Positions 1 to 64,000 of a DNA stretch of 64,000 nucleotides are shown here, in pieces (within the stretch, counting starts at the first letter, position 1; the number at the start of each line of letters is the position of its first letter). The DNA is taken from positions 27,351-91,350 of the forward strand of contig CAYURQ010000001.1 of NCBI GenBank assembly GCA_964447315.1, written 5' to 3'. Source of the stretch: Candidatus Woesearchaeota archaeon (lineage in GTDB: Archaea; Nanobdellota; Nanobdellia; Pacearchaeales; GW2011-AR1). The notes under the pieces are model-generated. The model worked only from the letters and a program-made list of their open reading frames with translations. It was not told the origin of the DNA and did not search any database. Position numbers and translations under genes: made by a program.

Positions 1-72
1 ATAAAATATAATGCTTTTATTGATGTAAAAGATGAGGTTGCTCCAAAAAATAGAAAGAGTGTTAAAGAGAGG

Positions 73-372
73 ATGGATTGGAATAAAAAACCACTAAAAT
101 TATATCTTAATATCAATGATTTTAATATACAAACGAAGTCTAAAGGATTTTTTAAATCCAGAGAATTTACTCAATATTTTAGGAAAAGAATTTATCTTAG
201 TTTAAAGGGTAAAGAAGATGTTTGTCTCACATATAAATTTAAACTTAATCCTAGAAAAATGAAATTAAATATTTCTGGGGAATTTCAAGGACCTTTTAAT
301 TCAGAAAATTTACTTTATATGAATGATTTGGAAAAATTTATTTTAACTGGGGAAATCAATAAAAAAGATTGA
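73..372 (+). CDS. hypothetical protein (99 aa)
   Basis: ORF near the window edge with no recognisable motif. Confidence 0.3.
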   Translation: MDWNKKPLKLYLNINDFNIQTKSKGFFKSREFTQYFRKRIYLSLKGKEDVCLTYKFKLNPRKMKLNISGEFQGPFNSENLLYMNDLEKFILTGEINKKD

Positions 373-499
373 TTTTCATCATATATATCCTAAAATATAT
401 ATTAGCAGAATATAGAAACATTTAAAAAGCAATTTTTGGTATCTTTTATTATTAAGCAGTTATTAAAGTCATTTGCAAATATGCTATACCCTGTAAATT

Positions 500-715
500 G
501 TGTCTAAAATGAATATTCTTCAGCCTAAACAAACAAAGATGAGCGAAAAAGAAGCTCAAGAACTATTGGATAAGCTTAACATATCTAAATCTCAGTTGCC
601 AAAAATATTTTCTGATGATTCTTCACTTCCTGAGGGATGTGTTGTTGGAGATGTTATAAAAATTGAGAGAAAACAAGAAGATAAAGTAAATGTATATTAT
701 AGGGTGGTTGTTTAA
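500..715 (+). CDS. rpoH: DNA-directed RNA polymerase subunit H (Rpb5 C-domain-like)
   Basis: 71 aa ending ...VNVYYRVVV, typical of RpoH; lies directly upstream of rpoB as in the archaeal rpo operon. Confidence 0.7.
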   Translation: MSKMNILQPKQTKMSEKEAQELLDKLNISKSQLPKIFSDDSSLPEGCVVGDVIKIERKQEDKVNVYYRVVV

Positions 716-720
716 AAAAG

Positions 721-3700
721 ATGGCAAGAAATAATCATTTAGTTATGAAGAATTACTTAAAGAATCATTCTTTAGTTGAATCTAATATTACTTCTTTTAA
801 TAATTTTATTGAAAAAAGACTTCAGGAAATTGTAGATGAAATACAAGCCACAATTGATAATGAAGATTTTGAGATTACTTTAGGAAAGATTGAAGTTGGA
901 AATCCAAAAGTTATTGAAGCAGATGGAAGTTATTCTTTTATTACTCCTTCTGAGGCTAGACTTAGAAACTTAACTTATGCTGCTCCTGTTACAATGGAAT
1001 TAACTGTTAAGAAAGATGGGCAAGTAGATTCAGAAGTTGTTGAAATTGGTAAAATGCCTGTTATGGTGAAAAGTAATGTTTGCAATACAAATGGCATGAA
1101 TAGTGATGAACTTGTTGAGAATTATGAAGATCCATTGAATCCTGGAGGGTATTTTATTATTAAAGGAAATGAAAGAGTTATGGTTATGGCTGAAGACTTA
1201 GCAGAAAATCAACCTTTTATTGAAGAAAATAAGAAAGGCGAATTAACTCTTAAAATGTTTTCTTTGAAAGGAACTTACAGAATTCCAGTTACCTTATCAG
1301 AAGATAAAGAAGGAATCTTGAATGTTTCTTTCAGTAGATTTAAGGATTTACCAATTGTTGTTATTCTTAAAGCATTAGGATTGACAAAAGAATCTGATAT
1401 TTCTAAATTAATTGGAAAAGAAACAGATAGTTTAATTGTTAATTTATATGAATTTGTTGATTTAGCAGATAGAGAAGATGCAATGATGTATATTGCTGAA
1501 AAGACAAATTTACAGGGAACAAAGAAAGAAATTTTAGATAGAGTAAAACAAAGAATTGATTCATATTTATTTCCTCATATTGGACAAACTAAAGAAGATA
1601 GAATCAAAAAAGCAACAACCCTTTGTAAATTATTAAAACAATTTTTGATTGCTAAAGATAAACCTGAACTTAGAACAGATAAAGACCATTATGCTAATAA
1701 AAGAGTTAGACTTTCTGGTGATTTACTTGCAACTTTATTTAGAGTTAATTTAGGAATTTTAATTAGAGATATTCAGTATTCCCTTCAAAAATCTTCTAAG
1801 CGTAAGAAATTTTTCTCAATAAAAGTTTTAGCTAAATCAACTTTATTTTCTCATAGAATAGAATCAGCAATTGCAACTGGTTCTTGGACTGGTGAGCGTT
1901 CTGGTATCACTCAAAATATGGATAAAACAAACTATTTAGCGACTATTTCTCAACTTCAGAGAGTTTCAAGTATGCTTCCTGGAGATCAAGAAAATTTTAT
2001 GGCAAGAACATTACATCCAACTCATTATGGAAGATTCTGTCCAATTGAAACTCCAGAAGGTACTGAAATCGGATTACGTAAAAATCTTTCAGTTCTTAGT
2101 AGGGTTTCAACTAGAATTGATATTGATGATGAAAAATTCATGAAAGAATTACATGAGTTGGGAATGGAAAGTGAATCAGATAATCTAGAAGGATACGATG
2201 TTTCACTAAATGGAAAATTTATTGGAACTGTTAAACAAGGAATTAATTTTGTTAAATCTCTTAGGGACAAGAGAAGAGATTCTGGATTGCCAGAGCAAAT
2301 GAATTTTAGACTTGATGAAGGTTTTAGAGTTGTTTCTATTTCAACTGAGCCTGGAAGAGTTTTAAGACCAATGATTATTGTTGATGAAGGAAATCCAAGA
2401 CTAAAGAACGAACATTTAGTTGAAATTGAGCAAGGAGAATTAAACTGGCAAGATTTAGTTAAACAAGGAATTATTGAATATTTAGATGCTTCTGAAGAAG
2501 AAAATTGCTTGATTTCATTATATGAAGAAGAATTAACACCAGAACATACTCATGTAGAAATTGATGTTACTGCTTTATTTGGAGCTGTTACAAGTTTAGT
2601 TCCTTATGGAAATCACGACCAGAGTTCAAGATTGAATAGAGGAAGTAAAACGCAAAAACAGGCACTTGGACTTTACGCTGCTAATTATTTGTGTAGATTA
2701 GATACAGATGTTTCTGTTTTACAATATCCTCAAAAACCAATTGTAAGAAGTTTTGTTTATGACACTTTGAATACCTATCCTGCTGGACAAAATTTAACTG
2801 TTGCAATTATGAGTTATGAAGGATATAATATGGAAGATGCTTTAATATTAAATAAAGGAAGTTTGGATAGGGGAGTGGGAAGAAGTTTTTATTTTAGACC
2901 TTATTCTGCTATTGAAATGAATTATGCTGGTGGATTAAAAGATGAAATTGCATTGCCTGAAAAAGATGCATCAGGTTATAGAACAGAAAAAAGTTATAGA
3001 TTATTAGAAGATGATGGTATTATTTATCCAGAAGCTAATGTTGATGAAGGAGATGTAATTATTGGTAAAATGTCTCCCCCTAAATTCTTGTCAGAAGCTA
3101 GAGAAATTTCAGTAAGAACAAAGAAAGAATCTAGTGTTACAATGAGGCAAGAAGAAAAAGGAATTATTGAATCTGTATTTATTACAGAAGACGATGAAGG
3201 CAATAAAATTGTTCAAGCTAAAACTCGTGATCAAAGAATTCCTGAATTAGGAGATAAATTTGCTACTTCACATGGTCAGAAAGGAGTTATTGGAGAAATT
3301 GTTCCTGAAGATGATGTTCCTTTTACTGCAAATGGGATTAAACCAGATATTATTTTCAATCCACATGGTTTACCAAGTCGTATGACAGTAGGATATTTAC
3401 TTGAATTACTTGCTGGTAAAGTTGGATGTGTTAAAGGAGAAGTTGTTGATGGAACTTCATTCTCTGGAGAAAGTAAATATAATTTAGAACAACAAATGGA
3501 GAAATTAGGATTTAGATTTGATGGTAAAGAAACAATGTATAATGGTATAACTGGAAAGAAAATGAAATCAAAGATTTTTGTTGGGAATTTGTATTATCTT
3601 AAGCTTAAATATATGGTTGGTAATAAGATGCATGGTAGAGCATCTGGTAAAGTTGCACTTTTAACAAGACAACCAATTGAAGGACGTTCTAGGGGTGGAG

Positions 3701-3981
3701 CTTTAAGATTAGGTGAAATGGAACAGCAAGCATTAGTTGCCCATGGTTCTTCATTATTACTTAAGGAAAGATATGATTCAGATAAAGTTGTATTACCAAT
3801 TTGTGCTAAATGCGGAGCAATGGCAGTAGAAGATAAAATACGTAAAAAAATATCTTGTCCAATTTGTGCAAGCGAAACAATAGAACCTGTTGAAGTATCA
3901 TATGCATTCAAGCTTCTTATAGAGGAGTTGCAAGGGTTACATGTAAATACAACTTTTGATTTAAAAAATAAATACGAATAA
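721..3981 (+). CDS. rpoB: DNA-directed RNA polymerase subunit B (unsplit B'/B'')
   Basis: 1086 aa; Rpb2 signature GDKFATSHGQKGV; C-terminal Cys4 zinc motif (CAKCG...CPIC). Confidence 0.95.
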   Translation: MARNNHLVMKNYLKNHSLVESNITSFNNFIEKRLQEIVDEIQATIDNEDFEITLGKIEVGNPKVIEADGSYSFITPSEARLRNLTYAAPVTMELTVKKDGQVDSEVVEIGKMPVMVKSNVCNTNGMNSDELVENYEDPLNPGGYFIIKGNERVMVMAEDLAENQPFIEENKKGELTLKMFSLKGTYRIPVTLSEDKEGILNVSFSRFKDLPIVVILKALGLTKESDISKLIGKETDSLIVNLYEFVDLADREDAMMYIAEKTNLQGTKKEILDRVKQRIDSYLFPHIGQTKEDRIKKATTLCKLLKQFLIAKDKPELRTDKDHYANKRVRLSGDLLATLFRVNLGILIRDIQYSLQKSSKRKKFFSIKVLAKSTLFSHRIESAIATGSWTGERSGITQNMDKTNYLATISQLQRVSSMLPGDQENFMARTLHPTHYGRFCPIETPEGTEIGLRKNLSVLSRVSTRIDIDDEKFMKELHELGMESESDNLEGYDVSLNGKFIGTVKQGINFVKSLRDKRRDSGLPEQMNFRLDEGFRVVSISTEPGRVLRPMIIVDEGNPRLKNEHLVEIEQGELNWQDLVKQGIIEYLDASEEENCLISLYEEELTPEHTHVEIDVTALFGAVTSLVPYGNHDQSSRLNRGSKTQKQALGLYAANYLCRLDTDVSVLQYPQKPIVRSFVYDTLNTYPAGQNLTVAIMSYEGYNMEDALILNKGSLDRGVGRSFYFRPYSAIEMNYAGGLKDEIALPEKDASGYRTEKSYRLLEDDGIIYPEANVDEGDVIIGKMSPPKFLSEAREISVRTKKESSVTMRQEEKGIIESVFITEDDEGNKIVQAKTRDQRIPELGDKFATSHGQKGVIGEIVPEDDVPFTANGIKPDIIFNPHGLPSRMTVGYLLELLAGKVGCVKGEVVDGTSFSGESKYNLEQQMEKLGFRFDGKETMYNGITGKKMKSKIFVGNLYYLKLKYMVGNKMHGRASGKVALLTRQPIEGRSRGGALRLGEMEQQALVAHGSSLLLKERYDSDKVVLPICAKCGAMAVEDKIRKKISCPICASETIEPVEVSYAFKLLIEELQGLHVNTTFDLKNKYE

Positions 3982-3982
3982 A

Positions 3983-6900
3983 ATGAACAAGCCAATAAGA
4001 AAAAGAATAAAGAGTTTGAATTTTAGCTTACTTAGCCCTGAGCAAGTTAAGAAATTAAGCTCAGCAAAAATAGTTACTCCTGAACTTTATGATATTGATG
4101 GTTATCCAGTTGATGGAGGGTTAATGGATTTAAGGTTAGGCGCTGTAGACCCTGGTGTTAGATGTAGAACTTGTGGTGGAAGAATTAAGGAATGTTTAGG
4201 ACATCCAGGAAGTATTGACATGGCAAGAGCTGTTATTCACTTGAAATATATTCCTTTAATTGAAATGTGCTTAAGATGTTTTTGCCAAGATTGTGGAAAA
4301 TTAATGCTATCTGAGAAAGATATGGAAAAATATAGTGCAAGTCAAAGAGCTAAGAAAGCAAAAGACTCAAAGAAATGTCCTCATTGTCAAGCTTCTCAGG
4401 AAAAAATGAAGTTAGATAAACCAACAAGTTTTTATAAAGGTAAAACAAGAATTTTTCCAACTGAAATTAGAGAGATGCTTGTTAATATTCCTAATGAAGA
4501 ATTAGAAAAAGTTGGAGTTAATTGTAAAACTTCAAGACCTGAGTGGGCTGTCATTACTTCATTATTAGTTCCGCCTGTAACAGTTAGGCCTAGTATTATC
4601 TTGGAAACAGGAGAACGTTCAGAGGATGATTTAACACATAAACTTTCAGATATTATTAGAGCTAATCAAAGACTTTGGGAAAATTTAAATGCTGGTGCTC
4701 CAGAAGTTATTATTGAGGATTTGTGGGATTTACTGCAATTTCATGTAACAACTTTCTTTGATAATACAGTTACTAGAATTCCACCTGCTAGGCACAGAAG
4801 TGGACAACCACTTAAGACTATAACTGAAAGAATTAAAGGTAAAGAAGGAAGAATTAGAAAAAATATTGCTGGTAAGAGAGTAAATTATTCTGGTAGAACA
4901 GTTATTTCTCCTGATCCATTTATTGGAATTAATGAAGTTGGAGTTCCTTATGAAATTGCAAAAGTAGTTACAGTTGCTGAAACAGTTAATGATTTAAACA
5001 TCAAAAAATTAAAAAAATTGATTCAAAAAGGTAGTGAATATCCTGGTTCTAGTTATGTTATTAGACCAGATGGAAAAAGAAAGAAAGTTACTGAAGAACT
5101 TAAAGAAGAGATAATTTCTGAATTGGCTCCGGGGTATAAAGTTGAAAGACATTTACAAGAAGGAGATGTTGTTTTATTTAATAGGCACCCAAGCCTTCAT
5201 AGAGGAAGTTTAATGGCTCATTTTGTTAGAGTTTTACCTGGTAGAACTTTCCGTATGCATCCTTCTGCTGCTGCACCATATAATGCTGATTACGATGGAG
5301 ATGAAATGAATATTCATAGCCCTCAAAATGAAGAAGCACGTGCAGAAGCTAAAATTTTACTTGATGTTAAAAAAAATTTAATGTCCCCAAAAAATAATAC
5401 TAACTTGGTTGGAAGTATTAAAGATTCTAACACTGGAAATTATTTATTAGGACTAGATGAATTTACTTCAGATGAAGCAAATCAATTATTTTATTATTCT
5501 GGAATTGATGCTTATGCATCAAAGAAACATATAACAGGATTTGAACTATTTTCAGAAATTTTTCCAAAAAGTGTTAATTTCAAGAATGATTCAATCACAA
5601 TAAAAGATGGGGTTGTTGAAAAAGGTGTTATTGATAAAACTACTTTTGGAGATGAAGATGGTGATTTAGTTAAGGTTTTAGATAATACTCTTGGTAGAGA
5701 TGAAACTTTCAAAATTTTAAAGAATGCTTTTGATTTAGGAAAGAATCATATTACTAATAGAGGAATTACAATTTCAGTTAATGATTTGGATTTAAGAAAA
5801 GATGTTATTGAAATGGGTGAAGAGATAATTAAGAAATCAGAAAAGAAAACTCAAGATTTAATTAATTCTTATAATGATGGAACTTTAGAAATTATTCCTG
5901 GTAAAACATTAGAGGAGTCTAGAGAGCTGAAAATTGTTCAGACATTGAATGAAGTAAGAACGAAGATTGGTGAAATTGTTAGGAGAGAATATCCTAAAAC
6001 TAATCCTGTAAATCATATGATTAGATCAGGTGGTGGAGGTAATATACTTAATGTAACTCAGATGGCTTCATGTGTTGGACAGCAAGCATTCATGGGGGGA
6101 AGAATCAATATTGGGTATAATGGAAGAACTTTATCATTATTCAAACCAGGAGATTTAAGTCCTGAAGCTCATGGATTTATTAAAAGTTCTTTTATTAAAG
6201 GATTAAGACCAGATGAATTCTTTTTCCAGGCTGTTACTGGAAGAGACTCACTTATGGATACTGGTTTAAGAACTCCAAAATCAGGCTATTTATATAGGAG
6301 ATTAGCAAATGCTCTTCAAGATTTAAGAGTGGAATATGACGGAACAATTAGAGACAGCAATAATAATATTATTGAATTCTTATTTGGAGATGATGGAATA
6401 GATGTTTCAAAAATGCATACTAAAGGAAAACTTGACAGTGGAGAAGCAATTGGAATTGTTACTGCTCAGAGTTTTGGTGAAAGTTCGACACAGATGGTTC
6501 TTAATACATTCCATATGGCTGGTGTAGCTGAAATGCAGGTTACTTCTGGTTTACCAAGATTAATTGAAATTTTTGATGCTAGAAAAACACCTTCTTCACC
6601 AAAAATGGAAATTTTCTTAAATAAAGAATATAATGATGAGAAAAATGCAAGAATATTTGCTGAAAAAATAAAAGAAATTACCCTTAAAGAAATTGCTTCT
6701 GAGATTAATTTAGATTTTGGAAATAAAAAAATTGAGATTGTTATTGATAAACAAGGATTAAGACAAACACATTCAAGTGTTAAAACAATTGTTGATAGAT
6801 TAAAGGATTTACACTTTAAAGCTAAGGATAAAGGGGATTTAATACAATTAGATGCAGGGGATATGAATTTCAGAGAAATTTATAAACTTAAAGAAAAACT

Positions 6901-7474
6901 TAAAGGCACTTTAATTTCAGGAATTAAAGGAGTAAAGCAAATATTAGTTGTAAAAAGAGATAGAGATTATGTTATTGTGACTCTTGGAACAAATTTAAAA
7001 GAAATTATTCAAATGAAAGAAGTTAATCCTAATAAGTTGATTTCAAATGATTTTTATGAAGTGGCAGATATTTTTGGTATTGAAGCTGCTCATTCTTTGA
7101 TTATCAAAGAAATTTTAGAAGTTCTTAAATCCCAGGGTATTGATATTGATATGAGACACTTAAAGCTTGTTGCAGATGCAATGACAAATACTGGAGAAGT
7201 TAAAGGAGTTACTAGAATGGGAATTATTGCACAAAAATCTTCAATCCTTGCAAGAGCAACATTTGAAACACCTGTTAAACAATTTGTTAATGCATCAATT
7301 AAAGGAAATAAAGATGAATTATCAAGTGTTATTGAAAATATAATTCTTAATCAACCAGTTCCAGTTGGAACAGGATTACCAGGACTTTTAGTTAAGGTAA
7401 CAGGGCCTTTAGTTAAAGATGAAAAAAACAAGAAAAAAGCTGATTCCAAGATTGTAGATATTGTTAATAATTAA
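3983..7474 (+). CDS. rpoA: DNA-directed RNA polymerase subunit A (A' and A'' fused in one ORF)
   Basis: 1163 aa; catalytic NADYDGDEMN; N-terminal zinc Cys clusters; trigger-loop/A''-type region GESSTQMVLNTFHMAGV around aa 830 continues in frame to the C-terminus. Confidence 0.9.
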   Translation: MNKPIRKRIKSLNFSLLSPEQVKKLSSAKIVTPELYDIDGYPVDGGLMDLRLGAVDPGVRCRTCGGRIKECLGHPGSIDMARAVIHLKYIPLIEMCLRCFCQDCGKLMLSEKDMEKYSASQRAKKAKDSKKCPHCQASQEKMKLDKPTSFYKGKTRIFPTEIREMLVNIPNEELEKVGVNCKTSRPEWAVITSLLVPPVTVRPSIILETGERSEDDLTHKLSDIIRANQRLWENLNAGAPEVIIEDLWDLLQFHVTTFFDNTVTRIPPARHRSGQPLKTITERIKGKEGRIRKNIAGKRVNYSGRTVISPDPFIGINEVGVPYEIAKVVTVAETVNDLNIKKLKKLIQKGSEYPGSSYVIRPDGKRKKVTEELKEEIISELAPGYKVERHLQEGDVVLFNRHPSLHRGSLMAHFVRVLPGRTFRMHPSAAAPYNADYDGDEMNIHSPQNEEARAEAKILLDVKKNLMSPKNNTNLVGSIKDSNTGNYLLGLDEFTSDEANQLFYYSGIDAYASKKHITGFELFSEIFPKSVNFKNDSITIKDGVVEKGVIDKTTFGDEDGDLVKVLDNTLGRDETFKILKNAFDLGKNHITNRGITISVNDLDLRKDVIEMGEEIIKKSEKKTQDLINSYNDGTLEIIPGKTLEESRELKIVQTLNEVRTKIGEIVRREYPKTNPVNHMIRSGGGGNILNVTQMASCVGQQAFMGGRINIGYNGRTLSLFKPGDLSPEAHGFIKSSFIKGLRPDEFFFQAVTGRDSLMDTGLRTPKSGYLYRRLANALQDLRVEYDGTIRDSNNNIIEFLFGDDGIDVSKMHTKGKLDSGEAIGIVTAQSFGESSTQMVLNTFHMAGVAEMQVTSGLPRLIEIFDARKTPSSPKMEIFLNKEYNDEKNARIFAEKIKEITLKEIASEINLDFGNKKIEIVIDKQGLRQTHSSVKTIVDRLKDLHFKAKDKGDLIQLDAGDMNFREIYKLKEKLKGTLISGIKGVKQILVVKRDRDYVIVTLGTNLKEIIQMKEVNPNKLISNDFYEVADIFGIEAAHSLIIKEILEVLKSQGIDIDMRHLKLVADAMTNTGEVKGVTRMGIIAQKSSILARATFETPVKQFVNASIKGNKDELSSVIENIILNQPVPVGTGLPGLLVKVTGPLVKDEKNKKKADSKIVDIVNN

Positions 7475-7588
7475 TTAAATTCTTTAAATAAAATTTTCAA
7501 TAAAAGTAGTAAATCCAAGCAAGAGAAATTTACCGTCGATAAAACTTAAAATTAAATAATGTAAAGGTTTAAAAACTAAATCCTTCTA

Positions 7589-8020
7589 ATGCTTTTATCT
7601 AAAATGGTTAATACAATTGACATGCAAGATTTGAGATACTTGAATTTATTTTCTAAAGTTACTAGAATTAGTACTAAATATTGTTTTATGTATAATAATG
7701 TTGTAGTTTTTGCTGTTCCTAAAGCACTTATTTCAAAAGCACTTGGAAAAGATGTTATTAACTTGAAAAAAATTAGTAATGTTCTTAAAAAAAGAGTTAA
7801 GGTTGTTGCAATTCCAGAAGGAATTAAAGACGCAAGAAAATTAATTGAAGCAATTGTTAGTCCAGTTACTTTTAAGGATTTGGAAATAACTGAAAATGAA
7901 ATAATTCTTAATGCAGGGCCTCAAAACAAAGCTGCTTTAATTGGTAGAAATAAAAGACGTTTAATGGAAATGCAAGAAATTGTAAAAGATTTTTTTCATA
8001 AAGAATTTAGGATTGTTTGA
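7589..8020 (+). CDS. nusA: NusA-like KH-domain transcription termination factor (archaeal NusA)
   Basis: 143 aa with two KH-like segments (VVFAVPKALISKALGK..., ...NKAALIGRNKRRL); sits between rpoA and S12. Confidence 0.65.
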   Translation: MLLSKMVNTIDMQDLRYLNLFSKVTRISTKYCFMYNNVVVFAVPKALISKALGKDVINLKKISNVLKKRVKVVAIPEGIKDARKLIEAIVSPVTFKDLEITENEIILNAGPQNKAALIGRNKRRLMEMQEIVKDFFHKEFRIV

Positions 8021-8064
8021 ATTTTTTAATATATATTTTTTAAATTAATTATATTTATAAAAGA

Positions 8065-8655
8065 TTGATTGGTTTATTTTTTATGGATAAAGAAGATTTA
8101 CATATATATGAATTATTTGATGGGGAGCATTTATATTATAGCAGTCATACTTTAGAAATGTTGCATTCTAATGAGGATTATTTAAAATCTTATTATTCCA
8201 AAAATATTAAAAATGTTAATTTCAATGACATAAAAAAGATTCAAAATCATTTAGATGAATATACTCTTAATCCTTATTTAATGTTGACTGGCTTTGAAAG
8301 TTTCACTCAAGAAAATGAAATTTTTGAGAAACTACTTGACATTATTCCTTTATTCTGGCAAGAGGATTATCATATAAAGGATAAAAAAATATGGCGTTCT
8401 TCTGGGGAGACTCCCCTTGATAATTATATAAAAAGATTGGAAAATCCAGGAAGAGATATGAAATTTCTTGAGAGAATGTTAAATATGGTTACTTCAAATA
8501 ATAACCTAGGAAGATTTAGAGATGCAAAAAAAGCAGAAAAATTATTTATGCAATATTCTGATGAGGAATCAATTCCATTACTTATGGAAAAATTAAAACT
8601 TCATTCTAGTTTGTATAATAAATTTGGAAATTCCAGAGAAAGCATAGAAGATTAA
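8065..8655 (+). CDS. hypothetical protein (196 aa) inserted between nusA and rps12
   Basis: ORF without recognisable motif. Confidence 0.4.
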   Translation: MIGLFFMDKEDLHIYELFDGEHLYYSSHTLEMLHSNEDYLKSYYSKNIKNVNFNDIKKIQNHLDEYTLNPYLMLTGFESFTQENEIFEKLLDIIPLFWQEDYHIKDKKIWRSSGETPLDNYIKRLENPGRDMKFLERMLNMVTSNNNLGRFRDAKKAEKLFMQYSDEESIPLLMEKLKLHSSLYNKFGNSRESIED

Positions 8656-8762
8656 TAATCTTTAAAAGACGTAGGATTTTCTATTGACAGCAAGCTTTAA
8701 AAACTAATTTTATTAAGGATAGTTGTTATAATCGTTGTATTATATTATATATTTCAAATAAA

Positions 8763-9185
8763 ATGGGATTAAAAAGCGCATCAAAAAAGCAAAAGGACAG
8801 GAAAAAGTTTAGGTGGAACTCTCGGGATTATAAAGTTAGAGTTCTTGATTTATATGCTAAGTCAGACCCTTTAGCAGGAGCTAATCAAGCAAAAGGGATT
8901 GTTTTATCTAAAGTTCAAAGAGAAGCAAAGCAGCCAAACTCAGCTATGAGGAAATGTTGCAAGGTTCAGTTAACAAAAAATGGAAGACAAGTAACTGCTT
9001 TTATTCCGGGTAATTTAGCTCAAAAATTTATTGATGAGCACGATGAAGTTATGATTGAAAGAATTGGTGGCAAGCAAGGAAGAAGTAAGGGAGATATTCC
9101 TGGTGTTAGATTTCAAGTGATTAAAGTGAATGATCAACCATTAGCTAGATTAGTTAAGGGTAAGATTGAGAAGGGTAGAAGATAA
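8763..9185 (+). CDS. rps12: 30S ribosomal protein uS12
   Basis: motif [17 protein letters not shown]...; 140 aa. Confidence 0.92.
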
Positions 9186-9188
9186 AAA

Positions 9189-9455
9189 ATGGAAATTAAC
9201 AAAAAAAACAACAAAATAATAATTAACTTAACTAAAAAAGATTATGATGAAAAAGTTTCGGGTTTTTTAGAAAAAAAATATTCTGAAAATATAGTTACTC
9301 AAAGAGGAAAGTATGCATTTATAGCATCTAATGAAAATAGTCAAGTAAATGTTGTTCCCTATCCTTTTGAAACTCCTAATAATCCAGAAACAGTTATGTT
9401 AGTTATTCCAGAAGGAAAAGGAAAATTAAAAAAAGAATTAGAGAGGTTATTATAA
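9189..9455 (+). CDS. hypothetical protein (88 aa) wedged between rps12 and rps7
   Basis: tight spacing: 3 nt after the S12 stop, and S7 starts 2 nt after its own stop. Confidence 0.4.
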   Translation: MEINKKNNKIIINLTKKDYDEKVSGFLEKKYSENIVTQRGKYAFIASNENSQVNVVPYPFETPNNPETVMLVIPEGKGKLKKELERLL

Positions 9456-9456
9456 A

Positions 9457-10083
9457 ATGTCAGAACAAATACAAAAACAATCAAATATACTAAATTTTAA
9501 AATTTTTGACAAATATGATTTATCAGAGGTTAAAGTAACTGATCCTGGTTTAAAGTCAGCGATAAATCTTGAACCAAAATTAATTTTAAAATCTCAAGGA
9601 AGAAATGTTGTTAAACATGGACAAGCAAAAGTTAATGTTGTTGAAAGATTAATGAACAAGTTATCTGTTGCAGGACACAGAAACAAAAAACATAGAATTG
9701 AGAAAGGTGATTCTACTGGAAAATATTCTAAAAATATGAAAATTGTTTTAGAAGCACTTGAATTAGTTGAAAAAAGAACTCATAAAAATCCAGTCCAGGT
9801 TTTAGTGAATGCAATTGAAAATGCTGCTCCAAGAGATGAAACAACTGTAATTGAATACGGAGGAGCAAGGTATCCTCAAGCGGTTGATGTTGCCCCTTTA
9901 AGAAGAGTAAATTTATCATTAAAACATCTTGTTCATGGTGCAAGTGATAAAGCTTTCAAAAAGAAAAAGAAACTTTCACAAGCTCTTGGAGAAGAAATAA
10001 TTATGGCTGCTGATAATAACGGAGATGGCATGTCAATTCGTAAGAAAAAAGAATCAGAAGCTCAAGCTGATTCTGCACGATAA
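9457..10083 (+). CDS. rps7: 30S ribosomal protein uS7 (with Lys-rich C-terminal extension)
   Basis: KSQGRNVVKHGQAKVNVVERLMNKL... S7 core. Confidence 0.9.
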   Translation: MSEQIQKQSNILNFKIFDKYDLSEVKVTDPGLKSAINLEPKLILKSQGRNVVKHGQAKVNVVERLMNKLSVAGHRNKKHRIEKGDSTGKYSKNMKIVLEALELVEKRTHKNPVQVLVNAIENAAPRDETTVIEYGGARYPQAVDVAPLRRVNLSLKHLVHGASDKAFKKKKKLSQALGEEIIMAADNNGDGMSIRKKKESEAQADSAR

Positions 10084-10098
10084 AGATATTTCATAATC

Positions 10099-10359
10099 AT
10101 GATTTTAGATAATCTTACTATAGAAGAAATTAATTTTTTAGGAAAAATTAATCAAGAATTTAAAAATAAGAATCTAAATGGAAATGTTTACTTAATTAAT
10201 GAAAAGATTAATGGAAAAATAAAAATACTTAATTTTATTGTTAATATGGTAAGTCATAAAGATATTATTTTAAATCTCAAAAAAGATGTAGAAAAATTTA
10301 TTCCTTGTGTTTATGTTTCTAATATATCAAAATATCATGCTTATTGCAAAATTTATTGA
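10099..10359 (+). CDS. hypothetical protein (86 aa)
   Basis: ORF between rps7 and EF-2. Confidence 0.35.
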   Translation: MILDNLTIEEINFLGKINQEFKNKNLNGNVYLINEKINGKIKILNFIVNMVSHKDIILNLKKDVEKFIPCVYVSNISKYHAYCKIY

Positions 10360-10398
10360 TAGATAACTTTTTAAACTAATTTTTGTAAATGTATTGTT

Positions 10399-12558
10399 AT
10401 GGCTGAAAAAGTTGATTTTGTGAAATTAATGAAAAATCAAAATAGGATTAGAAATATAGCTATTGCTGCTCATATTGACCATGGTAAAACTACTTTCTCT
10501 GATAATTTGCTTGCTGGTGCTGGAATGCTTTCAGAAGAAACAGCTGGAAAGCAAAGAGCTTTAGATTTTCACGAAGATGAAGCTTCAAGAGGCATTACTA
10601 TTGATAGTGCAAGTGTTTCAATGTTGCATAATGTTGGAGGTCAGGAATATTTAATTAATTTAATTGACACTCCAGGACATGTTGATTTTGGAGGAGATGT
10701 TACAAGAGCTATGCGTGCTGTTGATGGATGTGTTATTTTAACATGTGCTGTTGAAGGAGTTATGCCTCAAACAGAAACAGTTGTGAGACAAGCTTTAAAA
10801 GAGCTGGTTAAACCAGTTTTATTTATCAATAAAGTTGATAGATTAATCAAAGAAGTTAAGTTAACTCCAGAAGAAATGCAAAAGAAGTTTATTGGAATTA
10901 TTGAACATGTTAATAGATTAATAGAGCAAATTGCACCAGAGGGATATAAAGAAAAATGGAAAGTAGGGGTTGGTGAAGGAACAGTAGCGTTTGGAAGTGC
11001 TTTTCATAACTGGGCTTTAAGTTTTGAGTACATGCAAGAAAAAGGAATTTCATTCAAAGATGTTATTGATGCTTATGAAAATGATAATTATAAGGAATTA
11101 GCTAAAAAAGCTCCTTTACATGAAGTTGTTTTAGGAATGTCTATTAAACATCACCCAGATCCAAAAACAGCTCAAAAGTATAGAATTCCAAAGATTTGGT
11201 ACGGGGATTCAGAAAGTGATATTGGAAAGGATTTGGTTAATTGTGATCCAAGCGGAGAACCTGTATTTGTTCCCACTAAAATTGTTGTTGATAAGCATGC
11301 TGGTGAAATTGCAGCAGGTAGATTATTTTCAGGAACAATTAAACAAGGAGATGAAGTGATGCTAATTCAGCATGGTACAAAAACAAGGGTTCAGCAAGTT
11401 TCTGTTTACAAAGGAGCTCAAAGAATTGTTTTAGATAGTGTTTCAGCTGGTAATATTGTTGGAATTGTTGGTTTAAGAGATATTGTTGCAGGAGAGACTG
11501 TTTCAAAAAATGAAATGGAACCTTTTGAAGCTATAACTCATTTATTTGACCCTGTTGTTACTAAATCAATTGAAGCTACAAAAGCAGCTGATTTGCCAAA
11601 ATTAATTGAAGTTTTAAGACAAGTTGGTAAAGAAGATCCTTCTATTAAAGTTCAAATTAATGATCAAACAGGTGAAAGTTTAATTTCTGGTATGGGTGAA
11701 TTACATTTAGAAATTATTGAAAATAGAATTAAAACAGAAAAAGGACTAGAAGTTAAAACTTCTCCTCCAATTATTGTTTATAGAGAAACAGTTACTAAAG
11801 AATCAAATGCTTCAGAAGGAAGAAGCCCTAATAAGCACAATATTTTTTACATGAAAGTTGAACCATTAGAAGATGAATTGTATCATGCTATTCATGAGGG
11901 AGTTTTACCTGAAGGACGTGTTAAGAAAAAAAGTCAAGCTGTTATTGATGGGCTAACAAATATGGATTGGTCAAGTGATGAAATTAGAAATGTTAAAGAT
12001 ATTTACAAAGGCAATATGTTTTTAGATGAAACTCGTGGAGAAGTTCATATTGGTGAAGTTATTGAAATGGTTATGGATGCTTTTGAAATGGTTATGGATG
12101 AAGGTCCTTTGGCAAGAGAACCATGTATGAAAATGAAAGTTACTCTTGTTGATATTAGGTTGCATGAAGATGCTATTCATAGAGGTCCTGCTCAAGTTTA
12201 TCCTGCTGTGAGAGATGCTGTTAAGCAATCAATGGCTAAAGCTGGTCCAGCTATTTTTGAACCATTACAGGTTCATGTCATTGAATGTCCTGATGAATTT
12301 ATGGGAACAATCACTAAATTAGTTGGAAGTAAGAGAGGACAAATGCTTGATATGGGGCAAGAAGGTTCATTATCACAGATTAAAGCTAAACTTCCAGTAG
12401 CTGAAATGATTGGATGGAGTAATGATTTAAGAAGTGCTACTGAAGGACGTGGGACAAGCTCAATCTTAGAACAGGAATTTGAAAGAGTTCCTCAATCATT
12501 ACAAGACGGAATTATCCAAAAGATTAGAGATAGAAAAGGTTTAGCTGAAAACCAGTAA
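10399..12558 (+). CDS. fusA: translation elongation factor aEF-2
   Basis: G1 motif AHIDHGKTT, DTPGHVDF; diphthamide-loop HEDAIHRGPAQ. Confidence 0.95.
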   Translation: MAEKVDFVKLMKNQNRIRNIAIAAHIDHGKTTFSDNLLAGAGMLSEETAGKQRALDFHEDEASRGITIDSASVSMLHNVGGQEYLINLIDTPGHVDFGGDVTRAMRAVDGCVILTCAVEGVMPQTETVVRQALKELVKPVLFINKVDRLIKEVKLTPEEMQKKFIGIIEHVNRLIEQIAPEGYKEKWKVGVGEGTVAFGSAFHNWALSFEYMQEKGISFKDVIDAYENDNYKELAKKAPLHEVVLGMSIKHHPDPKTAQKYRIPKIWYGDSESDIGKDLVNCDPSGEPVFVPTKIVVDKHAGEIAAGRLFSGTIKQGDEVMLIQHGTKTRVQQVSVYKGAQRIVLDSVSAGNIVGIVGLRDIVAGETVSKNEMEPFEAITHLFDPVVTKSIEATKAADLPKLIEVLRQVGKEDPSIKVQINDQTGESLISGMGELHLEIIENRIKTEKGLEVKTSPPIIVYRETVTKESNASEGRSPNKHNIFYMKVEPLEDELYHAIHEGVLPEGRVKKKSQAVIDGLTNMDWSSDEIRNVKDIYKGNMFLDETRGEVHIGEVIEMVMDAFEMVMDEGPLAREPCMKMKVTLVDIRLHEDAIHRGPAQVYPAVRDAVKQSMAKAGPAIFEPLQVHVIECPDEFMGTITKLVGSKRGQMLDMGQEGSLSQIKAKLPVAEMIGWSNDLRSATEGRGTSSILEQEFERVPQSLQDGIIQKIRDRKGLAENQ

Positions 12559-12587
12559 TTTCAATAAAATTCTAAAAATCAATTAAA

Positions 12588-12872
12588 ATGACTAATGAAA
12601 AATATTTAAACCATGTAACTGAAGCAAAATTAGTTGATACTTTGGAACATATTCAAGATCTTGAAGGAATCTTTTTGGATAATGGGAATCCTATTGATGG
12701 ATTTTTGTTGCTAAAGGAGTATTATGATTATATTGATTCTGGAAAAGAGGATTCTCTTTATGTCCACTTTTATGAAAGAATAAACGACATCATAAATTAT
12801 CTTTCTAGAAAAAAACATCACAGACCAAAATTATTGAGGAATTTCAATGAATATTGGAAGAAAAAAGATTAA
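12588..12872 (+). CDS. hypothetical protein (94 aa)
   Basis: ORF only. Confidence 0.35.
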   Translation: MTNEKYLNHVTEAKLVDTLEHIQDLEGIFLDNGNPIDGFLLLKEYYDYIDSGKEDSLYVHFYERINDIINYLSRKKHHRPKLLRNFNEYWKKKD

Positions 12873-12983
12873 TCAATCTTAGGGTCCCAATCATTATCCT
12901 CTAAAGTCTTTCACAAAGGTGGAAAAACCCAATATATAATAAATATTGATAATCTTTTTATACATCAGATTTTTTTTCTTGAT

Positions 12984-13247
12984 ATGAATGATGAAAGCAA
13001 ACTTGAAAAAGCTCTTAAAAAAATTAGTGAAAAAAGGGATTTGCTTTTAGAAGATTTTTCAAAAAAACGAGCTAGAAAATTAAGAAAAAAACTTCAAAAT
13101 TATGTTAATGATTTTAATATTCAAATGGATTTAAATGATATAAAAAAATATACTTCAGAGATATATAATCTAGAAAAATATATTGCACAAGAGACAACAA
13201 AACAACAAGCCATAAAATATTATGACAAAATGAACAATAATTCTTAA
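12984..13247 (+). CDS. hypothetical protein (87 aa, coiled-coil-like)
   Basis: ORF only. Confidence 0.3.
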   Translation: MNDESKLEKALKKISEKRDLLLEDFSKKRARKLRKKLQNYVNDFNIQMDLNDIKKYTSEIYNLEKYIAQETTKQQAIKYYDKMNNNS

Positions 13248-13270
13248 AAACCCATAAATTATACAATTTC

Positions 13271-13555
13271 ATGAAAAAGGAATATACTTTTAAAGAGTTA
13301 GAAGATTTTAATAAATTAGAGAATTATTTAAAAATTTTTCCTATGTTACAACAAAATTTTCTTAGAGACCCTAATGTTAAGAATGCAAGCATTTTTTCTA
13401 AAATATTAAATGAATATGAAAAAGTAGGTAGTCCTTATTTTAGTGAATTTGAAAATTCTTGGATTGACAAAATGCATGAAGGTATTAGAGATTATTTCAT
13501 GGATAAAATAAATACAAAATACTTAGGGATTTTTTGGGATGAAAGTGAATTATAA
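13271..13555 (+). CDS. hypothetical protein (94 aa)
   Basis: ORF only. Confidence 0.35.
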   Translation: MKKEYTFKELEDFNKLENYLKIFPMLQQNFLRDPNVKNASIFSKILNEYEKVGSPYFSEFENSWIDKMHEGIRDYFMDKINTKYLGIFWDESEL

Positions 13556-13590
13556 ATAAATTTTAAATACTTTAATAATAATATATTTTA

Positions 13591-13884
13591 ATGGAAGATT
13601 ATAAAGAATCTAACTTGAGGAAAGAAGTTATTAATTCTAAAAAAGCTTCTAAATTATCTGAAACAATTCATAAAAATATGCCTTCTGAAATTCGTGCTGA
13701 AGAAGCTATTAGACATTATAAAAGATATAAAAAAGCTACAAATAAATACATTAACAAAAAAATAAGATATTTGAGAAGATGTATAGCAGCAAAATATTTG
13801 CCTTGGACTGATTTATATCAAACAAGACACCCTAAACATCCAACTCCAAAAATTGAAAATGACTTAGAGTCTAAATTAGATTAA
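13591..13884 (+). CDS. hypothetical basic protein (97 aa)
   Basis: ORF only. Confidence 0.35.
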   Translation: MEDYKESNLRKEVINSKKASKLSETIHKNMPSEIRAEEAIRHYKRYKKATNKYINKKIRYLRRCIAAKYLPWTDLYQTRHPKHPTPKIENDLESKLD

Positions 13885-13897
13885 TTTTTTTTAATCA

Positions 13898-14710
13898 TTA
13901 TATGAAAAAACTTGCAATCATTAACAGTGCAAAAATTAAAACAAACCATCCGAAATTAATCTTCTTTGAAAGTTTTATCAAAACATGAATTGTCAGTAAA
14001 CCAAAAATAAAACTTGTTATTAAAGATATTACTGAAAAAGCAGTAAAACTAAAGTCTGGTACGTTGAGAATTATATTTCCAAAGAAAACAATTGGAAGAC
14101 TCATTAAGAAACTCAAACGCAAGGCTGTTGTATCATTAAATTTACGGAGCATTAATGTTGAAACAGTTATTCCTGAACGTGAGAGTCCTGGTAGTGATGA
14201 AAGTCCCTGAGCAAAACCAAGCAATATTCCGTCGCTGAGTGTTAGATGTTTAATAGAACGTAATTTTGAATCATGATTTTTTTTAATTTTTAATTGCAAC
14301 AATCCTGTTATTAATAACAAGATTCCTACTGCAAGTGAAATAACTTTTCCTGTTACTGAAAATTTATCTTGATACATTCCTAGTCCTGTAATTAAAATAA
14401 ATCCAAGAATTCCTGATATTATTGTTGAGATAATTAAAAATTTTAATGTCTTTTTTGTTGGCTTATCAGACTTTTTATATTGGAATAAGGAAATAAATAA
14501 ATGTGCTACGTCTTTTCTAAAGTAAATTAATGCTGCAAAAAAAGTACCTAAGTGCAACCATAAAATATTTTGAATTATAACACTTAAGTCAGTTATTTGA
14601 AAAAAGTTTGCAAATACTAAAGCTAGAAAACCACTTGAGCTTATTGGAATCCATTCTGTGATTCCTTGAATAATTCCTACGAGAATTTGCTGCAGTATTG
14701 TTAAGTCCAT
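13898..14710 (-). CDS. uppP: undecaprenyl-diphosphatase (BacA/UppP family)
   Basis: N-term MDLTILQQILVGIIQGITEWIPISSSG and later GLSRSGITVS match UppP signature regions; multi-TM. Confidence 0.8.
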   Translation of the reverse strand: MDLTILQQILVGIIQGITEWIPISSSGFLALVFANFFQITDLSVIIQNILWLHLGTFFAALIYFRKDVAHLFISLFQYKKSDKPTKKTLKFLIISTIISGILGFILITGLGMYQDKFSVTGKVISLAVGILLLITGLLQLKIKKNHDSKLRSIKHLTLSDGILLGFAQGLSSLPGLSRSGITVSTLMLRKFNDTTALRLSFLMSLPIVFFGNIILNVPDFSFTAFSVISLITSFIFGLLTIHVLIKLSKKINFGWFVLIFALLMIASFFI

Positions 14711-14789
14711 AAATGCATTAATAAAAGAGGGATTAAATAATTATTGTCTTTAACATAATAATTATTAAATACTTGAAAAAATTAATTCA

Positions 14790-15032
14790 ATGATGAGTGA
14801 TGGAATATCAGAAGCATGGAGAGATAATGATTTATCTAAAATATATGAAAAAATAAGAAATATTGAAGATAAATTCAAGGAAAATGAATCTATTGATTTA
14901 GCTGAAGAAATTTTAAAAGAATTTGATGTTTTAAAGAGAATGAGAAGAGGATATTGGAAAACAATCAATCATAAAGCAATTGACGAGAAAATTTCTTATT
15001 ATAAAGAATATATAATTAAATATCGAATATAA
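14790..15032 (+). CDS. hypothetical protein (80 aa)
   Basis: more protein-like than the antisense ORF 14765..14968. Confidence 0.35.
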   Translation: MMSDGISEAWRDNDLSKIYEKIRNIEDKFKENESIDLAEEILKEFDVLKRMRRGYWKTINHKAIDEKISYYKEYIIKYRI

Positions 15033-15150
15033 AATAAAATAAAAATAATTATAAGACTATTTTCTAGGTTATAGAAAAGTTTATAAACTCAAATTTTTTA
15101 ACATAATCACTTAAACAAATCTAATTTAAGATTAAAAATATTAAGATAAA

Positions 15151-16437
15151 ATGGCAAAGGAAAAACCAAGCATGAATGTTGTGTTCGTTGGACACGTTGA
15201 CGCAGGAAAATCTACTTGTGTAGGTAGAATGTTTTTTGATGGTGGCGGTGTTTCAGAACAGGAAATGAAAAAACTTAAAGATGAAGCTGAAAAGCATGGT
15301 AAAGCTGGATTTGAATTTGCTTATGTAATGGATAATATTAAAGAAGAAAGAGAAAGAGGAGTTACTATTGATTTATCTTATAAGAAATTAGTTACTAATA
15401 AATTTGAAATCACAATTATTGATGCACCTGGTCACAAAGACTTTGTTAAGAATATGATTACTGGTGCTTCACAAGCTGATGCTGCTTTCTTAGTGATTGC
15501 TGCTCCTTCAGGAGTTCAACCACAAACCACTGAACATTTATGGTTATTAAGAACAATGGGTGTTAAGAACATTTCAGTTGCTATTAATAAAATGGATGCA
15601 GTTGACTATGATGAAGCTAAATTCAATAAAGTTAAAGAAGATGTTTCTACATTATTAAAACAAGTTGGAATTAACCCAGAAACTACACCTTTTTTAGCAG
15701 TTAGTGGATTAATGGGAGATAATGTTTTCAAGAAATCAGAGAAAATGCCTTGGTACAAAGGATCTACAATTCAAGAGCAAATTGATTCATTCCCAGCTCC
15801 TGAATTACCAACTAACTTACCTATGAGAATGCCTGTTCAAGATGTTTATGATATTACTGGAATTGGAACTGTTCCTGTAGGAAAGATTGAAACTGGTATT
15901 ATGAAAGTAGGACAAAAAGTTGTTGTTTTACCAGGTAGAACAGGAACTGGAATTTCTGGAGAAGTTAAAACTATTGAAGCTCACCATGAAACTTTAAAAG
16001 AAGCACCTGCTGGAGAAAATGTAGGGATTAATGTTAGAGGGGTTGGTAAAAAAGATATTACAAGAGGAGATGTTATTTGCGAAGCAAGTACACCAATACC
16101 AATTGTAGAAGAATTTATTGCTCAAATTGCAGTAATCAATCACCCAACTGTATTAGCTAAAGGATATACACCTGTATTCCATGTACACACAGCTCAGGTT
16201 CCTTGCCAATTCATTGAATTACTTGAACAAATTGATCCTAAGACTGGACAAGTTATTAAAGAAAATCCAGATTTCTTAAAGAACGGAGACGTAGCAAAAG
16301 TAAGAATTAAACCTGCTGGAAACTTATGTTTAGAAACAACTAAAGACAACCCATACATGGGAAGATTTGCAGTAAGAGATGCTGGTGCTACTGTTGCTGC
16401 TGGTATGTGCTTGGAAATTACCAAGAAAAAGAACTAA
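15151..16437 (+). CDS. tuf: translation elongation factor aEF-1 alpha
   Basis: GHVDAGKST, DAPGHKDF, NKMD motifs. Confidence 0.95.
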   Translation: MAKEKPSMNVVFVGHVDAGKSTCVGRMFFDGGGVSEQEMKKLKDEAEKHGKAGFEFAYVMDNIKEERERGVTIDLSYKKLVTNKFEITIIDAPGHKDFVKNMITGASQADAAFLVIAAPSGVQPQTTEHLWLLRTMGVKNISVAINKMDAVDYDEAKFNKVKEDVSTLLKQVGINPETTPFLAVSGLMGDNVFKKSEKMPWYKGSTIQEQIDSFPAPELPTNLPMRMPVQDVYDITGIGTVPVGKIETGIMKVGQKVVVLPGRTGTGISGEVKTIEAHHETLKEAPAGENVGINVRGVGKKDITRGDVICEASTPIPIVEEFIAQIAVINHPTVLAKGYTPVFHVHTAQVPCQFIELLEQIDPKTGQVIKENPDFLKNGDVAKVRIKPAGNLCLETTKDNPYMGRFAVRDAGATVAAGMCLEITKKKN

Positions 16438-16489
16438 AATTCTTGTATTCTAGATATTACTCAAATTATTTAGTGAATGTTTTTTTCTC

Positions 16490-16510
16490 AATAGTAAAAA
16501 TATTGTGAAA
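16490..16510 (+). promoter_or_regulatory. 21-bp promoter-like motif AATAGTAAAAATATTGTGAAA, copy 1
   Basis: identical 21-mer recurs at 16883..16903; each copy lies ~33-35 nt upstream of an ATG. Confidence 0.4.
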
Positions 16511-16542
16511 TAATTAGTTAGTTTTAAAAATAGATTATTTCT

Positions 16543-16863
16543 TTGGTTTTTATGTTTAAATTGAAACAAACACAAACTCATATTGGAAAGTTTATTTGCA
16601 AACATAGTGAAAATACAACTCCTACATGGATTCAAGAAAATGAGAAAGTTATCCCTGCTAAAAAAATGGAAGTTTATTTTATGAAAGACTCTAAAGGCAT
16701 GGATCTTATCAAAATTACTGATTTTTTAACAACAGAAGAAGATGGGATGGATTATGGCAAATTAAATGCTGCAATAGATAAATATTATGAAAGGTATGAT
16801 GGACAGAGGCTTCGTAGATGTCAGGTTTATGATAGTAATTTAGAAAAAGTTTTTTCAATGTAA
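16543..16863 (+). CDS. hypothetical protein (106 aa; true start may be internal)
   Basis: ORF downstream of the repeated promoter-like motif. Confidence 0.4.
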   Translation: MVFMFKLKQTQTHIGKFICKHSENTTPTWIQENEKVIPAKKMEVYFMKDSKGMDLIKITDFLTTEEDGMDYGKLNAAIDKYYERYDGQRLRRCQVYDSNLEKVFSM

Positions 16864-16882
16864 TATCTTAAAAATAATTCTT

Positions 16883-16903
16883 AATAGTAAAAATATTGTG
16901 AAA
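16883..16903 (+). promoter_or_regulatory. 21-bp promoter-like motif, copy 2
   Basis: identical to 16490..16510. Confidence 0.4.
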
Positions 16904-16937
16904 AGACTTATAAACTGAATTCAATAGTAAACTTATT

Positions 16938-17324
16938 ATGAAGAAAAAAATTGAGGTAAATATTGAAAAGTATTCTGATGTTTATTTTGAAAATGTTCAA
17001 GATAGTGAATCAAGAGCTTATGAAAAAAACAAGAATATAGAAAACAATAAAGGAAAACCTTATTTTGGATATCAGATAACAATAAACTCTTCTAATCCTC
17101 AAATATTTGCTAGAAACTACATTGAAAAAATTAATGGACATTATATTTTTAAAGAAGGTGGTAATTTTAAAGAATCTAAAAATATTGATATTGCTCACAC
17201 TCTTGAAGAGGCATATAAAAAAGCATATGAACATATTTCTAAAAAACCAAAAGAAAAAATTGAAAAAATGATGGATGATTGTGGTCTTGAAAAAATAATT
17301 CATGATAAAGAATCTTATTATTAA
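16938..17324 (+). CDS. hypothetical protein (128 aa)
   Basis: ORF only. Confidence 0.4.
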   Translation: MKKKIEVNIEKYSDVYFENVQDSESRAYEKNKNIENNKGKPYFGYQITINSSNPQIFARNYIEKINGHYIFKEGGNFKESKNIDIAHTLEEAYKKAYEHISKKPKEKIEKMMDDCGLEKIIHDKESYY

Positions 17325-17365
17325 ATTATAATAATCCTTATAAAGGGATATTTAGTTTTAAAAAA

Positions 17366-17656
17366 ATGGAAAACAACAATAGTAAAGAAAGTAATTTATA
17401 TGATAAGTTTAAAGTTGATTATGTTGTTAGCATTAGATCAAATGGAACAAAGGAAAAATTAAAGGAATCTGCTATTTTTGCTTGTGATAATATAAATAAA
17501 GTTTCTAATTTCATGAGAAAAATGTTGGGAGATGATTTAATTAAATTTCACATTAATAGAGTAAGTGAAAAATCATATTATAAAGGAGTTTTAAGAGATA
17601 CAAGTGGAAAAATCCCTTTTTATAGTGGGAATGAATTTGAACATTATTGCAGATAA
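17366..17656 (+). CDS. hypothetical protein (96 aa)
   Basis: ORF only. Confidence 0.4.
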   Translation: MENNNSKESNLYDKFKVDYVVSIRSNGTKEKLKESAIFACDNINKVSNFMRKMLGDDLIKFHINRVSEKSYYKGVLRDTSGKIPFYSGNEFEHYCR

Positions 17657-17688
17657 ATACTTAAAAACAATAAAATACTGTTTCAATA

Positions 17689-18243
17689 ATGTTATCTAAA
17701 GACATGTCAAAAGGGGAGATAGATAGAGAATTAGATGGAAAAGGGGATTATATTCAGATAGATTTGTTGAATAAATTTATTGAAGATAAGCCATCTATTT
17801 TAATGAAAAGATATGCTTATACTAAACTAGCTCAGATTTATCAAAGCAAAAAAATGTTTAAAGATGCTGCAAAAAATTATGAACATTTGGCTGTTTTATC
17901 TGTTGCATTTACTGACAAAGTAAAGTATTTTCTTATTGCAGCTGAATTTTATATAAAAGATGGGTCTTTTGAAGAAGCAGATTATTCAACTAAAAAAGCT
18001 ATGCAAGAAGGTAATTCTTATGAAAGTGGAGAAATTTATCATTCAATTAAACATACTTATAAAAAACAAGCCCAAGAATATGAATCTCAAGGAAAATGGA
18101 GTAAGTCAAGCCTTATTTATGAAAAATTACTTTCAATGAAAATAACTGAACAAGAAGAAAAAGATTTCAGAGCAAAACTTTTAGATATATATGAAAAACT
18201 TGGTAAATTTAAAGAGTATAAAATTTTAGATGAGAAAAAGTAA
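17689..18243 (+). CDS. hypothetical protein with TPR-like helical repeats (184 aa)
   Basis: repetitive A/Y/K-rich helical segments. Confidence 0.4.
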   Translation: MLSKDMSKGEIDRELDGKGDYIQIDLLNKFIEDKPSILMKRYAYTKLAQIYQSKKMFKDAAKNYEHLAVLSVAFTDKVKYFLIAAEFYIKDGSFEEADYSTKKAMQEGNSYESGEIYHSIKHTYKKQAQEYESQGKWSKSSLIYEKLLSMKITEQEEKDFRAKLLDIYEKLGKFKEYKILDEKK

Positions 18244-18514
18244 TTTAACTTCTAGTGTTATTTGGATTTAAATCTTTGGAAAATAAATTAATAAATTAAA
18301 AGAAACCTTTAAATAGGTATTTTATCTTTTTTAAGATAGTTAGAAGAATATCATTAGATTTTAATGTTTATTACTAATACACATCATATTCACATAAAGC
18401 AAAAAACCTAGATATTTTGGGAATTTTGTAAAAGAAAGTAAGTATTTTGATATTTTTCTAAGAAGTAAAATCATAAGATTTTACTGCAATTAAATATAAT
18501 AAGGAGAAACTAAA

Positions 18515-19693
18515 ATGGCTAAAGTAAGTCCAGTATCAATTAAATATATGATACATGCTAATTTCTCAGCTGAAGGTGCTTTAGAAAAACCTGATGTAAT
18601 CGGAGCTTTATTCGGACAAACAGAAGGTCTATTGGGCGCAGATTTAGAAATGCGTGAATTGCAGAAAGAAGGAAAAATTGGTAGGATTGAAGTTGAATTA
18701 GAAAGAAATGGTAAAAAAACAGTTGGAGTAATAAAAATTCCTACTGCTTTAGATCAATCTGAAACTACTTTAATTGCTGCTGCAATTGAAACTATTGAAA
18801 GAATTGGGCCTAGTGACTCTCAAATAGAAATTGAAAAGATTGAAGATGTCAGAGGAAGTAAAAGAGATTATATCTTGGAAAGAGCTAAAAAACTTATGAA
18901 AGATGTTCATGGTTCTGCTGATTCCAGAGATATTTCAAATCAGATAAAAGATTCTTCTAGAACTTCAATGATTGAAAAATACGGTAAAGAAGAACTTCCT
19001 TGTGGAAATTTATCAGGTGGAGAAGTAATAGTTGTTGAAGGCAGAGCAGATGTTGTTAACTTGTTGAAAGCAGGAGTAAATAATGTTATTGCTATGAATG
19101 GTACAAAACTTCCAGATGCTATCAAAGAATTAGGTAGGAATAAAGAGCTTACTCTTTTTGTTGATGGAGACCGTGGAGGTAAATTAATCATTCAAAATGC
19201 TACTGATAATGCAAATATTGCTTATATTGCTATTGCACCAGATGGAAAAGAAGTTGAAGAATTAACAGGAAAAGAGATTCTTATGAATTTAAGAAAAAAA
19301 GTTACTGTTAAGGAATTCTTCAGGAATGATTCAAGAAATAACTCTAGATATTCTTATCACCAAGAGAAAATATCTAAAGATGAATTAGATGAGGTTATTG
19401 AAGAAATTAAGATTGATGAAACTGAAAAAGTAAAGCTTAAAGGAATTTCAGATAAAATATCTGGAACTGGTAAAGCACTGCTTTTAGATTCAAATTTAGA
19501 AGAATACAAATCAACTTCTGCCCGAAGCATTTCAGGTTTATTGAGAAAACTTGATAAAAAACCAGTGGTAATTGTAATGGATGGAAGTGTTACATCTGGA
19601 ATAATTTCAGCTGCAGAAGAAGTAAAGTGTCAAGTTATTGTTGCAAATAATTTTAGTGCAACAAGTCCAAATATTCAGTTATTAAGTCTTTAA
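18515..19693 (+). CDS. dnaG: archaeal DNA primase DnaG (Toprim)
   Basis: GEVIVVEGRADVVNLLKAGVNNVIAMNGT and FVDGDRGG Toprim motifs; N-terminal region conserved in archaeal DnaG. Confidence 0.85.
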   Translation: MAKVSPVSIKYMIHANFSAEGALEKPDVIGALFGQTEGLLGADLEMRELQKEGKIGRIEVELERNGKKTVGVIKIPTALDQSETTLIAAAIETIERIGPSDSQIEIEKIEDVRGSKRDYILERAKKLMKDVHGSADSRDISNQIKDSSRTSMIEKYGKEELPCGNLSGGEVIVVEGRADVVNLLKAGVNNVIAMNGTKLPDAIKELGRNKELTLFVDGDRGGKLIIQNATDNANIAYIAIAPDGKEVEELTGKEILMNLRKKVTVKEFFRNDSRNNSRYSYHQEKISKDELDEVIEEIKIDETEKVKLKGISDKISGTGKALLLDSNLEEYKSTSARSISGLLRKLDKKPVVIVMDGSVTSGIISAAEEVKCQVIVANNFSATSPNIQLLSL

Positions 19694-19787
19694 TTTAAAT
19701 TAAAGGCTTAATTTTTTATTTTTTATTATTGTTATTATTTATTAGTTACAACATATAGAAAGATTTTTAAAGTAAAATTAATTGTAA

Positions 19788-20270
19788 ATGATTAAAATGA
19801 CAATTACAAAAAAAGTATTAGAGAATACATTTGACTTATATGATGAAGTTGGTAAGGATAGAAAGTTGTATCTTTATGCAGAACTAAAAGAAAATAAAGA
19901 AGTTCTTGAAAAAACAAGACAAAAGACAATTCAAAGAATTAATAATTATTTACATAATAAAGAATTAAAACCAGCTGAGAGAGATTATTTGGAAAGTTTA
20001 AAACAAGAATATTCAAAATTAAGACAAAAACCAACATTGAAAACAAAATTAATGGAATTAGATTTTGATGAAAAAATATTAGGAAAAATATGTGCTTTCT
20101 TAAATCAAAAGTATGAAACTAAATCAATAACTCCTGGAAATGTAACTTATTCATACTTAGAAAATATCAGTGAAAAAGAACTTTTAGAAACAAAAGGGTT
20201 TGGATTAAAAAGTGTTCATGAAATAAAGAATATTCTTGAAAAGCGTGGGTTTAAATTAAAGAAAGAATAA
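19788..20270 (+). CDS. hypothetical protein with C-terminal helix-hairpin-helix resembling RNAP alpha-CTD
   Basis: C-terminus ELLETKGFGLKSVHEIKNILEKRGF resembles alpha-CTD HhH (EL..I.NFG.KSL.EIK..L...G). Confidence 0.45.
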   Translation: MIKMTITKKVLENTFDLYDEVGKDRKLYLYAELKENKEVLEKTRQKTIQRINNYLHNKELKPAERDYLESLKQEYSKLRQKPTLKTKLMELDFDEKILGKICAFLNQKYETKSITPGNVTYSYLENISEKELLETKGFGLKSVHEIKNILEKRGFKLKKE

Positions 20271-20271
20271 A

Positions 20272-20820
20272 ATGGTAAAATCAGACAGGAATTATAGTTT
20301 AACTAATGCAAGAAAAACCCTAGGTTTAACTCAGGCACAATTATCTAGTAGATTAGGAATAAAACCAGAAGTATATAACACTTATGAAACTGGGAGTTAT
20401 ATTCCTTCATTAGATACTCAAGTTAGAATAAGTAATTACTTTGTTGATAATGGAGTTCCAGTTATTGAAAGTGATTTGTTTCCTGAAAAAGAAAGAAGCT
20501 TTGAAAAAGAAAAATTCTATGATAAATTTTTTGATGAAAATCTTGCTTTAGATTTTGAAAACAAAGATCATTTTGATAGTTGTCTTGAAAGAATATTAAC
20601 TCCAAGAGCAGGTGTTAAACCCAGGCAAATAGATATTTTAAAAAGATTTTATGGTATTGGTTGTAATCCAGAATCTGTAGAAGAGATTGCAAAAACAGCA
20701 GGAAAAAATGGGCAGAGCATGAGTAAAGCAAGGGTTTACCAAATGATGCAATCTGCAGTTAATAAAATAAGGAGAGATGTTCTCACTGATAAAAAAAAGC
20801 ATTATTTAATTGAGTTTTAA
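20272..20820 (+). CDS. two-HTH transcription regulator: N-terminal XRE/Cro-type HTH plus C-terminal sigma-70 region-4-like HTH
   Basis: N-term LTNARKTLGLTQAQLSSRLGI (XRE HTH); C-term RQIDILKRFYGIG...SVEEIAKTAG...SKARVYQMMQSAVNKIRR resembles sigma70 r4 (L..RFGL...TLEEIG...RERIRQIE.KAL.KLR). Confidence 0.55.
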   Translation: MVKSDRNYSLTNARKTLGLTQAQLSSRLGIKPEVYNTYETGSYIPSLDTQVRISNYFVDNGVPVIESDLFPEKERSFEKEKFYDKFFDENLALDFENKDHFDSCLERILTPRAGVKPRQIDILKRFYGIGCNPESVEEIAKTAGKNGQSMSKARVYQMMQSAVNKIRRDVLTDKKKHYLIEF

Positions 20821-20906
20821 AAGATGTTTTTACCTTGGATAAAATTAAAAATGATAAGATATGCCTATTTGTTTAGACATTTAGTTACATATTATGAAAA
20901 TTATTC

Positions 20907-20928
20907 ACTATGTGTTAAAACACATAGT
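20907..20928. promoter_or_regulatory. perfect palindrome ACTATGTGTT-AA-AACACATAGT (candidate operator)
   Basis: 10-bp inverted arms with 2-bp spacer in the intergenic region between the HTH regulator and the surface-protein gene. Confidence 0.4.
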
Positions 20929-21032
20929 ATATATGATGTCATTATAAAGTTACACTAATAGTAAGATTTATAAATGAAATTTACTCTCAATAAGTATCAG
21001 AAAACAAAGTTTTTCTGAAGAATTAAATAAAA

Positions 21033-22262
21033 ATGTCGACAAACAAAAACACGAAAATGAACACAAAAAACCTTATGGTTTCTTTATGTGCAATTGTAGT
21101 TGCAATGTTTTTAGTGGTTACTGTTGCTGCTGCTGACGTAACATCAAGTATTTCTATTGAAGTAGATGATATTGACGTAGCTGACAATCCATCAGTTGTT
21201 GCTGGTGAATCTGTCGCTATTGAAGTTAAATTTACTGCTGATGTAGATGCTTCAGATGTTAGAGTTAAAGCAGAAATTGAAGGCGACAAAGTTGATGTAT
21301 ATGTAATGTCTAGACCATTTGATGTGGAAGCTGGTCACACATATAAGAAAACTTTATCTGTGAAAGTTCCTTTTGAACTTAAAGATGAAATTTCAGAAGA
21401 TATTCACTTAAATGTGAAAATCTGGAATGGAGACTATAAAACAGAAGTTGAAAACTTAGTATTAAGAGTTCAAAGACCTTCATATAACCCTGTTATCAAG
21501 TCTGTAAGTGTTTCTCAAAATATTGAAGCTGGTGAAACTTTCCCAGTGGATATTGTTTTAAAGAACATGGGATACAATGACTTAGATGACATCTATGTAA
21601 CAGTTAGTGTTCCAGAATTAGGAGTTAAGAAAACTTCTTATTTCGGAGACTTAGTTCCAATTGAAACTTGTAATGAAGACTGTGAAGAAGAAGACACTGT
21701 TAGTGGGAGACTTTATTTAGAAGTTCCTTACGAAGCAGAAGCTGGTGTTTACGAATTAGAAGTTAACGTTAAAACTGATGATGTTGATAGCACTGTTTCA
21801 GAACAATTTGCTATTAAAAATGACTTCACTTCAAACGTTATTGTAACTTCTGAAAGTAAAACAGCTAACGTGGGTCAAGATGCTGAATACAGCTTGTTAC
21901 TTGTAAACCCAACAAACAGTTTAAAAGTATACAGAGTTGTTACAGAATCTAGCGGTGAATTAAGCACAGGTGTTGATGAATCTGTTGTTGCTGTTCCAGC
22001 TGGATCAAGCAAGACAGTTACTGTAATGGCTAAAGCTTCTGAAGCTGGTGAGTACAATTTTAATGTACACATCTTTTCAGGAGAAAAATTAACTGATACA
22101 GTTTCTCTTTCATTAACTGCAGAAGATAACGCTGCTACAAACCCAATTGTAGTCTTAACAGTTGTTTTAGCAATTATCTTTTTAGTACTTTTAATTGTAT
22201 TAATTGTACTATTAGGAAAGAAACCTAGAAAACAAGAAGAATTCGGAGAAAGTTATTACTAA
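21033..22262 (+). CDS. cell-surface (S-layer-like) protein with N-terminal signal peptide and C-terminal TM anchor
   Basis: hydrophobic N-term then AAADV; Val/Ser/Thr/Asp-rich beta-type body; C-term ...PIVVLTVVLAIIFLVLLIVLIVLLGKKPRK; GC noticeably higher than surroundings. Confidence 0.6.
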   Translation: MSTNKNTKMNTKNLMVSLCAIVVAMFLVVTVAAADVTSSISIEVDDIDVADNPSVVAGESVAIEVKFTADVDASDVRVKAEIEGDKVDVYVMSRPFDVEAGHTYKKTLSVKVPFELKDEISEDIHLNVKIWNGDYKTEVENLVLRVQRPSYNPVIKSVSVSQNIEAGETFPVDIVLKNMGYNDLDDIYVTVSVPELGVKKTSYFGDLVPIETCNEDCEEEDTVSGRLYLEVPYEAEAGVYELEVNVKTDDVDSTVSEQFAIKNDFTSNVIVTSESKTANVGQDAEYSLLLVNPTNSLKVYRVVTESSGELSTGVDESVVAVPAGSSKTVTVMAKASEAGEYNFNVHIFSGEKLTDTVSLSLTAEDNAATNPIVVLTVVLAIIFLVLLIVLIVLLGKKPRKQEEFGESYY

Positions 22263-22300
22263 CTTTTAATGTAAATTTTTTATTTTTATTTTTTAACTTT

Positions 22301-22324
22301 CTCTTTTCTTTTTTTAGAAAAGAG
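22301..22324 (+). terminator. hairpin CTCTTTTC-(T7A)-GAAAAGAG followed by a T-tract
   Basis: 8-bp stem directly downstream of the surface-protein gene. Confidence 0.35.
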
Positions 22325-22385
22325 AATATTCTTCTTTTTGATATGATAGAAAAAATTAATAAAGAAAATATCTTAAATTAATAAA

Positions 22386-22694
22386 ATGCCCAACAATAAT
22401 ATAATAAGAAAATATTATTTTGCTCTTAAAAAGAATCAAAATATTGGTGGAAATTTTAATGATATATTAAAAGAAAAATACCAAAATACCCCTAATTTTA
22501 TTGAATTTAACCAATTAAAAGATTTTTATATTGTTCATGATAATTCATGTACTGTAATTAGTTATTTAATGGAGCCAGATGATATAGTTGAGATAACTGG
22601 CACTAATAAAAAAATAAAAGAAACCAGGCAAATATTAGAGGAAAAATTAGAGAACTGGAAACTTAAGAGATTTGATGAAAAAGAAGATGAATGA
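22386..22694 (+). CDS. hypothetical protein (102 aa)
   Basis: ORF only. Confidence 0.35.
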   Translation: MPNNNIIRKYYFALKKNQNIGGNFNDILKEKYQNTPNFIEFNQLKDFYIVHDNSCTVISYLMEPDDIVEITGTNKKIKETRQILEEKLENWKLKRFDEKEDE

Positions 22695-22956
22695 AAAAGA
22701 AAAAATTGAGAATCTTAGAAATAGTTCAATATTTCAGGAAAAAATAAAATATCAAAGTAGCATTTTCTTTAGTTCATTAATAATAGCAGGATTACTTGAG
22801 ATTAATATTAATGAGTATAAAAAATATAAATTTATTGATAATATTGTTAATTCATATATTCAAGAAATTCAAACAAGAAATGATTCTATTAATCAAGCCA
22901 ATAAAAACTGGAAATTTTATGAACATAAACTAGAATTAGAAGATATTATTAAATAA
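22672..22956 (+). CDS. hypothetical protein (94 aa)
   Basis: ORF only; overlaps the previous ORF by 23 nt. Confidence 0.3.
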   Translation: MMKKKMNEKEKIENLRNSSIFQEKIKYQSSIFFSSLIIAGLLEININEYKKYKFIDNIVNSYIQEIQTRNDSINQANKNWKFYEHKLELEDIIK

Positions 22957-22973
22957 GTTCTTTGAGGAAAAAT

Positions 22974-25832
22974 CTAAACTTTCAAACTCACAATCTTGCT
23001 AACTCCGTCATGCATACTTACTCCAAATAAATTAGTTGCATTAGTAATTATTTCATCGTTGTGAGTTATAACAAGATATTGTCCTTTTCTCATGAATTTT
23101 TGAAGAAGTCCTGCAAGTCTGCCTGAATTACGCTTGTCTAATGCAGCATCTATCTCATCAAGTATGTAAAAGCAGTAAGGATTTAATTCCTGGATTGCAA
23201 ATATCAGTGAAAGTGCAACCATTGTTTGTTCACCCCCACTTAAAGATGTAACGTCAAAATATTTACCATGCCCTGTTTTAACTACAATTCCAACTCCTCC
23301 ATCAAATGGATCTTTTTTATTTTCTAGTTCTAAAAATACTTGTCCTTTTTCTGAAATAGAAGCAAAATTTCTAGAAAATATTGTATTAAGTTCCTCAAAA
23401 GTTTTCATGAAGGATTTTTTCTTTTTAATATCAATCTCATGAATAATTCTTAAGATGCTATTTTTTTCTTTTTCAATAATCTCTACACGACTTTGAACTG
23501 CTTGGTATTCTTTTTTAATTTCATCGTAAACTTCTAAAGAACGCATATTAACATTACCCATATTATTTAGAGTTGCTTGAGTTTTATTGAATCTTTCTTG
23601 AAGAACCTCTCTGGATTGTTTTATTATTTCAACATTTGGAAATTCCAACAATTCTGTTTCAAAATTTTCAATCTCAGCACTAAAACGTGCTTTTTCAACT
23701 TTAAAATTATTTATCTCTTGTTCAATGTTATAAATTATATTTTTCTTGATTGAAAATTGTTGTTCGTTTTCACGTATTTTTTGATTGCAGAAATCTTTAT
23801 CTTTTAACATGGTATGGTGTTTCCTTGTTAATTCTTCGTCTTGTTTTCTTTTTTCATTTAATTTTCTTTGTTTTTCATTAAAAGATTCTTTTAATTTTTC
23901 TAATTCTTCTGTTATATCTTGAACTTCACGGGCATTTTGTTTTATTGATATTTTTGCACGTTCAAGTTCTCTTTGTTTAAAGGATATTTCTGAATTGATA
24001 TTTTCTGTTGTACGCATTGAAATTTCTTGCATTTCAATTGAAAATTTATCATATTTTTCTTCAACTCCTGAATAATTTTCAAAATCTTTTTCAAGCTTTT
24101 GTTTAATCTTTTCTAGTCCTTGTAATTCTCCTTGTGCAAGATTAATTTTTTCTTGAAGAGCTTTAATCTGTGATTTTTTTTCATTAATACTTGATATTTT
24201 ATTTAAATCATTTTCACGTTTTGATATTTCTTGAGATATTTTTTCAATTTCTTGTTTAAGCATATCTCTATTTGTTTGAATTGTAGTTAAATCTGAGTCA
24301 GAAATAGAAATCTTATCTTCAAGTTTTTTCACTTCTGAATTCACTTCTGAATGAATTGTACTTATATGGTCTTTTGTTATTTTACTTTTACATAAAGGAC
24401 AAATATCCATTTTAGATATTTTTTCAATCATCTTTCTTTGCTTTTCAATTTCTGCTTCATTTGCAAATGAAATTTTATCTAATTCACGTTCTTTTAATAT
24501 TAAATCTTCAAAAAATTCTTTTTTTTGTGCTAATTCAATTCTTAAATTATCAAGAATTTCAATAGAAGTTTTTTTATCAAATAAATCATTAACTGCAGAA
24601 TCAATTTGCTTTATTAAAAAATCTGATTCATTTTTATAATTTTGTAAAATAGATCTTTTATCATCGAACCTTTCACGTATTGATTTTAATTCAGAACGTG
24701 TTGTATAAAATTTCTTTCTTTGTTCTTCTAATTCATCTAATTTTTGTTTTTTTGTTTTAAGCTCTTTTTCTTTTTTAGCAAGGCTTGGAGATTCTTTTTG
24801 AAGTGTTTTTAATTCTAACTCGTTATCACGAATTGAATTTTCTAATTCAACTTTTGATTTTTTCAAGGAATTTAACTTTGTTTCATTATTTTCAATTCTT
24901 ACTTTAAGGCCTTCTAAATCTGCCCTAAGTGTTGCAATTTCTGAATTAAGTTTTTCTTGTTCTAATCCTGTTGATTCTGTTATCTTTGAATCTATTGTTT
25001 TTACTTTTTCTTCAAGATTTTTAATAACTGCTTGGATATTTACAATTGTTTTTTTAACTTTTTCAATTTCTTTGTTTTTCTTTTCAATATTATCATCAAT
25101 TGAAGAAGCGTGTTTTTGTTTTTTATTTAAATCATGAGTTAATATGCTGGCTTTAAATTTTTTAATATCTTCCTGATATTTTTTATAACGTAGAGCTTGT
25201 TCTCTTTCTTTTTCAAGATTATTTAAGTAAGATGTTCTTTCACGAAGTATGGATAATACATCTTTTAACTTGTTTTCAGTCCTGTTTAATTCTTTTAGTG
25301 ATTTTTCTTTCCTAGATTCATAGATTGAGATTCCAGATACTTCTTCAATAATTTTACGTCTTTCTTCAGTATGCATTCTTACAAAGTTTTGAATTTCACC
25401 TTGCAAGATTATATTGAATCCATTTGGATCAATTCCTGCTTGGGCAAGTAAACCAAGTATTTCTTGTCTTGTTTTTGTTTGATTATTTATTTTGTATATG
25501 CTTTGTCCGTTTCTACGTACAATACGTTTAATTGATATTTCTTTATCATTTATTGAAAAAGCATTGTCTGAATTATCAAAAATCATTTCAACTGATGCTT
25601 CTTTTGCAGGTGAAGCAGCTTTTGTTCCCATGAAAATAAGATTTTTGGCTTTTGCAGCACGCATTGATTTAACACTTAATCTACCTAAAACAAAGCATAA
25701 TGCATCTGAAACATTACTCTTACCAGAACCATTAGGACCTAAAATTACATTAATTCCTGAAGTAAATGGAATTTCTGTTTTTCTAGGGAAACTTTTGAAA
25801 CCATGCATCACCAGTTTTTTAATATAAGCCAT
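22974..25832 (-). CDS. SMC-family ATPase with Rad50-like CxxC zinc hook in place of a hinge
   Basis: N-term GPNGSGKSNVSDALCFVLG, LIF, ILQGEI and C-term LSGGEQTMVALSLIFAIQ...ILDEIDAALD...GVSMHDGVSKIVSL are SMC-like; mid-protein MDICPLCKSKIT hook; no Gly-rich hinge; 952 aa. Confidence 0.8.
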   Translation of the reverse strand: MAYIKKLVMHGFKSFPRKTEIPFTSGINVILGPNGSGKSNVSDALCFVLGRLSVKSMRAAKAKNLIFMGTKAASPAKEASVEMIFDNSDNAFSINDKEISIKRIVRRNGQSIYKINNQTKTRQEILGLLAQAGIDPNGFNIILQGEIQNFVRMHTEERRKIIEEVSGISIYESRKEKSLKELNRTENKLKDVLSILRERTSYLNNLEKEREQALRYKKYQEDIKKFKASILTHDLNKKQKHASSIDDNIEKKNKEIEKVKKTIVNIQAVIKNLEEKVKTIDSKITESTGLEQEKLNSEIATLRADLEGLKVRIENNETKLNSLKKSKVELENSIRDNELELKTLQKESPSLAKKEKELKTKKQKLDELEEQRKKFYTTRSELKSIRERFDDKRSILQNYKNESDFLIKQIDSAVNDLFDKKTSIEILDNLRIELAQKKEFFEDLILKERELDKISFANEAEIEKQRKMIEKISKMDICPLCKSKITKDHISTIHSEVNSEVKKLEDKISISDSDLTTIQTNRDMLKQEIEKISQEISKRENDLNKISSINEKKSQIKALQEKINLAQGELQGLEKIKQKLEKDFENYSGVEEKYDKFSIEMQEISMRTTENINSEISFKQRELERAKISIKQNAREVQDITEELEKLKESFNEKQRKLNEKRKQDEELTRKHHTMLKDKDFCNQKIRENEQQFSIKKNIIYNIEQEINNFKVEKARFSAEIENFETELLEFPNVEIIKQSREVLQERFNKTQATLNNMGNVNMRSLEVYDEIKKEYQAVQSRVEIIEKEKNSILRIIHEIDIKKKKSFMKTFEELNTIFSRNFASISEKGQVFLELENKKDPFDGGVGIVVKTGHGKYFDVTSLSGGEQTMVALSLIFAIQELNPYCFYILDEIDAALDKRNSGRLAGLLQKFMRKGQYLVITHNDEIITNATNLFGVSMHDGVSKIVSLKV

Positions 25833-25881
25833 TTTATCTAATATTTATAAAAGAAATAAGGGTTTTTAAGATTTTATTGGA

Positions 25882-26550
25882 TTACAACCTTCTTTGAGCT
25901 AATTTTTCAAATGCTTTTTTCCAGGTTTCCCAGGTTTTTCTAAATATTCCTGCATTTTGCTGTTTTTCTGCATTTTTTTCAAGATACATTATTGTTAAAG
26001 GGTCTGAAGTGTATCCTGAGCCAATTTCTTTTCCATATTTTTCACGTATTTTATCCATTTCTTTTTCACGCACACATTTTGCGAGAATTGAAGCAGCAGA
26101 TACAGCAATATGGTTTTTATCTGCTTTGTGCTCGCAGATTAATTCAATTGTACTCATATCTTTAACTAAACTTCTTACAACATCTTTCCACTTTTCTATA
26201 CTAACAGAAGGGCAATCAATAACAATTTTTATTTTTTTATAACCTTTATTTATTTTATTAATTATATCTGAAGTCATTTTAGCTTCTAATTTATTAAGAT
26301 TTTTTCCATTCTTTAATGCATTGTCAATTTCAAGAGGATTTGCAAGAACTATTTCAAAGGTTTCTGCTTTTTCTTTTATTATTTTAGAAAAGTGTTCACG
26401 TCTTTTATTTGTTAGTTGTTTTGAATCTTTAATTCCTATTCTACGAAACTCTTTTTCAGTTTCTTTTGTTACTAAACATCCTGCAAGAACCATTGGGCCT
26501 ATAACTGGACCACGACCAGCATCATCAATTCCTAAAATAAATTCTGTCAT
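25882..26550 (-). CDS. rnhB: ribonuclease HII
   Basis: N-term ILGIDDAGRGPVIGPMVLAGC. Confidence 0.85.
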   Translation of the reverse strand: MTEFILGIDDAGRGPVIGPMVLAGCLVTKETEKEFRRIGIKDSKQLTNKRREHFSKIIKEKAETFEIVLANPLEIDNALKNGKNLNKLEAKMTSDIINKINKGYKKIKIVIDCPSVSIEKWKDVVRSLVKDMSTIELICEHKADKNHIAVSAASILAKCVREKEMDKIREKYGKEIGSGYTSDPLTIMYLEKNAEKQQNAGIFRKTWETWKKAFEKLAQRRL

Positions 26551-26596
26551 AATAGTCTCAAATGGATTGTGTTTTATAAGTATTGTTGTCTAGTGA

Positions 26597-27004
26597 TTAT
26601 TTCTTTTTATTTTTTCTTTTCTTTAAAATTAGTAATAAAATACAAATAACTATTATTCCTAATATTGTTAAAAAACTATTCATTAAGTTTATTGCCAAAC
26701 CAATTAAATTCAAGTAAAATACAACTAATGGAACAATTGCAATACTTAGTCCAAAGCTTAAAGCAATTCTTTCAAGCCAGTTTATAGTTCCTTTTTTATT
26801 GTCTTCATTTTTGGTTGTTTCAAGGAAAAAAACATAACTTAGTATAAATCCTGGAAGGAATAAAACATAAACACTTCCAAATACAATTCTGAAACTTGTT
26901 GATAATTCAATCATGCTGAACATTGCAATAGCTAAACTAATAAAAGCAAGAATAAAAACAACTCCTCCTGCACTCCAGAACCATTTTTTAATATCTTTAT
27001 TCAT
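26597..27004 (-). CDS. small multi-TM membrane protein (start moved to the internal Met of ORF 26597..27391)
   Basis: protein-like sequence starts at MNKDIKKWFW...; the upstream part of the ORF is low-complexity and overlaps the next gene. Confidence 0.4.
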   Translation of the reverse strand: MNKDIKKWFWSAGGVVFILAFISLAIAMFSMIELSTSFRIVFGSVYVLFLPGFILSYVFFLETTKNEDNKKGTINWLERIALSFGLSIAIVPLVVFYLNLIGLAINLMNSFLTILGIIVICILLLILKKRKNKKK

Positions 27005-27116
27005 AAATATAAGTAGGTGAAAATATTTATAAACATTATGATATAATTTATTTGTTATGGTTAAAAAGAGGAAGCACAAATATAAGAGGAAAGCTAAGAA
27101 AAATGGAAAACCCCGT

Positions 27117-27740
27117 ATGAATTCTACAACTAAATGGTTGATTTTTGGAGTTATTATGGGATTATTTATTATTGCTGTATTAGGTGCTATATTTGTTTTA
27201 CAACCTGAGATATTAGATGAGATATCTGCAAAATTTTTTAATAATGCAGAAGTTAATTTAGGGGCAACTTCTAATGTAAAAGAAAATAGCTCTTTAAGTT
27301 TTTCTGGACAATCTGTTCCTAATCCAAGCAAAAGTAATTCAGGAGTAGGAGCTGTGGTTTCATTATCAGCTCCGAGTGTTGATAATTCCATTTATTATTC
27401 AGGTTTAGCAAGCATGTTAAGTGAAACTCCAATGGTTCAGGATATTCCTAAAGGAGAAACAATTTTACTACGATTTTACAACTTTAATACTGGATACAGA
27501 GAGTTTGAAGAATCATTTATCTTAACAAAAGGAGCTGTAAAACCTGGGTATACAGAAGATGTTGAAATAACAATAGTAATGCATAGTAAATATCTTCCTG
27601 AATTAAGTAAGGATAATCTTTGCAGTACAATTACAAAGGCAAATGAGAATGGAGATGTTGGGATTTACACTGATTTGTCAACAACAAAAATAATTATGAA
27701 ATTTAATAGTATGATGGAGTATAAAGATTGTTTGATGTGA
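27117..27740 (+). CDS. membrane-anchored hypothetical protein (start at MNSTTKW...)
   Basis: single N-terminal TM helix followed by a Ser/Asn-rich soluble domain. Confidence 0.4.
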   Translation: MNSTTKWLIFGVIMGLFIIAVLGAIFVLQPEILDEISAKFFNNAEVNLGATSNVKENSSLSFSGQSVPNPSKSNSGVGAVVSLSAPSVDNSIYYSGLASMLSETPMVQDIPKGETILLRFYNFNTGYREFEESFILTKGAVKPGYTEDVEITIVMHSKYLPELSKDNLCSTITKANENGDVGIYTDLSTTKIIMKFNSMMEYKDCLM

Positions 27741-27810
27741 AAATAGCAAAGCGTATTTTTTTAAATTATATATTAGAATATTTCATATAAAACTAATGTT
27801 TTTTATTCTT

Positions 27811-27833
27811 CATAAGGGAGTGTTGGAATAAAG
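27811..27833 (+). repeat. G/T-rich boundary element (short variant) CATAAGGGAGTGTTGGAATAAAG
   Basis: related to the recurring element at 35678, 40373, 41489 and 46630. Confidence 0.35.
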
Positions 27834-27910
27834 AAAAGTTTATATAATATTAGAACATTAAAATATAGAGGTGATGGAACCTCAAGATTCCCAATTCTTG
27901 AAAAAATACT

Positions 27911-29068
27911 ATGGCGCAAGTTAAAATGCAAGCACCATTATTAGAAAATATTTTAGATGTTTCTAACTCATTTTACTTAGATACTTTAGGATATAAACCT
28001 GAGAGAACTTCTTTGCAAGAACTTCCTAAAGAAAGTTGGAGTAATCTTGCTAATGAAAGAGGTCTAAACACAAATTCATCTGGAGTATATTTTCCAAGAA
28101 ACCAATTAGCAGTAATAAAACAAGAGAATCCCTTGAGTTTATTTCATGAGTATTTTGGACATGGATTATATTGCGAACAAAGCTTAGATGGAAGAAAATT
28201 AGTTGAATTAGAAAAAAAGCTTTTAGAAAAAGAAAAAAACAGATTTAATGGATATGAATTTACTTTAAAGGAATTGCAGGAGTTTAGGATAGAAAATCCT
28301 ACATTTCAAGAATTAAATAGATTTAAAGAAGAAAACTTAGGAAAATATGAATTATTTGCCTTATGGACAGAATATTTATTGTCAAAAGAGAATAATATGC
28401 TTGGAGATTTTGAAAGAAGATATGATAATTTTTCAAGGAAAGATAAAGAAGTTATTGATTCTACAATAAACTTTTCAGAAAGTTATGGTAATTTAGCTGC
28501 TTTTTATGCTCAAGGAATGAGCAAAATAATGACCAAAGATAGAGTGACAAAATTAATCAAAGATATTTATAAAAAAGATTTAGATAAGATAAAATTTGCA
28601 TTAGTTTATGGTTCTAAAAAACCTTTTAGTGATATTGATGTATTTATGGTTGGCAAGGGAGCTCCTATTGAATCTCATACAGATTGGTTAGATGCAAAAT
28701 ACAAGAATACTGTAGAATTTCAAAATGGATTAAGAAATTTTGATGTAAGAATAAGTGTTCCTTTAATGAATGGGGAATTTTTATTTGGAGATGAAGAATA
28801 TTTCGAAAAATCAAAACAAAAAATACTCTCTCAACCTATTACTGAAAAATCGATAAAATACAATCTGAGATGGTCTTCTAGAATGCAAAGATTGAAAGAA
28901 GAAAATCAAGAAAATGAATTTTTAAGAAAAAAATTTAAAGGATACAGTCTTACTTATATTAATAATGCATTGGCTTTAAGAAAAGGAAAAAGAATCTTTA
29001 CTAAAGAAGGTTTGCTTTCATATTCGCCTAGCGAAAGTAACACAGAATTAAAAGGAGGAAAAGCATAA
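27911..29068 (+). CDS. two-domain hypothetical protein with Pol-beta-type nucleotidyltransferase motif
   Basis: LVYGSKKPFSDIDVFMVG (GS...DxD) at aa ~235; N-terminal domain has HEYFGH; first gene of a tight 4-gene operon. Confidence 0.5.
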   Translation: MAQVKMQAPLLENILDVSNSFYLDTLGYKPERTSLQELPKESWSNLANERGLNTNSSGVYFPRNQLAVIKQENPLSLFHEYFGHGLYCEQSLDGRKLVELEKKLLEKEKNRFNGYEFTLKELQEFRIENPTFQELNRFKEENLGKYELFALWTEYLLSKENNMLGDFERRYDNFSRKDKEVIDSTINFSESYGNLAAFYAQGMSKIMTKDRVTKLIKDIYKKDLDKIKFALVYGSKKPFSDIDVFMVGKGAPIESHTDWLDAKYKNTVEFQNGLRNFDVRISVPLMNGEFLFGDEEYFEKSKQKILSQPITEKSIKYNLRWSSRMQRLKEENQENEFLRKKFKGYSLTYINNALALRKGKRIFTKEGLLSYSPSESNTELKGGKA

Positions 29069-29368
29069 ATGAAACTTGAACAAATGACTGGAGAAATTTC
29101 ACAAGCATCTCAAGGAAGGAGCAAATACTTCGTGGTTGGAGATTTAAGTTACTTGTCTGGATCTCATTTATATATGGCTGATGAACTATATATAAAGAAT
29201 TTTAGAGATGGAAGTATACTCCACATTCATGAAGTAGATGGTAGAATCACTGGTGCTAATATTAGGGGCACTAATGATTTAAGAGGGACTCCAATTAGCA
29301 ACTATCAAGCAACAATGTTAGATGTCTTGCCTGGAAGCTCTAGAACAATCATAAAAAACGGATCATAA
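29069..29368 (+). CDS. hypothetical protein (99 aa), operon member
   Basis: start 1 nt after the preceding stop. Confidence 0.4.
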   Translation: MKLEQMTGEISQASQGRSKYFVVGDLSYLSGSHLYMADELYIKNFRDGSILHIHEVDGRITGANIRGTNDLRGTPISNYQATMLDVLPGSSRTIIKNGS

Positions 29369-29369
29369 A

Positions 29370-29612
29370 ATGGTTTCAGAAAAGCAGATTAAGCACGAGC
29401 TTATAGCCATATATTCTAATTATCTTTCCAGTAAAGAGGATAAAAAGAATAGAGAAAAAGGGTATAAGCTTTATACAAAGTATTTCAATGGTGCAGAAAC
29501 TCTTTTTAGAGAAAATGTGAGTACTGCAATTTGGCAAGCCTTTAATCTGTACGAAGGCAAACTAAAAGAATCCAATGCAAAAAAGATTCTTGAAGATCTT
29601 CGCAAGACTTAA
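29370..29612 (+). CDS. hypothetical protein (80 aa), operon member
   Basis: start 2 nt after the preceding stop. Confidence 0.4.
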   Translation: MVSEKQIKHELIAIYSNYLSSKEDKKNREKGYKLYTKYFNGAETLFRENVSTAIWQAFNLYEGKLKESNAKKILEDLRKT

Positions 29613-29661
29613 TTTTTATTTTATTTTTTATTTTTAGATAATAAAATTCATATTTAGAAAA

Positions 29662-30147
29662 ATGAAAAAACAAGAAATACTAGAAGAACTTAAAAAACAA
29701 TTTGAATTAACAAAGAAAAAACTTAATTTCAAAGCTAGTTATGATGAAATAAATAACATGTCCTATATTGAGGATATGGCTTTAAGCCAGGGTTTTGTTA
29801 GTAACCAATTCCCAAGGCAGATGATTAACAGAATTGTTGAAACCTTTTATGGATGGGTTGGAGAGATTTATTCCTGGATTTATACCCCGCAAATGGACCT
29901 TATTCATGGGCATGAGGGAAAAAGACTTTCTGAACAAGAAAAAAAAGAATTACTTAATATGATTGATAGAATTATGTATTTAGTTAGAAAAAATAAAAGA
30001 ATTGCTTTTCAAGGTTTAATTGAAAAACAAGAAGGAGAATTTGTTGATGAATTAGTTGAATTTGATAAAAAATACTTTAATCCTTTTATGTTAAAATATC
30101 ATAAAAAATTTGAGAATATCTGGAAACAAGAAATAGATAAAAATTAA
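29662..30147 (+). CDS. hypothetical protein (161 aa)
   Basis: ORF only. Confidence 0.4.
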   Translation: MKKQEILEELKKQFELTKKKLNFKASYDEINNMSYIEDMALSQGFVSNQFPRQMINRIVETFYGWVGEIYSWIYTPQMDLIHGHEGKRLSEQEKKELLNMIDRIMYLVRKNKRIAFQGLIEKQEGEFVDELVEFDKKYFNPFMLKYHKKFENIWKQEIDKN

Positions 30148-30158
30148 ATATTTTTCAA

Positions 30159-30467
30159 TTAATAAGGTATCTTTTCACCTTCCCTAGAGCAATGCGTGCA
30201 ATTGCCTTCAAGACCACATTCTCCTCCAGAAAGCCTTAATCCTTGTCCAGGAGCATTATAATTTCCTTGATAATATCTACATCTTGGTTCAATAAGAAAT
30301 TCTTGCCATCCTCCTGAAGATCCAAGAGTGCTACGTCTAGATACTTTCATTCCCCCTCGAACTTCAACATCTTTTTCTTTAGAAGTGCAAGTGAATGGAT
30401 GATCATACTTTTCTCTTAAATTTTCCATTACTTCTTTAAGAACTGAATTTGAATATTCATAACTCAT
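30159..30467 (-). CDS. Cys-rich small protein, paralog 1 (start corrected to MSYEYS...)
   Basis: shares KYDHPF[TI]C, F[LF]IEP[RK]C.YY.G and a C-terminal CxxC with the upstream paralog; the corrected start aligns the two N-termini and removes the overlap. Confidence 0.5.
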   Translation of the reverse strand: MSYEYSNSVLKEVMENLREKYDHPFTCTSKEKDVEVRGGMKVSRRSTLGSSGGWQEFLIEPRCRYYQGNYNAPGQGLRLSGGECGLEGNCTHCSREGEKIPY

Positions 30468-30474
30468 TTTTAAA

Positions 30475-30783
30475 TTATACATTTCCTCCATCTGTTTCAC
30501 AGGCTCTGCAAACACTTTTTCCTGGTTTTCCACAAATTCCAGTGTCTCCTCCTGTATATCCTCCCCTATAATAACTACATTTTGGTTCAATAAAGAATTT
30601 TTGATATCCGCTATTACTAGGAGCTGATCCAGGATACCACCTAACAGTCATCCCTCTAACCCGCACCCCTATCTCCTGCGCTTTTTTACTCCCTCCCTTT
30701 GCAAGAATATTTAGATACCCACAAATAAACGGATGATCATATTTTTTTTCCAGATCCTTTTTTATTTCATTAACATCTGACAT
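30475..30783 (-). CDS. Cys-rich small protein, paralog 2
   Basis: tandem paralog of 30159..30467. Confidence 0.5.
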   Translation of the reverse strand: MSDVNEIKKDLEKKYDHPFICGYLNILAKGGSKKAQEIGVRVRGMTVRWYPGSAPSNSGYQKFFIEPKCSYYRGGYTGGDTGICGKPGKSVCRACETDGGNV

Positions 30784-30939
30784 TAAAAAATAATGCTCTT
30801 AATATTTAAATAAATTATTGTACTGAAAAATACTCTTCCTCTAAAACAGTAAACTAAGTAAAACAGATAATACTTCTGTAAAAGACGAAAGATTTAAATA
30901 GTAATATCAATTGATATTATCATAAAAATAGGAGTTAAA

Positions 30940-31218
30940 ATGCCATTATTACAAAAAAGAAATCCAAATGCAAGGTCACCAACATTACAAACAGTATTGA
31001 TGGTTGAAAAATTCATTGAAGAAAATAGTGGAGAGTATAAAAAAACAGAATTGTTCAAAAAACTTCCTAGAAAAGTAATGTGGCAAACATTTCAAATAAT
31101 AGTGCAATATCTTGAAGAAAATTATAAAATAATTATTGGAAAGGATGGAATAGTAACCTACATATGGAATCCAAATTTCTATGAAAAAATTAAAGATAGG
31201 CCAGAGATAAAAATATGA
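30940..31218 (+). CDS. putative antitoxin-like protein (family with a paralog at 59574..59861)
   Basis: overlaps the downstream RelE/YoeB-like gene by 4 nt (ATGA). Confidence 0.4.
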   Translation: MPLLQKRNPNARSPTLQTVLMVEKFIEENSGEYKKTELFKKLPRKVMWQTFQIIVQYLEENYKIIIGKDGIVTYIWNPNFYEKIKDRPEIKI

Positions 31219-31535
31219 AATCAAAGGTTGTTTTTGTTGATAATAGCCTAGAAAAAGCGTTTAATTCTCTTGATGAATCAGACCCTATTAAAAAAGCATT
31301 AATTAGGGCAATAAAAAATATTCAACAAGATCCAAAAGCTGGAAGGAGTGTTATAAAAAGAATGATTCCAGAGAGACTAATTAAGAAATATGGGATAAAT
31401 AACTTGATGATTTACAATTTGCCAAATGCATGGAGAATGTTATATTCAGTAACTACTTCTGGAGATATAGAATTGGTGGCTGTAATACTTGATTGGATGA
31501 ATCACAAGGACTATGAGAGATTATTCAAGTTTTAA
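31215..31535 (+). CDS. RelE/YoeB-like toxin candidate
   Basis: C-terminus ...AWRMLYSV...ELVAVILDWMNHKDYERLF resembles YoeB/RelE (WSRRI..HRLVY.V...L.I..CRYHY). Confidence 0.4.
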   Translation: MKSKVVFVDNSLEKAFNSLDESDPIKKALIRAIKNIQQDPKAGRSVIKRMIPERLIKKYGINNLMIYNLPNAWRMLYSVTTSGDIELVAVILDWMNHKDYERLFKF

Positions 31536-31832
31536 TTATTCTTCATCTTCCTCAAGAACTAGTAAACTAAGTAAAACAATTAATACTCCTGCTATTATAG
31601 AAATTACCCAGCTTAGCCAACCTAACTCTAGAGTCTTAAACTTAATTATTAAAAAACCTGCAATACCAAGCAATCCTATGAATATATAATCTTTTCGTAT
31701 TTTTTCTTTGATAATTGGGGCGTGTTCTGAAAATACATCAAGAATTCCAGTAACAATTACAACAACCAATAATATATTTAAGTTAAGATAAGTGCTAACA
31801 AGTCCTGCCCATATTTGTTCAATCAATAACAA
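31536..31832 (-). CDS. 3-TM small membrane protein, copy 1 of 4
   Basis: near-identical copies at 33542, 36225 and 38237; a divergent relative at 44150. Confidence 0.5.
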   Translation of the reverse strand: MLLIEQIWAGLVSTYLNLNILLVVVIVTGILDVFSEHAPIIKEKIRKDYIFIGLLGIAGFLIIKFKTLELGWLSWVISIIAGVLIVLLSLLVLEEDEE

Positions 31833-31873
31833 TATTAGATAAGTTACTAAGACTGTTTGAAAGATGTGATTTA

Positions 31874-31908
31874 CTAGGGATGCGTTGTGTCTGTGGAAAA
31901 GGGAAAAG
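31874..31908 (+). repeat. G/T-rich element variant CTAGGGATGCGTTGTGTCTGTGGAAAAGGGAAAAG
   Basis: 5' region of the membrane-protein gene; related to 33886..33949. Confidence 0.35.
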
Positions 31909-31937
31909 TTTATAGAATTTTAAATTATTATTAAAAC

Positions 31938-32324
31938 ATGGAAGAAAGAGATGTAATAATTAAGATTTATGATAAAAAAGAAGAAATTAATAAAATAATT
32001 AAAGAATTAAAAAAATATTCATTTGAAGATTACATTAAAACTGGCCATTATGAAATTTCTTTATTAACTAAAGGAACAGATGAAGATAAATTGAGAGAGA
32101 TTTATCCTAAATTTGATATTATAGAATTAATAGCATTGAGGAGGCATAAAAATGGTTATGAGAATTATGATGTTTATTATGAACTTGAAAAAGGAAATTA
32201 TGCTTTGTTTGCCATAAATCTAGAAGGTAAAAAACCTAAAATAGATAATGCATTTATAGCTAATAGAATATTCAAAAATTTCTTAAAATCTATGGTAAAA
32301 AGATATGGTAATAAAATGGTTTAA
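31938..32324 (+). CDS. hypothetical protein (128 aa)
   Basis: duplicated at 36633. Confidence 0.45.
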   Translation: MEERDVIIKIYDKKEEINKIIKELKKYSFEDYIKTGHYEISLLTKGTDEDKLREIYPKFDIIELIALRRHKNGYENYDVYYELEKGNYALFAINLEGKKPKIDNAFIANRIFKNFLKSMVKRYGNKMV

Positions 32325-32656
32325 TTAGTCATGCATTGCATAGGTATATTTGCTATAGGAATTTGTTTTATTCCTGCTTTTTCATCTTCTAATCCCACCC
32401 CAATAAATAATTGATCTCTGCTTGGTTTTACAATAAGATTTAATTTTTCAAAGTCTTTTATTTGTTGTATATTAAACCCTATTGCCTCAAGAAAATTAGA
32501 AAACTCTCTTACTTCTAAACTAACTACTTTTCCGTTTCCAGTAGTGCTAATAATAAAATCTCCAAAGCTAAAATTCTTCTTAACTTTCTCATTATCTTGA
32601 ATAGAAGCCACAATTAAGCTGTCTGTATTCTCATCATATTTAGAGACTTTTATCAT
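32321..32656 (-). CDS. DUF2283-like small protein (111 aa)
   Basis: N-term MIKVSKYDENTDSLIVAS resembles DUF2283 (MKI.YD.EADALYIRL). Confidence 0.35.
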   Translation of the reverse strand: MIKVSKYDENTDSLIVASIQDNEKVKKNFSFGDFIISTTGNGKVVSLEVREFSNFLEAIGFNIQQIKDFEKLNLIVKPSRDQLFIGVGLEDEKAGIKQIPIANIPMQCMTN

Positions 32657-32756
32657 ATTTTATAATAATATTTTGTTTATTTATACCTTTCTATTCATCT
32701 TCTAGAGGCAAGTAAAACATATAAATCTTAATAAATAATTAAAACTCCTTTTCTTA

Positions 32757-33545
32757 ATGGGAATTGATTCATCTGAAGCAAATCAAATAATAAACGCTAT
32801 TGATTTTGTAAATCATCATTATGGAGGTTCTGCAAAAGTTACTGGAGAATTCTTTTGTAAAGACTGTAATGAGAAATTTCCTTCTGGAGAATTTCGTTAT
32901 GATAAAGGAGGGTATATTCCAGGGCCAGGTTTAATTAATTTGTCTTCTGAAAGGGCTGCATTTCCCCTTCATGAGTTTCATACTGTTCTTGCTTTAAAAG
33001 ATTCTGATGAGATCTATGAAAAAAGAGTGATTTTAGACTTATTTAATAAATCAAGAAACTGGAATTTTTATGATGTTCCAGAAAGATGCTTTGAGGATTA
33101 TATGAAAATAATGAAAACAAGCTCACTAATTTCTATTGCTAGTCTAGAAGCTAATCATTGGTGTTATTCACTTCATTCAACACCAGATTTTACAGAAGAA
33201 GAAATGCTGGAGGATCCTATTAAAAGGGATATTCTAGAAATGGATAGGAAGATTAATCTTAGGCCAAATAAATTAGAAAATGAGGTTAAACCAGAAATAA
33301 ATCGGGTTTTCAAAGACATAATTGGTAATAGAGAAATTCCAATAATTTATATTATTCCAGAAGAATTTAGAGGAGATTTTGGAGAGGAATATTATAAAAG
33401 GGATTTTATTGAAGCAACATACAATACTTTTAAAGCAAAGAACATACTTTTTCCAGATGAAAAAAGAAATTCTGTTATTAAAATAATTGATTCTTACTTT
33501 AAAGAAGCAGAATTAAAGCATGAAAGACACCCTTCTCCTTTTTAG
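32757..33545 (+). CDS. hypothetical protein (262 aa)
   Basis: duplicated at 37452. Confidence 0.45.
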   Translation: MGIDSSEANQIINAIDFVNHHYGGSAKVTGEFFCKDCNEKFPSGEFRYDKGGYIPGPGLINLSSERAAFPLHEFHTVLALKDSDEIYEKRVILDLFNKSRNWNFYDVPERCFEDYMKIMKTSSLISIASLEANHWCYSLHSTPDFTEEEMLEDPIKRDILEMDRKINLRPNKLENEVKPEINRVFKDIIGNREIPIIYIIPEEFRGDFGEEYYKRDFIEATYNTFKAKNILFPDEKRNSVIKIIDSYFKEAELKHERHPSPF

Positions 33546-33844
33546 GATTCTTCATCCTCTTCTAAAACAAGTAAACTAAGTAAAACAATTAATACTCCTG
33601 CAACAAGAGATATTACCCATGACAACCATCCTAATTCTAGTGTTTTAAACTTGATTATCAGGAAACCTGCAATACCAAGCAATCCTATAAATATGTAATC
33701 TTTAGGTTTTATTTTTTCTTTAATAATTGGAGCGTGTTCTGAAAATACATCAAGAATTCCAGTAACAATTACAACAACTAATAAGATATTTAAGTTAAGA
33801 TAAGTGCTAACAAGTCCTGCCCATATTTGCTCAATTAATAACAA
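33542..33844 (-). CDS. 3-TM small membrane protein, copy 2 of 4
   Basis: ~90% identical to copy 1. Confidence 0.5.
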   Translation of the reverse strand: MLLIEQIWAGLVSTYLNLNILLVVVIVTGILDVFSEHAPIIKEKIKPKDYIFIGLLGIAGFLIIKFKTLELGWLSWVISLVAGVLIVLLSLLVLEEDEES

Positions 33845-33885
33845 TATTAGATAAGTTACTAAGACTGTTTGAAAGGTGTGATTTA

Positions 33886-33949
33886 CTAGGGATGTGTTGT
33901 GTCCACGGAATAGGAGGTGTTGGAGTGAGGGTTTGGGAATGTTGATAGG
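33886..33949 (+). repeat. G/T-rich element (GGGTTGGAATGTTGATAGG subfamily)
   Basis: shares GGGTT(T)GG(G)AAT(A)TGTTGATAGGAT with 58344..58409 and 59472..59524. Confidence 0.4.
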
Positions 33950-33960
33950 ATTATTTTAAT

Positions 33961-34602
33961 TTATATAGAAGAATTAATATCTCCATGCACTACTAATGAT
34001 TGATAATTTTCAAATAAGAAAGGGGCATAAAATTGGGCTTCTGGAAAATCTTTAGTTGTACTTAGATACCAAATATTCTCTTCCATTTTATCTTTAGCTC
34101 TTTCAACTGACTTTTCTATAGTAGAACCTTCTATTAATGCTTTAACAAGGATATTTGAGGGTTCTAAAAATAATTTTGCTATTTTATCTCTTCTTGGAGA
34201 TGCCTCCTGATTAGGATCTTTCCCAAGATTAAAATCTCTCTCATATCCAATAAAACAAATGGCTCCTTTAGTAACTATTATCTTCCCTAGTTTTTGTCCT
34301 GATGAACAAGTTAGGGAATAAACAACCATGCCTGAAAGAACTTTTGCATTTTCTTTAGAGATTATTATCTCATTTTTATGCCCAGCAATCAAATCAGGAT
34401 TACCATGCCCATTAAACATAATAAAATCTGGTTTTTGCTTTTTTATAATTTTTAAGATTTCTTTTTTATTTGCTTTTTCTCTTTCCCTATTTATTGTTTT
34501 GTTTCCTCTTTCTTTCGAATATTTAACTAATTCTTTACTATAATAATATAAATAAGAGAGGGTCCCATCATGCTCGGGTCTGGAAAAAATAATATTACTC
34601 AT
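33961..34602 (-). CDS. clan CD cysteine peptidase-like protein (minimal caspase/legumain-like fold)
   Basis: hydrophobic strand + His-Gly (FIMFNGHG), then 34 aa later hydrophobic strand + Cys (VVYSLTCSSGQ); this is the His/Cys dyad arrangement of caspase/legumain/gingipain. Confidence 0.45.
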   Translation of the reverse strand: MSNIIFSRPEHDGTLSYLYYYSKELVKYSKERGNKTINREREKANKKEILKIIKKQKPDFIMFNGHGNPDLIAGHKNEIIISKENAKVLSGMVVYSLTCSSGQKLGKIIVTKGAICFIGYERDFNLGKDPNQEASPRRDKIAKLFLEPSNILVKALIEGSTIEKSVERAKDKMEENIWYLSTTKDFPEAQFYAPFLFENYQSLVVHGDINSSI

Positions 34603-34604
34603 AA

Positions 34605-34841
34605 TTATTGTTTTACTAAAAAACCTCTTTTGAAAGCTTTAAGATAGTTTAATTGGATTTCAACTATTCTATTTCCAATATCTGTATTATCTTCTATGTT
34701 TTTTATCAACTCATCTCTTTTCATAAATTTTCCATCAGACATTCCAAATGAAACACTTACATTTGGGGAAGCCTGCCTAATTCTTTCTATGACTATTTCT
34801 TTCTTTAACTGATCTATATTCTCTTGTTTATTTTCTTTCAT
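34605..34841 (-). CDS. hypothetical protein (78 aa), operon member
   Basis: stop 3 nt before the peptidase-like gene start. Confidence 0.4.
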   Translation of the reverse strand: MKENKQENIDQLKKEIVIERIRQASPNVSVSFGMSDGKFMKRDELIKNIEDNTDIGNRIVEIQLNYLKAFKRGFLVKQ

Positions 34842-35020
34842 ATTATTTCTAACTCTTTTAGTATTTTTAATATTTTCTCTCCATTTTCTGTCTTATTCTT
34901 TATTTCTTGGTAAGCAAGATTCCAACTTATTGGATTTTTATCTATAATTACTATTGTATTGTTTCTTTCTTTTATAGGCACTCCAGAATAAACTTTAAAG
35001 AAATCTTCTTCATTTACCAT
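34838..35020 (-). CDS. hypothetical protein (60 aa), first gene of operon
   Basis: 4-nt overlap with the next gene. Confidence 0.35.
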   Translation of the reverse strand: MVNEEDFFKVYSGVPIKERNNTIVIIDKNPISWNLAYQEIKNKTENGEKILKILKELEII

Positions 35021-35203
35021 TATTAAATTAGTAAATTAATCTTTTTAATTTTTGTCATTTCTTTTTCCTCGGCTTATTCCAATAAGGACTTTGGGGTTTC
35101 ATGAAACACTGAAGAGAAAAGGATATTTAAATGCTGTTTTTTGGAGTGTGGGTAAAACAATTCATCTTAATCTATATATTTTTTAATTAATGATTCTATA
35201 ATT

Positions 35204-35464
35204 TTAATTATACACTTTATCTCTTTTATCAATTTTTACTATCAAAATTATTTTCTGAGCTTCTTTAATTTTATATAATGCTCTAAAGTACCCAATTCTA
35301 TACCTAAAAACCATCTCATTATTATCTCTCCCAATAAACTTTGAATCACTTGGTACAGGAGTATTTTCAAGGTTTTTTAATCTCTTTTCAATCCTTTCTC
35401 TTTCTTTGGTATCTAATTTGTTTAAAAAATCCTGGGCTTTAACAGACAGCTCTACAGAATACAT
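35204..35464 (-). CDS. relE: RelE/ParE-family toxin
   Basis: MYSVELSVKAQDFLNKLDTKERERIEKRLKNLENTP...FRYRIGYFRALYKI...IILIVKIDKRDKVY matches the RelE/ParE consensus throughout. Confidence 0.75.
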   Translation of the reverse strand: MYSVELSVKAQDFLNKLDTKERERIEKRLKNLENTPVPSDSKFIGRDNNEMVFRYRIGYFRALYKIKEAQKIILIVKIDKRDKVYN

Positions 35465-35465
35465 T

Positions 35466-35627
35466 TTACAGTCTCTTTGTTCTGCCTTCTTTTAAATCTT
35501 CTTCAGCTTGATTTAAAGAGTTTATGTCGTCTTGGGTTAGAGTTACATCTATTATGTGCTCCTTTAAAGAATCCATATCTTTTTTTAAATTGTCTAGTTT
35601 ACTTATGATTAATTCTTCGTTTTCCAT
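35466..35627 (-). CDS. putative antitoxin (53 aa, not in the supplied ORF track)
   Basis: MENEELIISKLDNLKKDMDSLKEHIIDVTLTQDDINSLNQAEEDLKEGRTKRL; stop 1 nt before the relE start. Confidence 0.5.
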   Translation of the reverse strand: MENEELIISKLDNLKKDMDSLKEHIIDVTLTQDDINSLNQAEEDLKEGRTKRL

Positions 35628-35677
35628 ATCTTCCAATATAAAAATAACTATATAATCTTTTCGTATTTTTTATTTTT

Positions 35678-35715
35678 CATAAGGGGTGTTGGTTGGAGCA
35701 TTTTAGGGAGTATTG
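35678..35715 (+). repeat. G/T-rich boundary element CATAAGGGGTGTTGGTTGGAGCATTTTAGGGAGTATTG
   Basis: marks the end of duplicated unit 1; recurs at 40373, 41489 and 46630. Confidence 0.6.
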
Positions 35716-35781
35716 TAAATTAAAAAAAAAGAAATAATTAGCAGAACAATCAAAAAAAATTAGAAAAGATATGGAAAGAAT

Positions 35782-36189
35782 CTACAAAATTTCTTTTAAA
35801 TAATTAGATAAATTTAAATCCCTAATTTCTTGTTTTCTTAACCATTTATAATCTTCATGTTCTTTACTTAACTTAACATTCTCTGGTTTTTCATGAGTTT
35901 TTAATATATATATTATTCTTAAAAGATGAACTTTTTTCCCTTGTTTCTCATATTCTTTACTTAATATTCTATAGATTGAAACTATTTCTGTATCGAGACT
36001 TGTTTCTTCCTTAACTTCTCTAAGTACAGCTTCAGAAGGATCTTCTCCAAATTCAACTCTTCCTCCAGGAATTTCCCATTCTCGAGAACCATCTACTTCT
36101 TTTGAATTTCTTTTAAGAAAAAGAAACTTATCTTGTATCTGAATCAATCCATTTGCTAAAATATTTGTTTTTTTCTTAATTTCTGACAT
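35782..36189 (-). CDS. Nudix hydrolase
   Basis: Nudix box GGRVEFGEDPSEAVLREVKEETSL. Confidence 0.8.
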   Translation of the reverse strand: MSEIKKKTNILANGLIQIQDKFLFLKRNSKEVDGSREWEIPGGRVEFGEDPSEAVLREVKEETSLDTEIVSIYRILSKEYEKQGKKVHLLRIIYILKTHEKPENVKLSKEHEDYKWLRKQEIRDLNLSNYLKEIL

Positions 36190-36224
36190 GTTTTAATAAA
36201 AGAATACATTTTATTTAAGGTTTT

Positions 36225-36527
36225 CTAATCTTGTTGTTCACCTTCTTCTAAAACAAGCAAACTAAGTAAAACAATTAATACTCCTGCTATTATAGAAATT
36301 ACCCAGCTTAGCCAACCTAACTCTAGAGTCTTAAACTTAATTATTAAAAAACCTGCAATACCAAGCAATCCTATGAATATATAATCTTTTCGTATTTTTT
36401 CTTTGATAATTGGGGCGTGTTCTGAAAATACATCAAGAATTCCAGTAACAATTACAACAACCAATAATATATTTAAGTTAAGATAAGTGCTAACAAGTCC
36501 TGCCCATATTTGTTCAATCAATAACAA
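36225..36527 (-). CDS. 3-TM small membrane protein, copy 3 of 4
   Basis: C-terminus differs from copy 1 (EEGEQQD vs EEDEE) at the duplication junction. Confidence 0.5.
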   Translation of the reverse strand: MLLIEQIWAGLVSTYLNLNILLVVVIVTGILDVFSEHAPIIKEKIRKDYIFIGLLGIAGFLIIKFKTLELGWLSWVISIIAGVLIVLLSLLVLEEGEQQD

Positions 36528-36632
36528 TATTAGATAAGTTACTAAGACTGTTTGAAAGATGTGATTTACTAGGGATGCGTTGTGTCTGTGGAAAAGGGAA
36601 AAGTTTATAGAATTTTAAATTATTATTAAAAC

Positions 36633-37019
36633 ATGGAAGAAAGAGATGTAATAATTAAGATTTATGATAAAAAAGAAGAAATTAATAAAATAATTAAAGA
36701 ATTAAAAAAATATTCATTTGAAGATTACATTAAAACTGGCCATTATGAAATTTCTTTATTAACTAAAGGAACAGATGAAGATAAATTGAGAGAGATTTAT
36801 CCTAAATTTGATATTATAGAATTAATAGCATTGAGGAGGCATAAAAATGGTTATGAGAATTATGATGTTTATTATGAACTTGAAAAAGGAAATTATGCTT
36901 TGTTTGCCATAAATCTAGAAGGTAAAAAACCTAAAATAGATAATGCATTTATAGCTAATAGAATATTCAAAAATTTCTTAAAATCTATGGTAAAAAGATA
37001 TGGTAATAAAATGGTTTAA
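36633..37019 (+). CDS. hypothetical protein (128 aa), duplicate
   Basis: identical to 31938..32324. Confidence 0.45.
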   Translation: MEERDVIIKIYDKKEEINKIIKELKKYSFEDYIKTGHYEISLLTKGTDEDKLREIYPKFDIIELIALRRHKNGYENYDVYYELEKGNYALFAINLEGKKPKIDNAFIANRIFKNFLKSMVKRYGNKMV

Positions 37020-37351
37020 TTAGTCATGCATTGCATAGGTATATTTGCTATAGGAATTTGTTTTATTCCTGCTTTTTCATCTTCTAATCCCACCCCAATA
37101 AATAATTGATCTCTGCTTGGTTTTACAATAAGATTTAATTTTTCAAAGTCTTTTATTTGTTGTATATTAAACCCTATTGCCTCAAGAAAATTAGAAAACT
37201 CTCTTACTTCTAAACTAACTACTTTTCCGTTTCCAGTAGTGCTAATAATAAAATCTCCAAAGCTAAAATTCTTCTTAACTTTCTCATTATCTTGAATAGA
37301 AGCCACAATTAAGCTGTCTGTATTCTCATCATATTTAGAGACTTTTATCAT
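37016..37351 (-). CDS. DUF2283-like small protein, duplicate
   Basis: identical to 32321..32656. Confidence 0.35.
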   Translation of the reverse strand: MIKVSKYDENTDSLIVASIQDNEKVKKNFSFGDFIISTTGNGKVVSLEVREFSNFLEAIGFNIQQIKDFEKLNLIVKPSRDQLFIGVGLEDEKAGIKQIPIANIPMQCMTN

Positions 37352-37451
37352 ATTTTATAATAATATTTTGTTTATTTATACCTTTCTATTCATCTTCTAG
37401 AGGCAAGTAAAACATATAAATCTTAATAAATAATTAAAACTCCTTTTCTTA

Positions 37452-38240
37452 ATGGGAATTGATTCATCTGAAGCAAATCAAATAATAAACGCTATTGATT
37501 TTGTAAATCATCATTATGGAGGTTCTGCAAAAGTTACTGGAGAATTCTTTTGTAAAGACTGTAATGAGAAATTTCCTTCTGGAGAATTTCGTTATGATAA
37601 AGGAGGGTATATTCCAGGGCCAGGTTTAATTAATTTGTCTTCTGAAAGGGCTGCATTTCCCCTTCATGAGTTTCATACTGTTCTTGCTTTAAAAGATTCT
37701 GATGAGATCTATGAAAAAAGAGTGATTTTAGACTTATTTAATAAATCAAGAAACTGGAATTTTTATGATGTTCCAGAAAGATGCTTTGAGGATTATATGA
37801 AAATAATGAAAACAAGCTCACTAATTTCTATTGCTAGTCTAGAAGCTAATCATTGGTGTTATTCACTTCATTCAACACCAGATTTTACAGAAGAAGAAAT
37901 GCTGGAGGATCCTATTAAAAGGGATATTCTAGAAATGGATAGGAAGATTAATCTTAGGCCAAATAAATTAGAAAATGAGGTTAAACCAGAAATAAATCGG
38001 GTTTTCAAAGACATAATTGGTAATAGAGAAATTCCAATAATTTATATTATTCCAGAAGAATTTAGAGGAGATTTTGGAGAGGAATATTATAAAAGGGATT
38101 TTATTGAAGCAACATACAATACTTTTAAAGCAAAGAACATACTTTTTCCAGATGAAAAAAGAAATTCTGTTATTAAAATAATTGATTCTTACTTTAAAGA
38201 AGCAGAATTAAAGCATGAAAGACACCCTTCTCCTTTTTAG
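37452..38240 (+). CDS. hypothetical protein (262 aa), duplicate
   Basis: identical to 32757..33545. Confidence 0.45.
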   Translation: MGIDSSEANQIINAIDFVNHHYGGSAKVTGEFFCKDCNEKFPSGEFRYDKGGYIPGPGLINLSSERAAFPLHEFHTVLALKDSDEIYEKRVILDLFNKSRNWNFYDVPERCFEDYMKIMKTSSLISIASLEANHWCYSLHSTPDFTEEEMLEDPIKRDILEMDRKINLRPNKLENEVKPEINRVFKDIIGNREIPIIYIIPEEFRGDFGEEYYKRDFIEATYNTFKAKNILFPDEKRNSVIKIIDSYFKEAELKHERHPSPF

Positions 38241-38539
38241 GATTCTTCATCCTCTTCTAAAACAAGTAAACTAAGTAAAACAATTAATACTCCTGCAACA
38301 AGAGATATTACCCATGACAACCATCCTAATTCTAGTGTTTTAAACTTGATTATCAGGAAACCTGCAATACCAAGCAATCCTATAAATATGTAATCTTTAG
38401 GTTTTATTTTTTCTTTAATAATTGGAGCGTGTTCTGAAAATACATCAAGAATTCCAGTAACAATTACAACAACTAATAAGATATTTAAGTTAAGATAAGT
38501 GCTAACAAGTCCTGCCCATATTTGCTCAATTAATAACAA
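38237..38539 (-). CDS. 3-TM small membrane protein, copy 4 of 4
   Basis: identical to 33542..33844. Confidence 0.5.
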   Translation of the reverse strand: MLLIEQIWAGLVSTYLNLNILLVVVIVTGILDVFSEHAPIIKEKIKPKDYIFIGLLGIAGFLIIKFKTLELGWLSWVISLVAGVLIVLLSLLVLEEDEES

Positions 38540-38655
38540 TATTAGATAAGTTACTAAGACTGTTTGAAAGGTGTGATTTACTAGGGATGTGTTGTGTCCA
38601 CGGAATAGGAGGTGTTGGAGTGAGGGTTTGGGAATGTTGATAGGATTATTTTAAT

Positions 38656-39297
38656 TTATATAGAAGAATTAATATCTCCATGCACTACTAATGATTGATA
38701 ATTTTCAAATAAGAAAGGGGCATAAAATTGGGCTTCTGGAAAATCTTTAGTTGTACTTAGATACCAAATATTCTCTTCCATTTTATCTTTAGCTCTTTCA
38801 ACTGACTTTTCTATAGTAGAACCTTCTATTAATGCTTTAACAAGGATATTTGAGGGTTCTAAAAATAATTTTGCTATTTTATCTCTTCTTGGAGATGCCT
38901 CCTGATTAGGATCTTTCCCAAGATTAAAATCTCTCTCATATCCAATAAAACAAATGGCTCCTTTAGTAACTATTATCTTCCCTAGTTTTTGTCCTGATGA
39001 ACAAGTTAGGGAATAAACAACCATGCCTGAAAGAACTTTTGCATTTTCTTTAGAGATTATTATCTCATTTTTATGCCCAGCAATCAAATCAGGATTACCA
39101 TGCCCATTAAACATAATAAAATCTGGTTTTTGCTTTTTTATAATTTTTAAGATTTCTTTTTTATTTGCTTTTTCTCTTTCCCTATTTATTGTTTTGTTTC
39201 CTCTTTCTTTCGAATATTTAACTAATTCTTTACTATAATAATATAAATAAGAGAGGGTCCCATCATGCTCGGGTCTGGAAAAAATAATATTACTCAT
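38656..39297 (-). CDS. clan CD cysteine peptidase-like protein, duplicate
   Basis: identical to 33961..34602. Confidence 0.45.
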   Translation of the reverse strand: MSNIIFSRPEHDGTLSYLYYYSKELVKYSKERGNKTINREREKANKKEILKIIKKQKPDFIMFNGHGNPDLIAGHKNEIIISKENAKVLSGMVVYSLTCSSGQKLGKIIVTKGAICFIGYERDFNLGKDPNQEASPRRDKIAKLFLEPSNILVKALIEGSTIEKSVERAKDKMEENIWYLSTTKDFPEAQFYAPFLFENYQSLVVHGDINSSI

Positions 39298-39299
39298 AA

Positions 39300-39536
39300 T
39301 TATTGTTTTACTAAAAAACCTCTTTTGAAAGCTTTAAGATAGTTTAATTGGATTTCAACTATTCTATTTCCAATATCTGTATTATCTTCTATGTTTTTTA
39401 TCAACTCATCTCTTTTCATAAATTTTCCATCAGACATTCCAAATGAAACACTTACATTTGGGGAAGCCTGCCTAATTCTTTCTATGACTATTTCTTTCTT
39501 TAACTGATCTATATTCTCTTGTTTATTTTCTTTCAT
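39300..39536 (-). CDS. hypothetical protein (78 aa), duplicate
   Basis: identical to 34605..34841. Confidence 0.4.
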   Translation of the reverse strand: MKENKQENIDQLKKEIVIERIRQASPNVSVSFGMSDGKFMKRDELIKNIEDNTDIGNRIVEIQLNYLKAFKRGFLVKQ

Positions 39537-39715
39537 ATTATTTCTAACTCTTTTAGTATTTTTAATATTTTCTCTCCATTTTCTGTCTTATTCTTTATTT
39601 CTTGGTAAGCAAGATTCCAACTTATTGGATTTTTATCTATAATTACTATTGTATTGTTTCTTTCTTTTATAGGCACTCCAGAATAAACTTTAAAGAAATC
39701 TTCTTCATTTACCAT
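39533..39715 (-). CDS. hypothetical protein (60 aa), duplicate
   Basis: identical to 34838..35020. Confidence 0.35.
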   Translation of the reverse strand: MVNEEDFFKVYSGVPIKERNNTIVIIDKNPISWNLAYQEIKNKTENGEKILKILKELEII

Positions 39716-39898
39716 TATTAAATTAGTAAATTAATCTTTTTAATTTTTGTCATTTCTTTTTCCTCGGCTTATTCCAATAAGGACTTTGGGGTTTCATGAA
39801 ACACTGAAGAGAAAAGGATATTTAAATGCTGTTTTTTGGAGTGTGGGTAAAACAATTCATCTTAATCTATATATTTTTTAATTAATGATTCTATAATT

Positions 39899-40159
39899 TT
39901 AATTATACACTTTATCTCTTTTATCAATTTTTACTATCAAAATTATTTTCTGAGCTTCTTTAATTTTATATAATGCTCTAAAGTACCCAATTCTATACCT
40001 AAAAACCATCTCATTATTATCTCTCCCAATAAACTTTGAATCACTTGGTACAGGAGTATTTTCAAGGTTTTTTAATCTCTTTTCAATCCTTTCTCTTTCT
40101 TTGGTATCTAATTTGTTTAAAAAATCCTGGGCTTTAACAGACAGCTCTACAGAATACAT
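39899..40159 (-). CDS. relE: RelE/ParE-family toxin, duplicate
   Basis: identical to 35204..35464. Confidence 0.75.
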   Translation of the reverse strand: MYSVELSVKAQDFLNKLDTKERERIEKRLKNLENTPVPSDSKFIGRDNNEMVFRYRIGYFRALYKIKEAQKIILIVKIDKRDKVYN

Positions 40160-40160
40160 T

Positions 40161-40322
40161 TTACAGTCTCTTTGTTCTGCCTTCTTTTAAATCTTCTTCA
40201 GCTTGATTTAAAGAGTTTATGTCGTCTTGGGTTAGAGTTACATCTATTATGTGCTCCTTTAAAGAATCCATATCTTTTTTTAAATTGTCTAGTTTACTTA
40301 TGATTAATTCTTCGTTTTCCAT
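40161..40322 (-). CDS. putative antitoxin (53 aa), duplicate
   Basis: identical to 35466..35627 by the +4695 offset. Confidence 0.5.
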   Translation of the reverse strand: MENEELIISKLDNLKKDMDSLKEHIIDVTLTQDDINSLNQAEEDLKEGRTKRL

Positions 40323-40372
40323 ATCTTCCAATATAAAAATAACTATATAATCTTTTCGTATTTTTTATTTTT

Positions 40373-40436
40373 CATAAGGGGTGTTGGTTGGAGCATTTTA
40401 GGGAGTATTGGGGGAGGAAGGGAAAAGTAGATAAAT
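40373..40436 (+). repeat. G/T-rich boundary element (long form)
   Basis: ...GGAGCATTTTAGGGAGTATTGGGGGAGGAAGGGAAAAGTAGATAAAT; the GGGAAAAGTAGATAAAT tail is shared with 41489..41554. Confidence 0.6.
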
Positions 40437-40591
40437 ATTCATTAAACAATAATATCACAATGAGAAAAAGTTTATATATCCCGCATTGTTTGATAAATTA
40501 TGAGAGTAAAATGGGGGGTGAATGTATTTTCTGAAAGATAGTTTTATAAATATAATTAAATCTCTCTTTTATAAAGATTTTAAGTAAAAAA

Positions 40592-40846
40592 ATGGAACAG
40601 CAATTTATGACAAATAATTCAGATAATTTGCAAGAACTCTTTGATTCTAAAAAAAATGAAGTTGTTTCTCTTTGTAAGGAAGTTGCTGAAAATGAATTTG
40701 ACTTATTTGAATTTAATCTTTTCTTAGCTTCTATGGGGAAGAAAAAATTAGATGAATCTACTAAGAAAGTAAGAGAACTTAGAAAGAAAGTAGATAAAGG
40801 AAAGATTGATTTAACAAAAGACGAAGATATGTTGGATGATTATTAA
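40592..40846 (+). CDS. hypothetical acidic protein (84 aa)
   Basis: ORF only. Confidence 0.35.
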   Translation: MEQQFMTNNSDNLQELFDSKKNEVVSLCKEVAENEFDLFEFNLFLASMGKKKLDESTKKVRELRKKVDKGKIDLTKDEDMLDDY

Positions 40847-41427
40847 TGCCTTTTCTTTTTATTAGAATGTTTATTTTTTGAAAAATTTCTTAACATCTTA
40901 TTTACCTCTTGTTCTGATCCAGGTTCTATAATTGTTGGTACATCCAAATCAATATTTAAATAATTACAAGGATCTTGAAAATCTCTTCTATTATTTGTTG
41001 AGATGCAATTTATTCCAGCAATACAATATACAGATATTATTCTTAAATCATTATCCCCTGCCTTCCAATTATTGTCTTTTCTTTCTGTTTTTAGTTTGTC
41101 AAAAAGTGCATTTACCTTGGCTTGATTTACATCTTTCTTTTTTATGGGTTTTATCCTATTTCTTCTTAAAAAATTAAAGATTTCTCTTTTATTTAATTCT
41201 TTATCTGGATTCTTTTTAGATAACAGATTTAATAATTCACTAAAAACAATATAATTTGTATGAAGAAAATTGCCTCTTTTTGCAATTCTAGGCCTATATC
41301 CCCAAGTTCCTTTTTCATTTTCCATCCAAGAAAAAGAGTTATCTGTATCTAAACCAATTTTTCTTAAAATTTTATTTCTTGCTACAACTCTTTCCATATG
41401 AATAACCTTCTTTTTCTTATTATCCAT
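40843..41427 (-). CDS. hypothetical basic protein (194 aa; start moved to MDNKKKK)
   Basis: the listed N-terminal extension to 41610 is translation of the G/T-rich element. Confidence 0.4.
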   Translation of the reverse strand: MDNKKKKVIHMERVVARNKILRKIGLDTDNSFSWMENEKGTWGYRPRIAKRGNFLHTNYIVFSELLNLLSKKNPDKELNKREIFNFLRRNRIKPIKKKDVNQAKVNALFDKLKTERKDNNWKAGDNDLRIISVYCIAGINCISTNNRRDFQDPCNYLNIDLDVPTIIEPGSEQEVNKMLRNFSKNKHSNKKKRH

Positions 41428-41488
41428 TATTTGTTTAATCAAACTAAATTTAAAAATATATAGCAAGATTAAAGAATTTTTTATTTTC

Positions 41489-41554
41489 CATAGGGGGTGT
41501 TGGTTGGAGCATTTGGGGGAGTGTTTGGAGGGAGAGAGGGAAAAGTAGATAAAT
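41489..41554 (+). repeat. G/T-rich boundary element (long form)
   Basis: CATAGGGGGTGTTGGTTGGAGCATTTGGGGGAGTGTTTGGAGGGAGAGAGGGAAAAGTAGATAAAT. Confidence 0.6.
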
Positions 41555-41575
41555 GTTAAAACAATCTCTTTTTTT

Positions 41576-42445
41576 ATGGAGATTGCATCAGTTATAGAAA
41601 TAGGAAGCAAGTTTTTATCCTATGTTCTTGGGTTTTCAAGCATAGAATCAAATGAGATGGTGTTATACAGAATTCTTGCAGTATTTATTCTTGGTTGGTT
41701 GTGCTTATTTGGTTTTTTAATCATAAGAAAATCAAAATCCTTAAAACATTGGAGAATTCCCCATTTAGTTAGTATTAGTGCCATAATCTTAGTAAGTTCA
41801 GTTGGATTTTTTATTAGTTATATTCTCATATTAAATTTTAATATGTTAATTATTATAACAGAAAATATAAATGAACCAATAAACTTTCTAACAGTACTCT
41901 TTTTTATGATTTTTTACATTTCATTTGGTCTTGATTCAATAAATAAAAAATTAGGGAATGGGGAAAACTCTGAAGAATTAATTCCAAAAGAGGTGGGAAT
42001 CTTTGTCTGGAGATCAATTATGCTTGGATTTGGATTGCTAGTTGTTGTATTGTCCCAATTATTTCTATTAAAATATCTAGGGAGACTTCCTTTTGACTTA
42101 AATGTTTCTCCATCTCCTCCTTGGTTTTATTTAGCTGCGTTTCTTTTCTTTTTTTTAGCTGGAATTCTCCTTTGTTATTTTTCACTTGCAAGAAAAAAAT
42201 CTACTGAATTTTTTAATAAAATGGACAAATTTATGGAAAATAATCTTAGAGTGCCATTCATTTTTATGTTTGTTATTTTCATAATAATATTAATAGATAA
42301 AATAATAAGAAAAGATTCTGATAATTTAATACGTTCAGCTTTTATAAGCGCAGTTTTCTTAGTTATTTCTATTTTTATTAAAAAAATAAATAAGTGGGTA
42401 GTAGATTTTTTGAAAAATCTGGGTACTTTGGAAAAGAAAAAGTAA
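41576..42445 (+). CDS. multi-TM membrane protein (289 aa)
   Basis: several hydrophobic helices. Confidence 0.45.
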   Translation: MEIASVIEIGSKFLSYVLGFSSIESNEMVLYRILAVFILGWLCLFGFLIIRKSKSLKHWRIPHLVSISAIILVSSVGFFISYILILNFNMLIIITENINEPINFLTVLFFMIFYISFGLDSINKKLGNGENSEELIPKEVGIFVWRSIMLGFGLLVVVLSQLFLLKYLGRLPFDLNVSPSPPWFYLAAFLFFFLAGILLCYFSLARKKSTEFFNKMDKFMENNLRVPFIFMFVIFIIILIDKIIRKDSDNLIRSAFISAVFLVISIFIKKINKWVVDFLKNLGTLEKKK

Positions 42446-42471
42446 TTAAACTTAAAAGCTTCTTTAAAAAT

Positions 42472-42645
42472 ATGAAAGATTATATTGAAAATGCCGAAGT
42501 TGTTATAGAAGATGAAATGACTGTCAAAGGTTCTGTAGAGATTGATGAAGATGGAACAGTCACAATAATCAGGGGTGATGGCAGATATAGAGGAAAAAGA
42601 GTTTTAACCCATATTTCTAAGTGCATTATAAAAGAATTATCTTGA
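42472..42645 (+). CDS. small hypothetical protein (start moved to MKDYIEN to avoid overlap)
   Basis: ORF 42394..42645 overlaps the preceding membrane-protein gene. Confidence 0.3.
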   Translation: MKDYIENAEVVIEDEMTVKGSVEIDEDGTVTIIRGDGRYRGKRVLTHISKCIIKELS

Positions 42646-42730
42646 TTTAGTTTCTCCACAAATTACTAATCTCCCTGAATGAATTTATAAGAAAAGTGAA
42701 TTATTTAAATCCTATTCTATATAAGGAAGT

Positions 42731-44074
42731 ATGAAAAAACTCCACACAATTCTTCTAATAGGGTTTATCCTATTAGCTGTAATACTTAATTTTTTACCTA
42801 GGTTGGATTATAATTATCCAATACATGTAGATGAGTATGTTCATATTCAGTATGGGAATCACTTATCTGGTGGGGCTCCCCTTTATTTTGGAGGAGAGTA
42901 TAATAGTCTGGAAGCAGGGTTTCATTATTTAATTGCTACTCTTAATTCTATTGGGGTTCCATATTTGACTATGTTTCAGTTTTTTGCTTCAATAATAACT
43001 ATTCTTATTTGTTTAGGAGTATTTATTTTGGCTAGGAGATTATTTAATGAAAGAGCAGGAGTATATGCTGTTTTATTTATTGCTGTTTTAAAATCAACAA
43101 CAATGATTTTAGGGCCTATGTTCTTTGTTCCAATGGCTATTGGAATGTTTTTTATTGCAATGATTTTGTTTTTAATTGAAATAGGTAGTAAAGCCTGGAT
43201 ACTTTTCCTTGCAGGAATTTTAATGATTCATCCTCCAACTGCAACTGCAATTTTATTGTTAATTAATATTAGGTTTATTTTCTTAAAGAAAAATTATATA
43301 AAGAACTTAGGTTATCAGGCAATTGCAGGATTAATTGCCCTGCCAATGTATATTCCTCACTTCATAAGCAAAGGAGTAGAAACAATTAATTCTCTATCTT
43401 TTACTCCAATAGTAAGTGCATTATTTATTCCGAGATTTTTAACTTATTTTGTAATATTAATAGTAATTGCAGGAATTTATTTTACAGCAGAGAAAAAGAA
43501 GTATTCAATAATAACTTATGCTATTTCATTGCTGATATTTATATTTATATTTTATAAATTTAGAATAGAAGTGTTTATTCCATATCCAAGAGCATTAATG
43601 TATCTTTTTGTTGTATTTGCTCTTTTGTTTGGATATGGGTCTTCAGAATTAATTAAACTTTCAAAGAATAAAAAAATACAAGCAGTAATTCTTATTTTAA
43701 TAATAGCTTTGACATTAATATTTGCACTCCCTTCAAAAATAACTTCTACAAAAGAGCATTTTCAGATAATGGATGATAAAGATTATCAGGCATTTAATTA
43801 TATTAAAGAAAACACTCTTGAAAATTCAATAATTCTTGCAGATCCCTGGAAAGCAAATGCAATAACTCCTTTTGCTGAAAGAGTAGTTTACACTAGGATA
43901 GTTCAGGGGCCTAATGAAGAAAGTGAAATAAAAAACCAAGAATCTTATGATTTTTTTAAAAACAATTGTGAGGATATTAATTTCCTTGTTAATAATCAGA
44001 TAAATGTTGTGTATGGGGAGTGTGGGAATTCTTCTTTGGAGATGGTTTATGAGAATGTTTATTTTCTTAGATAA
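42731..44074 (+). CDS. polytopic membrane protein, GT-C-type glycosyltransferase-like (uncertain)
   Basis: 447 aa, >10 TM helices, acidic motif in the first loop (HVDEYVH). Confidence 0.35.
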   Translation: MKKLHTILLIGFILLAVILNFLPRLDYNYPIHVDEYVHIQYGNHLSGGAPLYFGGEYNSLEAGFHYLIATLNSIGVPYLTMFQFFASIITILICLGVFILARRLFNERAGVYAVLFIAVLKSTTMILGPMFFVPMAIGMFFIAMILFLIEIGSKAWILFLAGILMIHPPTATAILLLINIRFIFLKKNYIKNLGYQAIAGLIALPMYIPHFISKGVETINSLSFTPIVSALFIPRFLTYFVILIVIAGIYFTAEKKKYSIITYAISLLIFIFIFYKFRIEVFIPYPRALMYLFVVFALLFGYGSSELIKLSKNKKIQAVILILIIALTLIFALPSKITSTKEHFQIMDDKDYQAFNYIKENTLENSIILADPWKANAITPFAERVVYTRIVQGPNEESEIKNQESYDFFKNNCEDINFLVNNQINVVYGECGNSSLEMVYENVYFLR

Positions 44075-44149
44075 ACAAATAAAGTATTAAGTAACCCTAT
44101 AATTAAAGTAATCAAACCCTTATATTCTTTTTTTATAATGTTTATTTGA

Positions 44150-44632
44150 CTAAGAATAATGAGATATCCTATTTCTATCTTCTATTGAATAATCCCTTTC
44201 TTCTTGAGGTGGTTCATAGTGAGATTCATTTTTATTTTCAGGCTCGTCTTTTTCAGTAAGAACCATCCAGCTTAATAAAATAATAATTAATCCTCCTAGT
44301 ATTGCAATTGCATAACCAATCCAACCTAAATCTTTTAACTTAAGATAAATAATTCCTGCTCCTAATATTCCTAAAATAATTATGAAAACTTTGTCTTTCC
44401 ATGTTATTGGCTTTTCTTTTTGTTTCTTTATTTTTGGAGGAAAAATAATGCTTATTGCTCCAACAATGATTACTGCAAACATGAACCAATTAATATTAAT
44501 CAAGGAATCAATTGTTGTTTGATAAAATTCTCTTAATAACAAGGTAATTAAAAACAAGAACAACAATATTTGAAATGTTGTGTGAAATATGTGCTTCACA
44601 TGTTCTATTATTATTTTTTGTTTTCTGTTCAT
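44150..44632 (-). CDS. membrane protein related to the 3-TM family (160 aa)
   Basis: C-terminal ...LKLKDLGWIGYAIAILGGLIIILLSWMVLTEKDE parallels ...FKTLELGWLSWVISIIAGVLIVLLSLLVLEEDEE. Confidence 0.45.
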   Translation of the reverse strand: MNRKQKIIIEHVKHIFHTTFQILLFLFLITLLLREFYQTTIDSLININWFMFAVIIVGAISIIFPPKIKKQKEKPITWKDKVFIIILGILGAGIIYLKLKDLGWIGYAIAILGGLIIILLSWMVLTEKDEPENKNESHYEPPQEERDYSIEDRNRISHYS

Positions 44633-45132
44633 TCTACCTTAACCTTCTTTAATTTATCTGCAAGAGCTTTTAATTCTTCATCTGAAGCTCTTGGACCTTC
44701 AATAGAAGTTATATATCCTGGATATTCTTTGAAAAAAACTTCTAAATCATCTAAATATTGTTTCCATTCCCCTTTTTTAAGATGTTCTGTTTTATGCATA
44801 GGAAAAAGCTTAGTATGGGTATGATCTATTCCCATTCCTTCTGCCATAAGTCCAACTCTTCCAACATCCTTGAAATGTTTTTTTAATATTTTAGATACTT
44901 TTTTTGATGCAATTATAAGTTCTTTTAAATTGTTATCTTGTAAATCAAGAACATCGCTTTTTAGATGTTTTTTAGTTATAACTACTGTTGAACCCTCTGT
45001 ACTTGGAAAAGGAGATAAAAATGCCATGTGTTTTTTATCTTCCCAGAATAATCCATGAAGAGGAATGTTTCCTTTAACTATTTCACAGAAAATGCATTTT
45101 CCCTCTTTTGTTTTTGAATCATAGTTTGCCAT
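44629..45132 (-). CDS. HIT-family (histidine triad) hydrolase
   Basis: N-term CIFCEIVKG; histidine-triad-like GIDHTHTKLFPMH. Confidence 0.65.
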   Translation of the reverse strand: MANYDSKTKEGKCIFCEIVKGNIPLHGLFWEDKKHMAFLSPFPSTEGSTVVITKKHLKSDVLDLQDNNLKELIIASKKVSKILKKHFKDVGRVGLMAEGMGIDHTHTKLFPMHKTEHLKKGEWKQYLDDLEVFFKEYPGYITSIEGPRASDEELKALADKLKKVKVE

Positions 45133-46274
45133 TATCCAAACAACCCCTTAAAATTTACATAATCATTAATATTAAACTTTTCTGCATTACCACTATCTAT
45201 TTCCCATACAACATGATAAATATAATCCATAATATATCCTTCATATTTCTTTGAATCAACATACCAATCTCCTTGCTGTGAATCATAACTTAATTCTGGT
45301 TGTTCTAAAACAATTACATACAATGGAGGATATTTCCCTTCCCCTAAATGTGGGACATAAATCCAATGAACATTCCAGTAAAATGAATTCTTGAAATACA
45401 ATGTATTCGGAGCATAAAATATAATTCCTAGTTTTTTATCTTCATTATAAAATATTTCATATTTTGAATTGTTTATTTCGTGGGTAGAGCCTTGTCGGAT
45501 TGTTACTAATTTATTTGTATCAACAATTTCTGAAACACTCTCACGAAGTTCTTGTGAAATATTTGTTGTTTGAGTTCCATTTTCCCTTAATATTATATCT
45601 ATTGTTTGGTTTGTTTCTGTTAAGCTATAATCATTATTGTAAATCTCTAATTTATCTGTGTAAATATCATATCCAGAAAGAATTAATCCATATGCAAAGT
45701 TGCCAAGCTCTGAATTATCATTTGAAGAAGCTGAAAATTCTATCTTGAAATAAGGTTTTTGTTTGAATAAATAATAATCAAACCCTGAATTTAAGTTTTC
45801 AGAGTATAAATCAACTGAAACTTCTTTTATCCTTTTTTCATTAGTTTCTGAAACTGAAGTTTGGTTTGGATTTGTAAACCATCCTATTTTGGTTACTTGT
45901 TCGGGGTCTGTTGTCAAAGAATCAATAATAATTCCATTTGAAGTAGATAAGGTAGTATAATTTGTTCCATTATAAGTTATTATTTGTCTATAACTTTCTT
46001 TTCCAAATAATCTATCTTCATTATTATTTAGATTTAGTTTAGACTCCCATCCACTTAAAAGAAATGTGTTTGAATTTTTGTAATAATTGTAAGAAGTTAT
46101 TCCAGTTGAATTTGAATTTCTTATACTCATTAAATCGGCATTTTTAGAGGGTTCTGCAAACATGAAGATTCCAACAAAAACTAAAATAATCAATAGGATT
46201 GCTCCAAATAAAACCCAATGGTGTTTTATCTCGTATTCTATTTCTTCAATTAAATTATGTTCGTGTTCAGGCAT
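45132..46274 (-). CDS. membrane-anchored extracellular protein (start moved to MPEHEHN)
   Basis: single TM after the N-terminus; Asn/Ser/Thr/Tyr-rich body. Confidence 0.45.
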   Translation of the reverse strand: MPEHEHNLIEEIEYEIKHHWVLFGAILLIILVFVGIFMFAEPSKNADLMSIRNSNSTGITSYNYYKNSNTFLLSGWESKLNLNNNEDRLFGKESYRQIITYNGTNYTTLSTSNGIIIDSLTTDPEQVTKIGWFTNPNQTSVSETNEKRIKEVSVDLYSENLNSGFDYYLFKQKPYFKIEFSASSNDNSELGNFAYGLILSGYDIYTDKLEIYNNDYSLTETNQTIDIILRENGTQTTNISQELRESVSEIVDTNKLVTIRQGSTHEINNSKYEIFYNEDKKLGIIFYAPNTLYFKNSFYWNVHWIYVPHLGEGKYPPLYVIVLEQPELSYDSQQGDWYVDSKKYEGYIMDYIYHVVWEIDSGNAEKFNINDYVNFKGLFG

Positions 46275-46275
46275 T

Positions 46276-46413
46276 TTATTTTTTCTTAGGCTTATTCCAA
46301 TAAGGACTTTTACATTTAGGGCAAACCATAGGCAACTCATTAGAACGAGTTATCCAAGAATGATTACATCTCTCACATTTACATTCAAAAACCTTAATCT
46401 CTTTCTTAGACAT
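46276..46413 (-). CDS. zinc-ribbon small protein (45 aa, not in the ORF track)
   Basis: MSKKEIKVFECKCERCNHSWITRSNELPMVCPKCKSPYWNKPKKK (CxC..C...CPKC); its stop abuts the next gene's ATG. Confidence 0.5.
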   Translation of the reverse strand: MSKKEIKVFECKCERCNHSWITRSNELPMVCPKCKSPYWNKPKKK

Positions 46414-46629
46414 AATTATCAAAACCATTCCAAGTTTAAATGTATTACTATGATAATATACTCACATAAATTTATAAACTATATATATCTATAATATATT
46501 ACTATGAGTAACTACAAACCCAAAACAAGATATTGTTCTAAGTGCCTTCAGAGTATAGATGAAACCAAAGATGATTATGTTATGTTAATTAGTAAAACAG
46601 GGCAAAAAATTAAAGAATTTTTTATTTTC

Positions 46630-46666
46630 CATAGGGGGTGTTGGTTGGAGCATTTTAGGGAGTATT
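46630..46666 (+). repeat. G/T-rich boundary element CATAGGGGGTGTTGGTTGGAGCATTTTAGGGAGTATT
   Basis: fourth copy of this family. Confidence 0.6.
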
Positions 46667-46718
46667 ATCAATTAAACAAAAAGAAATAATTTAAATAGAA
46701 TATTTAGTATCTCTTATT

Positions 46719-47783
46719 ATGGCTAGCATGATTAAAAATAGTACAATTGTTGTTGCTGGAATAATAATCAGTAATTTATTGGCTTATGTATTTCACATTT
46801 ATGTTGGTAGGAGTTTAGGTCCTGCTGAATATGGGGTTTTTGGTGTATTAATGGCATTGCTTACAATAATCTCCTTGCCTGCAGGAGCAATAAGCAGTTC
46901 TTCTACAAAATATATTGCTAAATATAATGTTCAAAAAAAACAAGGGCAAATTGGATTATTAAGAAGAAATTTAAGTATAAAGATAATAACTTATTCCCTA
47001 ATAGTTTTTCTATTAATAATCCTATTAAGTAAACCAATTGCTAATTATCTTAATATAGAATCACAGATTTCAGTTGTTATTGTTGGATTAGCTTCTATTT
47101 TTGCATTAATGCTTCCTATTAATAGAGGAGTTTTACAAGGAATGAAGAAGTTTAAAGCTTATAGCATGAATACAATATTAGAATCAACAATAAGATTAGT
47201 TTTAGTGGTGTTATTTATTTACGCTGGATTAAAATCAGAAGGAGCAATATTAGCTTATGGATTAGCATACTTTTTTGCATTCTTGCTAATCTTTCCATTA
47301 ACAAAAGAAGTAAATTCTCATGACAAAAATGAAAAACTTATTTCTCCTAATTTCTTGAAATTTGCAATCTTGGTTTTAATAGTGAATTTAATAATACAAG
47401 GAATAATTAATATCCCCACAATATTTATTAAACATTATTTAACAGCAGAGTTTACAGGATTATGGACAGCAGCATTAACTTTAGCTAGAATTAGCTTATT
47501 TGTGGTTGGAGGAATAATTTTAGTTATGTTTCCAGAAGTAGCTGAAAAATCAAACCATAAAGATAAAAGAGCTGTGTTAAAGAAGGCATTCATATTAACA
47601 CTTATCTGCTCATTTGGCATTGCATTAATTTTCTGGATAATTCCTGAACCATTTATTAATATTTTATATGGCTCAGAATTCCTTGGAGCAGTTCCAATAT
47701 TAAAATGGATGAGTATTGCAATGATTGGAATAGCCTCACTTCAGCTTAGTTTGAATTATTGGTTGGCGGGGAAGAAAGAATAA
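46719..47783 (+). CDS. polysaccharide/oligosaccharide flippase-like membrane protein (Wzx/MOP-type), short
   Basis: N-term ...VVAGIIISNLLAYVFHIYVGRSLGPAEYGVFGVLMAL typical of Wzx-like flippases; 354 aa is short for the family. Confidence 0.5.
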   Translation: MASMIKNSTIVVAGIIISNLLAYVFHIYVGRSLGPAEYGVFGVLMALLTIISLPAGAISSSSTKYIAKYNVQKKQGQIGLLRRNLSIKIITYSLIVFLLIILLSKPIANYLNIESQISVVIVGLASIFALMLPINRGVLQGMKKFKAYSMNTILESTIRLVLVVLFIYAGLKSEGAILAYGLAYFFAFLLIFPLTKEVNSHDKNEKLISPNFLKFAILVLIVNLIIQGIINIPTIFIKHYLTAEFTGLWTAALTLARISLFVVGGIILVMFPEVAEKSNHKDKRAVLKKAFILTLICSFGIALIFWIIPEPFINILYGSEFLGAVPILKWMSIAMIGIASLQLSLNYWLAGKKE

Positions 47784-47824
47784 AAAACAAAAATTTTAAA
47801 TAAACTTAATAATTCTAAAAAAAA

Positions 47825-48547
47825 ATGGTTAAGAAGATATTAGATTTTGGATGTGGGAAAGGAATAATAAGCAATTACCTAACTAAAAAAAATAAAAATT
47901 CCTATATATATGGAATAGACATCTCTAAAGAAAACATTAAAGAATGTAAAAAAAATAAAATATCAGAAAACCAATATTTTAAAATTAACGTAGGCAATAA
48001 AACTCATTTCAAAGATGATTATTTTGATGAAGTACATTGTTATGAAGTTTTAGAACATGTAAAAAATGTAAAAAAAACTTTATCTGAAATAAAGAGAGTA
48101 TTAAAAAATGGTGGGAGATTATATTTGTCGGTTCCTTTAGAAAAGAGTGAAAAGATACTCCAAAAGTATAATAAAAAATATATGAATCAAATAGGCCACA
48201 AGAGAACCTTCAGTAAAAATAAAATAATTCAAACACTAAACGAAAGAGATTTTGCGATAATCAATTACAAGCAAATTAACTCTATAAAACATTTATATTG
48301 GAGATTTCTTTTTAGGAATAAAATAGAAATATTGGACCAAAATGCAAAAATCAAATCAAAAAAATTAGCATTTTTTAAGTTAATCAATGTATTTCTTTCT
48401 AGAGGGTCCTATGCTCTTTATCTTGGAGAAAAATCTCAAAAAAGATTCATTTATTTAATTTGTATTCTTGGAACGCCTTTTGGAATTATTTTAGATTTAT
48501 TTTTAATAAAAAAACAACAAAAAATAACATCCATAAATATAAAGTAG
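47825..48547 (+). CDS. class I SAM-dependent methyltransferase
   Basis: motif I ILDFGCGKGI; post-I D, and motif II/III-like segments. Confidence 0.7.
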   Translation: MVKKILDFGCGKGIISNYLTKKNKNSYIYGIDISKENIKECKKNKISENQYFKINVGNKTHFKDDYFDEVHCYEVLEHVKNVKKTLSEIKRVLKNGGRLYLSVPLEKSEKILQKYNKKYMNQIGHKRTFSKNKIIQTLNERDFAIINYKQINSIKHLYWRFLFRNKIEILDQNAKIKSKKLAFFKLINVFLSRGSYALYLGEKSQKRFIYLICILGTPFGIILDLFLIKKQQKITSINIK

Positions 48548-48560
48548 AGTTTAGACTAAT

Positions 48561-50684
48561 TTAAATTTCAAAAGGAACTCCTGGTTCTGGATTTACTCCA
48601 AAGATATAAATTTCATTCTCAGAATCTTCATAAATTTTTTTAAAATATTCTTTGTCTTCAAATTTATCCATAACCCCCACGTATGATTTAATATCATACT
48701 TTGTTGTTATTATTATCTTTTTTGAATTTATTACTTTCTCCTCCATAGCATCACATCTTCCATCCCTATAAAGATACTGATGAGGATTTATTCCGCAAAA
48801 ATAAAATGTGCAAGAACCAGATTCATTATTTGAAAGATTTTTAATTTTTTCATATGCTGTATATGAATCATTTAGTAAAAATATTTCTTTTATACAATCA
48901 GGGGTTTCAAATGGGTCCTCTGTAGAGTTTCTTGCAAAAACGTGGTAACTTCTACTTCTTTGGGCTATTCCTCTATAATCCCAATCTAAAGAAAGAGAAA
49001 TAATTTGATTGTCAAATGTATCTTCTCTGTCCAAGCTATCAGAAGCTAGATTAAAATACTCCGGAGAGCAAGAAAAAATATTCCTTTCTTCATTTGAATT
49101 ATTAAGTTGAATATACGAATTACTAAAGATTAAAAATGAAATTAAAACTATGAAAATTACTTTAATAAATATTCTTTTTCTGAAAAATAAATTGAGAACA
49201 TTAAATAATCCAAAAGCAGAGATTATAGCTACTAAAGGATTTAAATAACCTATCAATCTGTTCATCATAGGAAATGGAAGGAATAATAAAAAAATTCCTA
49301 TAAGAGTTATAAAAAATATTGATCCGTATTTTTGATTATTTTTATTTTTCATAAGTGAGAATAATCCTATAAAAAAGAATATAATAATAGAAAGATTATA
49401 CATATTCATAAAGGAATTAATAATATTTATTAATCCATCAACTTTCAAATCCCAATTTTCGGACCAAAGAAATAATAATTTTGGATTCCAAAATAAAGAA
49501 ATTAAAAACAAAAATAATGTAGAAATTGATAAAATAATTATGATTACCTTTTTTAGCTTCTCATTATTAGATATGAACCTTTCATAGATTAAATAAGAAA
49601 AAATAAAAATTGCGATTAAAGATCCCATCAGTGTGTGAACTAAAATACCAAGATAAATTATGGGTAGAGATAGAAACAAGTATCTTCTAATATTTTTCTT
49701 AAATAAAAATCGCATTAAAGGGAGGGAGATAATTAAAAATAAGGGCAAGATTATTCCTATGGAGTCTACAAAAGAAAATACCCTTTGAGAAGAATAAGTT
49801 AAATACAATAATAAAAAGAAAAATAGTGTAAAAGTAAATAACAAAATTAAAAATTTTGAAAAGTCAGATTTATTCAAATTCTTAAGATTTTCATTTTCAC
49901 ATACATTATAAAAATAGGAAAGAATTATAGGAAATAGTACCAATATGATTGTTCTTGGAGAAATTTCATATAGTGATATTGGAACAAAATTATATGTTAA
50001 AGTAAAAATTCCTATAAGTGAGGATATCAAAGAAATTCCTTTATTTTTAGTAAAAAGATATGAAAGATTGTATATTCCAAAAGAATATGTGGCGAATAAG
50101 AGAATTTCTAAACAAAAAAGCAAAATATTCTCATATCCTATTAAATTAGAAAAGAAAATTCCAAATGAAGTTAAAAGATGTATACTATTTAGATAGTCTC
50201 CATTGAAATAGAAAAAATTATCTAAAGTTATAAGATTAATTATGTGTCTATGAGTGTTACTATCACATCCAGATAGAATTCCCACCTTAGTAAATCCCAG
50301 GATTAATATAAATGCTACCAAACCTATAAAAACGGATAAGAAAATAGGAGAAATTTTTAATGAAATATTAAACTTTCTATTTAAAATATCTTCTTTAGAT
50401 TTAATAATTGTTCCTAATATAGAGAATAATAATATTAAAATTGAATAAAAAGTAAGATTAAATATTTTAAAGTAATTCATTAAATATCCTAAAACTACTA
50501 AAAAAGTAAACCCAATGCTCCAGTATAAAATAAATTTATTAAAGAAGCTAATCTTTTCTAATTTCAAAGATAATAACCTTATTAATCCAAAAGTTATCGA
50601 ACTACCCACTAAATAAGGAACTATTAGAAATACTGGCAAAACAAATATTGCTTTTAGGATATTATGTATCTGGATGGCATTCAA
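48561..50684 (-). CDS. AglB/STT3-like oligosaccharyltransferase candidate
   Basis: ~520 aa polytopic N-terminal domain then soluble domain beginning ...SLDWDYRG (variant of the WWDYG motif). Confidence 0.4.
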   Translation of the reverse strand: MNAIQIHNILKAIFVLPVFLIVPYLVGSSITFGLIRLLSLKLEKISFFNKFILYWSIGFTFLVVLGYLMNYFKIFNLTFYSILILLFSILGTIIKSKEDILNRKFNISLKISPIFLSVFIGLVAFILILGFTKVGILSGCDSNTHRHIINLITLDNFFYFNGDYLNSIHLLTSFGIFFSNLIGYENILLFCLEILLFATYSFGIYNLSYLFTKNKGISLISSLIGIFTLTYNFVPISLYEISPRTIILVLFPIILSYFYNVCENENLKNLNKSDFSKFLILLFTFTLFFFLLLYLTYSSQRVFSFVDSIGIILPLFLIISLPLMRFLFKKNIRRYLFLSLPIIYLGILVHTLMGSLIAIFIFSYLIYERFISNNEKLKKVIIIILSISTLFLFLISLFWNPKLLFLWSENWDLKVDGLINIINSFMNMYNLSIIIFFFIGLFSLMKNKNNQKYGSIFFITLIGIFLLFLPFPMMNRLIGYLNPLVAIISAFGLFNVLNLFFRKRIFIKVIFIVLISFLIFSNSYIQLNNSNEERNIFSCSPEYFNLASDSLDREDTFDNQIISLSLDWDYRGIAQRSRSYHVFARNSTEDPFETPDCIKEIFLLNDSYTAYEKIKNLSNNESGSCTFYFCGINPHQYLYRDGRCDAMEEKVINSKKIIITTKYDIKSYVGVMDKFEDKEYFKKIYEDSENEIYIFGVNPEPGVPFEI

Positions 50685-50764
50685 TATAAAAAATGCCTAC
50701 ATCAAATATATTAAAAAAATTGTTTCTAAAGAAAATATTTTACTCTTAAATTTCATTTTAATAA

Positions 50765-51805
50765 TCACACCATATTTATTACAGATTTAATTGTTTCCTT
50801 TATGCTTTTAAAAAACCCAAGAGATATTCCTTTTTTATAAATTTCTTTGTCAGAAAATATTCTTTTTGATTGTATTTTCTTTCTTTCTATCTTATTCTTC
50901 TTAAGATCTCTAAAAAAAGAAAAGTTTGCCTTACATATTGAAAAAGCATTAGAAAATTTTCCTTTAAAGCAAAATAAAACTATTGATCCAAAACTATATA
51001 TTAGAGAATAGAAAAATATATTTGAGAACACAGAAATTTTTTTCTGAGGATATTTAAAAAGATTAGACAATCTGTTTTTCCATAAGTTAAATAAATAAAA
51101 ATCTGAACGTTCGCTTTTTTTTGAAGATCCCCTTACTTTATGCCAATAAATAGAAGATGGAATTGAAATTATATTATATCCTTTAGTCCAAGCATTCCAT
51201 CCTAAAGACATATCTTCACCATACATAAAGTAATTCTCATCAAAACCTTTTAACTTTAGAAAGATAGTTTTTTTTATGAACATTCCTGCTCCTGAAGGGT
51301 GGAATGTAAATTTTATTTCTTTATCCATCTTATAAATTTTTTTTCCAGAATCTTCTGAAATAAAAGATCCAAATGAAGTTTTTTTTAGATTATTCACTAA
51401 AACTTTATCTTTATTATAATAATCTAACATCAAAGAGGATCCGATAAATAATTTTTTTTCTAGCAAAACATTTATTGCCCCAGAAACCCAATCTTTATCT
51501 ACGGAAGTATCTGAATTAAGAAATGCTAAATATTCTCCTTTAGCAAATCTTGCTCCCTTATTATTTCCTCTTGCAAAACCATAATTTTTCTTAAGTTCCA
51601 ATATTTTTATCCAAGGATATTTATTTTTTGTGTATTCAACAGAATTATCTTGAGAATTATTATCAACCATGATAACTTCATAATTGGATTTTGGATAATT
51701 TATTTTCTTTAGAGAATCAAAACATTCTTTGATATGTTGTTTTCCATTATAATTAAGAACAATTATGCTTACTTTAGGGTAATTTATTTTACTTTTTCTT
51801 TTCAT
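50765..51805 (-). CDS. family 2 glycosyltransferase
   Basis: VSIIVLNYNG...EVIMVDNNSQDNS. Confidence 0.8.
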   Translation of the reverse strand: MKRKSKINYPKVSIIVLNYNGKQHIKECFDSLKKINYPKSNYEVIMVDNNSQDNSVEYTKNKYPWIKILELKKNYGFARGNNKGARFAKGEYLAFLNSDTSVDKDWVSGAINVLLEKKLFIGSSLMLDYYNKDKVLVNNLKKTSFGSFISEDSGKKIYKMDKEIKFTFHPSGAGMFIKKTIFLKLKGFDENYFMYGEDMSLGWNAWTKGYNIISIPSSIYWHKVRGSSKKSERSDFYLFNLWKNRLSNLFKYPQKKISVFSNIFFYSLIYSFGSIVLFCFKGKFSNAFSICKANFSFFRDLKKNKIERKKIQSKRIFSDKEIYKKGISLGFFKSIKETIKSVINMV

Positions 51806-52988
51806 ATATCTCTTTCATTTTCTCATTTATTTTCTTTGCTATTTTCTCTCTATTAAAATTTTCCTCTGCAAATTTTCTTCCTTCTACTGACATTTCTTTG
51901 ATTTGAATTTCTTTTAAATTATTAATTACATTTGCTAATTCTTTAGGGTTATTTTTGCAAAGGATTCCTGATTTTGATTCATTTATAACATTTTTTATTT
52001 CTCCTTTTCCTGTAGCTATAAATGGTAACCCACAAGACATATACTCATAAACTTTTGTTGGAACAGCATAAACTAAAGAAGGAAGATCTGCTAAAGGGGC
52101 AAATCCAATAAGAGATTTATTTAATATCTCTGGTATTTTTTCTCTTGGAATTGATTCTTTTATTTTTACTTTATTTTCTAATTTTAAATCTTTTATTAAA
52201 TTCTTTAATTTTTCTTTTTCTTCTCCATCACCTACAATTAGCAATTTATAATCTTTAATTTCCTTCATAGCTAAAATTATGTTCTCTATTTTTTGGGCAT
52301 AACCCAATCTACCTGTATAAATAATTATTTTTTCTTTATTAATTTTTAATTCTGGTTTAAATAAATCCATATCAGAACCATTATAAATTACTTCTATTTT
52401 CTTAGAATCCAAATAAGGATGGCTTTTTAACAATAAACTTTTTTGTTTTTTAGAAGTAACTCTTGTAAATTTAGACTTTGATATTAGAAATTTTTCAATC
52501 CATCTTGAAAATTTTTCATTAAAACTTCCTTTTTTTATAAAACCTAAATCTATTCCTGCATCAATCCACAAGTCTCCATAATCTAAAATTGTATCCGTTC
52601 CTTTTATTTTATTAATATATCCTACAAATCCTGTAAACAATGGAGGGGCTATAGCTATGCAAAAATTATATTTTTTTAAAAACAATAAAGAATAAAATGT
52701 TGTGTTAAAAGGGAAGATAAGGTAATAAAGTAATCTTGAGAAAAAAGAAGGTTCTTGTTTTTTTGGTTGCCACGTCCAAATACTAAAAACATTGAACCCA
52801 TATTTTTCTTTCCTTTTATCTATAAAATTCCATTTCCTTTTATATTTCCCAAAAGGATAAGTTGGGTGAGGACAAAAAACATCTACATCATTTCCCAATT
52901 TTGATAAATATTTTGCTAAATCATAAGCTCTAGATGCTCCCCCTCCAAGTTCTGGAGAAAAATTTTGAGAAAGAATCATTATTCTCAT
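51789..52988 (-). CDS. family 4 (GT-B) glycosyltransferase
   Basis: N-term MRIMILSQNFSPELGGGASRA...; C-terminal E..(8)E-type region. Confidence 0.8.
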   Translation of the reverse strand: MRIMILSQNFSPELGGGASRAYDLAKYLSKLGNDVDVFCPHPTYPFGKYKRKWNFIDKRKEKYGFNVFSIWTWQPKKQEPSFFSRLLYYLIFPFNTTFYSLLFLKKYNFCIAIAPPLFTGFVGYINKIKGTDTILDYGDLWIDAGIDLGFIKKGSFNEKFSRWIEKFLISKSKFTRVTSKKQKSLLLKSHPYLDSKKIEVIYNGSDMDLFKPELKINKEKIIIYTGRLGYAQKIENIILAMKEIKDYKLLIVGDGEEKEKLKNLIKDLKLENKVKIKESIPREKIPEILNKSLIGFAPLADLPSLVYAVPTKVYEYMSCGLPFIATGKGEIKNVINESKSGILCKNNPKELANVINNLKEIQIKEMSVEGRKFAEENFNREKIAKKINEKMKEIYEKKK

Positions 52989-54070
52989 TTTATCAAAACC
53001 TCCACAATCCTTTTAGAAGTATTTCCATCCCAAAATTCTGGAATTTTTCCTTTTTTGTTTTTTCCTTCTAGAATGTCATTCACAGAGGAAATTATCAATG
53101 ATTTATCTAATCCCGTTAGAATATTCGTTCCTTCTTCTATTGTTATTGGTCTTTCGGTATTTTCTCTTAAGGTTATACAAGGAACACCAAGATAAGTTGT
53201 TTCTTCTTGTATACCTCCTGAATCTGTTAAAATAAGTTTTGAATTTACTACAAGATTCATAAAATTTAGATAATCTAAGGGTTCTGTTATAATTAAATTC
53301 TTCATCTCTTCTAATTCTTTATTCAAACTAAATTTTTCAATATTATTTTTTGTTCTTGGATGTATTGGAAATATTAATTTCTTGTTTTCCTGGACTTTTT
53401 TAATTATATTTAAAAGATTTGATAGGCTTTCCTTATTGTCTACATTACTCGGCCTATGAAGTGTTAATAGTATGTAGTCTTTTTCTTTTAATTTATATTT
53501 TTTGAAAGTATCTTTTTTATTTATCTTATCTAAAAGAAATTTTAAAGTATCAATCATCACATTACCAACAAAAAATATATTTTCTTCTGAAAAGCCTTCT
53601 TTTTTTAAATTTTCTATTCCTGATTTTTCTGTTATAAATAGGTAATTAGATATTCTATCTGTTAATATCCTATTTATTTCTTCCGGCATATTTTTATCAA
53701 AACTTCTCAATCCTGCTTCGACATGAGCAACTTTTATTCCTAATTTTACAGCTACTAAAGAACAAGCAATTGTTGAATTAACATCTCCAACAACTAAAAC
53801 TAAATCTGGTTTTTCTTTGATACAAATCTTTTCAAACTCAATCATTATCTTAGCTGTTTGTTCTGTATGGCTTCCACTTCCAACACCTAAATTATAATCT
53901 GGTTTTGGAATTTCTAAATCTATAAAAAAACTCTCACTCATATTTTTATCATAGTGTTGTCCTGTATGAACCAAAATAGGTTTTATATTAGAATGATTCT
54001 TATATTCTCTCATTAATGGAGCAATCTTCATAAAATTTGGTCTAGCTCCAACGACATTAATAATTTTCAT
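52985..54070 (-). CDS. wecB: UDP-N-acetylglucosamine 2-epimerase (non-hydrolysing)
   Basis: MKIINVVGARPNFMKIAPL...HTGQHYD. Confidence 0.85.
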   Translation of the reverse strand: MKIINVVGARPNFMKIAPLMREYKNHSNIKPILVHTGQHYDKNMSESFFIDLEIPKPDYNLGVGSGSHTEQTAKIMIEFEKICIKEKPDLVLVVGDVNSTIACSLVAVKLGIKVAHVEAGLRSFDKNMPEEINRILTDRISNYLFITEKSGIENLKKEGFSEENIFFVGNVMIDTLKFLLDKINKKDTFKKYKLKEKDYILLTLHRPSNVDNKESLSNLLNIIKKVQENKKLIFPIHPRTKNNIEKFSLNKELEEMKNLIITEPLDYLNFMNLVVNSKLILTDSGGIQEETTYLGVPCITLRENTERPITIEEGTNILTGLDKSLIISSVNDILEGKNKKGKIPEFWDGNTSKRIVEVLIK

Positions 54071-54073
54071 CCC

Positions 54074-54469
54074 TTAAATCCTCCGGGATTTCTTTTTTTC
54101 TTGCTTTTGTTCTTGCTTTTGCTCTTTTTTTTGTTTCTCTAACTCCAAAGGTTTCAATGCAACAATCCTGGTTAATTTTTCTAATCTGTCTTCTGTTTTT
54201 CTGTTTCGTATTGTTAAATAAAAAATAACTATGAACAAAAACATAAATGCTAAAATCATGTATAAATCCATTACACGAATTATGTTTAATGGGTCAAGTA
54301 TTTTGTTAACTTGATTGTGGAGAACCACTAAGAGTATTCCTATAAACCAAATAATATTCCAAAACCATAATCCAACTTTTGTTAAACTTTTTCTTTGATA
54401 TTGCAACATTGTAAAGTAAAACATTGCTAAGATGAATACAATCCCTATAACTTCAAATGCATATACCAT
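54074..54469 (-). CDS. small membrane protein (DUF2304-like?) associated with the GT2 gene
   Basis: 3 TM helices, KE-rich tail. Confidence 0.4.
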   Translation of the reverse strand: MVYAFEVIGIVFILAMFYFTMLQYQRKSLTKVGLWFWNIIWFIGILLVVLHNQVNKILDPLNIIRVMDLYMILAFMFLFIVIFYLTIRNRKTEDRLEKLTRIVALKPLELEKQKKEQKQEQKQEKKKSRRI

Positions 54470-54491
54470 TTTATTTTATTTATTATTTTAT

Positions 54492-55184
54492 TTATTTGTT
54501 GAACTTTAAATTTAACATTTTATTTGCTATTTTAATACCATCTATGATGGTTGTTCCTTTTTGATTTTCAAAGTAAATTGTTCTTACTTCTTGAGGAACA
54601 TATCTTATTTTATGTGTTTCAGCATTTATTAACATTTCTGAAGCAACTGCATAATCTCTTGATTTCCATCTTATTTTTCTATATGCATCTGCTGTAAATA
54701 ATCTATATCCTGTTTGAGTATCTCTTACTTTAATTCCAAAAATATATTTTGAAAATACATTAAAGAATTTATTACCCATTTTCTTTACAAAAGGCATTGT
54801 TTTATTAAATGGCCTTTCTCCAAAAACAGCATCACATTTATTTTTTATTAGTGCATTAATTAACTTTGGTATTTCATGAGGGTCGTGCTGTCCATCTCCA
54901 TCTAATGTTATTAATATGTCTGCTCCAAGAATTAAACCAGCATCACATCCTGTTTTAAGTGTTCCACCTAAACCTAAATTTATCTCATGTCGGAGAGCAA
55001 TTGCTCCTGCTTTTCTTGCTAATTCTTGTGTATTGTCAGTGCTTGCATCATCCACAACAATTACTTTGTCAACATACTTTTTTGTGTCTTCAACAACTTT
55101 GCTAATATATTTAGATTCATTATGTGCAGGAATAACAGCAATTATTGTTTTCCCATTCATACCATTATATTGTTTTCTTATCAT
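54492..55184 (-). CDS. dolichyl-phosphate sugar synthase-like GT2 (DPM1-like)
   Basis: IIAVIPAHNESKYI...VIVVDDASTDNT...LDGDGQHDP. Confidence 0.8.
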   Translation of the reverse strand: MIRKQYNGMNGKTIIAVIPAHNESKYISKVVEDTKKYVDKVIVVDDASTDNTQELARKAGAIALRHEINLGLGGTLKTGCDAGLILGADILITLDGDGQHDPHEIPKLINALIKNKCDAVFGERPFNKTMPFVKKMGNKFFNVFSKYIFGIKVRDTQTGYRLFTADAYRKIRWKSRDYAVASEMLINAETHKIRYVPQEVRTIYFENQKGTTIIDGIKIANKMLNLKFNK

Positions 55185-55185
55185 T

Positions 55186-55320
55186 TAAATTTATCCTTTG
55201 ATTTAGTTTGTTTATTATTTATCCTTTGATTTAGTTTGTTTGGTTTGTTTAGTTTCTTTATCTTTTATCATGTTTTTGTTTGGGTTGTTTGGTTGTTTGG
55301 TTTGTTTAGTTTGTTTATCA
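55186..55320. repeat. TG-rich degenerate tandem repeats (TTATCCTTTGATTTAGTTTGTT x2, then GGTTTGTTTAGTTTG-type units)
   Basis: visible periodicity in intergenic sequence. Confidence 0.6.
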
Positions 55321-55321
55321 T

Positions 55322-56056
55322 TTATTCTATTGTTTCTGTTACATTCCAGGAATCATCCTGGAATTCGTATTTTTTAATTGAAGAATCTATAATTAAATCT
55401 TGAAGAGCATAAACATGTCTTTTCCTTTCTCTGAGTTTTGGGTTGTTTAAGTATGCAGATATTCCTTTAACGTGTGCTTGTCCAATAAAATAAGGTACTT
55501 TTCCCTGGAATTGCACTTTTTTAGTTAATTTGTCTATGTTTGCTGCACTGACCAAATTTCTATAATCATGGATTACTCCATATTTTAAAGCATCATCAAT
55601 AATTATATGTTCATTTCTTTTTGGGCTTTCAAGAAATATTGATAAAGGAGATCCTAACATCAAATATAAACCAGCAAGTCCTTTTCCTGATTTTTTTAAA
55701 AAATCCCTTCTTGAGAAATCTTTTTTTGGCTTTCCAAAAGAATTTGCAAAAAGAGAAATTCCTATTGTCAATTGAACTGCGTCTGGAAGCAAATAAGAAG
55801 TTTTTGAAGTATCTGGAATATAAATGGGTTTTCCTGCTTCTTGTGCAAATTTTGCTATCTCTCCATAAAAACCATTTTCAATTGATCTGCCCCTTTCACC
55901 ATCTTCAATAAATATTGCTGGTGCATTATCTGCATTTTCTTTAAGAAGATTTTTATTTTTATTGAAAAATTCTTTATTATGTATAACTCCAACTAAATCT
56001 ATATCTATTCCATTAACTTTTTCTTGTAAAATTATTGGTAATTTTTGTTTTTTCAT
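55322..56056 (-). CDS. hypothetical protein with internal twin-arginine-like motif (SRRDFLKKSGKGLAGL)
   Basis: ORF only. Confidence 0.4.
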   Translation of the reverse strand: MKKQKLPIILQEKVNGIDIDLVGVIHNKEFFNKNKNLLKENADNAPAIFIEDGERGRSIENGFYGEIAKFAQEAGKPIYIPDTSKTSYLLPDAVQLTIGISLFANSFGKPKKDFSRRDFLKKSGKGLAGLYLMLGSPLSIFLESPKRNEHIIIDDALKYGVIHDYRNLVSAANIDKLTKKVQFQGKVPYFIGQAHVKGISAYLNNPKLRERKRHVYALQDLIIDSSIKKYEFQDDSWNVTETIE

Positions 56057-56063
56057 TTAAACT

Positions 56064-56450
56064 TTACTCCTTATTGCCTATTGGTCCTTTAAAAATATCT
56101 TTAATTTCTTGAATGGCGAATTGAAGTTTTCCTTGGTGGCTTGGATCTTTGCTATCTAGGTAGTAACTAAGCATTTGGTATCTGTGCTTTGCAGCATTAA
56201 TTACATAATTAACTCCTGCACTTCCTCCATCTTTGAAGTATAAATCAAATATTTGTTCTTCAGGATTACTTGGGGTCGGGATATTGTATCTTTGGAAGAA
56301 TAAAGGGTCTTTTTGCACTATTTCACTTGTTTCTTTTTTAATTATATAAGATAATGAAGGGGTTTTTTCATCAAATACTTGAAATCCTGCTTGTTTAAGT
56401 CTTTCATTAACTTGTTTCATAAATTCTTTTCTTTGTTCTGGGTTTGTCAT
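56064..56450 (-). CDS. hypothetical protein (128 aa); intact copy of a gene partially duplicated at 57971..58318
   Basis: ...VNERLKQAGFQVFDEKTPSLSYIIKKETSEIVQKDPLFFQR... shared. Confidence 0.5.
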   Translation of the reverse strand: MTNPEQRKEFMKQVNERLKQAGFQVFDEKTPSLSYIIKKETSEIVQKDPLFFQRYNIPTPSNPEEQIFDLYFKDGGSAGVNYVINAAKHRYQMLSYYLDSKDPSHQGKLQFAIQEIKDIFKGPIGNKE

Positions 56451-56505
56451 GTAAATATATTCTTAATTTATGTATATAAATGTTATGTTTTGTTGTAATT
56501 TAGAA
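56287..56505. repeat. direct repeat, copy 1 (~215 bp, near-identical to 58084..58297)
   Basis: covers the 5' two-thirds of the gene plus its upstream region. Confidence 0.7.
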
Positions 56506-56551
56506 GTGGTGGTATTATGGTAAGGTTTAATCTTATTTAATAGGGGAATTA

Positions 56552-56613
56552 AAAACTTTCCTTCTGAAAAGGAAAGTTTTATATAAAGTTTCCTTCTTAA
56601 AAGGAAAGTTTTA
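56552..56613. promoter_or_regulatory. two tandem hairpin/palindromes AAAACTTTCCTT-CTGAA-AAGGAAAGTTTT and AAAGTTTCCTT-CTTA-AAGGAAAGTTTT
   Basis: 12-bp perfect stem and near-perfect second copy, ~30 nt upstream of the ATPase ATG. Confidence 0.45.
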
Positions 56614-56639
56614 TATATATTAATTGTGTTAAAAAAAGC

Positions 56640-57914
56640 ATGATAAGTCGAGAAATTTTGAAAGATATCTTACTTGAAAAACCAAGACACAAAAAGATAA
56701 TTAAAAGAGACATAAACTTGGTAGATATTGATAAGATTTTTTCTATAATAGGTCCAAGAAGAGCAGGTAAAACTTATTTTCTATTTCAAATAATTGAAAA
56801 TTTAATTGAAAAAGGTGTGGAAGAATCTCAAATTTTATACATTAATTTTGAAGATGATAGATTAAGTGATATTGAAAAGGAGGATTTGCAATTGATACTT
56901 GATACTTTTTATGAGCTTTTTCCAGAAAATAGAAATAAAAAAATTTATTTTATGTTTGATGAGGTACAAAATGTTCCCTCTTGGTCAAAATTTATCAGAA
57001 GATTGCAAGATAAAGAAAATTGCAAAATATATCTTACAGGAAGTTCAGCAAAATTACTTAGCAAAGAGATAGCAACAGAATTAAGAGGAAGAACTTGGTC
57101 GTATTACATTTACCCTTTCTCATTCAAAGAATATCTTTTGAAAAAAGAGATTAATTTAAATAAAAATACAATCTATACAAAAGATAAACATCTTATAATA
57201 AATTATTTTAATAAATATCTAGAACAAGGAGGTTTTCCAGAAACAATTGAGTTAGGAGAAAGAGAAAGAATTATTCTCCATCAAAATTATTATGATAGTG
57301 TTCTTTTTAGAGACATTATAGAAAGATATAATCCCTCTAATGTAGACATTATTAGAGAATTATTTAAAAGTTTAATAAACAATTTTGCTAGATCCTTTTC
57401 TGTTCATAAATTTTATAACAATCTAAAATCTCAAAACAGGGCAATTAGTAAAGATTATCTTTATCCATTAGTTAATTATCTAGAAGATACAATGTATTTC
57501 TTTTTTGTCCCAATATATTCGGAATCCCAAAATATTAGAACAACTAATCCCAAGAAAGTTTATCTCGTGGATAATGGATTAATAAAAAGCATAATTTCTA
57601 AACCAGAGGAAGAAGGATGGCTTTATGAAAACCTAGTGGCAATAGAATTATTAAGGCAGGGAAAAGAGATATCTTATTTTAAAGGTAAAGGAGAATGTGA
57701 TTTTATCTCTATAGATAAAATTAAGAAAATATCTATGCCCATCCAAGTTACTTTAGAGCCTGATTCAGAAAGAGAAATCCAAGGTTTATTAGAAGCAATG
57801 AACAGAATTAATGTAAACCAAGGAACCATTATAACAAAAGCTGAAGATAAGACTATTGAAAAAGAAGGCAAAAAAATAATCATAATTCCTCTTTGGAAAT
57901 GGTTATTAATTTAA
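56640..57914 (+). CDS. AAA-family ATPase (DUF4143-type)
   Basis: Walker A IIGPRRAGKTYFL; Walker B IYFMFDEVQ; common archaeal AAA+DUF4143 architecture. Confidence 0.75.
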   Translation: MISREILKDILLEKPRHKKIIKRDINLVDIDKIFSIIGPRRAGKTYFLFQIIENLIEKGVEESQILYINFEDDRLSDIEKEDLQLILDTFYELFPENRNKKIYFMFDEVQNVPSWSKFIRRLQDKENCKIYLTGSSAKLLSKEIATELRGRTWSYYIYPFSFKEYLLKKEINLNKNTIYTKDKHLIINYFNKYLEQGGFPETIELGERERIILHQNYYDSVLFRDIIERYNPSNVDIIRELFKSLINNFARSFSVHKFYNNLKSQNRAISKDYLYPLVNYLEDTMYFFFVPIYSESQNIRTTNPKKVYLVDNGLIKSIISKPEEEGWLYENLVAIELLRQGKEISYFKGKGECDFISIDKIKKISMPIQVTLEPDSEREIQGLLEAMNRINVNQGTIITKAEDKTIEKEGKKIIIIPLWKWLLI

Positions 57915-57970
57915 GAATTTAATTCCATAAACAAAATTAGCTACACCAATATATACAGAAACTCTCTTTT

Positions 57971-58318
57971 TTATTTTAATAAAAAGAATCCGGCATTACA
58001 TAGGTATTTTGTTACTTTTCCATAATCTGGGTAGTATAAATCAAATATTTTTTCTTCTGGGTTGTTTGGAATGCTTAAATTATGTCTTTGGAAGAATAAA
58101 GGGTCTTTTTGCACTATTTCACTTGTTTCTTTTTTAATTATATAAGATAATGAAGGGGTTTTTTCATCAAATACTTGAAATCCTGCTTGTTTAAGTCTTT
58201 CATTAACTTTTTTCATATATTTTTCTTTTTCTTGTTGTTTCATGTAAATATATGCTTGATTTATGTATTTAAATGTTATGTTTTTGTTGTAATTTAGTAG
58301 TGACAAGTTTATCTCCAT
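57971..58318 (-). pseudogene. partial, 3'-truncated paralog of 56064..56450
   Basis: identical core then divergent C-terminus (…DLYYPDYGKVTKYLCNAGFFLLK*). Confidence 0.5.
58084..58297. repeat. direct repeat, copy 2
   Basis: see 56287..56505. Confidence 0.7.
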
Positions 58319-58343
58319 GTGGTTGGAATATTTTAAGAGAATT

Positions 58344-58409
58344 AGAGGTTGTTGGAGTTAATTGTGGGTTGGAATATGTTGATAGGATGTTTTGGGATTG
58401 TTGGGGGTG
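58344..58409 (+). repeat. G/T-rich element (GGGTTGGAATATGTTGATAGGAT subfamily)
   Basis: translated by ORF 58349 as a spurious N-terminal extension. Confidence 0.45.
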
Positions 58410-58477
58410 TTTTATGTGGATTTATTTTACCCCTACAAAATAGGAAGATTTATAAATATGTGGGGGTAAATATATTT

Positions 58478-59428
58478 ATGTATAAAAAAATTAAAAAAAT
58501 AAATAATAAAGAGTATGAATACTTAGTGGAATCATTTAGGTTGCCTGATGGAAAACTGAAAAAAGCAGAAGTATTGGTTAAGAGTATGGGTAGAGAAAAA
58601 GATAAAAAAACTCTCTCTAGGAAAATTCTTGAAAAAAAGAAAAAGGAATTCCTTAAATATATGTTAAGCACTTATGAAACAGATGCCATCTTTAGTGAAG
58701 AGGAATTTGAAAAAATAGAAAATATTAGAGTTGAGTATATTAATTTATTAAAAAATGTTCCTAATCAAGCTAAAAAAGACTTATTTGACAGATTTACTGC
58801 TAATTTCACTTATGAAAGCAATTCTCTGGAAGGAAATTCCCTGACTTTAAAAGATGTTAATATAATTATGTTTGAAAACATTTCTATAAAAGGAAAAGAT
58901 CTCAGGGAGATATATGAAACCAGAAACTCCAGAGAAGTAGTTGAAAAAATAATTAAGGGAAAATTTAAAGTTACTGAAAAAGACATAATAGAAATGCATA
59001 AAATCCTTTGCAGAGACTTAGATATTTCATTAGGATATAAAAAATTTCCAAATGTGTTAATTGGAAAAAAGATAGAATTAACCCCTCCTGAAAAGGTTGA
59101 AAGTGAAATGAGAAAATTAATTGCATGGTATAATGAAAACAAGTCAAAGATTCATCCACTAAAGTTAGCTTCTTTATTTCATGGGAAATTTCAGCAAATA
59201 CATCCTTTTGAAGATGGAAATGGGAGAGTTGGAAGATTCATAATAAACGTTATTTTAACAGAAAATAAGTATCCTCCTTTAATCATAAGAAAATCTCAAA
59301 GAATATCTTATCTTACTGCTTTAGAAAAATTTGATAAAAAATATCCTACTTCTTTAGAAAGATTTATTCTGGAAAAATTCAAAGAAACATACAGGAATTT
59401 CTTTGAAATTTATGTTAGATATTTGTAG
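58478..59428 (+). CDS. Fic-domain protein (start moved to MYKKIKK)
   Basis: Fic motif HPFEDGNGRVGR. Confidence 0.8.
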   Translation: MYKKIKKINNKEYEYLVESFRLPDGKLKKAEVLVKSMGREKDKKTLSRKILEKKKKEFLKYMLSTYETDAIFSEEEFEKIENIRVEYINLLKNVPNQAKKDLFDRFTANFTYESNSLEGNSLTLKDVNIIMFENISIKGKDLREIYETRNSREVVEKIIKGKFKVTEKDIIEMHKILCRDLDISLGYKKFPNVLIGKKIELTPPEKVESEMRKLIAWYNENKSKIHPLKLASLFHGKFQQIHPFEDGNGRVGRFIINVILTENKYPPLIIRKSQRISYLTALEKFDKKYPTSLERFILEKFKETYRNFFEIYVRYL

Positions 59429-59471
59429 TTAATATTGATTTTTGTTATTATTTTATATTTACAAGATTATA

Positions 59472-59524
59472 GAGGATTAGGGTTGTTAGGGTTAATTTGG
59501 GGTTGGAATATGTTGAGAGGATGG
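59472..59524 (+). repeat. G/T-rich element (GGGGTTGGAATATGTTGAGAGGATGG)
   Basis: same subfamily as 58344 and 33886. Confidence 0.45.
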
Positions 59525-59573
59525 TACATTTTGTAATACAAATATTTATAAACCTATCAATTGATATGTATAT

Positions 59574-59861
59574 ATGGAATTAAAATCAATTAATAGAAAT
59601 AAGAAAGTTGCAAAAATATTTAGATCTCCTACTTTAGAAACTGTAAAAATGGTAGAGAGAACAATAAAAGAAAATAGTGGAGAATTTAAGAAAACCCAAA
59701 TTTGGGAGAAATTACCAAAAAAAATAATGTGGCCGACTTATTTAACTATTTTAAATTATCTTCAAGAGATAAATAAAATAATAATGGAAGAAGACGGAGA
59801 GATTACTTATATTTGGAACCCAGAATTGTTAAAGAAAGTAATGAACCGAAAAAGATATTAA
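59574..59861 (+). CDS. paralog of the 30940..31218 antitoxin-like protein
   Basis: shared ...SPTL.TV.MVE..I.ENSGE(F/Y)KKT(Q/E)...KLP(K/R)K(I/V)MW.T...I(L/V).YL.E...II...G.ITYIWNP. Confidence 0.45.
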   Translation: MELKSINRNKKVAKIFRSPTLETVKMVERTIKENSGEFKKTQIWEKLPKKIMWPTYLTILNYLQEINKIIMEEDGEITYIWNPELLKKVMNRKRY

Positions 59862-60409
59862 CTATTCTCAAGTATTTCTTTTGTTTTGTTCACAAAAGAA
59901 ATTGTTTTTGTTTGCAGTTCTTTTGCTTGTTCTTGATTATGCTTTTCTATTCCATATGAAGCTTGCTCTCTTCTGGCTTTTGCTTCTACAAAATAACTAA
60001 TCTCCTGTTTTTCCATGGAACTCTTTATTATTAATTCAATGTCTTTTTTATTGAGTTTATTGGATTCTTTTTGTTCTCCTTCATATGAATAATACAAATA
60101 AATTAATGCGCAAAGTGTTGCTAAATGATTCTTTGAAGAGTATCCTTTAACAGATAATAATGATAATGAAGAATGATAAATAGCATAATAACACCCCACA
60201 ATTGTCCAATCATAGAATCTCTTTTCTTTTAACAAATGATTAATGAAATCAATATTGTTATCTGCTTTATTAATATGGGATTTGCTCAAATAATATTTTT
60301 CTGATTCTTTTTTAATTGTGTTATTCTTTAAATACAACTTGAATGATTTTTTTGCTCTAGACTTATTTTGCATCCAAATTTCCCAAATTGTTTTTTTTAT
60401 TCTTCCCAT
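59858..60409 (-). CDS. HEPN-domain protein
   Basis: helical ...YDWTIVGCYYAIYHSSLSLL... typical HEPN partner of an MNT; overlaps the MNT gene. Confidence 0.6.
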   Translation of the reverse strand: MGRIKKTIWEIWMQNKSRAKKSFKLYLKNNTIKKESEKYYLSKSHINKADNNIDFINHLLKEKRFYDWTIVGCYYAIYHSSLSLLSVKGYSSKNHLATLCALIYLYYSYEGEQKESNKLNKKDIELIIKSSMEKQEISYFVEAKARREQASYGIEKHNQEQAKELQTKTISFVNKTKEILENS

Positions 60410-60981
60410 TTTATTTCACTAAGTTTTTTATAAAAATAAATACTTCCTGTTAGGGGGTATCCTGTAAGAAACATGTGGTTTATTGATTCATTCTTCTTAC
60501 TTAATTGATTGAAATCTATTTCCATTATTGATGCTCTTATCCCGTATTTTTCTGAAATCTCTTCATATTCTATTTTAGGAAGTTTGTCATAAACAAAAAG
60601 AAGATCTATGTCGCTTTTGTTATTTGAGGTTTCTTTTGCTACTGATCCAAATAATACTGCCACTGTTGGTTTAAGAAACTCTATATATTCTTCAATTGCT
60701 TTTCTTCTTGCAAAAGGCATTTTTTGGAATTTTATTTTATTAATTAAGTCTAGTAAAGCAATGGAGATATTATTTTCATAATTGACTGAATAAAAAGTGT
60801 TGCTCTTATTCTTTTCTTTCTTTAATACATTTATCTCTACAAGATTATTTAAATTTTTTAACAAATTATTTTTACTTTTTATTTTTGTTCTTTCTTGTAT
60901 TTGATTGAAGTAATATTTATTTTTGCCTAAAGTCTCAACTATTTTTAGAGCATTCTTATTTATTAATTCTTTATAGTCCAT
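60397..60981 (-). CDS. minimal nucleotidyltransferase (MNT) with N-terminal wHTH-like region
   Basis: VAVLFGSVAKETSNNKSDIDLLFVYD (GS...DxD). Confidence 0.7.
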   Translation of the reverse strand: MDYKELINKNALKIVETLGKNKYYFNQIQERTKIKSKNNLLKNLNNLVEINVLKKEKNKSNTFYSVNYENNISIALLDLINKIKFQKMPFARRKAIEEYIEFLKPTVAVLFGSVAKETSNNKSDIDLLFVYDKLPKIEYEEISEKYGIRASIMEIDFNQLSKKNESINHMFLTGYPLTGSIYFYKKLSEIKWEE

Positions 60982-61034
60982 TTTTAATACTAATTAGTAT
61001 TAATTTGATACTTTATATATTTTTTGGTTGTTAA

Positions 61035-61460
61035 TCATATCTTAGGCATTCTTGGCCTAATAGAATGTTCCTTAGGAGGATAAACCAAAGGAGTTAAAAC
61101 ATCTTCTATGTTTGGAGTTAAAGTATATGTCCACTCTTCATTAAATTCCGCTTTAAGTTTAGTAGCTAATTTATTTGCTTTGTCAAGATATTTTTCATTT
61201 GAAACATCTACATGATTTAGGTATAAATTTATGGCTCCAAATTCTTGATAACCTGAAAAAAATCTATTTGTATGAACACTTAAAATATTATTTGGAAGAT
61301 TTCCCTTATCTACTTCTGGTGAAAGAACCATAGTATCAATTAATCTTGTTAATTTTGATTTTCTTATTACTTTTTCTGTTATTTCTCTTACTTTTTCTTT
61401 TTTAAATTGAAGTTCTGTTGGAGTTTTTCCAACTTTTTTAGCCCAATAAAATTCACTCAT
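61035..61460 (-). CDS. hypothetical protein (141 aa)
   Basis: ORF only. Confidence 0.4.
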   Translation of the reverse strand: MSEFYWAKKVGKTPTELQFKKEKVREITEKVIRKSKLTRLIDTMVLSPEVDKGNLPNNILSVHTNRFFSGYQEFGAINLYLNHVDVSNEKYLDKANKLATKLKAEFNEEWTYTLTPNIEDVLTPLVYPPKEHSIRPRMPKI

Positions 61461-61491
61461 GGTTTTTCAAGAAATAAATTGTATATAAGAA

Positions 61492-61902
61492 TTATTGTGA
61501 TAAAGTATCAGCAGGACCTAATAAATCCAAAACTTCTCCAAGAGTGTTTCTTCTGTTTACATATTTATTGAAAAACCAAGGGGATAAATCATTATGAAAT
61601 CCCACAGCGTAAACAATTGGTTTACTATTTAACTTAAAAGGCATTATTGCGCTCCCAAATTCCATTGGCAATGTTGTTCCTTTATCTTTTTCTGTTAAGT
61701 AAATAAAAACATCTGAATTTGCAATTCCCTCCAACTCATTTTCAGAATACTCTTTTGCATAATCTTGATTTTCCACATAGGGTTTTATTGGTTTGTGTGT
61801 TGTCCAATCATAAGAAACCTCATGCCCCATTTATTTAAGTTTTTTGTATGCTTCAAGAACAAGTTCTTTTTTCTCAAACTTGGCAGCAATATATATTTTC
61901 AT
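61492..61902 (-). pseudogene. nucleoside 2-deoxyribosyltransferase-like gene interrupted by an in-frame TAA (at 61831..61833)
   Basis: upstream 23 codons MKIYIAAKFEKKELVLEAYKKLK then TAA, then in frame MGHEV...DVFIYLTE...GTTLPMEFGSAIMPFKLNSKPIVYAVG (NDT-like). Confidence 0.45.
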
Positions 61903-61943
61903 AAGATTTCAATTGAAAAATTGTATATAAGGATTATTGTGGT

Positions 61944-62804
61944 TTATTTCTTAATTCTTTTTTTATGGATTGCTAAATATCTTCTTAAAAAATAATCTAA
62001 AAATCCTTCTTGGTTTTTTGTAAATGCTTTGTAGTAAGAACTTCTTTTTTTGTATTCAATTATAATCATTGGATATCCTGCATGCCATAGTATAAAATTC
62101 ATTAGTAATCTCCCAACCCTTCCATTTCCATCTCCAAAAGGGTGGATGCTCTCAAATATATAATGTGCTCTTCCTGCAAGTTCTACAGGATTCATCTCTT
62201 TGCTCTCTTTCTCTATAAAATCTATAAGCTTATTCATTAATGGCTTTACTTCTTGCCAATCTGGGGCCAAATAAGGTCCAACCCTTACAAGATAATCTCT
62301 AAATTTTCCTGCAATATCTGGTTTGGTTTCTTTGAAAGTTTCTTTATGCCAATTTAATAAAAGTTTATTAGTAACTTTTTCTTTTTTATTTAACATTTTA
62401 AGAAATACTCTATTATGTGCTTCTGTTTCTTTAACATCTCTTAAAGGTTTGTTAGGAGATATTTTATCATGAATAATTTCTCTTGCTTCTTCTAGAGTTA
62501 TCGTAGATCCTTCAATGGCATTTGTATTGTATGTAAAAGCAATAGAAATCTCTTCTTTTTGTTTTTCTTTAGCAGATTTGGGAAGTCTCTTCCATTCTTC
62601 TTGAAAATCTTTTTTAATATTCTCTAATTTTTTATATAAATCTGATTTTAATTCCCTCATAAATTCACTTTTTATCTTATCTATATCTTTTGGAATTTCA
62701 GTTCCAAGATATTTTTCTTTTTTTATTATTTTATTTCCATTTCTAACACTATGCTCAAGATAAAAATATTTCTTAGTTCCTTTTATTCTTCTTCTAATTA
62801 TCAT
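61944..62804 (-). CDS. Fic-domain protein
   Basis: HPFGDGNGRVGR. Confidence 0.8.
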   Translation of the reverse strand: MIIRRRIKGTKKYFYLEHSVRNGNKIIKKEKYLGTEIPKDIDKIKSEFMRELKSDLYKKLENIKKDFQEEWKRLPKSAKEKQKEEISIAFTYNTNAIEGSTITLEEAREIIHDKISPNKPLRDVKETEAHNRVFLKMLNKKEKVTNKLLLNWHKETFKETKPDIAGKFRDYLVRVGPYLAPDWQEVKPLMNKLIDFIEKESKEMNPVELAGRAHYIFESIHPFGDGNGRVGRLLMNFILWHAGYPMIIIEYKKRSSYYKAFTKNQEGFLDYFLRRYLAIHKKRIKK

Positions 62805-62934
62805 TATAATAATGTACCCCTACAAGTTTATATACTTTTTGTTTTTATTATATAATGTAGGGGTATATAATATTTTCTATTGTAGGGTCTACATTTTCAA
62901 TATTTTGTAGTCATCTAACTAAAATTATTGTGGT

Positions 62935-63276
62935 TTATTTTAATCCACTTGGTCCTAGATTATGTAATACGCTTCTTATTTCCTCTATTGTTTTTTGTTG
63001 GGATTTTTTATCTGACATTCTTACAAATCTTAATAATAAATCTGTTAAAGTTTTTTCATCGAATAATTTTAATTTATCTCCTTCAACAATAAAATAAAAT
63101 CTAAATGATTTATATCTTATTTCCTTAATTAAAATTCCTGCAACAACCCCCAAAGTTTTTCCTTTTTTTGGATTTTCTTCTAAAGTTCTTAACAAAGAAA
63201 TAATTTCATGTGTTTCCCCTTTGAATTTTTTCTTAATCTCTTTTGCCAGTGAATCGACTATTTCGACTTTGGCCAT
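62935..63276 (-). CDS. toxin-like small protein (113 aa) of a two-gene module
   Basis: 19-nt overlap with the upstream 70-aa ORF. Confidence 0.35.
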   Translation of the reverse strand: MAKVEIVDSLAKEIKKKFKGETHEIISLLRTLEENPKKGKTLGVVAGILIKEIRYKSFRFYFIVEGDKLKLFDEKTLTDLLLRFVRMSDKKSQQKTIEEIRSVLHNLGPSGLK

Positions 63277-63470
63277 TCTTTTTCAACCTCTTTTTCAAAT
63301 TCATCAAGAGAAATTGTATTTTTAGAGGACATTAGAAAATCTCTAAGTTGTTCTTTGACAGCAAAATCATAAATCCTATTAATAATTTTGTCGTAGCTTT
63401 CTCCTTTTGTTCCAAAAGTACTTATTTTTTCTTTTGTTTCTTTACTTAATTGAATTGTTGTTATTTCCAT
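63258..63470 (-). CDS. antitoxin-like small protein (70 aa)
   Basis: precedes and overlaps the 113-aa gene. Confidence 0.35.
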   Translation of the reverse strand: MEITTIQLSKETKEKISTFGTKGESYDKIINRIYDFAVKEQLRDFLMSSKNTISLDEFEKEVEKEWPKSK

Positions 63471-63513
63471 TTTAATCTATAACAACTATAGTGGCTATAG
63501 TTTATAAATGTTT

Positions 63514-63927
63514 TTATTCATCTAAATGTTTTCTTAATTCTTGAATTATTTCAGGAATTTCTTTTAATGCATTTTTTACTGTTGAAATATCTATGTCATC
63601 TCCATAGTAATTTATTCCATGTCTTAGCTTTCTGTATCTGTCAAATTTCATTGAGATTTTTTCTTGTTTAAGAACATCTTTTAGGAAATAAGTAATTACT
63701 TCATGTGAATTGAATTTATATCCTTTTGAGAAACCAATTGCCTCACAATATTGCCTAAGGCCCTCATATAATTCTCTAAATACAGATTTTATAGTTACTT
63801 CATTTAAAGGTATTAGTTTTGCTGTTTTTACTGCTTGTTCTGCTGATTTTGCAATACTCTTGGCTCTGATTGGATTTTTAATTCTTTTTTGAGCATATCC
63901 TTTTTTAATGCTATTTTCAAAGTTCAT
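63514..63927 (-). CDS. HEPN-domain protein
   Basis: R-x(3)-H motif RKLRHGINYYG; helical. Confidence 0.5.
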   Translation of the reverse strand: MNFENSIKKGYAQKRIKNPIRAKSIAKSAEQAVKTAKLIPLNEVTIKSVFRELYEGLRQYCEAIGFSKGYKFNSHEVITYFLKDVLKQEKISMKFDRYRKLRHGINYYGDDIDISTVKNALKEIPEIIQELRKHLDE

Positions 63928-64000
63928 TATAAAACCTCTAAATTTCCATTTACTGTAATTCCATTAATTATGTTATTTAGCAATTCTTTATTTTTTTCTT

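Follow-up and report, generated by a model that had tools for sequence, protein, structure and literature searches.

Bacterial-type transcription-factor modules encoded next to a conserved dyad at a predicted surface-protein promoter in Woesearchaeota-like DPANN archaea

In bacteria, the C-terminal domain of the RNA polymerase alpha subunit (alpha-CTD) and region 4 of the sigma factor are partners on promoter DNA, where they touch each other on adjacent sites, alpha-CTD through its 261 determinant and sigma through R603. Bacterial-type transcription-factor domains are also the rule in archaea, and the Ptr2 sites of Methanocaldococcus, which are located upstream of TATA boxes, are known sites of a dimeric factor. 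In the literature that we searched, alpha-CTD-type proteins are not described from archaea; bacterial sigma-like (sigma-70-class) genes, on the other hand, have already been noted in DPANN archaea and Woesearchaeota (Castelle et al. 2021, PMC8204110). Given these two precedents, the general use of bacterial-type domains and the reported sigma-70-like genes, finding such domains in an archaeon is by itself a modest claim. What is new at the locus described here is that alpha-CTD-type, sigma-4-type and XRE modules are genetically locked together in a setting where the polymerase uses neither alpha nor sigma, and this trio is a natural test of alpha-CTD and sigma-4 function away from polymerase.

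The locus lies in a 64-kb stretch of DNA (hereafter the window; 72% A+T) from the chromosome of a Woesearchaeota-like DPANN archaeon, a host described as a tiny symbiotic-type archaeon. The archaeal context assumed in the original prediction is borne out by genes for Rpb2-/Rpb1-type RNA polymerase subunits, S12, S7, EF-2, EF-1alpha, DnaG and SMC; Rfam and tRNA scans of the 64-kb window were empty. Two genes, ORF1 and ORF2 (together, the cassette), follow each other on the + strand just upstream of a gene for a surface protein (Table 1). They had been described as adjacent and 2 nt apart: the adjacency holds, and the gap is the single base 20271 between the ORF1 stop and the ORF2 ATG, the figure of 2 being the difference between the coordinates.

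Table 1. Features of the cassette and of the neighbouring surface-protein gene (positions within the window).
Feature	Position	Strand	Description
Cassette promoter block (putative) AGTTACAACATATAGAAAGATTTTTAAA	19744..19771	+	TATA-like TTTTTAAA at 19764-19771
ORF1	19788..20270	+	160 aa; helical, fast-evolving N-terminal part, C-terminal alpha-CTD-type double HhH
ORF1 double HhH domain	residues ~87-160, nt 20046-20267	+	Pfam PF03118 and family profile
ORF2	20272..20820	+	182 aa; XRE/Cro HTH, low-confidence linker, sigma-70 region-4-type HTH
ORF2 XRE/Cro HTH	residues ~9-59, nt 20296-20448	+	HTH_3 (PF01381)
ORF2 sigma-70 region-4-type HTH	residues ~98-172, nt 20563-20787	+	Profile against PDB, AlphaFold, Foldseek
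T5 tract	20827..20831	+	7 nt after ORF2 stop; read from sequence
Site A, distal dyad CCTATTTGTTTAGACATTTAGT	20864..20885	.	43 nt upstream of site B; cassette-bearing clade only
Site B, proximal dyad (reported palindrome) ACTATGTGTT-AA-AACACATAGT	20907..20928	.	Exact 10+2+10; starts 60 nt upstream of TATA box
Second conserved dyad GTCATTATAAAGTTAC (GTAACTaTTAAATTAC in relatives)	20938..20953	.	Between site B and TATA box
Surface-gene TATA box (putative) TTTATAAA	20967..20974	+	Conserved AGTAAG/AAAG just before; position invariant in 26 loci
Stem-loop TCAGAAAA-CAAAGT-TTTTCTGA	20997..21018	+	At or near the predicted 5' end of the surface-protein mRNA
Surface (S-layer-like) protein	21033..22262	+	409 aa; signal/TM segment, Ig-like domains, C-terminal TM anchor

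That ORF1 ends in an alpha-CTD-like helix-hairpin-helix (HhH), as predicted, is confirmed by both family and profile searches. Pfam PF03118 (RNA_pol_A_CTD) matches residues 120-152 of ORF1, and no more of it, with 24.8 bits (cut-off 23.8), and a PDB search with a profile of the ORF1-family C-terminus retrieves nothing other than bacterial RpoA CTDs (best E 1.8e-7). Orthologues are present at the related loci L002, L033 and L034, and a 75-aa paralogue in L002 scores 41.8 bits to the same Pfam model (positions 17-66). ORF1 shares with the bacterial domain the double HhH fold signature, and the R..NC and G.K motifs of the L002 and L033 orthologues align with residues that bind DNA in alpha-CTD, in E. 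coli R265/N268/C269 and G296/K298/S299. The second HhH motif is kept in the window's ORF1 (GFGLKS); the first is replaced (DFDEKILGKI), with S.R..NC retained in L033 and L002. Since the first-HhH residues common to the orthologues and bacterial alpha-CTD are gone from the window's ORF1, DNA binding in the manner of alpha-CTD may have been lost in this protein. Unlike alpha-CTD, ORF1 is free-standing, carries an insertion of ~10 residues between its two hairpins, begins with an unrelated helical N-terminus and belongs to a host with an archaeal polymerase. The N-terminal part has no family match in a Pfam scan, cannot be aligned between lineages and does not contain the alpha N-terminal domain.

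The predicted N-terminal Cro/XRE HTH of ORF2 is well supported: HTH_3 (PF01381) matches residues 12-57 (E 5e-9; 36.4 bits, cut-off 23), this part of the AlphaFold model has a pLDDT of 87-95 over residues 11-40, and its five-helix fold has TM scores of 0.78-0.85 to CylR2, lambda-repressor-like and DR_2454 structures (Foldseek). The assignment of the C-terminus to sigma-70 region 4 is real but remote. Taken alone, ORF2 stays below the family cut-offs, both for Sigma70_r4 (PF04545), which matches residues 116-167 weakly (13.5 bits, cut-off 24.1; E 0.05), and for NCBIfam TIGR02937 (14.7, cut-off 42.9). A PDB search with a profile of the ORF2-family C-terminus finds SigA region 4 at E 9e-6, about 1e-5, and HMMER started from the ORF2 C-terminus reaches the proteins P0007 and P0008, both of which pass Pfam Sigma70_r4. 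The C-terminal domain was modelled separately, as Foldseek results for the full-length model are dominated by the XRE domain; the best 40 PDB matches of this model (pLDDT 81) are all of the sigma-70 family, at TM ~0.6 and with every E at least 0.1, none of them significant. Both structure models were built from very shallow alignments, of 4-5 sequences. The two C-terminal profiles thus lead to the families originally proposed, SigA region 4 for ORF2 and RpoA CTDs alone for ORF1, and the kind of domain named for ORF2 stands; a match 'almost residue for residue' is an overstatement. Identity to sigma region 4 is about 20-23%, a 5-residue insertion (KNGQS) confined to the archaeal members sits in the turn of the HTH, and where the canonical fold has a short turn between the scaffold and recognition helices, helices 42-48 and 58-78 of the C-terminal model are joined by a loop of 9 residues.

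Two kinds of described protein are informative for comparison with ORF2. Sigma-70 region 4.1-4.2 is the closest relative of its C-terminus by profile and fold, and the nearest bacterial sequences have the R-[FY]-YGIGC motif in common with it; however, the archaeal domain is fused to, or encoded beside, an XRE HTH, and ORF2, which is without regions 1-3, is not a sigma factor, its N-terminal half being the XRE HTH and region 2 being absent. XRE/Cro repressors with a second domain (SinR, controller C proteins, phage repressors) resemble it in the XRE domain, with TM 0.8 to CylR2, lambda-repressor-like proteins and C.AhdI, and in being encoded by a small gene beside a promoter region. In contrast to SinR-like repressors, the C-terminus of ORF2 is a sigma-4-type HTH and not an oligomerisation or sensor domain, and the conspicuous palindrome near ORF2 is not specific to it. 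As the host polymerase is archaeal, ORF2 lacks region 2 and ORF1 lacks the alpha N-terminal domain, the two proteins are neither a sigma factor nor an alpha subunit, and would most likely be ordinary site-specific or architectural regulators acting on archaeal promoters.

The three modules co-occur in four lineages, always just upstream of the surface-protein gene. The order is alpha-CTD followed by a fused XRE-sigma4 gene in the window, L002/L003 and L033, and alpha-CTD, sigma4 (115 aa) and XRE (99 aa) as separate genes in L030 and L034-L040. Among the ORF2 homologues, P0003 and P0009 cover the full length, and the split version is seen in P0004 and P0010. Because the modules always occur together, whether fused or split, they most likely form one heteromeric DNA-binding regulator. 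L004 has kept the alpha-CTD-like ORF alone, with no XRE-sigma4 gene. The cassette occupies a variable slot after dnaG and before the surface-protein gene: dnaG directly abuts the surface-gene promoter in 7 loci, and elsewhere unrelated genes fill the slot. Relatives are rare. The C-terminal part of ORF2 matches 7 proteins among 1.84 billion representatives; single-sequence searches of 5.8 billion clusters with ORF1 and ORF2 returned self-matches only, a cluster look-up yielded no names, and the ORF2/P0003 alignment picked up no relative when genomes, metagenomes and viral sequences were scanned with it. Likewise, tblastn of phage collections gave no match to the cassette, and a second metagenome scan, with the sigma-4 alignment, recovered ordinary full-length bacterial sigma-70 factors only and no further cassette. 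Our best reading of this distribution is an accessory, clade-restricted regulator pair, in which ORF1 and ORF2 would form a small operon confined to one clade of Woesearchaeota-like DPANN archaea.

The putative promoter of this operon aligns with the S-layer promoters, is kept in L033 and L004 and is the sole match in the window to the pattern shared with the surface-gene promoter. As judged by this alignment, it is a paralogue of a strong surface-gene core promoter, and the cassette would be transcribed from that duplicated copy. Oligo-T termination is general in archaea, and the T5 tract after ORF2 is a likely termination signal of this type for the cassette.

The surface protein itself has homologues in 26 loci, with 51-80% identity, and these allow the palindrome upstream of its gene to be followed. 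The 10+2+10 palindrome, which is separated from the ORF2 stop by 86 nt and from the surface-protein ATG by 104 nt, is exact, as had been predicted. Markov-1 simulations predict ~2.7 perfect palindromes in 64 kb when the arms measure 10 nt or more and the spacer does not exceed 6 nt, and 5 are seen; perfection alone was accordingly rejected as a sign of significance, and as the bare sequence is not beyond chance, any significance comes solely from conservation in related genomes. Site B is an instance of a dyad, ACT-N3-TGT-N4/5-ACA-N3-AGT, which 24 of the 26 loci carry some 60 nt upstream of the TATA box, at -58 to -71 (at -51 in a single locus), with a spacer of 4 or 5 nt depending on the locus. 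The 12 specified positions are 75-100% conserved (20 sites). Complementarity of the N3 triplets, in contrast, is limited to 3-6 of 20 sites, so it is incidental that the palindrome is perfect in this genome; in the orthologous loci L002 and L033 a degenerate dyad takes the place of the perfect palindrome at the same position. The window contains no other copy of the exact motif, and in the 12 loci that match it exactly it occurs at this position only. Site A is conserved among the orthologous loci, and at its position L034 has a perfect palindrome, CCAAATGTCTAGACATTTGG.

The palindrome had been put forward as a plausible operator for ORF2, with its co-occurrence with the gene pair in relatives suggested as a check and its absence from orthologous loci named as a refutation. 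The related loci do not support the proposal, though not in the way foreseen: the orthologous loci have the degenerate dyad in place of the palindrome, and in 20 of the 24 loci with the dyad, tblastn and family HMMs find no cassette gene within the flanks examined (at most 4 kb on each side, several contigs being shorter), and L004 keeps both sites A and B. The presence of the dyad in such loci makes site B independent of the ORF1/ORF2 regulator, unless a diverged homologue lies elsewhere in those genomes, which is conceivable, and on the comparison of these sequences the palindrome is probably not this regulator's private operator. The dyad is most likely the site of a lineage-wide dimeric factor and would regulate the S-layer promoter from upstream. 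In this it would resemble the Ptr2 sites, with which it shares dyad symmetry, a fixed distance upstream of BRE/TATA, a highly expressed gene and the occasional occurrence of two copies; the dyad sequence, however, is unrelated, and the regulatory role that we infer here could be activation or repression.

The explanation that we favour, and consider reasonably probable, is therefore a composite one: an accessory ORF1/ORF2 regulator pair sits beside a lineage-wide S-layer promoter dyad that is bound by another factor. An unlikely competitor is that an ORF2 dimer, perhaps together with ORF1, binds site B and also site A as its operator and controls the surface-protein gene. XRE proteins usually bind palindromes, the dyad is duplicated in the cassette clade only (sites A and B, at a distance of 43 nt), and both site A and the predicted recognition helices of both ORF2 HTHs are conserved among orthologues. 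As the cassette adjoins the surface promoter in all four cassette lineages and site A is found in this clade only, some role of the cassette there is possible. However, site B is equally well conserved in the 20 loci whose examined flanks show no cassette gene, L004 has both sites with no XRE-sigma4 gene, and the half-site triplets, just 6 bp apart, would fit a two-HTH monomer poorly; furthermore, a single clade accounts for both the cassette and site A, whose co-occurrence may reflect a single event of shared ancestry. In a bolder reading, to which we give little credence, the alpha-CTD- and sigma-4-like proteins would have retained the partnership that their domains have in bacteria and, joined by the XRE domain, would form a polymerase-independent nucleoprotein complex on the duplicated dyads, activating an archaeal TBP/TFB-dependent S-layer promoter; if true, bacterial promoter-recognition machinery would have been re-used as an activator of an archaeal promoter. 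More remote is the idea that ORF1 and ORF2 mimic bacterial polymerase modules and so interfere with a bacterial partner.

The variability of the slot that separates dnaG from the surface gene, whose cargo differs between genomes and includes a toxin-antitoxin-like pair in L011, invites a different view, namely that a mobile element or provirus inserted in a hot spot and left the cassette (an XRE repressor and accessory DNA-binding proteins) as a decaying relic, with no control over host genes. ORF2 matches phage regulator families in PHROGs, and the cassette proteins evolve fast: identities are 39-48% for ORF2 versus 65-80% for the surface protein, and the ORF1 N-terminus is unalignable. Against this stand the retention of position and gene order across four diverged lineages, in which the frames are intact and the promoter is conserved, the absence of an integrase, repeats or tRNA flanking the cassette, and the lack of a match in the viral contig or phage collections, and we regard such an origin as improbable. 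Finally, the palindrome could act as RNA (a terminator hairpin of the cassette or a structured leader), for which a 10-bp stem could form, or could lie within a real small protein gene (a 35-44 aa ORF, 20824-20958), the open frame being kept in the window, L002, L004 and L033 and a 37-aa ORF being predicted by the gene caller in L033. This we consider highly improbable. A hairpin or terminator was rejected for the lack of covariation, with no compensatory change at the N3 positions, and for the lack of a T-run after the palindrome, the T5 tract being found right after the ORF2 stop instead; the element is, besides, upstream of the TATA box. The conserved small ORF (35 aa; L002, L004, L033) was rejected on codon-position statistics, with 8/11/10 variable columns over the codon positions and 7-12 non-synonymous versus 1-3 synonymous differences, and on the variation of the spacer, which at 4 or 5 nt breaks the frame between loci.

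The surface-gene promoter is of interest in its own right. The related loci point to a strongly conserved and new design for a DPANN surface-protein promoter, in which a single or duplicated dyad at a set distance is followed by the second conserved dyad, a putative TATA box and a 5' stem-loop. For an uncultured group in which hardly anything is known of gene regulation, the design supplies a well-defined cis-element as well as a promoter that is a candidate for strong expression. The leader stems were found sequence by sequence; RNAalifold on a MAFFT alignment of the leaders, which was out of register, gave no consensus. A stem-loop is present in 25 of the 26 loci, with stems of 6-12 bp (at least 8 bp in most) that differ in sequence yet keep their pairing, and it begins 26-32 nt downstream of the initial T of the TATA box.

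The window (72% A+T) belongs to an archaeal chromosome and carries genes for RNA polymerase subunits of the Rpb2 and Rpb1 types, S12, S7, EF-2 and EF-1alpha. ORF1 and ORF2, which lie between dnaG and the gene for an S-layer-like surface protein, are separated by a single base and are arranged as an operon, referred to here as the cassette.

Features of the cassette, the surface-gene promoter and the neighbouring genes (window positions)
Feature	Position	Strand	Length	Remarks
Archaeal DnaG-type Toprim protein	18515-19693			Family match
Cassette promoter	19744-19771			
ORF1	19788-20270	+	160 aa	Downstream of dnaG
ORF2	20272-20820	+	182 aa	Downstream of ORF1
Distal copy of first dyad	20864-20885			43 nt upstream of palindrome; confined to cassette clade
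Palindrome (window's instance of first dyad)	20907-20928			ACTATGTGTT-AA-AACACATAGT
Second dyad	20938-20953			GTCATTATAAAGTTAC
Stem-loop	20997-21018			TCAGAAAA-CAAAGT-TTTTCTGA; at or near predicted 5' end of surface-protein mRNA
Surface protein	21033-22262		409 aa	Downstream of ORF2; N-terminal hydrophobic segment, Ig-like/FixG_C-type domains, C-terminal membrane anchor
SMC	22974-25832			Family match

The domains of both cassette proteins could be identified. The C-terminus of ORF1 passes the Pfam model of the bacterial alpha-subunit C-terminal domain (alpha-CTD; 24.8 bits, cut-off 23.8), and a profile built by aligning the last ~75 residues of ORF1 with those of its relatives yielded 50 PDB matches, all of them bacterial RpoA (best E 1.8e-7), with the alignment covering both helix-hairpin-helix halves. 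This bears out the alpha-CTD-like HhH originally predicted at the end of ORF1. The S.R..NC and G.K motifs are retained in the ORF1 relatives of two related loci, L002 and L033; the first is lost in the window's ORF1. The N-terminal half had no match to anything and is unalignable even among orthologues.

ORF2 begins, as predicted, with an XRE-type HTH (HTH_3, E 5e-9). The AlphaFold model has a pLDDT of 87-95 over residues 11-40, and its TM to structures of CylR2 and lambda-repressor-like proteins is about 0.8. Its C-terminal part had been described as matching sigma-70 region 4 almost residue for residue; the relationship stands, the closeness does not. While this part alone gives sub-threshold sigma-70 matches (Pfam 13.5 bits, E 0.05; TIGR02937 E 0.018), HMMER, run exhaustively with residues 70-182 against 1.84 billion representatives, returned seven proteins, of which P0007 and P0008 pass Pfam Sigma70_r4, a profile from the match set finds SigA region 4 in the PDB (E about 1e-5), and in PHROGs ORF2 falls weakly into a sigma-factor family. 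When residues 95-182 were modelled separately (pLDDT 81), the 40 best Foldseek matches were all sigma-70-family factors (TM about 0.6, 20-23% identity), with E-values that are all non-significant. Together with a 5-residue insertion in the HTH turn common to the archaeal members, these sequence and model comparisons argue for a sigma-4 relationship that is distant but real. ORF2 is no sigma factor, since it has no region 2. The nearest bacterial sequences, sigma-70 factors, have an [FY]YGIGC motif in common with the ORF2 sigma-4 family. Two long proteins from A+T-rich sources, P0005 (647 aa) and P0006 (1067 aa), carry tandem sigma-4-like HTH repeats, several in the former and ten or more in the latter, with a common YFGI/YYGIG motif.

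ORF2 relatives are few, even in very large collections. In L002 and L003 (39% identity to ORF2) an alpha-CTD that stands alone (75 aa, Pfam 41.8 bits) is followed by a 189-aa protein with a terminal alpha-CTD, the XRE-sigma4 gene and the surface-protein gene; in L033 (45-48% identity) dnaG precedes the gene for a 160-aa alpha-CTD protein, after which come XRE-sigma4 and then the surface-protein gene. In L030 and L034-L040 the cassette is split, with one gene for an alpha-CTD protein, one for sigma-4 alone (115 aa), one for XRE alone (99 aa) and one for a small membrane protein, followed by the same surface-gene promoter. The three modules are recurrently associated: they are fused in some lineages, split in another and always adjoin an alpha-CTD gene, and this is good evidence that they work together. 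ORF1 and ORF2 probably form a joint DNA-binding regulator, probably as conventional operator-binding or architectural proteins and not via bacterial-type polymerase contacts.

A surface-protein search at one genome per species gave 26 loci from Woese-, Pace- and Nanoarchaeota MAGs (51-80% identity). Within their flanks (4 kb at most, far shorter on a few contigs), neither tblastn nor family HMMs found ORF1 or ORF2 homologues, bar a weak alpha-CTD-like ORF in L004. The slot between dnaG and the surface gene is variable: it is empty in seven loci, with dnaG immediately 5' of the surface gene, while in seven others it is occupied by an AP-endonuclease-2/UvdE-type TIM-barrel protein of 256-273 aa, in L016, L022 and L025 by a family of ~80-130-aa proteins with a common FMNKNYGTQI, in L011 by an AbrB/ParE-like (toxin-antitoxin-like) pair, and in further loci by other small ORFs. 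The cassette is thus one among several alternative cargoes. Its promoter is a duplicate of the surface gene's core promoter, with no other such sequence in the window. In L004, whose surface protein makes it the closest relative (80% identity), the slot contains, at 2921-3618, a short ORF encoding an alpha-CTD-like HhH (GFGKKLAYDIKYFIEKMGY), broken by a masked N-run, and a 146-aa membrane protein that by eye resembles the fourth gene of the L034 split cassette.

The predicted 10+2+10 palindrome is exact. Such palindromes are not rare at this base composition (five observed in the window versus about 2.7 per 64 kb expected from Markov-1 simulations), so this one is meaningful only if conserved. 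It is the window's instance of a first dyad, (TTC)ACT-N3-TGT-N4/5-ACA-N3-AGT, whose twelve specified positions are 75-100% conserved over 20 sites. Just 3-6 of these 20 have complementary bases at the mirrored N3 positions, about chance, on which ground an RNA hairpin was rejected; the pattern fits a putative protein-binding DNA dyad, and the perfection of the window's copy is incidental. At the orthologous cassettes of L002 and L033 the site reads ACTGGATGTCAGGACAAAAAGT and ACTGAATGTTAAAACACCGAGT, respectively. No further exact match to the motif was found within the window, and in the 12 loci with an exact match it is confined to this promoter position. The distal dyad of L034 (1408-1427) is itself a perfect 20-nt palindrome, CCAAATGTCTAGACATTTGG. 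An open frame across both dyad copies in four loci was rejected as a gene: variable columns number 8/11/10 by codon position and the differences are mostly non-synonymous. Other perfect palindromes, with 10-12-nt arms, lie at 22299-22326, 56552-56580 (both also with T-runs) and 10129-10152; the first and last, 37 nt past the surface-gene stop and 46 nt past the S7 stop, so look like 3'-end hairpins.

When the regions 5' of the surface gene were aligned, the layout proved strikingly conserved. Of the 26 loci, 24 have the first dyad, beginning 58-71 nt (in one case 51 nt) 5' of the TATA box. It is separated from that box by a second dyad, GTAACTaTTAAATTAC in relatives, the right half of which recurs in the cassette promoter; AAAG-TTTATAAA comes after it. 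Further 3', beginning 26-32 nt past the first T of the TATA box, is a stem-loop of 6-12 bp (mostly 8 or more), found in 25/26 loci, including the same place in L002-L033. Its stem sequences vary (CAG/CTG, TAG/CTA, CGA/TCG, TGA/TCA) with pairing kept, and a conserved AATTAAATAAA-ATG follows. The stem-loop may serve in mRNA stabilisation or in translation.

The dyad is thus lineage-wide, at a fixed promoter position and, within the flanks examined, independent of the cassette. The proposal that the palindrome is the operator of the ORF2 regulator is not supported, given that the dyad occurs throughout the lineage in loci whose examined flanks hold no cassette; the first dyad would instead be bound by a different, widely conserved factor. 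It is conceivable that the cassette also acts at the surface-gene promoter, which it always adjoins and which carries the extra, distal dyad in the cassette clade; however, L004 has both dyads yet no XRE-sigma4 gene, and the cassette-dyad association traces to a single clade, the cassette loci and L004 (window, L004, L002, L033) grouping together in the surface-protein tree.

In archaea, HTH regulators of bacterial type are the rule. Genes of the sigma-70 class have already been reported in Woesearchaeota (Castelle et al. 2021, PMC8204110). In the literature that we searched, no paper described archaeal free-standing alpha-CTD-type proteins with a link to sigma-4 modules, or this S-layer promoter layout.

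Elsewhere in the window, the sequence at about 31536-40000 is duplicated in tandem (period 4695 nt), and four of the proteins encoded there lack a Pfam match. Comparison of the copies at 31536 and 36231 over 300 nt gave 97% identity, and the ORFs of 31938-34602 recur in the same pattern at 36633-39297.

What the first reader, a model, noticed from the sequence alone, without database searches (positions are those of the whole stretch)
27911..30147. Uncharacterised four-gene operon led by a two-domain nucleotidyltransferase-motif protein
The 385-aa protein has a Pol-beta-type NTase signature (YGSKKPFSDIDVFMVG) in its second half and an unrelated N-terminal domain containing HEYFGH. It is followed, at 1-2 nt spacing, by 99-aa and 80-aa ORFans and then a 161-aa ORFan. 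A G/T-rich element variant sits upstream at 27811.

NTase-led small operons in accessory regions are typical of nucleotide-signalling or TA-type defense systems, but the partners here match nothing I recognise.
Basis: partly seen in the sequence, partly recalled or inferred. Interest (0 to 1): 0.55.

Follow-up and report, generated by a model that had tools for sequence, protein, structure and literature searches.

The report
Peptidase–nucleotidyltransferase with polymorphic leader-tagged gene cassettes
In a tiny symbiotic (DPANN) archaeon, a two-headed enzyme (zinc protease plus nucleotide-adding domain) is encoded next to small swappable gene pairs that share a conserved disordered "handle", which looks like an undescribed toxin/immunity-type conflict system.

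Summary
The four ORFs are real and at the stated coordinates, but none is an ORFan.

- **A (385 aa):** at least 230 full-length homologues, almost all in DPANN archaea. A confident AlphaFold model shows an N-terminal gluzincin-type metallopeptidase fold (invariant HEYFGH plus YExFAxWxE), then an MNT/KNTase-type nucleotidyltransferase and a HEPN-like helical bundle.
- **B (99 aa):** adjacent to A in 49 of 54 assessable loci, downstream or, in a divergent branch, upstream. It has a conserved, disordered ~35-aa leader (L-E and two near-invariant tyrosines) fused to one of at least six unrelated C-terminal modules.
- **Partner (C here):** each module type has its own partner family (adjusted Rand index 0.88). 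One A gene can be followed by up to four cassettes. Their leader DNA is 87–100% identical, then identity collapses at the module boundary.
- **D (161 aa):** a widespread small protein that joins the module only in some lineages.

Best reading: a polymorphic effector/partner conflict module in which A docks on the shared leader and processes it by cleavage and/or tyrosine nucleotidylation. The anatomy is shown. The mechanism and any toxicity are inferred. I found no description of it in the literature I could search.

The parts
27839..27847 (+). TATA-like box (TTTATATAA) about 65 nt upstream of the A start codon; candidate archaeal promoter of the A-B-C operon
   Evidence: Read directly from the sequence. 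This is an inference and has not been tested.
27911..29068 (+). Gene A, 385 aa: bifunctional metallopeptidase-like / nucleotidyltransferase protein. No TM segment or signal-like hydrophobic stretch, so presumably cytoplasmic.
   Evidence: ORF. At least 230 full-length homologues at 48-64% identity. AF2 model pLDDT 91, pTM 0.84. Maximum KD19 hydrophobicity 0.7.
27932..28525 (+). A residues ~8-205: gluzincin-type metallopeptidase-like domain (three beta-strands, active-site helix 74-90, 'glutamate helix' 130-160)
28145..28162 (+). HEYFGH (H79-H84): HExxGH zinc-binding/catalytic motif
   Evidence: FHEYFGHGL is invariant in all 59 non-redundant homologues, down to about 27% identity. The HEXXGH hexapeptide is the M49 DPP III signature (PMC5805324).
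28346..28372 (+). YELFALWTE (Y146-E154): candidate third zinc ligand (E147) and second conserved glutamate (E154)
   Evidence: YE[LG]FAxWxE is kept in all homologues, whereas E101 is lost in the distant branch. Assigning E147 as the ligand is an inference.
28556..28792 (+). A residues ~216-294: MNT/KNTase-type nucleotidyltransferase core
28598..28648 (+). ALVYGSKKPFSDIDVFM (residues 230-246): hG[GS]...DxD catalytic motif
   Evidence: G234, S235, D241 and D243 are invariant or nearly invariant.
28679..28702 (+). TDWLDAKY (residues 257-264) with D261: third catalytic carboxylate
   Evidence: D261 is invariant, and WLD is kept in all homologues.
28793..29020 (+). A residues ~295-370: HEPN-like helical bundle without the Rx4-6H RNase motif
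29054..29058 (+). GGAGG Shine-Dalgarno site for gene B, embedded in the codons of A's disordered 'LKGG' tail, 10 nt before B's ATG
   Evidence: ttgAAAGGAGGT is conserved 8-15 nt upstream of B's ATG in 29 of 38 loci. The tail has pLDDT below 50.
29069..29368 (+). Gene B, 99 aa: leader-tagged polymorphic protein
   Evidence: B is adjacent to A in 49 of 54 assessable loci. No Pfam, PADLOC, PHROG or PDB match.
29069..29173 (+). B leader (residues 1-35): conserved, intrinsically disordered recognition segment with L3-E4, Y20 (29126-29128) and Y35 (29171-29173)
   Evidence: Conservation across 63 distinct leaders: L 62/63, E 61/63, Tyr 59/63 and 62/63. pLDDT below 55. Leader DNA is 87-100% identical between paralogues in one array.
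29183..29353 (+). B variable module (residues ~39-95), 'type 0' (LHIHE...TGANI...NYxA): small beta-rich domain
29370..29612 (+). Gene C, 80 aa: helical cognate partner of type-0 B modules; starts 1 nt after B's stop (stop-start coupling)
   Evidence: The C family follows type-0 B genes in 25-26 pairs. Module/partner adjusted Rand index is 0.88. The TAAnATG junction is typical, and only 5 of 60 partner genes have an SD-like site.
29613..29635 (+). Oligo-T tract (TTTTTATTTTATTTTTTATTTTT) directly after C: probable archaeal intrinsic terminator of the A-B-C unit
   Evidence: Read from the sequence. The terminator role is inferred from established knowledge of oligo-T termination in archaea.
29662..30147 (+). 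Gene D, 161 aa: helical protein of a widespread DPANN family; optional, lineage-restricted appendage of the module
   Evidence: At least 152 representative clusters. D lies next to a B-partner cassette in the window, L005, L015, L057, L072 and L073, but occurs in only 4 of about 59 A loci, and distant relatives sit in unrelated contexts. No Pfam or PDB match.

Best explanation
This is a three-component, DPANN-specific conflict-type module.

**Components.**
- Gene A encodes a cytoplasmic bifunctional enzyme: a gluzincin-like zinc peptidase domain, an MNT-type nucleotidyltransferase, and a HEPN-like scaffold.
- Each B gene encodes a short, conserved, intrinsically disordered N-terminal leader fused to one of many unrelated small C-terminal modules. 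These modules are the putative effectors or toxins.
- The gene that follows each B, translationally coupled to it by a stop-start junction, encodes a partner specific to that module type. This is the putative immunity protein, antitoxin or chaperone.

**Proposed mechanism.** A is the only invariant protein and the leader is the only invariant part of B. I therefore propose that A recognises the leader and processes every B protein in the array. The MNT domain would nucleotidylate one of the two near-invariant leader tyrosines, as its closest structural relatives MntA and HalB do to protein tyrosines. The peptidase domain would cleave the leader or linker. Together these would control whether the module is active or inactive.

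**Shown:** gene linkage, domain folds, intact catalytic motifs, leader/module architecture, cognate pairing, cassette arrays with sharp recombination-like boundaries, and translational coupling.

**Inferred:** that A binds the leader, which chemistry is applied to it, that the modules are toxic, and that the partners neutralise them.
For: **A family.** There are at least 230 full-length homologues, almost all from Pacearchaeota, Woesearchaeota or Nanoarchaeota. Both catalytic motif sets are intact in all 59 non-redundant homologues down to about 27% identity. Folds were assigned from a confident model (pLDDT 91).

**Linkage.**
- B is adjacent to A in 49 of 54 assessable loci.
- The linkage survives inversion of gene order: A-B-partner in the main branch and B-partner-A in the divergent branch.
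- Flanking genes differ between loci.
- The SD site for B is embedded in A's coding tail.

**B architecture.** The leader is conserved yet disordered and the module is folded. L-E and two tyrosines are the most conserved leader positions: 61-62/63 for L-E, 59/63 and 62/63 for the tyrosines.

**Polymorphism.**
- At least 6 module types and at least 6 partner types are mutually unrelated by hhalign.
- Module and partner types, clustered independently, give an adjusted Rand index of 0.88, against a maximum of 0.22 in 2,000 shuffles.
- Arrays hold up to 4 cassettes.
- Within an array, leader DNA is 87-100% identical and then drops abruptly to 20-40%.

**Other support.**
- Partner genes start 1-4 nt after B's stop codon.
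- Some genomes carry several copies, and one carries a truncated copy.
- Precedent for tyrosine nucleotidylation by the nearest structural relatives: MntA to HepT (PMC7641770, PMC13000451) and HalB self-priming on a tyrosine (PMC13434031).
- The constant N-terminus, variable C-terminus and downstream cognate gene match the organising logic of polymorphic toxin systems (PMC3482391).
Against: - No module or partner matches any known toxin, immunity or antitoxin family, by sequence or by fold. Toxicity is therefore unproven.
- Charge complementarity between modules and partners is weak (mean pI 7.7 against 6.4).
- No secretion signal, transporter or trafficking domain is linked to the module, so the classical 'exported polymorphic toxin' picture does not fit.
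- No leaderless orphan cassettes were found.
- Contact between A and the leader is inferred from conservation logic only. No complex could be modelled here.
- Flanking genes are mostly housekeeping. Five A loci show no B (L045, L055, L058-L060).
- The HExxGH spacing is atypical for gluzincins, and peptidase activity is untested.
Confidence: 0.5

Rival explanations
1. **Type VII-like toxin-antitoxin array.** B modules are intracellular toxins. A is an enzymatic 'master antitoxin' that neutralises all of them by (oligo)AMPylating the shared leader tyrosine, with the peptidase domain degrading or recycling them. The partner proteins are second-layer stoichiometric antitoxins or chaperones. The module would serve addiction or abortive infection rather than attack on other cells. 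This is a more specific sub-case of the best explanation, and it differs in placing the function strictly inside the cell.
For: - The NTase half resembles MntA and the fused MNT-HEPN architecture (PMC7641770, PMC13000451).
- All proteins are cytoplasmic with no export signal.
- The tight stop-start coupling of B and partner is typical of TA pairs.
- There is a weak PADLOC hit to the NTase of PDC-M05, an archaea-enriched NTase+HEPN candidate system (PMC12988326).
Against: - The HEPN-like bundle lacks Rx4-6H, and no HEPN toxin gene is present.
- No known TA system uses one enzyme for several unrelated toxins.
- The role of the highly conserved peptidase domain is left unexplained.
- There is no evidence that the modules are toxic.
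Confidence: 0.2
2. **Coincidental linkage.** A is a housekeeping or general-purpose enzyme, for example a nucleotidyltransferase acting on RNA or small molecules with a peptidase-like accessory domain. B-partner pairs are selfish two-gene cassettes that merely prefer to insert next to it and use its transcription. The shared leader would be a recombination handle, not a recognition tag for A.
For: - Flanks are housekeeping genes: SMC and RNase HII here, and DNA polymerase B, FEN1, ribosomal proteins and RtcB elsewhere.
- Makarova et al. noted a DPANN-wide 'MNT fused to HEPN' cluster 'typically in house-keeping context' (PMC6393860).
- A is well conserved.
- Three to five A loci lack B.
Against: - The linkage holds in 49 of 54 loci and survives reversal of gene order.
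- B's ribosome-binding site is built into A's coding sequence, and the two genes often overlap.
- The leader is conserved at the protein level across lineages where the DNA has diverged, including two tyrosines. That argues for a protein-level function.
- A occurs in several copies, and as a truncated copy, in some genomes.
Confidence: 0.12
3. **RiPP-like or pro-protein maturation pathway.** B proteins are precursors whose leader guides a maturase (A) that modifies and then cleaves them. The products would be secreted or structural peptides or proteins. The partners would be dedicated chaperones or self-protection proteins.
For: - Conserved leader plus variable core.
- Several precursor genes per locus, with near-identical leaders.
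- A peptidase and a modifying enzyme are fused in A.
Against: - The cores are 60-170-aa folded domains, not short peptides.
- Each core type needs its own partner family, which is atypical for RiPPs.
- No transporter, RRE-type domain or known RiPP enzyme family was detected.
- There are no Cys, Ser or Thr-rich core patterns.
Confidence: 0.08
4. **Nucleotide or oligonucleotide-signal defence (Hailong-like).** A's NTase would make a nucleotide polymer or signal, possibly primed on a tyrosine, that holds the B effectors in check until an invader perturbs it.
Against: - Similarity is at fold level only (19-21% identity).
- There is no HalA-like membrane channel, and B and the partners have no TM segments.
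- PADLOC gives no system-level hit.
- The model does not explain the peptidase domain or the polymorphic cognate partners.
Confidence: 0.07

Closest known systems
Polymorphic toxin-immunity systems (Zhang, Aravind et al. 2012, PMC3482391)
   Same: - Constant N-terminal part fused to many unrelated C-terminal modules.
- A cognate small gene immediately downstream of each module.
- Several cassettes in tandem.
- Sharp identity breakpoints at the constant/variable junction, suggesting recombination.
- A processing metallopeptidase associated with the system.
   Different: - The constant part is only a ~35-aa disordered leader, not a trafficking or repeat domain.
- No secretion system is linked.
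- The peptidase acts in trans and is fused to an NTase.
- No module or partner belongs to a known Tox/Ntox or Imm family.
- No leaderless orphan cassettes.
- The proteins are about 100-150 aa, not hundreds to thousands.
Type VII HepT/MntA (HEPN/MNT) toxin-antitoxin systems, including fused MNT-HEPN FhepTA (PMC7641770, PMC13000451)
   Same: A's C-terminal half is an MNT-type NTase followed by a HEPN-like bundle. The catalytic GS...DxD...D residues are intact. The family's known chemistry, AMPylation of a protein tyrosine, matches the two near-invariant tyrosines in the B leader.
   Different: - The HEPN-like part lacks the Rx4-6H RNase motif.
- There is an extra, better-conserved N-terminal metallopeptidase domain.
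- The partners are not HEPN proteins.
- One enzyme is linked to several unrelated cassettes.
- The sequence does not reach Pfam thresholds.
Hailong HalB nucleotidyltransferase (PDB 9dbh/9dbj; Tan et al. 2025 as summarised in PMC13434031)
   Different: There is no HalA-type membrane channel partner. HalB has no peptidase domain. There is no evidence here for poly-dA synthesis.
Gluzincin metallopeptidases (thermolysin M4, aminopeptidase N/ERAP1 M1, oligoendopeptidase F M3) and the HEXXGH motif of DPP III (M49; PMC5805324)
   Different: - Only the minimal catalytic core is present.
- There is no sequence-level match to any peptidase family in Pfam or NCBIfam.
- The M49 second motif EEXR(K)AE(D) and its two-lobe ~700-aa architecture are absent.
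- About 60 residues separate the motif from the candidate Glu ligand.
DPANN dark-matter cluster cls.004259 (NEQ050), 'MNT fused to HEPN, house-keeping context' (Makarova et al. 2019, PMC6393860)
   Same: The lineage (DPANN), the MNT+HEPN description and the housekeeping-type flanks all match A's C-terminal half and its context.
   Different: The paper mentions no peptidase domain and no associated polymorphic cassettes.
Toxin-antitoxin-chaperone (TAC) systems with a chaperone-addiction tag (bioRxiv 10.1101/2024.02.24.581848, abstract)
   Same: The logic is tripartite: a conserved disordered extension on one component is the handle for a third, conserved protein.
   Different: In TAC the third protein is a SecB-like chaperone, not an enzyme, and the tag is on the antitoxin's C-terminus. 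There is no sequence or fold relationship.

Membership tests
Pol-beta superfamily nucleotidyltransferase (MNT/KNTase type) | hG[GS] motif, [DE]x[DE] motif and a third catalytic carboxylate | tested here: met
   G234-S235, D241-x-D243 and D261 are invariant or nearly invariant in 47-59 homologues.
Pol-beta superfamily nucleotidyltransferase (MNT/KNTase type) | NTase alpha/beta fold | tested here: met
Pol-beta superfamily nucleotidyltransferase (MNT/KNTase type) | Reaches the curated Pfam/NCBIfam family threshold | tested here: not met
   PF18765 scores 16.8 bits against a cut-off of 26.9. ANT(4')-Ia scores 11.4 against 500.
HepT/MntA (HEPN/MNT) type VII TA | HEPN domain with the Rx4-6H RNase motif, either as a separate gene or fused | tested here: not met
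HepT/MntA (HEPN/MNT) type VII TA | The NTase AMPylates a tyrosine of its partner | not testable with these tools
   Only indirect support: two near-invariant tyrosines in the B leader.
Gluzincin zinc metallopeptidases | Thermolysin-like catalytic fold with the active-site helix | tested here: met
Gluzincin zinc metallopeptidases | HExxH motif plus a downstream Glu ligand | tested here: inconclusive
   The motif is HExxGH, one residue longer. Invariant E147 and E154 are available as the third ligand. Zinc binding and activity are untested.
M49 dipeptidyl peptidase III | HEXXGH together with the second motif EEXR(K)AE(D), in a two-lobe ~700-aa enzyme | tested here: not met
Polymorphic toxin systems (PMC3482391) | Constant N-terminal region fused to diverse, unrelated C-terminal domains | tested here: met
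   The leader is conserved in 63 distinct sequences. At least 6 module types are unrelated by hhalign, with a maximum probability of 26%.
Polymorphic toxin systems (PMC3482391) | A cognate immunity gene immediately downstream of each toxin | tested here: inconclusive
   A type-specific partner gene follows 60 of 62 B genes, with an adjusted Rand index of 0.88. An immunity function is untested.
Polymorphic toxin systems (PMC3482391) | Diversification by recombination of cassettes | tested here: met
   Within arrays there are abrupt drops in identity (87-100% to 20-40%) at the leader/module junction. However, no leaderless orphan cassettes were found.
Polymorphic toxin systems (PMC3482391) | Recognisable toxin domain | tested here: not met
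Polymorphic toxin systems (PMC3482391) | N-terminal trafficking domain or a linked secretion system | tested here: not met
   There is no signal or TM segment in B (maximum KD19 1.19). No secretion genes are conserved in the neighbourhoods.
CBASS / cyclic-nucleotide signalling defence | cGAS/DncV-like CD-NTase plus an effector with a nucleotide-sensing domain | tested here: not met
   The PADLOC scan gives only a weak hit to the PDC-M05A NTase (E 0.0044) and no CBASS components. The structural neighbours are MNT, KNTase and HalB, not cGAS-like enzymes.
RiPP biosynthetic clusters | Short precursor peptide (leader plus core) with known-class tailoring enzymes or an RRE | tested here: not met
   The cores are 60-170-aa folded domains. 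No RiPP enzyme family scores above noise; the GggB hit is 16 bits against a cut-off of 650.

The most novel reading that the evidence does not exclude
This would be a previously undescribed class of archaeal conflict system. A single trans-acting enzyme, combining a zinc peptidase with a tyrosine-directed nucleotidyltransferase, reads a universal disordered leader 'barcode'. Through it, the enzyme arms or disarms a whole interchangeable arsenal of unrelated effector proteins, each with its own immunity partner. Because it is confined to DPANN episymbionts, it could be part of how these tiny cells fight viruses, rivals or their hosts. It would also be the first example of leader-guided protein nucleotidylation coupled to proteolysis.
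Probability: 0.3. Interest if true: 0.85.

Novelty: new variant of a known kind. Interest (0 to 1): 0.66.

Why it matters
- **DPANN biology.** DPANN archaea have tiny genomes, few recognised defence or offence systems, and a large share of 'dark matter' genes. This module is widespread in them, with at least 230 A homologues, and is wholly unannotated. It shows the signatures of an arms-race locus: polymorphic cognate cassettes and recombination breakpoints.
- **If the mechanism holds.** It would add a new way to organise toxin/immunity or TA systems: one enzyme controlling many unrelated effectors through a shared disordered tag. It would give functions to at least a dozen uncharacterised protein families. 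It would also provide a new bifunctional protein-modifying enzyme (peptidase plus tyrosine NTase) with a defined, portable recognition tag.
- **Annotation.** The result also corrects the 'ORFan' label for four gene families.

Tried and rejected
1. **A's 'LKGG' tail as a ubiquitin-like or conjugation signal: rejected.** The conserved tail is encoded by AAAGGAGGT, the Shine-Dalgarno site of B, 8-15 nt before its ATG. The tail is disordered in the model.
2. **B's 'K.GS' C-terminal tail as a conserved processing or RBS motif: rejected.** Only 13 of 60 B proteins have it, and partner genes rarely have an SD site.
3. **D as a core fourth component: rejected.** It is present in only 4 A loci, its family is mostly found elsewhere, and an oligo-T tract separates it from C. 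Its recurrent adjacency to the module (L005, L015, L057, L072, L073) remains unexplained.
4. **Viral or mobile-element origin: no support.** There are no A relatives on IMG/VR contigs and no PHROG hits.
6. **Sequence-profile searches of B, C and D against PDB and Pfam:** nothing significant.
7. **Hidden homology among module types or partner types (recurring HINYE/LHIHE motif):** not supported by hhalign.
8. **Leaderless orphan cassettes:** none found. The extra tblastn hits were additional B genes at contig ends or genes my ORF caller had missed.
9. **My first test of the G/T-rich element was too strict and wrongly suggested chance.** That test used a 15-mer. The 10-nt core is clearly enriched, but it is specific to this genome and unrelated to the module.
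10. **Unavailable resources.** Makarova et al. 2019 mBio (PMC6509191) is not held, and NEQ050 could not be retrieved, so prior description cannot be fully excluded.
11. **Charge complementarity of modules and partners:** only a weak trend.
Full report
**1. The observation.**

The window is low-GC (about 27%). It carries archaeal housekeeping genes just upstream of the finding: SMC, RNase HII and a DUF1616 membrane protein.

All are on the + strand, with gaps of 0, 1 and 49 nt. HEYFGH (residues 79-84) and YGSKKPFSDIDVFMVG (residues 233-248) are both present.

Family libraries give almost nothing. There is a sub-threshold Pfam Polbeta hit for A (E 0.008). B, C and D have no hits in Pfam, NCBIfam, PADLOC or PHROGs. 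Rfam finds nothing in the window. Public sources give none of the four proteins a name.

**2. A is a conserved two-domain enzyme, not an orphan.**

A has at least 230 full-length homologues at 48-64% identity. Their sources name them Pacearchaeota, Woesearchaeota or Nanoarchaeota. A scan of species-representative genomes returned 63 loci. Nearly all are DPANN, and a few genomes carry two copies.

Foldseek agrees. It also shows that no solved chain spans both halves, since the query-normalised TM-score is at most 0.31.

All 59 non-redundant homologues, down to about 27% identity, keep FHEYFGHGL, YE[LG]FAxWxE, YGSxKxxSDIDLF and WLD. Both active sites therefore look functional. E101 is lost in the divergent branch, so E147 is the better candidate for the third zinc ligand (inference).

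HExxGH is the one-residue-longer zinc motif known from DPP III/M49 (PMC5805324). The second M49 motif and the M49 architecture are absent. The HEPN-like bundle has no conserved Rx4-6H motif.

The peptidase-like domain is the most conserved part of A: 45% mean pairwise identity, against 41% for the NTase core and 35% for the helical bundle.

**3. A trap avoided.**

Nearly every homologue ends in (Q/E)LKGG, which looks like a ubiquitin-type tail. The encoding DNA is ttgAAAGGAGGT, a near-perfect Shine-Dalgarno sequence 8-15 nt upstream of B's ATG. The tail is disordered in the model. So its conservation reflects translational coupling of B to A. It is not evidence for a protein-level signal.

**4. 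B and its partner are co-conserved with A.**

In four unrelated contigs, the A homologue is followed by genes of about 100-117 aa and about 80-104 aa, while the flanking genes differ: DNA polymerase B and FEN1, ribosomal proteins and ThyA, PIN-MazE, or RtcB-archease-Fic.

Iterated HMM searches on all ORFs of the fetched loci, plus manual inspection, gave these counts among 59 non-redundant loci with a full-length A:

| Position of B relative to A | Loci |
|---|---|
| Immediately downstream | 39 |
| Upstream on the same strand, as B-partner-A (mostly the divergent A branch, 27-36% identity) | 10 |
| None detected (L045, L055, L058-L060) | 5 |
| Not assessable (contig ends) | 5 |

That is 49 of 54 assessable loci. 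Linkage that survives a change of gene order, in otherwise unrelated neighbourhoods, is strong evidence of a functional connection. No relatives of A were found on viral contigs.

**5. B is a leader-tagged polymorphic protein.**

*Leader.* B proteins share an N-terminal segment of about 35 residues (M.LEQ..YQP....Y.V.DLE.LSASALY.G), followed by a G/S-rich linker of variable length and then very different C-terminal parts. In 63 distinct leaders the most conserved positions are L-E near the N-terminus (62/63 and 61/63) and two tyrosines (59/63 and 62/63). These are Y20 and Y35 in the window's B. They are kept even in the divergent branch, whose leader reads ..ALEQML..P..GQ..Y.TID.Y..G..LYTGP.

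*Partners.* Sixty of 62 B genes are followed within a few nucleotides by another small gene. Only 26 of these partners belong to the C80 family, and the rest fall into several other families. Profile-profile comparison finds no relationship between six module types (maximum probability 26%) or between six partner types (maximum 7%).

*Cognate pairing.* Modules and partners, clustered independently, map onto each other with an adjusted Rand index of 0.88. Shuffles give a mean of 0.00 and a maximum of 0.22 in 2,000 trials.

*Arrays.* One A gene can be followed by 2-4 cassettes of different types (L005, L020, L025, L042, L047). Within such arrays the leader-coding DNA is 87-100% identical for about 100-190 nt. 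Identity then drops abruptly to 20-40%.

*Translation.* Partner genes usually start 1-4 nt after B's stop codon (TAAnATG) and rarely have their own SD site, only 5 of 60. This is typical of stoichiometrically coupled pairs.

None of the B or partner families hits Pfam or PDB sequence profiles. No protein in the module has a TM segment or a signal-like hydrophobic stretch.

**6. D.**

D belongs to a broad family of proteins of about 160 aa, with at least 152 representative clusters. It has no Pfam or PDB match.

Close D homologues sit directly after the last B-partner cassette in the window, L005, L015, L072 and L073. In L057 the order is B-partner-D-A. However, D occurs in only 4 of the A loci even with a broad profile, and distant relatives lie in unrelated contexts.

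In the window, C is followed at once by a 23-nt oligo-T tract and then an A/T-rich stretch before D's ATG. By established knowledge of archaeal termination, this suggests a separate transcript. In L005 and L057, by contrast, D overlaps or abuts the preceding gene.

I therefore treat A-B-partner as the conserved core and D as an optional, lineage-restricted appendage of unknown role.

**7. The upstream element.**

My first test, with a 15-mer, suggested chance. That test was too strict. The core GGGAGTRTTG occurs 3 times exactly (0.06 expected) and 13 times with up to one mismatch (2.7 expected; 0 of 100 shuffles reach this). All copies are on the + strand.

It is part of a G/T-rich intergenic element of about 50 nt, present at roughly 35661, 40356, 41470 and 46611. 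The copy at 27796-27827 is a truncated variant. The element is absent from all 78 related loci and has no significant RNA fold. It is a feature of this genome and not of the module.

A TATA-like box (27839-27847) is the more likely promoter element (inference).

**8. How it most likely works.**

A is the only invariant protein. The leader is the only invariant part of B, and it is disordered on its own. The partners are unrelated to one another, so they cannot all be the leader's receptor. The simplest reading is that A recognises the leader.

A offers two chemistries:

- **Nucleotidylation.** The nearest structural relatives of its NTase domain both attach nucleotides to protein tyrosines. 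MntA oligo-AMPylates a tyrosine of HepT (PMC7641770, PMC13000451). HalB primes poly-dA synthesis on a tyrosine hydroxyl of its own (PMC13434031). The leader's best-conserved side chains include two tyrosines.
- **Proteolysis.** The peptidase domain has the beta-sheet-plus-helix groove that gluzincins use to bind extended peptides. A G/S-rich linker separates leader from module.

I therefore propose that A nucleotidylates and/or cleaves the leader to switch the modules on or off, and that each module is held by its cognate partner. The whole forms a polymorphic effector/immunity (or toxin/antitoxin) module under diversifying selection.

The architecture is shown. Binding, chemistry and toxicity are inferred.

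**9. Comparison with known systems.**

- **Polymorphic toxin systems (PMC3482391).** The organising logic matches: constant N-terminus, variable C-terminus, downstream cognate gene, recombination-like breakpoints, and an associated processing metallopeptidase. Several defining features are not met. There is no trafficking domain or secretion system, no recognisable toxin or immunity family, and no orphan cassettes, and the peptidase acts in trans.
- **HepT/MntA type VII TA and fused MNT-HEPN.** A's C-terminal half resembles these, but it lacks the HEPN RNase motif and any HEPN partner.
- **DPANN cluster 'MNT fused to HEPN, house-keeping context'.** Makarova et al. (PMC6393860) list this cluster (cls.004259/NEQ050), which may be the same family. 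This could not be tested. That paper mentions neither the peptidase domain nor the cassettes.
- **Archaeal defence survey.** A recent survey (PMC12988326) lists only NTase+HEPN (PDC-M05), AbiE and SoFic as enriched in DPANN.
- **Prior description.** The 2019 mBio survey of archaeal polymorphic toxins is not in the library, so a prior description cannot be fully excluded.

**10. Verdict.**

This is not a generic NTase operon with ORFan partners. It is a widespread, unannotated, DPANN-specific module with a bifunctional peptidase-NTase and polymorphic leader-tagged cassettes. I classify it as a new variant of a known kind (polymorphic cassette or TA-type conflict systems). There is a realistic chance that its mechanism, leader-guided protein nucleotidylation coupled to proteolysis by one trans-acting enzyme, is new. 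Interest 0.66.

Noticed in passing
window 31564-35715 and 36259-40410: A 4,152-bp segment is repeated with 100% identity, separated by a 543-nt spacer. It carries ORFs of 128, 111, 262, 100 and 213 aa. The right end of both copies falls exactly on GGGAGTATTG, the core of the G/T-rich element. It is either a very recent duplication or a MAG assembly artefact.
   Followed up: partly
window ~35661-35715, 40356-40410, 41470-41545, 46611-46667 (truncated copy 27796-27827): A G/T-rich intergenic element of about 50 nt (TTTTTTATTTTCCATAGGGGGTGTTGGTTGGAGCATTTTAGGGAGTATT), always on the + strand and significantly enriched. It has no Rfam hit and no significant RNA fold, and it is absent from related loci. 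Its function is unknown.
   Followed up: partly
window 31536-31832, 33542-33844, 36225-36527, 38237-38539 (- strand): Four paralogous small membrane proteins of about 98-100 aa (MLLIEQIWAGLVSTYLNLNILLVVV...). They bracket the repeated gene blocks. No Pfam hit.
   Followed up: no
window 30940-31218 and 31215-31535 (+): Two genes of 92 and 106 aa overlapping by 4 nt. The second has a weak ParE-toxin hit (Pfam E 0.019, below the cut-off). This may be a type II TA pair just downstream of the module.
   Followed up: no
window 30159-30590 and 30475-30783 (- strand): Two overlapping ORFs (143 and 102 aa) encoding paralogous Cys-rich proteins. They share KYDHPF(T/I)C and F(L/F)IEP(R/K)C.YY.G.Y motifs, have no family hit, and run convergent to gene D.
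   Followed up: no
window 27868-27923: An SD-like GAGGTGA overlaps an ATG at 27873. That ATG opens a 16-codon upstream ORF, which overlaps A's start codon in another frame. A itself has no nearby SD site. Not examined in other loci.
   Followed up: no
L015 9952-10242 and 11109-11652: A second, truncated A fragment (96 aa) is followed about 0.9 kb later by an intact B-C pair, in the same locus as a complete A-B-partner-D set. This suggests decay of a duplicated module.
   Followed up: no
L003, L005, L023 (A/B junction): In these loci the GGAGG in A's tail lies about 30 nt from B's ATG, with a short hairpin (aagtag...ctactt) between them. The hairpin could bring the SD site closer to the start codon or regulate coupling.
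   Followed up: no
L058, L059, L060 (about 7530-8000): Divergent A homologues with no detectable B are instead preceded directly by a 154-161-aa gene. By eye it looks like an Lrp/AsnC-type regulator. This may be a different wiring of the enzyme.
   Followed up: no
L007 4884-5822 (- strand): A Fic-domain gene lies between an upstream B-C pair and the A gene. Fic proteins are also protein AMPylators, and SoFic is reported as enriched in DPANN (PMC12988326).
   Followed up: no
L032, L042, L056, L057, L067 (record titles): Several contigs that carry the module come from MAGs labelled Gammaproteobacteria, Paceibacteria, Methanosarcinales or 'bacterium'. These are probably mis-binned DPANN contigs and not true occurrences outside DPANN.
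   Followed up: no

What the first reader, a model, noticed from the sequence alone, without database searches (positions are those of the whole stretch)
31564..40410. Two essentially identical 4.15-kb copies of a TA/protease/membrane-protein cassette
Every ORF in 31564..35715 recurs with identical translation exactly 4695 bp downstream, at 36259..40410. Each copy carries a RelE toxin with a small antitoxin, a 60aa-78aa-213aa operon ending in a clan-CD peptidase-like protein, two copies of a 3-TM membrane protein, a DUF2283-like gene and two ORFans.

Identity starts inside the 3' end of the membrane-protein gene, so the two copies have different C-termini (EEDEE versus EEGEQQD). It ends precisely at a G/T-rich element. 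The copies are separated by a unique Nudix gene, and copy 2 is followed by a different unique module. This looks like two cassettes that share a conserved body with a variable tail, produced by very recent duplication or recombination.
Basis: seen in the sequence. Interest (0 to 1): 0.7.

Follow-up and report, generated by a model that had tools for sequence, protein, structure and literature searches.

The report
Recent 4.15-kb duplication in DPANN archaeon
A 4,152-base stretch carrying ten genes occurs twice, letter for letter, in the variable region of a tiny (DPANN) archaeal genome; both ends lie inside older repeated gene fragments, so it looks like an ordinary, very recent recombination-driven duplication, not a new kind of element.

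Summary
Window 31564-35715 and 36259-40410 are identical: 4,152 bp, 0 mismatches, offset 4,695 bp, separated by a 543-bp unique spacer with a Nudix gene.

The host is a DPANN archaeon, on a 104-kb NCBI MAG contig.

Both ends of the identical tract lie inside older, diverged repeats:
- Left end: the 3' end of a multi-copy membrane-protein gene ("M").
- Right end: the "G/T-rich element". This is the 3' end of a small Zn-ribbon-like gene (GT61). It is intact at 46504-46689 and survives as three 5'-truncated remnants.

The two copies share an identical GT core but continue into two different GT61-type flanks, so one junction is recombinant.

Best reading: one recent ectopic homologous-recombination event (gene conversion or double crossover) between two paralogous loci.

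I found no integrase, no attC-like hairpin, and no plasmid or virus relatives.

Whether the assembly has the right copy number could not be tested without reads. The kind of event is ordinary; interest is low to moderate.

The parts
31564..35715 (.). Copy 1 of the identical 4,152-bp tract (R)
   Evidence: Exact match to 36259-40410, 0 mismatches. Logan contigs L001 and L002 from SRR7048221 reproduce 31834-33563 and 33846-35712 at 100%.
36259..40410 (.). Copy 2 of the identical 4,152-bp tract (R)
35716..36258 (.). 543-bp unique spacer (N). It holds the type-A GT61 3' flank, the Nudix gene 35782-36189 (-) and the private 3' tail of M1b.
31536..31832 (-). M1a membrane-protein gene. The left boundary of copy 1 lies 28 nt into its 3' end. 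The frame is open upstream to about 31919.
36225..36527 (-). M1b membrane-protein gene. Its body is identical to M1a. Its last ~30 nt are only about 75-80% identical, and the downstream sequence is unrelated.
33542..33844 (-). M2, an older paralog of M1 inside R (repeated at 38237-38539). About 90% nucleotide identity to M1, with mostly synonymous differences.
31938..33545 (.). Segment A: 128-aa (+), 111-aa (-) and 262-aa (+) genes of unknown function (repeated at 36633-38240)
   Evidence: No Pfam, NCBIfam or PADLOC hits. The 262-aa protein has only 12 clusters of relatives.
33961..35020 (-). Conserved DPANN operon 60 aa - 78 aa - 213 aa (repeated at 38656-39715). The 213-aa protein has the clan-CD caspase/gingipain fold.
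35062..35092 (-). 31-nt remnant of the 3' end of a Zn-ribbon gene (repeated at 39757-39787). 94% identical to the end of the intact 50-aa gene 46276-46428.
35204..35636 (-). Type II toxin-antitoxin pair: 56-aa antitoxin candidate (35466-35636) and 86-aa RelE/ParE toxin (35204-35464). Repeated at 39899-40331.
   Evidence: Pfam ParE_toxin E 6.4e-7 and Gp49 E 9e-6. The genes are adjacent on the same strand.
35665..35739 (+). GT remnant c1: 5'-truncated 3' end of a GT61-family gene with a type-A flank. The right boundary of copy 1 lies inside it at 35715.
40360..40439 (+). GT remnant c2: core identical to c1, then a type-B flank from 40411
41465..41550 (+). GT remnant c3: 5'-truncated, type-B flank, directly upstream of a minus-strand PIN-like gene (40843-41427)
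46504..46689 (+). Intact 61-aa GT61 gene (CxxC...HxGC), which contains GT copy c4. It is transcribed divergently from the intact 50-aa Zn-ribbon gene 46276-46428 (-).
30843..30881 (-). Short remnant of an M-gene 3' end, left of copy 1
30940..31535 (+). Second two-gene module (92 aa + 106 aa, weak ParE-like) that abuts copy 1
   Evidence: Homologous pairs flank the protease operon in L017.

Best explanation
The two copies are a real and very recent ectopic duplication in the variable region of a DPANN archaeal chromosome, made by homologous recombination.

Before the event, two nearby loci each had an M-family membrane-protein gene on the left and a truncated 3' remnant of a GT61-family gene on the right, with different content in between.

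A non-reciprocal exchange then copied everything between these two homology arms from one locus into the other. This could have been gene conversion, or a double crossover with a sister chromosome or a DNA copy from a sibling cell. About 270 bp of M gene and about 50 bp of GT core served as the arms. The transfer carried along a second M paralog, three ORFans, the conserved 60-78-213 clan-CD protease operon and a RelE/ParE toxin-antitoxin pair.

The parts of the arms that were not converted remain as the 'variable tails'.

What is shown: the identity, the location of both boundaries inside older homologous sequence, and the recombinant nature of one right-hand junction.

What is inferred: the single-step mechanism, the direction of transfer (not decidable), and that the assembly reports the true copy number.
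For: 1. There are 4,152 bp with 0 mismatches. The older paralogs M1 and M2 inside the same tract are only about 90% identical, with mainly synonymous changes. The event is therefore far younger than the family.

2. Left end: M1a and M1b stay alignable for about 30 nt beyond the boundary at only about 75-80% identity. They become unrelated after their stop codons. The tract therefore ends inside a shared gene, not at an arbitrary point.

3. Right end: the GT core is identical in c1 and c2. The c1 flank matches that of the intact gene c4 (type A). The c2 flank matches c3 and resembles the homolog in L037 (type B). One core joined to two flank lineages means one junction is recombinant.

4. Both arms belong to locally multi-copy, co-oriented families. 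There are four M copies plus a remnant and a diverged 160-aa relative. There are four GT copies, against 0 expected by chance.

5. Only 4,152 of the 4,695-bp period is repeated, so a plain tandem duplication does not fit.

6. There is no recombinase, attC-like structure, plasmid or virus signature.

7. The 60-78-213 operon occurs once per locus in 27 GTDB DPANN genomes and in L004-L008. In L004 it lies beside RNase HII-SMC, as it does here. R therefore contains native chromosomal genes.
Against: - No reads were available, so the copy number is taken from a metagenome assembly. A 4.15-kb perfect repeat cannot be spanned by short reads, and an assembler can emit R-N-R from graph topology alone.
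- No close relative with the pre-event arrangement was found, so the ancestral state of the recipient locus is hypothetical.
- A 50-bp right-hand arm is short for homologous recombination.
- Two perfect 4-kb direct repeats 543 bp apart should be unstable, which is uncomfortable unless the event is extremely recent or selected.
- A Logan contig from SRR7048221 (L009) runs through the left boundary without branching. That could hint at a single in-edge in that sample. However, it also crosses k-mers shared with M2 and ends with M2-type bases, so the contig is a simplified path and is not informative.
Confidence: 0.6

Rival explanations
1. Assembly artefact, or a copy number that was never resolved. 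The de Bruijn graph contains one collapsed R node with a loop edge (the Nudix spacer). The assembler traversed the loop once. The true genome might have one R, with the loop coming from a co-existing strain variant, or it might have more than two copies.
For: - The source is a metagenome-assembled contig.
- The repeat is perfect and far longer than short reads or inserts.
- In the Logan short-read assembly of SRR7048221, the region falls apart exactly at the M genes and at the GT core.
- L009 crosses the left boundary unbranched.
Against: - The spacer is joined to the right end of R on one side and to the left end of R on the other. Any single linear genome containing both junctions plus the two outer junctions needs at least two copies of at least the ends of R.
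- The c2 junction (A-like core followed by a B flank) cannot be produced by a k-mer chimera with c3. They share only a 21-nt exact run, and the switch point lies elsewhere.
- Presence or absence of window proteins in Logan is patchy everywhere, so it says nothing about the spacer.
Confidence: 0.2
2. A two-step route. First, unequal crossing-over between M paralogs made a full tandem duplication (R-N-R-N-...). Then a deletion between two GT copies removed the second spacer and whatever followed it.
For: - Direct M and GT repeats are available as substrates.
- Unequal crossing-over between direct repeats is the classic route to tandem duplication (established knowledge).
Against: - It needs two events within a time in which not one substitution accumulated in 2 x 4,152 bp.
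- It still requires a recombinant GT junction. It therefore explains nothing beyond the one-step model.
Confidence: 0.1
3. R plus the spacer (4,695 bp) is a circular episome, or an amplifiable unit that integrated by a single Campbell-type crossover into a chromosomal R. It would be stabilised by its RelE/ParE module.
For: - A single crossover between a circle [R + spacer] and a chromosomal R reproduces the observed order and both hybrid ends exactly (inference geometry).
- The unit carries a toxin-antitoxin pair.
Against: - No replication or integration gene was recognised in the unit.
- There is no similarity to known plasmids, phages or IMG/VR contigs.
- R contains an operon that is chromosomal and single-copy across DPANN.
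- The circle's own origin would itself require the duplication.
Confidence: 0.05
4. A site-specific cassette system, either integron-like or an integrative element targeting the GT61 gene, in which the G/T element acts as the recombination site.
For: - Four co-oriented copies of a ~50-nt element separate blocks of variable, TA-rich cargo.
- Two independent 5' truncations of GT61 lie within 11 nt of each other.
Against: - The element has no hairpin potential on either strand (z-scores +0.2 to +1.9 and -0.4).
- There is no tyrosine or serine recombinase among the ORFs scanned across 22-64 kb.
- The truncated 3' fragments lie upstream of the intact gene. This is the wrong side for successive integrations into that gene's 3' end.
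- The left boundary of the duplication is in a different repeat (the M gene).
- The element is found nowhere else in the GTDB representatives or the metagenome contig set.
Confidence: 0.03

Closest known systems
Ectopic gene conversion / homology-bounded segmental duplication between dispersed paralogs in prokaryotic genomes
   Same: - The copied tract is perfectly identical.
- Its ends fall inside older, more diverged homologous sequence.
- One junction is a visible hybrid of two paralog lineages.
- No dedicated mobility gene is present.
   Different: - The tract is long (4.15 kb, ten genes) relative to the arms, especially the ~50-bp right arm.
- It sits in a DPANN archaeon with a streamlined genome.
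- It doubles an operon that occurs once per locus in the 32 other DPANN loci examined.
Tandem duplication-amplification between direct repeats (RecA-dependent unequal crossing-over, as between IS or rrn copies in bacteria)
   Same: - The copies are direct repeats close together.
- Repeated sequences lie at the join points.
- The product should be unstable and able to loop out a 4,695-bp circle.
   Different: Only 88% of the period is repeated. The second copy is not followed by the spacer, so a single unequal crossover does not give this structure.
Integron cassette arrays (including those reported in Archaea; recalled from my own knowledge, not checked here)
   Same: Short co-oriented repeats separate small, often toxin-antitoxin-bearing, variable gene blocks.
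   Different: - The repeat is coding sequence, not an imperfect palindrome.
- It does not fold.
- No integrase was found.
- The other boundary of the duplication is a different repeat.
Clan CD cysteine peptidases (gingipain C25, CHAT, separase, metacaspase, legumain). Applies to the 213-aa cargo protein only.
   Same: - His66 (in NGHG) and Cys99 are invariant across 35 homologs.
   Different: - It is a minimal 213-aa single-domain protein.
- It scores below the Pfam C25 threshold.
- It is always encoded after two tiny genes (60 and 71-78 aa).
- It is restricted to DPANN in the searches made.

Membership tests
Simple tandem duplication | The whole repeat period is present twice, head to tail | tested here: not met
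   Identity covers 4,152 of the 4,695-bp period. Sequence after copy 2 (from 40411) is unrelated to the spacer after copy 1.
Homology-bounded gene conversion / ectopic recombination | Both tract ends lie within sequence that stays homologous, but is diverged, beyond the tract | tested here: met
   Left: the M1a and M1b tails are alignable at about 75-80% for about 30 nt. Right: the end lies inside the GT61-family 3' end, and both flanks are GT61-type lineages.
Homology-bounded gene conversion / ectopic recombination | A junction that combines markers of two paralog lineages | tested here: met
   c1 and c2 share one core. The c1 flank groups with c4, and the c2 flank groups with c3 and L037.
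Homology-bounded gene conversion / ectopic recombination | A precursor (unconverted) state of the recipient locus seen in a relative | tested here: inconclusive
   No close relative was recovered. There were 0 GT-element hits in GTDB representatives and 1 chance hit in the metagenome contigs. The nearest operon homologs (78-80% aa) lack the other genes.
Integron cassette array | attC: an imperfect inverted repeat that folds as a single-stranded hairpin | tested here: not met
   Folding energies are no better than shuffles on either strand for c1, c3 and c4. There are no inverted repeats at these sites.
Integron cassette array | An adjacent IntI-type tyrosine recombinase | tested here: not met
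   No Phage_integrase hit in the Pfam scans of 60 window ORFs, spanning the window but concentrated in 22-64 kb. The remaining 40 kb of the source contig was not visible.
Integrative element with a duplicated att site in a target gene | Integrase gene, and displaced 3' gene fragments lying downstream of the reconstituted gene | tested here: not met
   No integrase was found. The three 3' fragments lie upstream (to the left) of the intact + strand gene 46504-46689.
Type II toxin-antitoxin, RelE/ParE superfamily | Toxin matches the family profile above its curated threshold | tested here: met
   PF05016 ParE_toxin, 30.3 bits (cutoff 23). PF05973 Gp49, 26.1 bits (cutoff 23.9).
Type II toxin-antitoxin, RelE/ParE superfamily | A small antitoxin gene immediately upstream in the same operon | tested here: met
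   The 56-aa ORF 35466-35636 ends 1 nt before the toxin start, on the same strand. It matches no antitoxin family, so its role is inferred from position.
Clan CD cysteine peptidase | Caspase-hemoglobinase fold | tested here: met
   [not shown]
Clan CD cysteine peptidase | Conserved catalytic His and Cys following consecutive central beta-strands | tested here: inconclusive
   H66 (N64-G65-H66-G67, after strand 60-64) and C99 (after strand 93-97) are invariant in 35 sequences. Residue-level superposition on a known dyad was not done.
Pfam Peptidase_C25 (gingipain family) | Score at or above the gathering threshold | tested here: not met
   16.6 bits against a cutoff of 23, E 0.0048, 72 residues only.
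   No Pfam family at E<=0.05 or at E<=10. Nothing relevant in the PDB sequences.
Nudix hydrolase (spacer gene) | A match to the Pfam NUDIX profile above threshold | tested here: met
   PF00293, 64.8 bits (cutoff 21.1). MutT-like NCBIfam hits are below the equivalog cutoffs.

The most novel reading that the evidence does not exclude
The 29-47 kb region could be a recombination-based 'cargo-swapping' zone. Conserved gene ends would act as portable homology arms, letting blocks of cargo be copied or exchanged between loci, and perhaps between cells, without any dedicated recombinase. The arms would be the co-oriented M genes on the minus strand and the GT61 3' remnants on the plus strand. The cargo would be toxin-antitoxin pairs, Nudix, a PIN-like gene, ORFans and even a core protease operon. 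The 4.15-kb duplication would then be one such event caught in the act.

Three observations are compatible with this reading but do not demonstrate it:
- GT61 was truncated twice independently, within 11 nt.
- Each remnant abuts a minus-strand toxin-type module.
- An unrelated organism's GT61 homolog also sits beside a wHTH/Abi-like pair.
Probability: 0.1. Interest if true: 0.6.

Novelty: new member of a known kind. Interest (0 to 1): 0.3.

Why it matters
If real, this is a clean snapshot of how a streamlined, host-dependent archaeon can still remodel its genome. Homologous recombination between short paralogous gene ends copied ten genes, about 4 kb, in one step. It doubled an operon that occurs once per locus in the 32 other DPANN loci examined.

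It also warns annotators in two ways. The 'conserved intergenic element' here is a gene remnant. And perfect multi-kb repeats in MAGs need read-level confirmation.

The by-product may be of more lasting interest than the duplication. It is a DPANN-wide three-gene operon without any Pfam family, encoding a minimal caspase/gingipain-fold protein with an invariant His and Cys.

Tried and rejected
1. Integron or attC reading. The GT element does not fold on either strand and no integrase was found.

2. tRNA or ncRNA att site. There are no tRNAs and no Rfam hits in the window.

3. Known mobile element. The 4,695-bp unit has no match in PLSDB plasmids or INPHARED phages. The 262-aa and 213-aa proteins have no relatives in IMG/VR.

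4. Finding the GT element elsewhere. A degenerate 26-nt pattern gave 0 hits in the GTDB representatives. It gave one unrelated chance hit in the metagenome contigs.

5. Inferring copy number from the Logan assembly of SRR7048221.
- The contig ends are explained by shared 31-mers.
- L009 is a simplified mosaic path.
- Exact-protein presence in Logan is patchy over the whole window.
- Result: inconclusive.

6. A close relative via the HIT protein cluster (P0251). It has a different genomic context and no DNA was available.

7. Direction of transfer from the GT cores. I first read c2 as the hybrid. The L037 homolog shows that an A-like core with a B-like flank can be natural, so the direction is undecidable.

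8. Defence-system labels. PADLOC hit only the Nudix (PDC-S07 candidate) and nothing in R.

9. Literature. A search for the accession SRR7048221 found nothing, and a search for DPANN duplications and islands found nothing specific.

10. Function of the 262-aa ORFan. It has 12 relative clusters and no Pfam family. Its homolog sits next to a Xer-like recombinase and eIF5A in two MAGs. No conclusion.

Full report
**1. The observation**

Comparing each base of 31000-36600 with the base 4,695 positions downstream gives one uninterrupted run of identity. It covers 31564-35715 = 36259-40410: 4,152 bp with no mismatch and no gap. All ORFs inside recur with identical translations. The finding is confirmed at exactly the stated coordinates.

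The two copies are separated by 543 bp of unique sequence (35716-36258). This spacer carries a Nudix gene on the minus strand (PF00293, E 1e-17).

**2. The host**

- The window has about 27% G+C.
- It opens with an archaeal information-processing cluster: a single-chain Rpb2-type RNA polymerase subunit, a 1,163-aa Rpb1-type subunit, EF-2, and an eEF1A-type factor with the GTP-eEF1A_C domain. These are followed by SMC, RNase HII and a DUF1616 protein.
- Homologs of the cassette proteins come from MAGs labelled Nanoarchaeota, Pacearchaeota, Woesearchaeota and Micrarchaeota.
- Exact-sequence look-ups place the window's proteins on one NCBI contig of 104,207 bp.

The organism is therefore a DPANN archaeon known from a metagenome-assembled genome. 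The duplicated region lies in a block (about 28-47 kb) of small, poorly conserved genes and toxin-type modules. This block sits between the SMC/RNase HII genes and a polysaccharide-biosynthesis cluster.

**3. Anatomy of the repeated unit**

Read left to right, R contains the following.
- The body of a minus-strand membrane-protein gene, M1.
- A 128-aa, a 111-aa and a 262-aa gene with no family assignment.
- A second M gene, M2.
- A minus-strand operon of 60, 78 and 213 aa.
- A 31-nt remnant of a Zn-ribbon gene.
- A minus-strand pair made of a 56-aa ORF and an 86-aa RelE/ParE toxin. The toxin hits PF05016 at 30.3 bits (cutoff 23) and PF05973 at 26.1 bits.
- The first 51 nt of the 'G/T-rich element'.

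**4. The left boundary**

The M family has four copies here (two per R). There is also a ~40-nt 3' remnant at 30843-30881 and a diverged 160-aa relative at 44150-44632.

M1a and M1b are identical from their 5' ends down to 31564/36259. For the last ~30 nt of the gene they are still alignable, but only about 75-80% identical. After the stop codons they are unrelated. The identical tract therefore ends inside a gene that both loci already shared.

M1 and M2, by contrast, are about 90% identical. Their 5' half is about 97% identical and their 3' half about 85%. The differences are mostly synonymous. The family is thus old and under purifying selection, while the R duplication is very young.

**5. 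The right boundary**

The G/T-rich element occurs four times on the plus strand, where none is expected by chance.

The fourth copy (c4) is simply the 3' end of an intact 61-aa ORF, 46504-46689. This ORF has a CxxC...HxGC pattern and its C-terminus reads ...EFFIFHRGCWLEHFREYYQLNKKK. The gene has one cluster of homologs elsewhere (68% identity), so it is a real but rare gene, which I call GT61.

Copies c1, c2 and c3 are 5'-truncated remnants of such genes.

A five-way alignment shows two flank lineages:
- c1 and c4 continue into the same downstream sequence (type A).
- c2 and c3 share a different G-rich continuation (type B). The homolog in L037 resembles type B.

Because c1 and c2 have identical cores but flanks from two lineages, one of the two junctions must be a recombinant. 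I could not decide which one. My first reading, that c2 is the hybrid, is undermined by L037, where an A-like core precedes a B-like flank.

**6. History inside R**

In the intact locus, a 50-aa Zn-ribbon gene (46276-46428, minus strand) and GT61 are divergent neighbours. In R, only the last 31 nt of a Zn-ribbon paralog (35062-35092, 94% identical) and the last ~75 nt of a GT61 paralog survive. The RelE/ParE pair lies between them.

The toxin-antitoxin pair thus sits where the middle of such a gene pair used to be. This was an older insertion or replacement event. The duplication later copied its product wholesale.

**7. Mechanism**

A plain tandem duplication would repeat the whole 4,695-bp period, but only 4,152 bp are repeated.

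The simplest single event that gives the observed structure is an ectopic, non-reciprocal homologous exchange. It would be gene conversion, or a double crossover with a sister chromosome or a DNA copy from a sibling cell. The two loci each had an M gene on the left and a GT61 remnant on the right. The observed structure has perfect identity inside, diverged homology just outside both ends, and one hybrid junction.

The alternatives are:
- unequal crossing-over followed by a deletion (two events with no intervening substitution);
- Campbell-type integration of a 4,695-bp circle, which fits geometrically but lacks any replication or integration gene and any plasmid or virus similarity;
- a site-specific cassette system.

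The cassette system is disfavoured for these reasons:
- The element does not fold on either strand.
- No integrase or transposase appears among the ORFs scanned.
- There are no tRNA or Rfam features.
- The truncated fragments lie on the wrong side of the intact gene.
- The left boundary uses a different repeat.

**8. Is it an assembly artefact?**

This is the main open risk. I could not map reads.

The only independent data are Logan short-read contigs from SRR7048221:
- They reproduce 25979-31863, 31834-33563 and 33846-35712 at 99.97-100% identity.
- The L002 end at 35712 is explained by a 31-mer shared with c4, and the L009/L001 junction at 31834-31863 lies in sequence shared between M1 and M2. 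The L001 end at 33563 has no such explanation.
- L009 is a simplified mosaic path. It ends with two M2-type bases.
- Exact-protein presence in Logan is patchy across the whole window.

No copy-number inference is therefore possible from these contigs.

One point argues against a pure artefact. The spacer is joined to R's right end on one side and to R's left end on the other. A single linear genome that also contains both outer junctions needs two copies of at least the ends of R.

I put about 0.75 on a real two-copy structure, summed over the three real-copy models above (0.6 + 0.1 + 0.05), and about 0.2 on mis-resolved copy number or a strain mixture.

**9. The cargo**

The 213-aa protein has at least 192 homologs, none with a Pfam domain. 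With a 35-sequence alignment, AlphaFold gives pLDDT 95.9.

- then separases, metacaspases, legumain and caspases.

His66 (in NGHG) and Cys99 are invariant.

The 60-78-213 gene order is conserved in all but two of the 32 related loci examined. These come from Woesearchaeota, Pacearchaeota, Nanoarchaeota, Micrarchaeota and Iainarchaeum. The operon occurs once per locus, and none of the other R genes lies within 8 kb of it. In L004 the operon lies next to RNase HII-SMC, as it does here.

R therefore carries native chromosomal genes, and this genome is unusual in having that operon twice. The 'DUF2283-like' label for the 111-aa gene found no support.

**10. Verdict**

It is best explained as a very recent duplication, bounded by homology, in the plastic region of a DPANN genome. 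This is a known kind of event in a new place. The caveat is that copy number in a MAG must be confirmed with reads.

The element at the right boundary is a gene remnant, not a recombination signal. Interest is low to moderate.

The most novel reading still open is that the co-oriented M and GT61 ends serve as reusable homology arms for swapping cargo. I give this about 10%.

Noticed in passing
[not shown]
   Followed up: partly
window 31833-31919 and 33845-33931 (minus strand), with copies at +4695: The M genes' reading frames stay open and conserved (FHRHNASLVNH... / FRGHNTSLVNH...) about 25 codons upstream of the first ATG/GTG/TTG. This stretch matches the N-termini of the 125-130-aa homologs. 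No canonical start codon exists there: M1 has ATA where the homologs have ATG. Either a non-canonical start is used or the N-terminal helix is lost.
   Followed up: partly
window 35062-35739 compared with 46276-46689: The RelE/ParE pair sits between the last 31 nt of a Zn-ribbon gene and the last ~75 nt of a GT61 gene. It appears to have replaced the middle of a paralogous Zn-ribbon/GT61 divergent gene pair. Remnant c3 likewise abuts a minus-strand PIN-like gene. In L037 the GT61 homolog sits beside a wHTH + Abi-like pair.
   Followed up: partly
window 3983-7474 (+): A single 1,163-aa ORF carries Rpb1 domains 1-5. The RNA polymerase A' and A'' parts, which from my own knowledge are usually separate genes in archaea, appear fused. 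The same 1,163-aa gene is seen in L005-L007.
   Followed up: no
window 56222-56491 vs 58018-58284; 58347-58389 vs 59481-59523: Further local repeats, 85-88% identical and including a 125-nt exact stretch at 56289-56413 = 58085-58209. They cover the 5' parts and upstream regions of two small minus-strand genes (128 aa and 115 aa), next to an AAA_14/DUF4143 ATPase and a Fic/DOC gene. This is another pair of paralogous modules in the same contig.
   Followed up: no
window 56640-62804: A dense run of toxin-type genes: two Fic/DOC proteins (58349-59428, 61944-62804), a HEPN + nucleotidyltransferase pair (59858-60981) and an AAA_14/DUF4143 ATPase (56640-57914).
   Followed up: no
window 30159-30783 (minus strand): Two adjacent, partly overlapping ORFs (143 aa and 102 aa) are paralogs of each other (55-nt repeat at 76%, shared ...FIEP[KR]C.YY.G.Y... 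motif) and have no family assignment.
   Followed up: no
window 44629-45132 (-): The HIT-family protein falls in the same 90%-identity cluster as a protein on a JGI contig with a completely different gene neighbourhood (between AspRS and SerRS). This suggests either strong conservation or transfer.
   Followed up: partly
loci L039, L040: The closest full-length homolog (58%) of the 262-aa ORFan lies directly upstream of a Xer-like tyrosine recombinase and eIF5A in two other MAGs. Three more distant relatives carry the domain at the C-terminus of 640-670-aa proteins that have no Pfam domains.
   Followed up: partly
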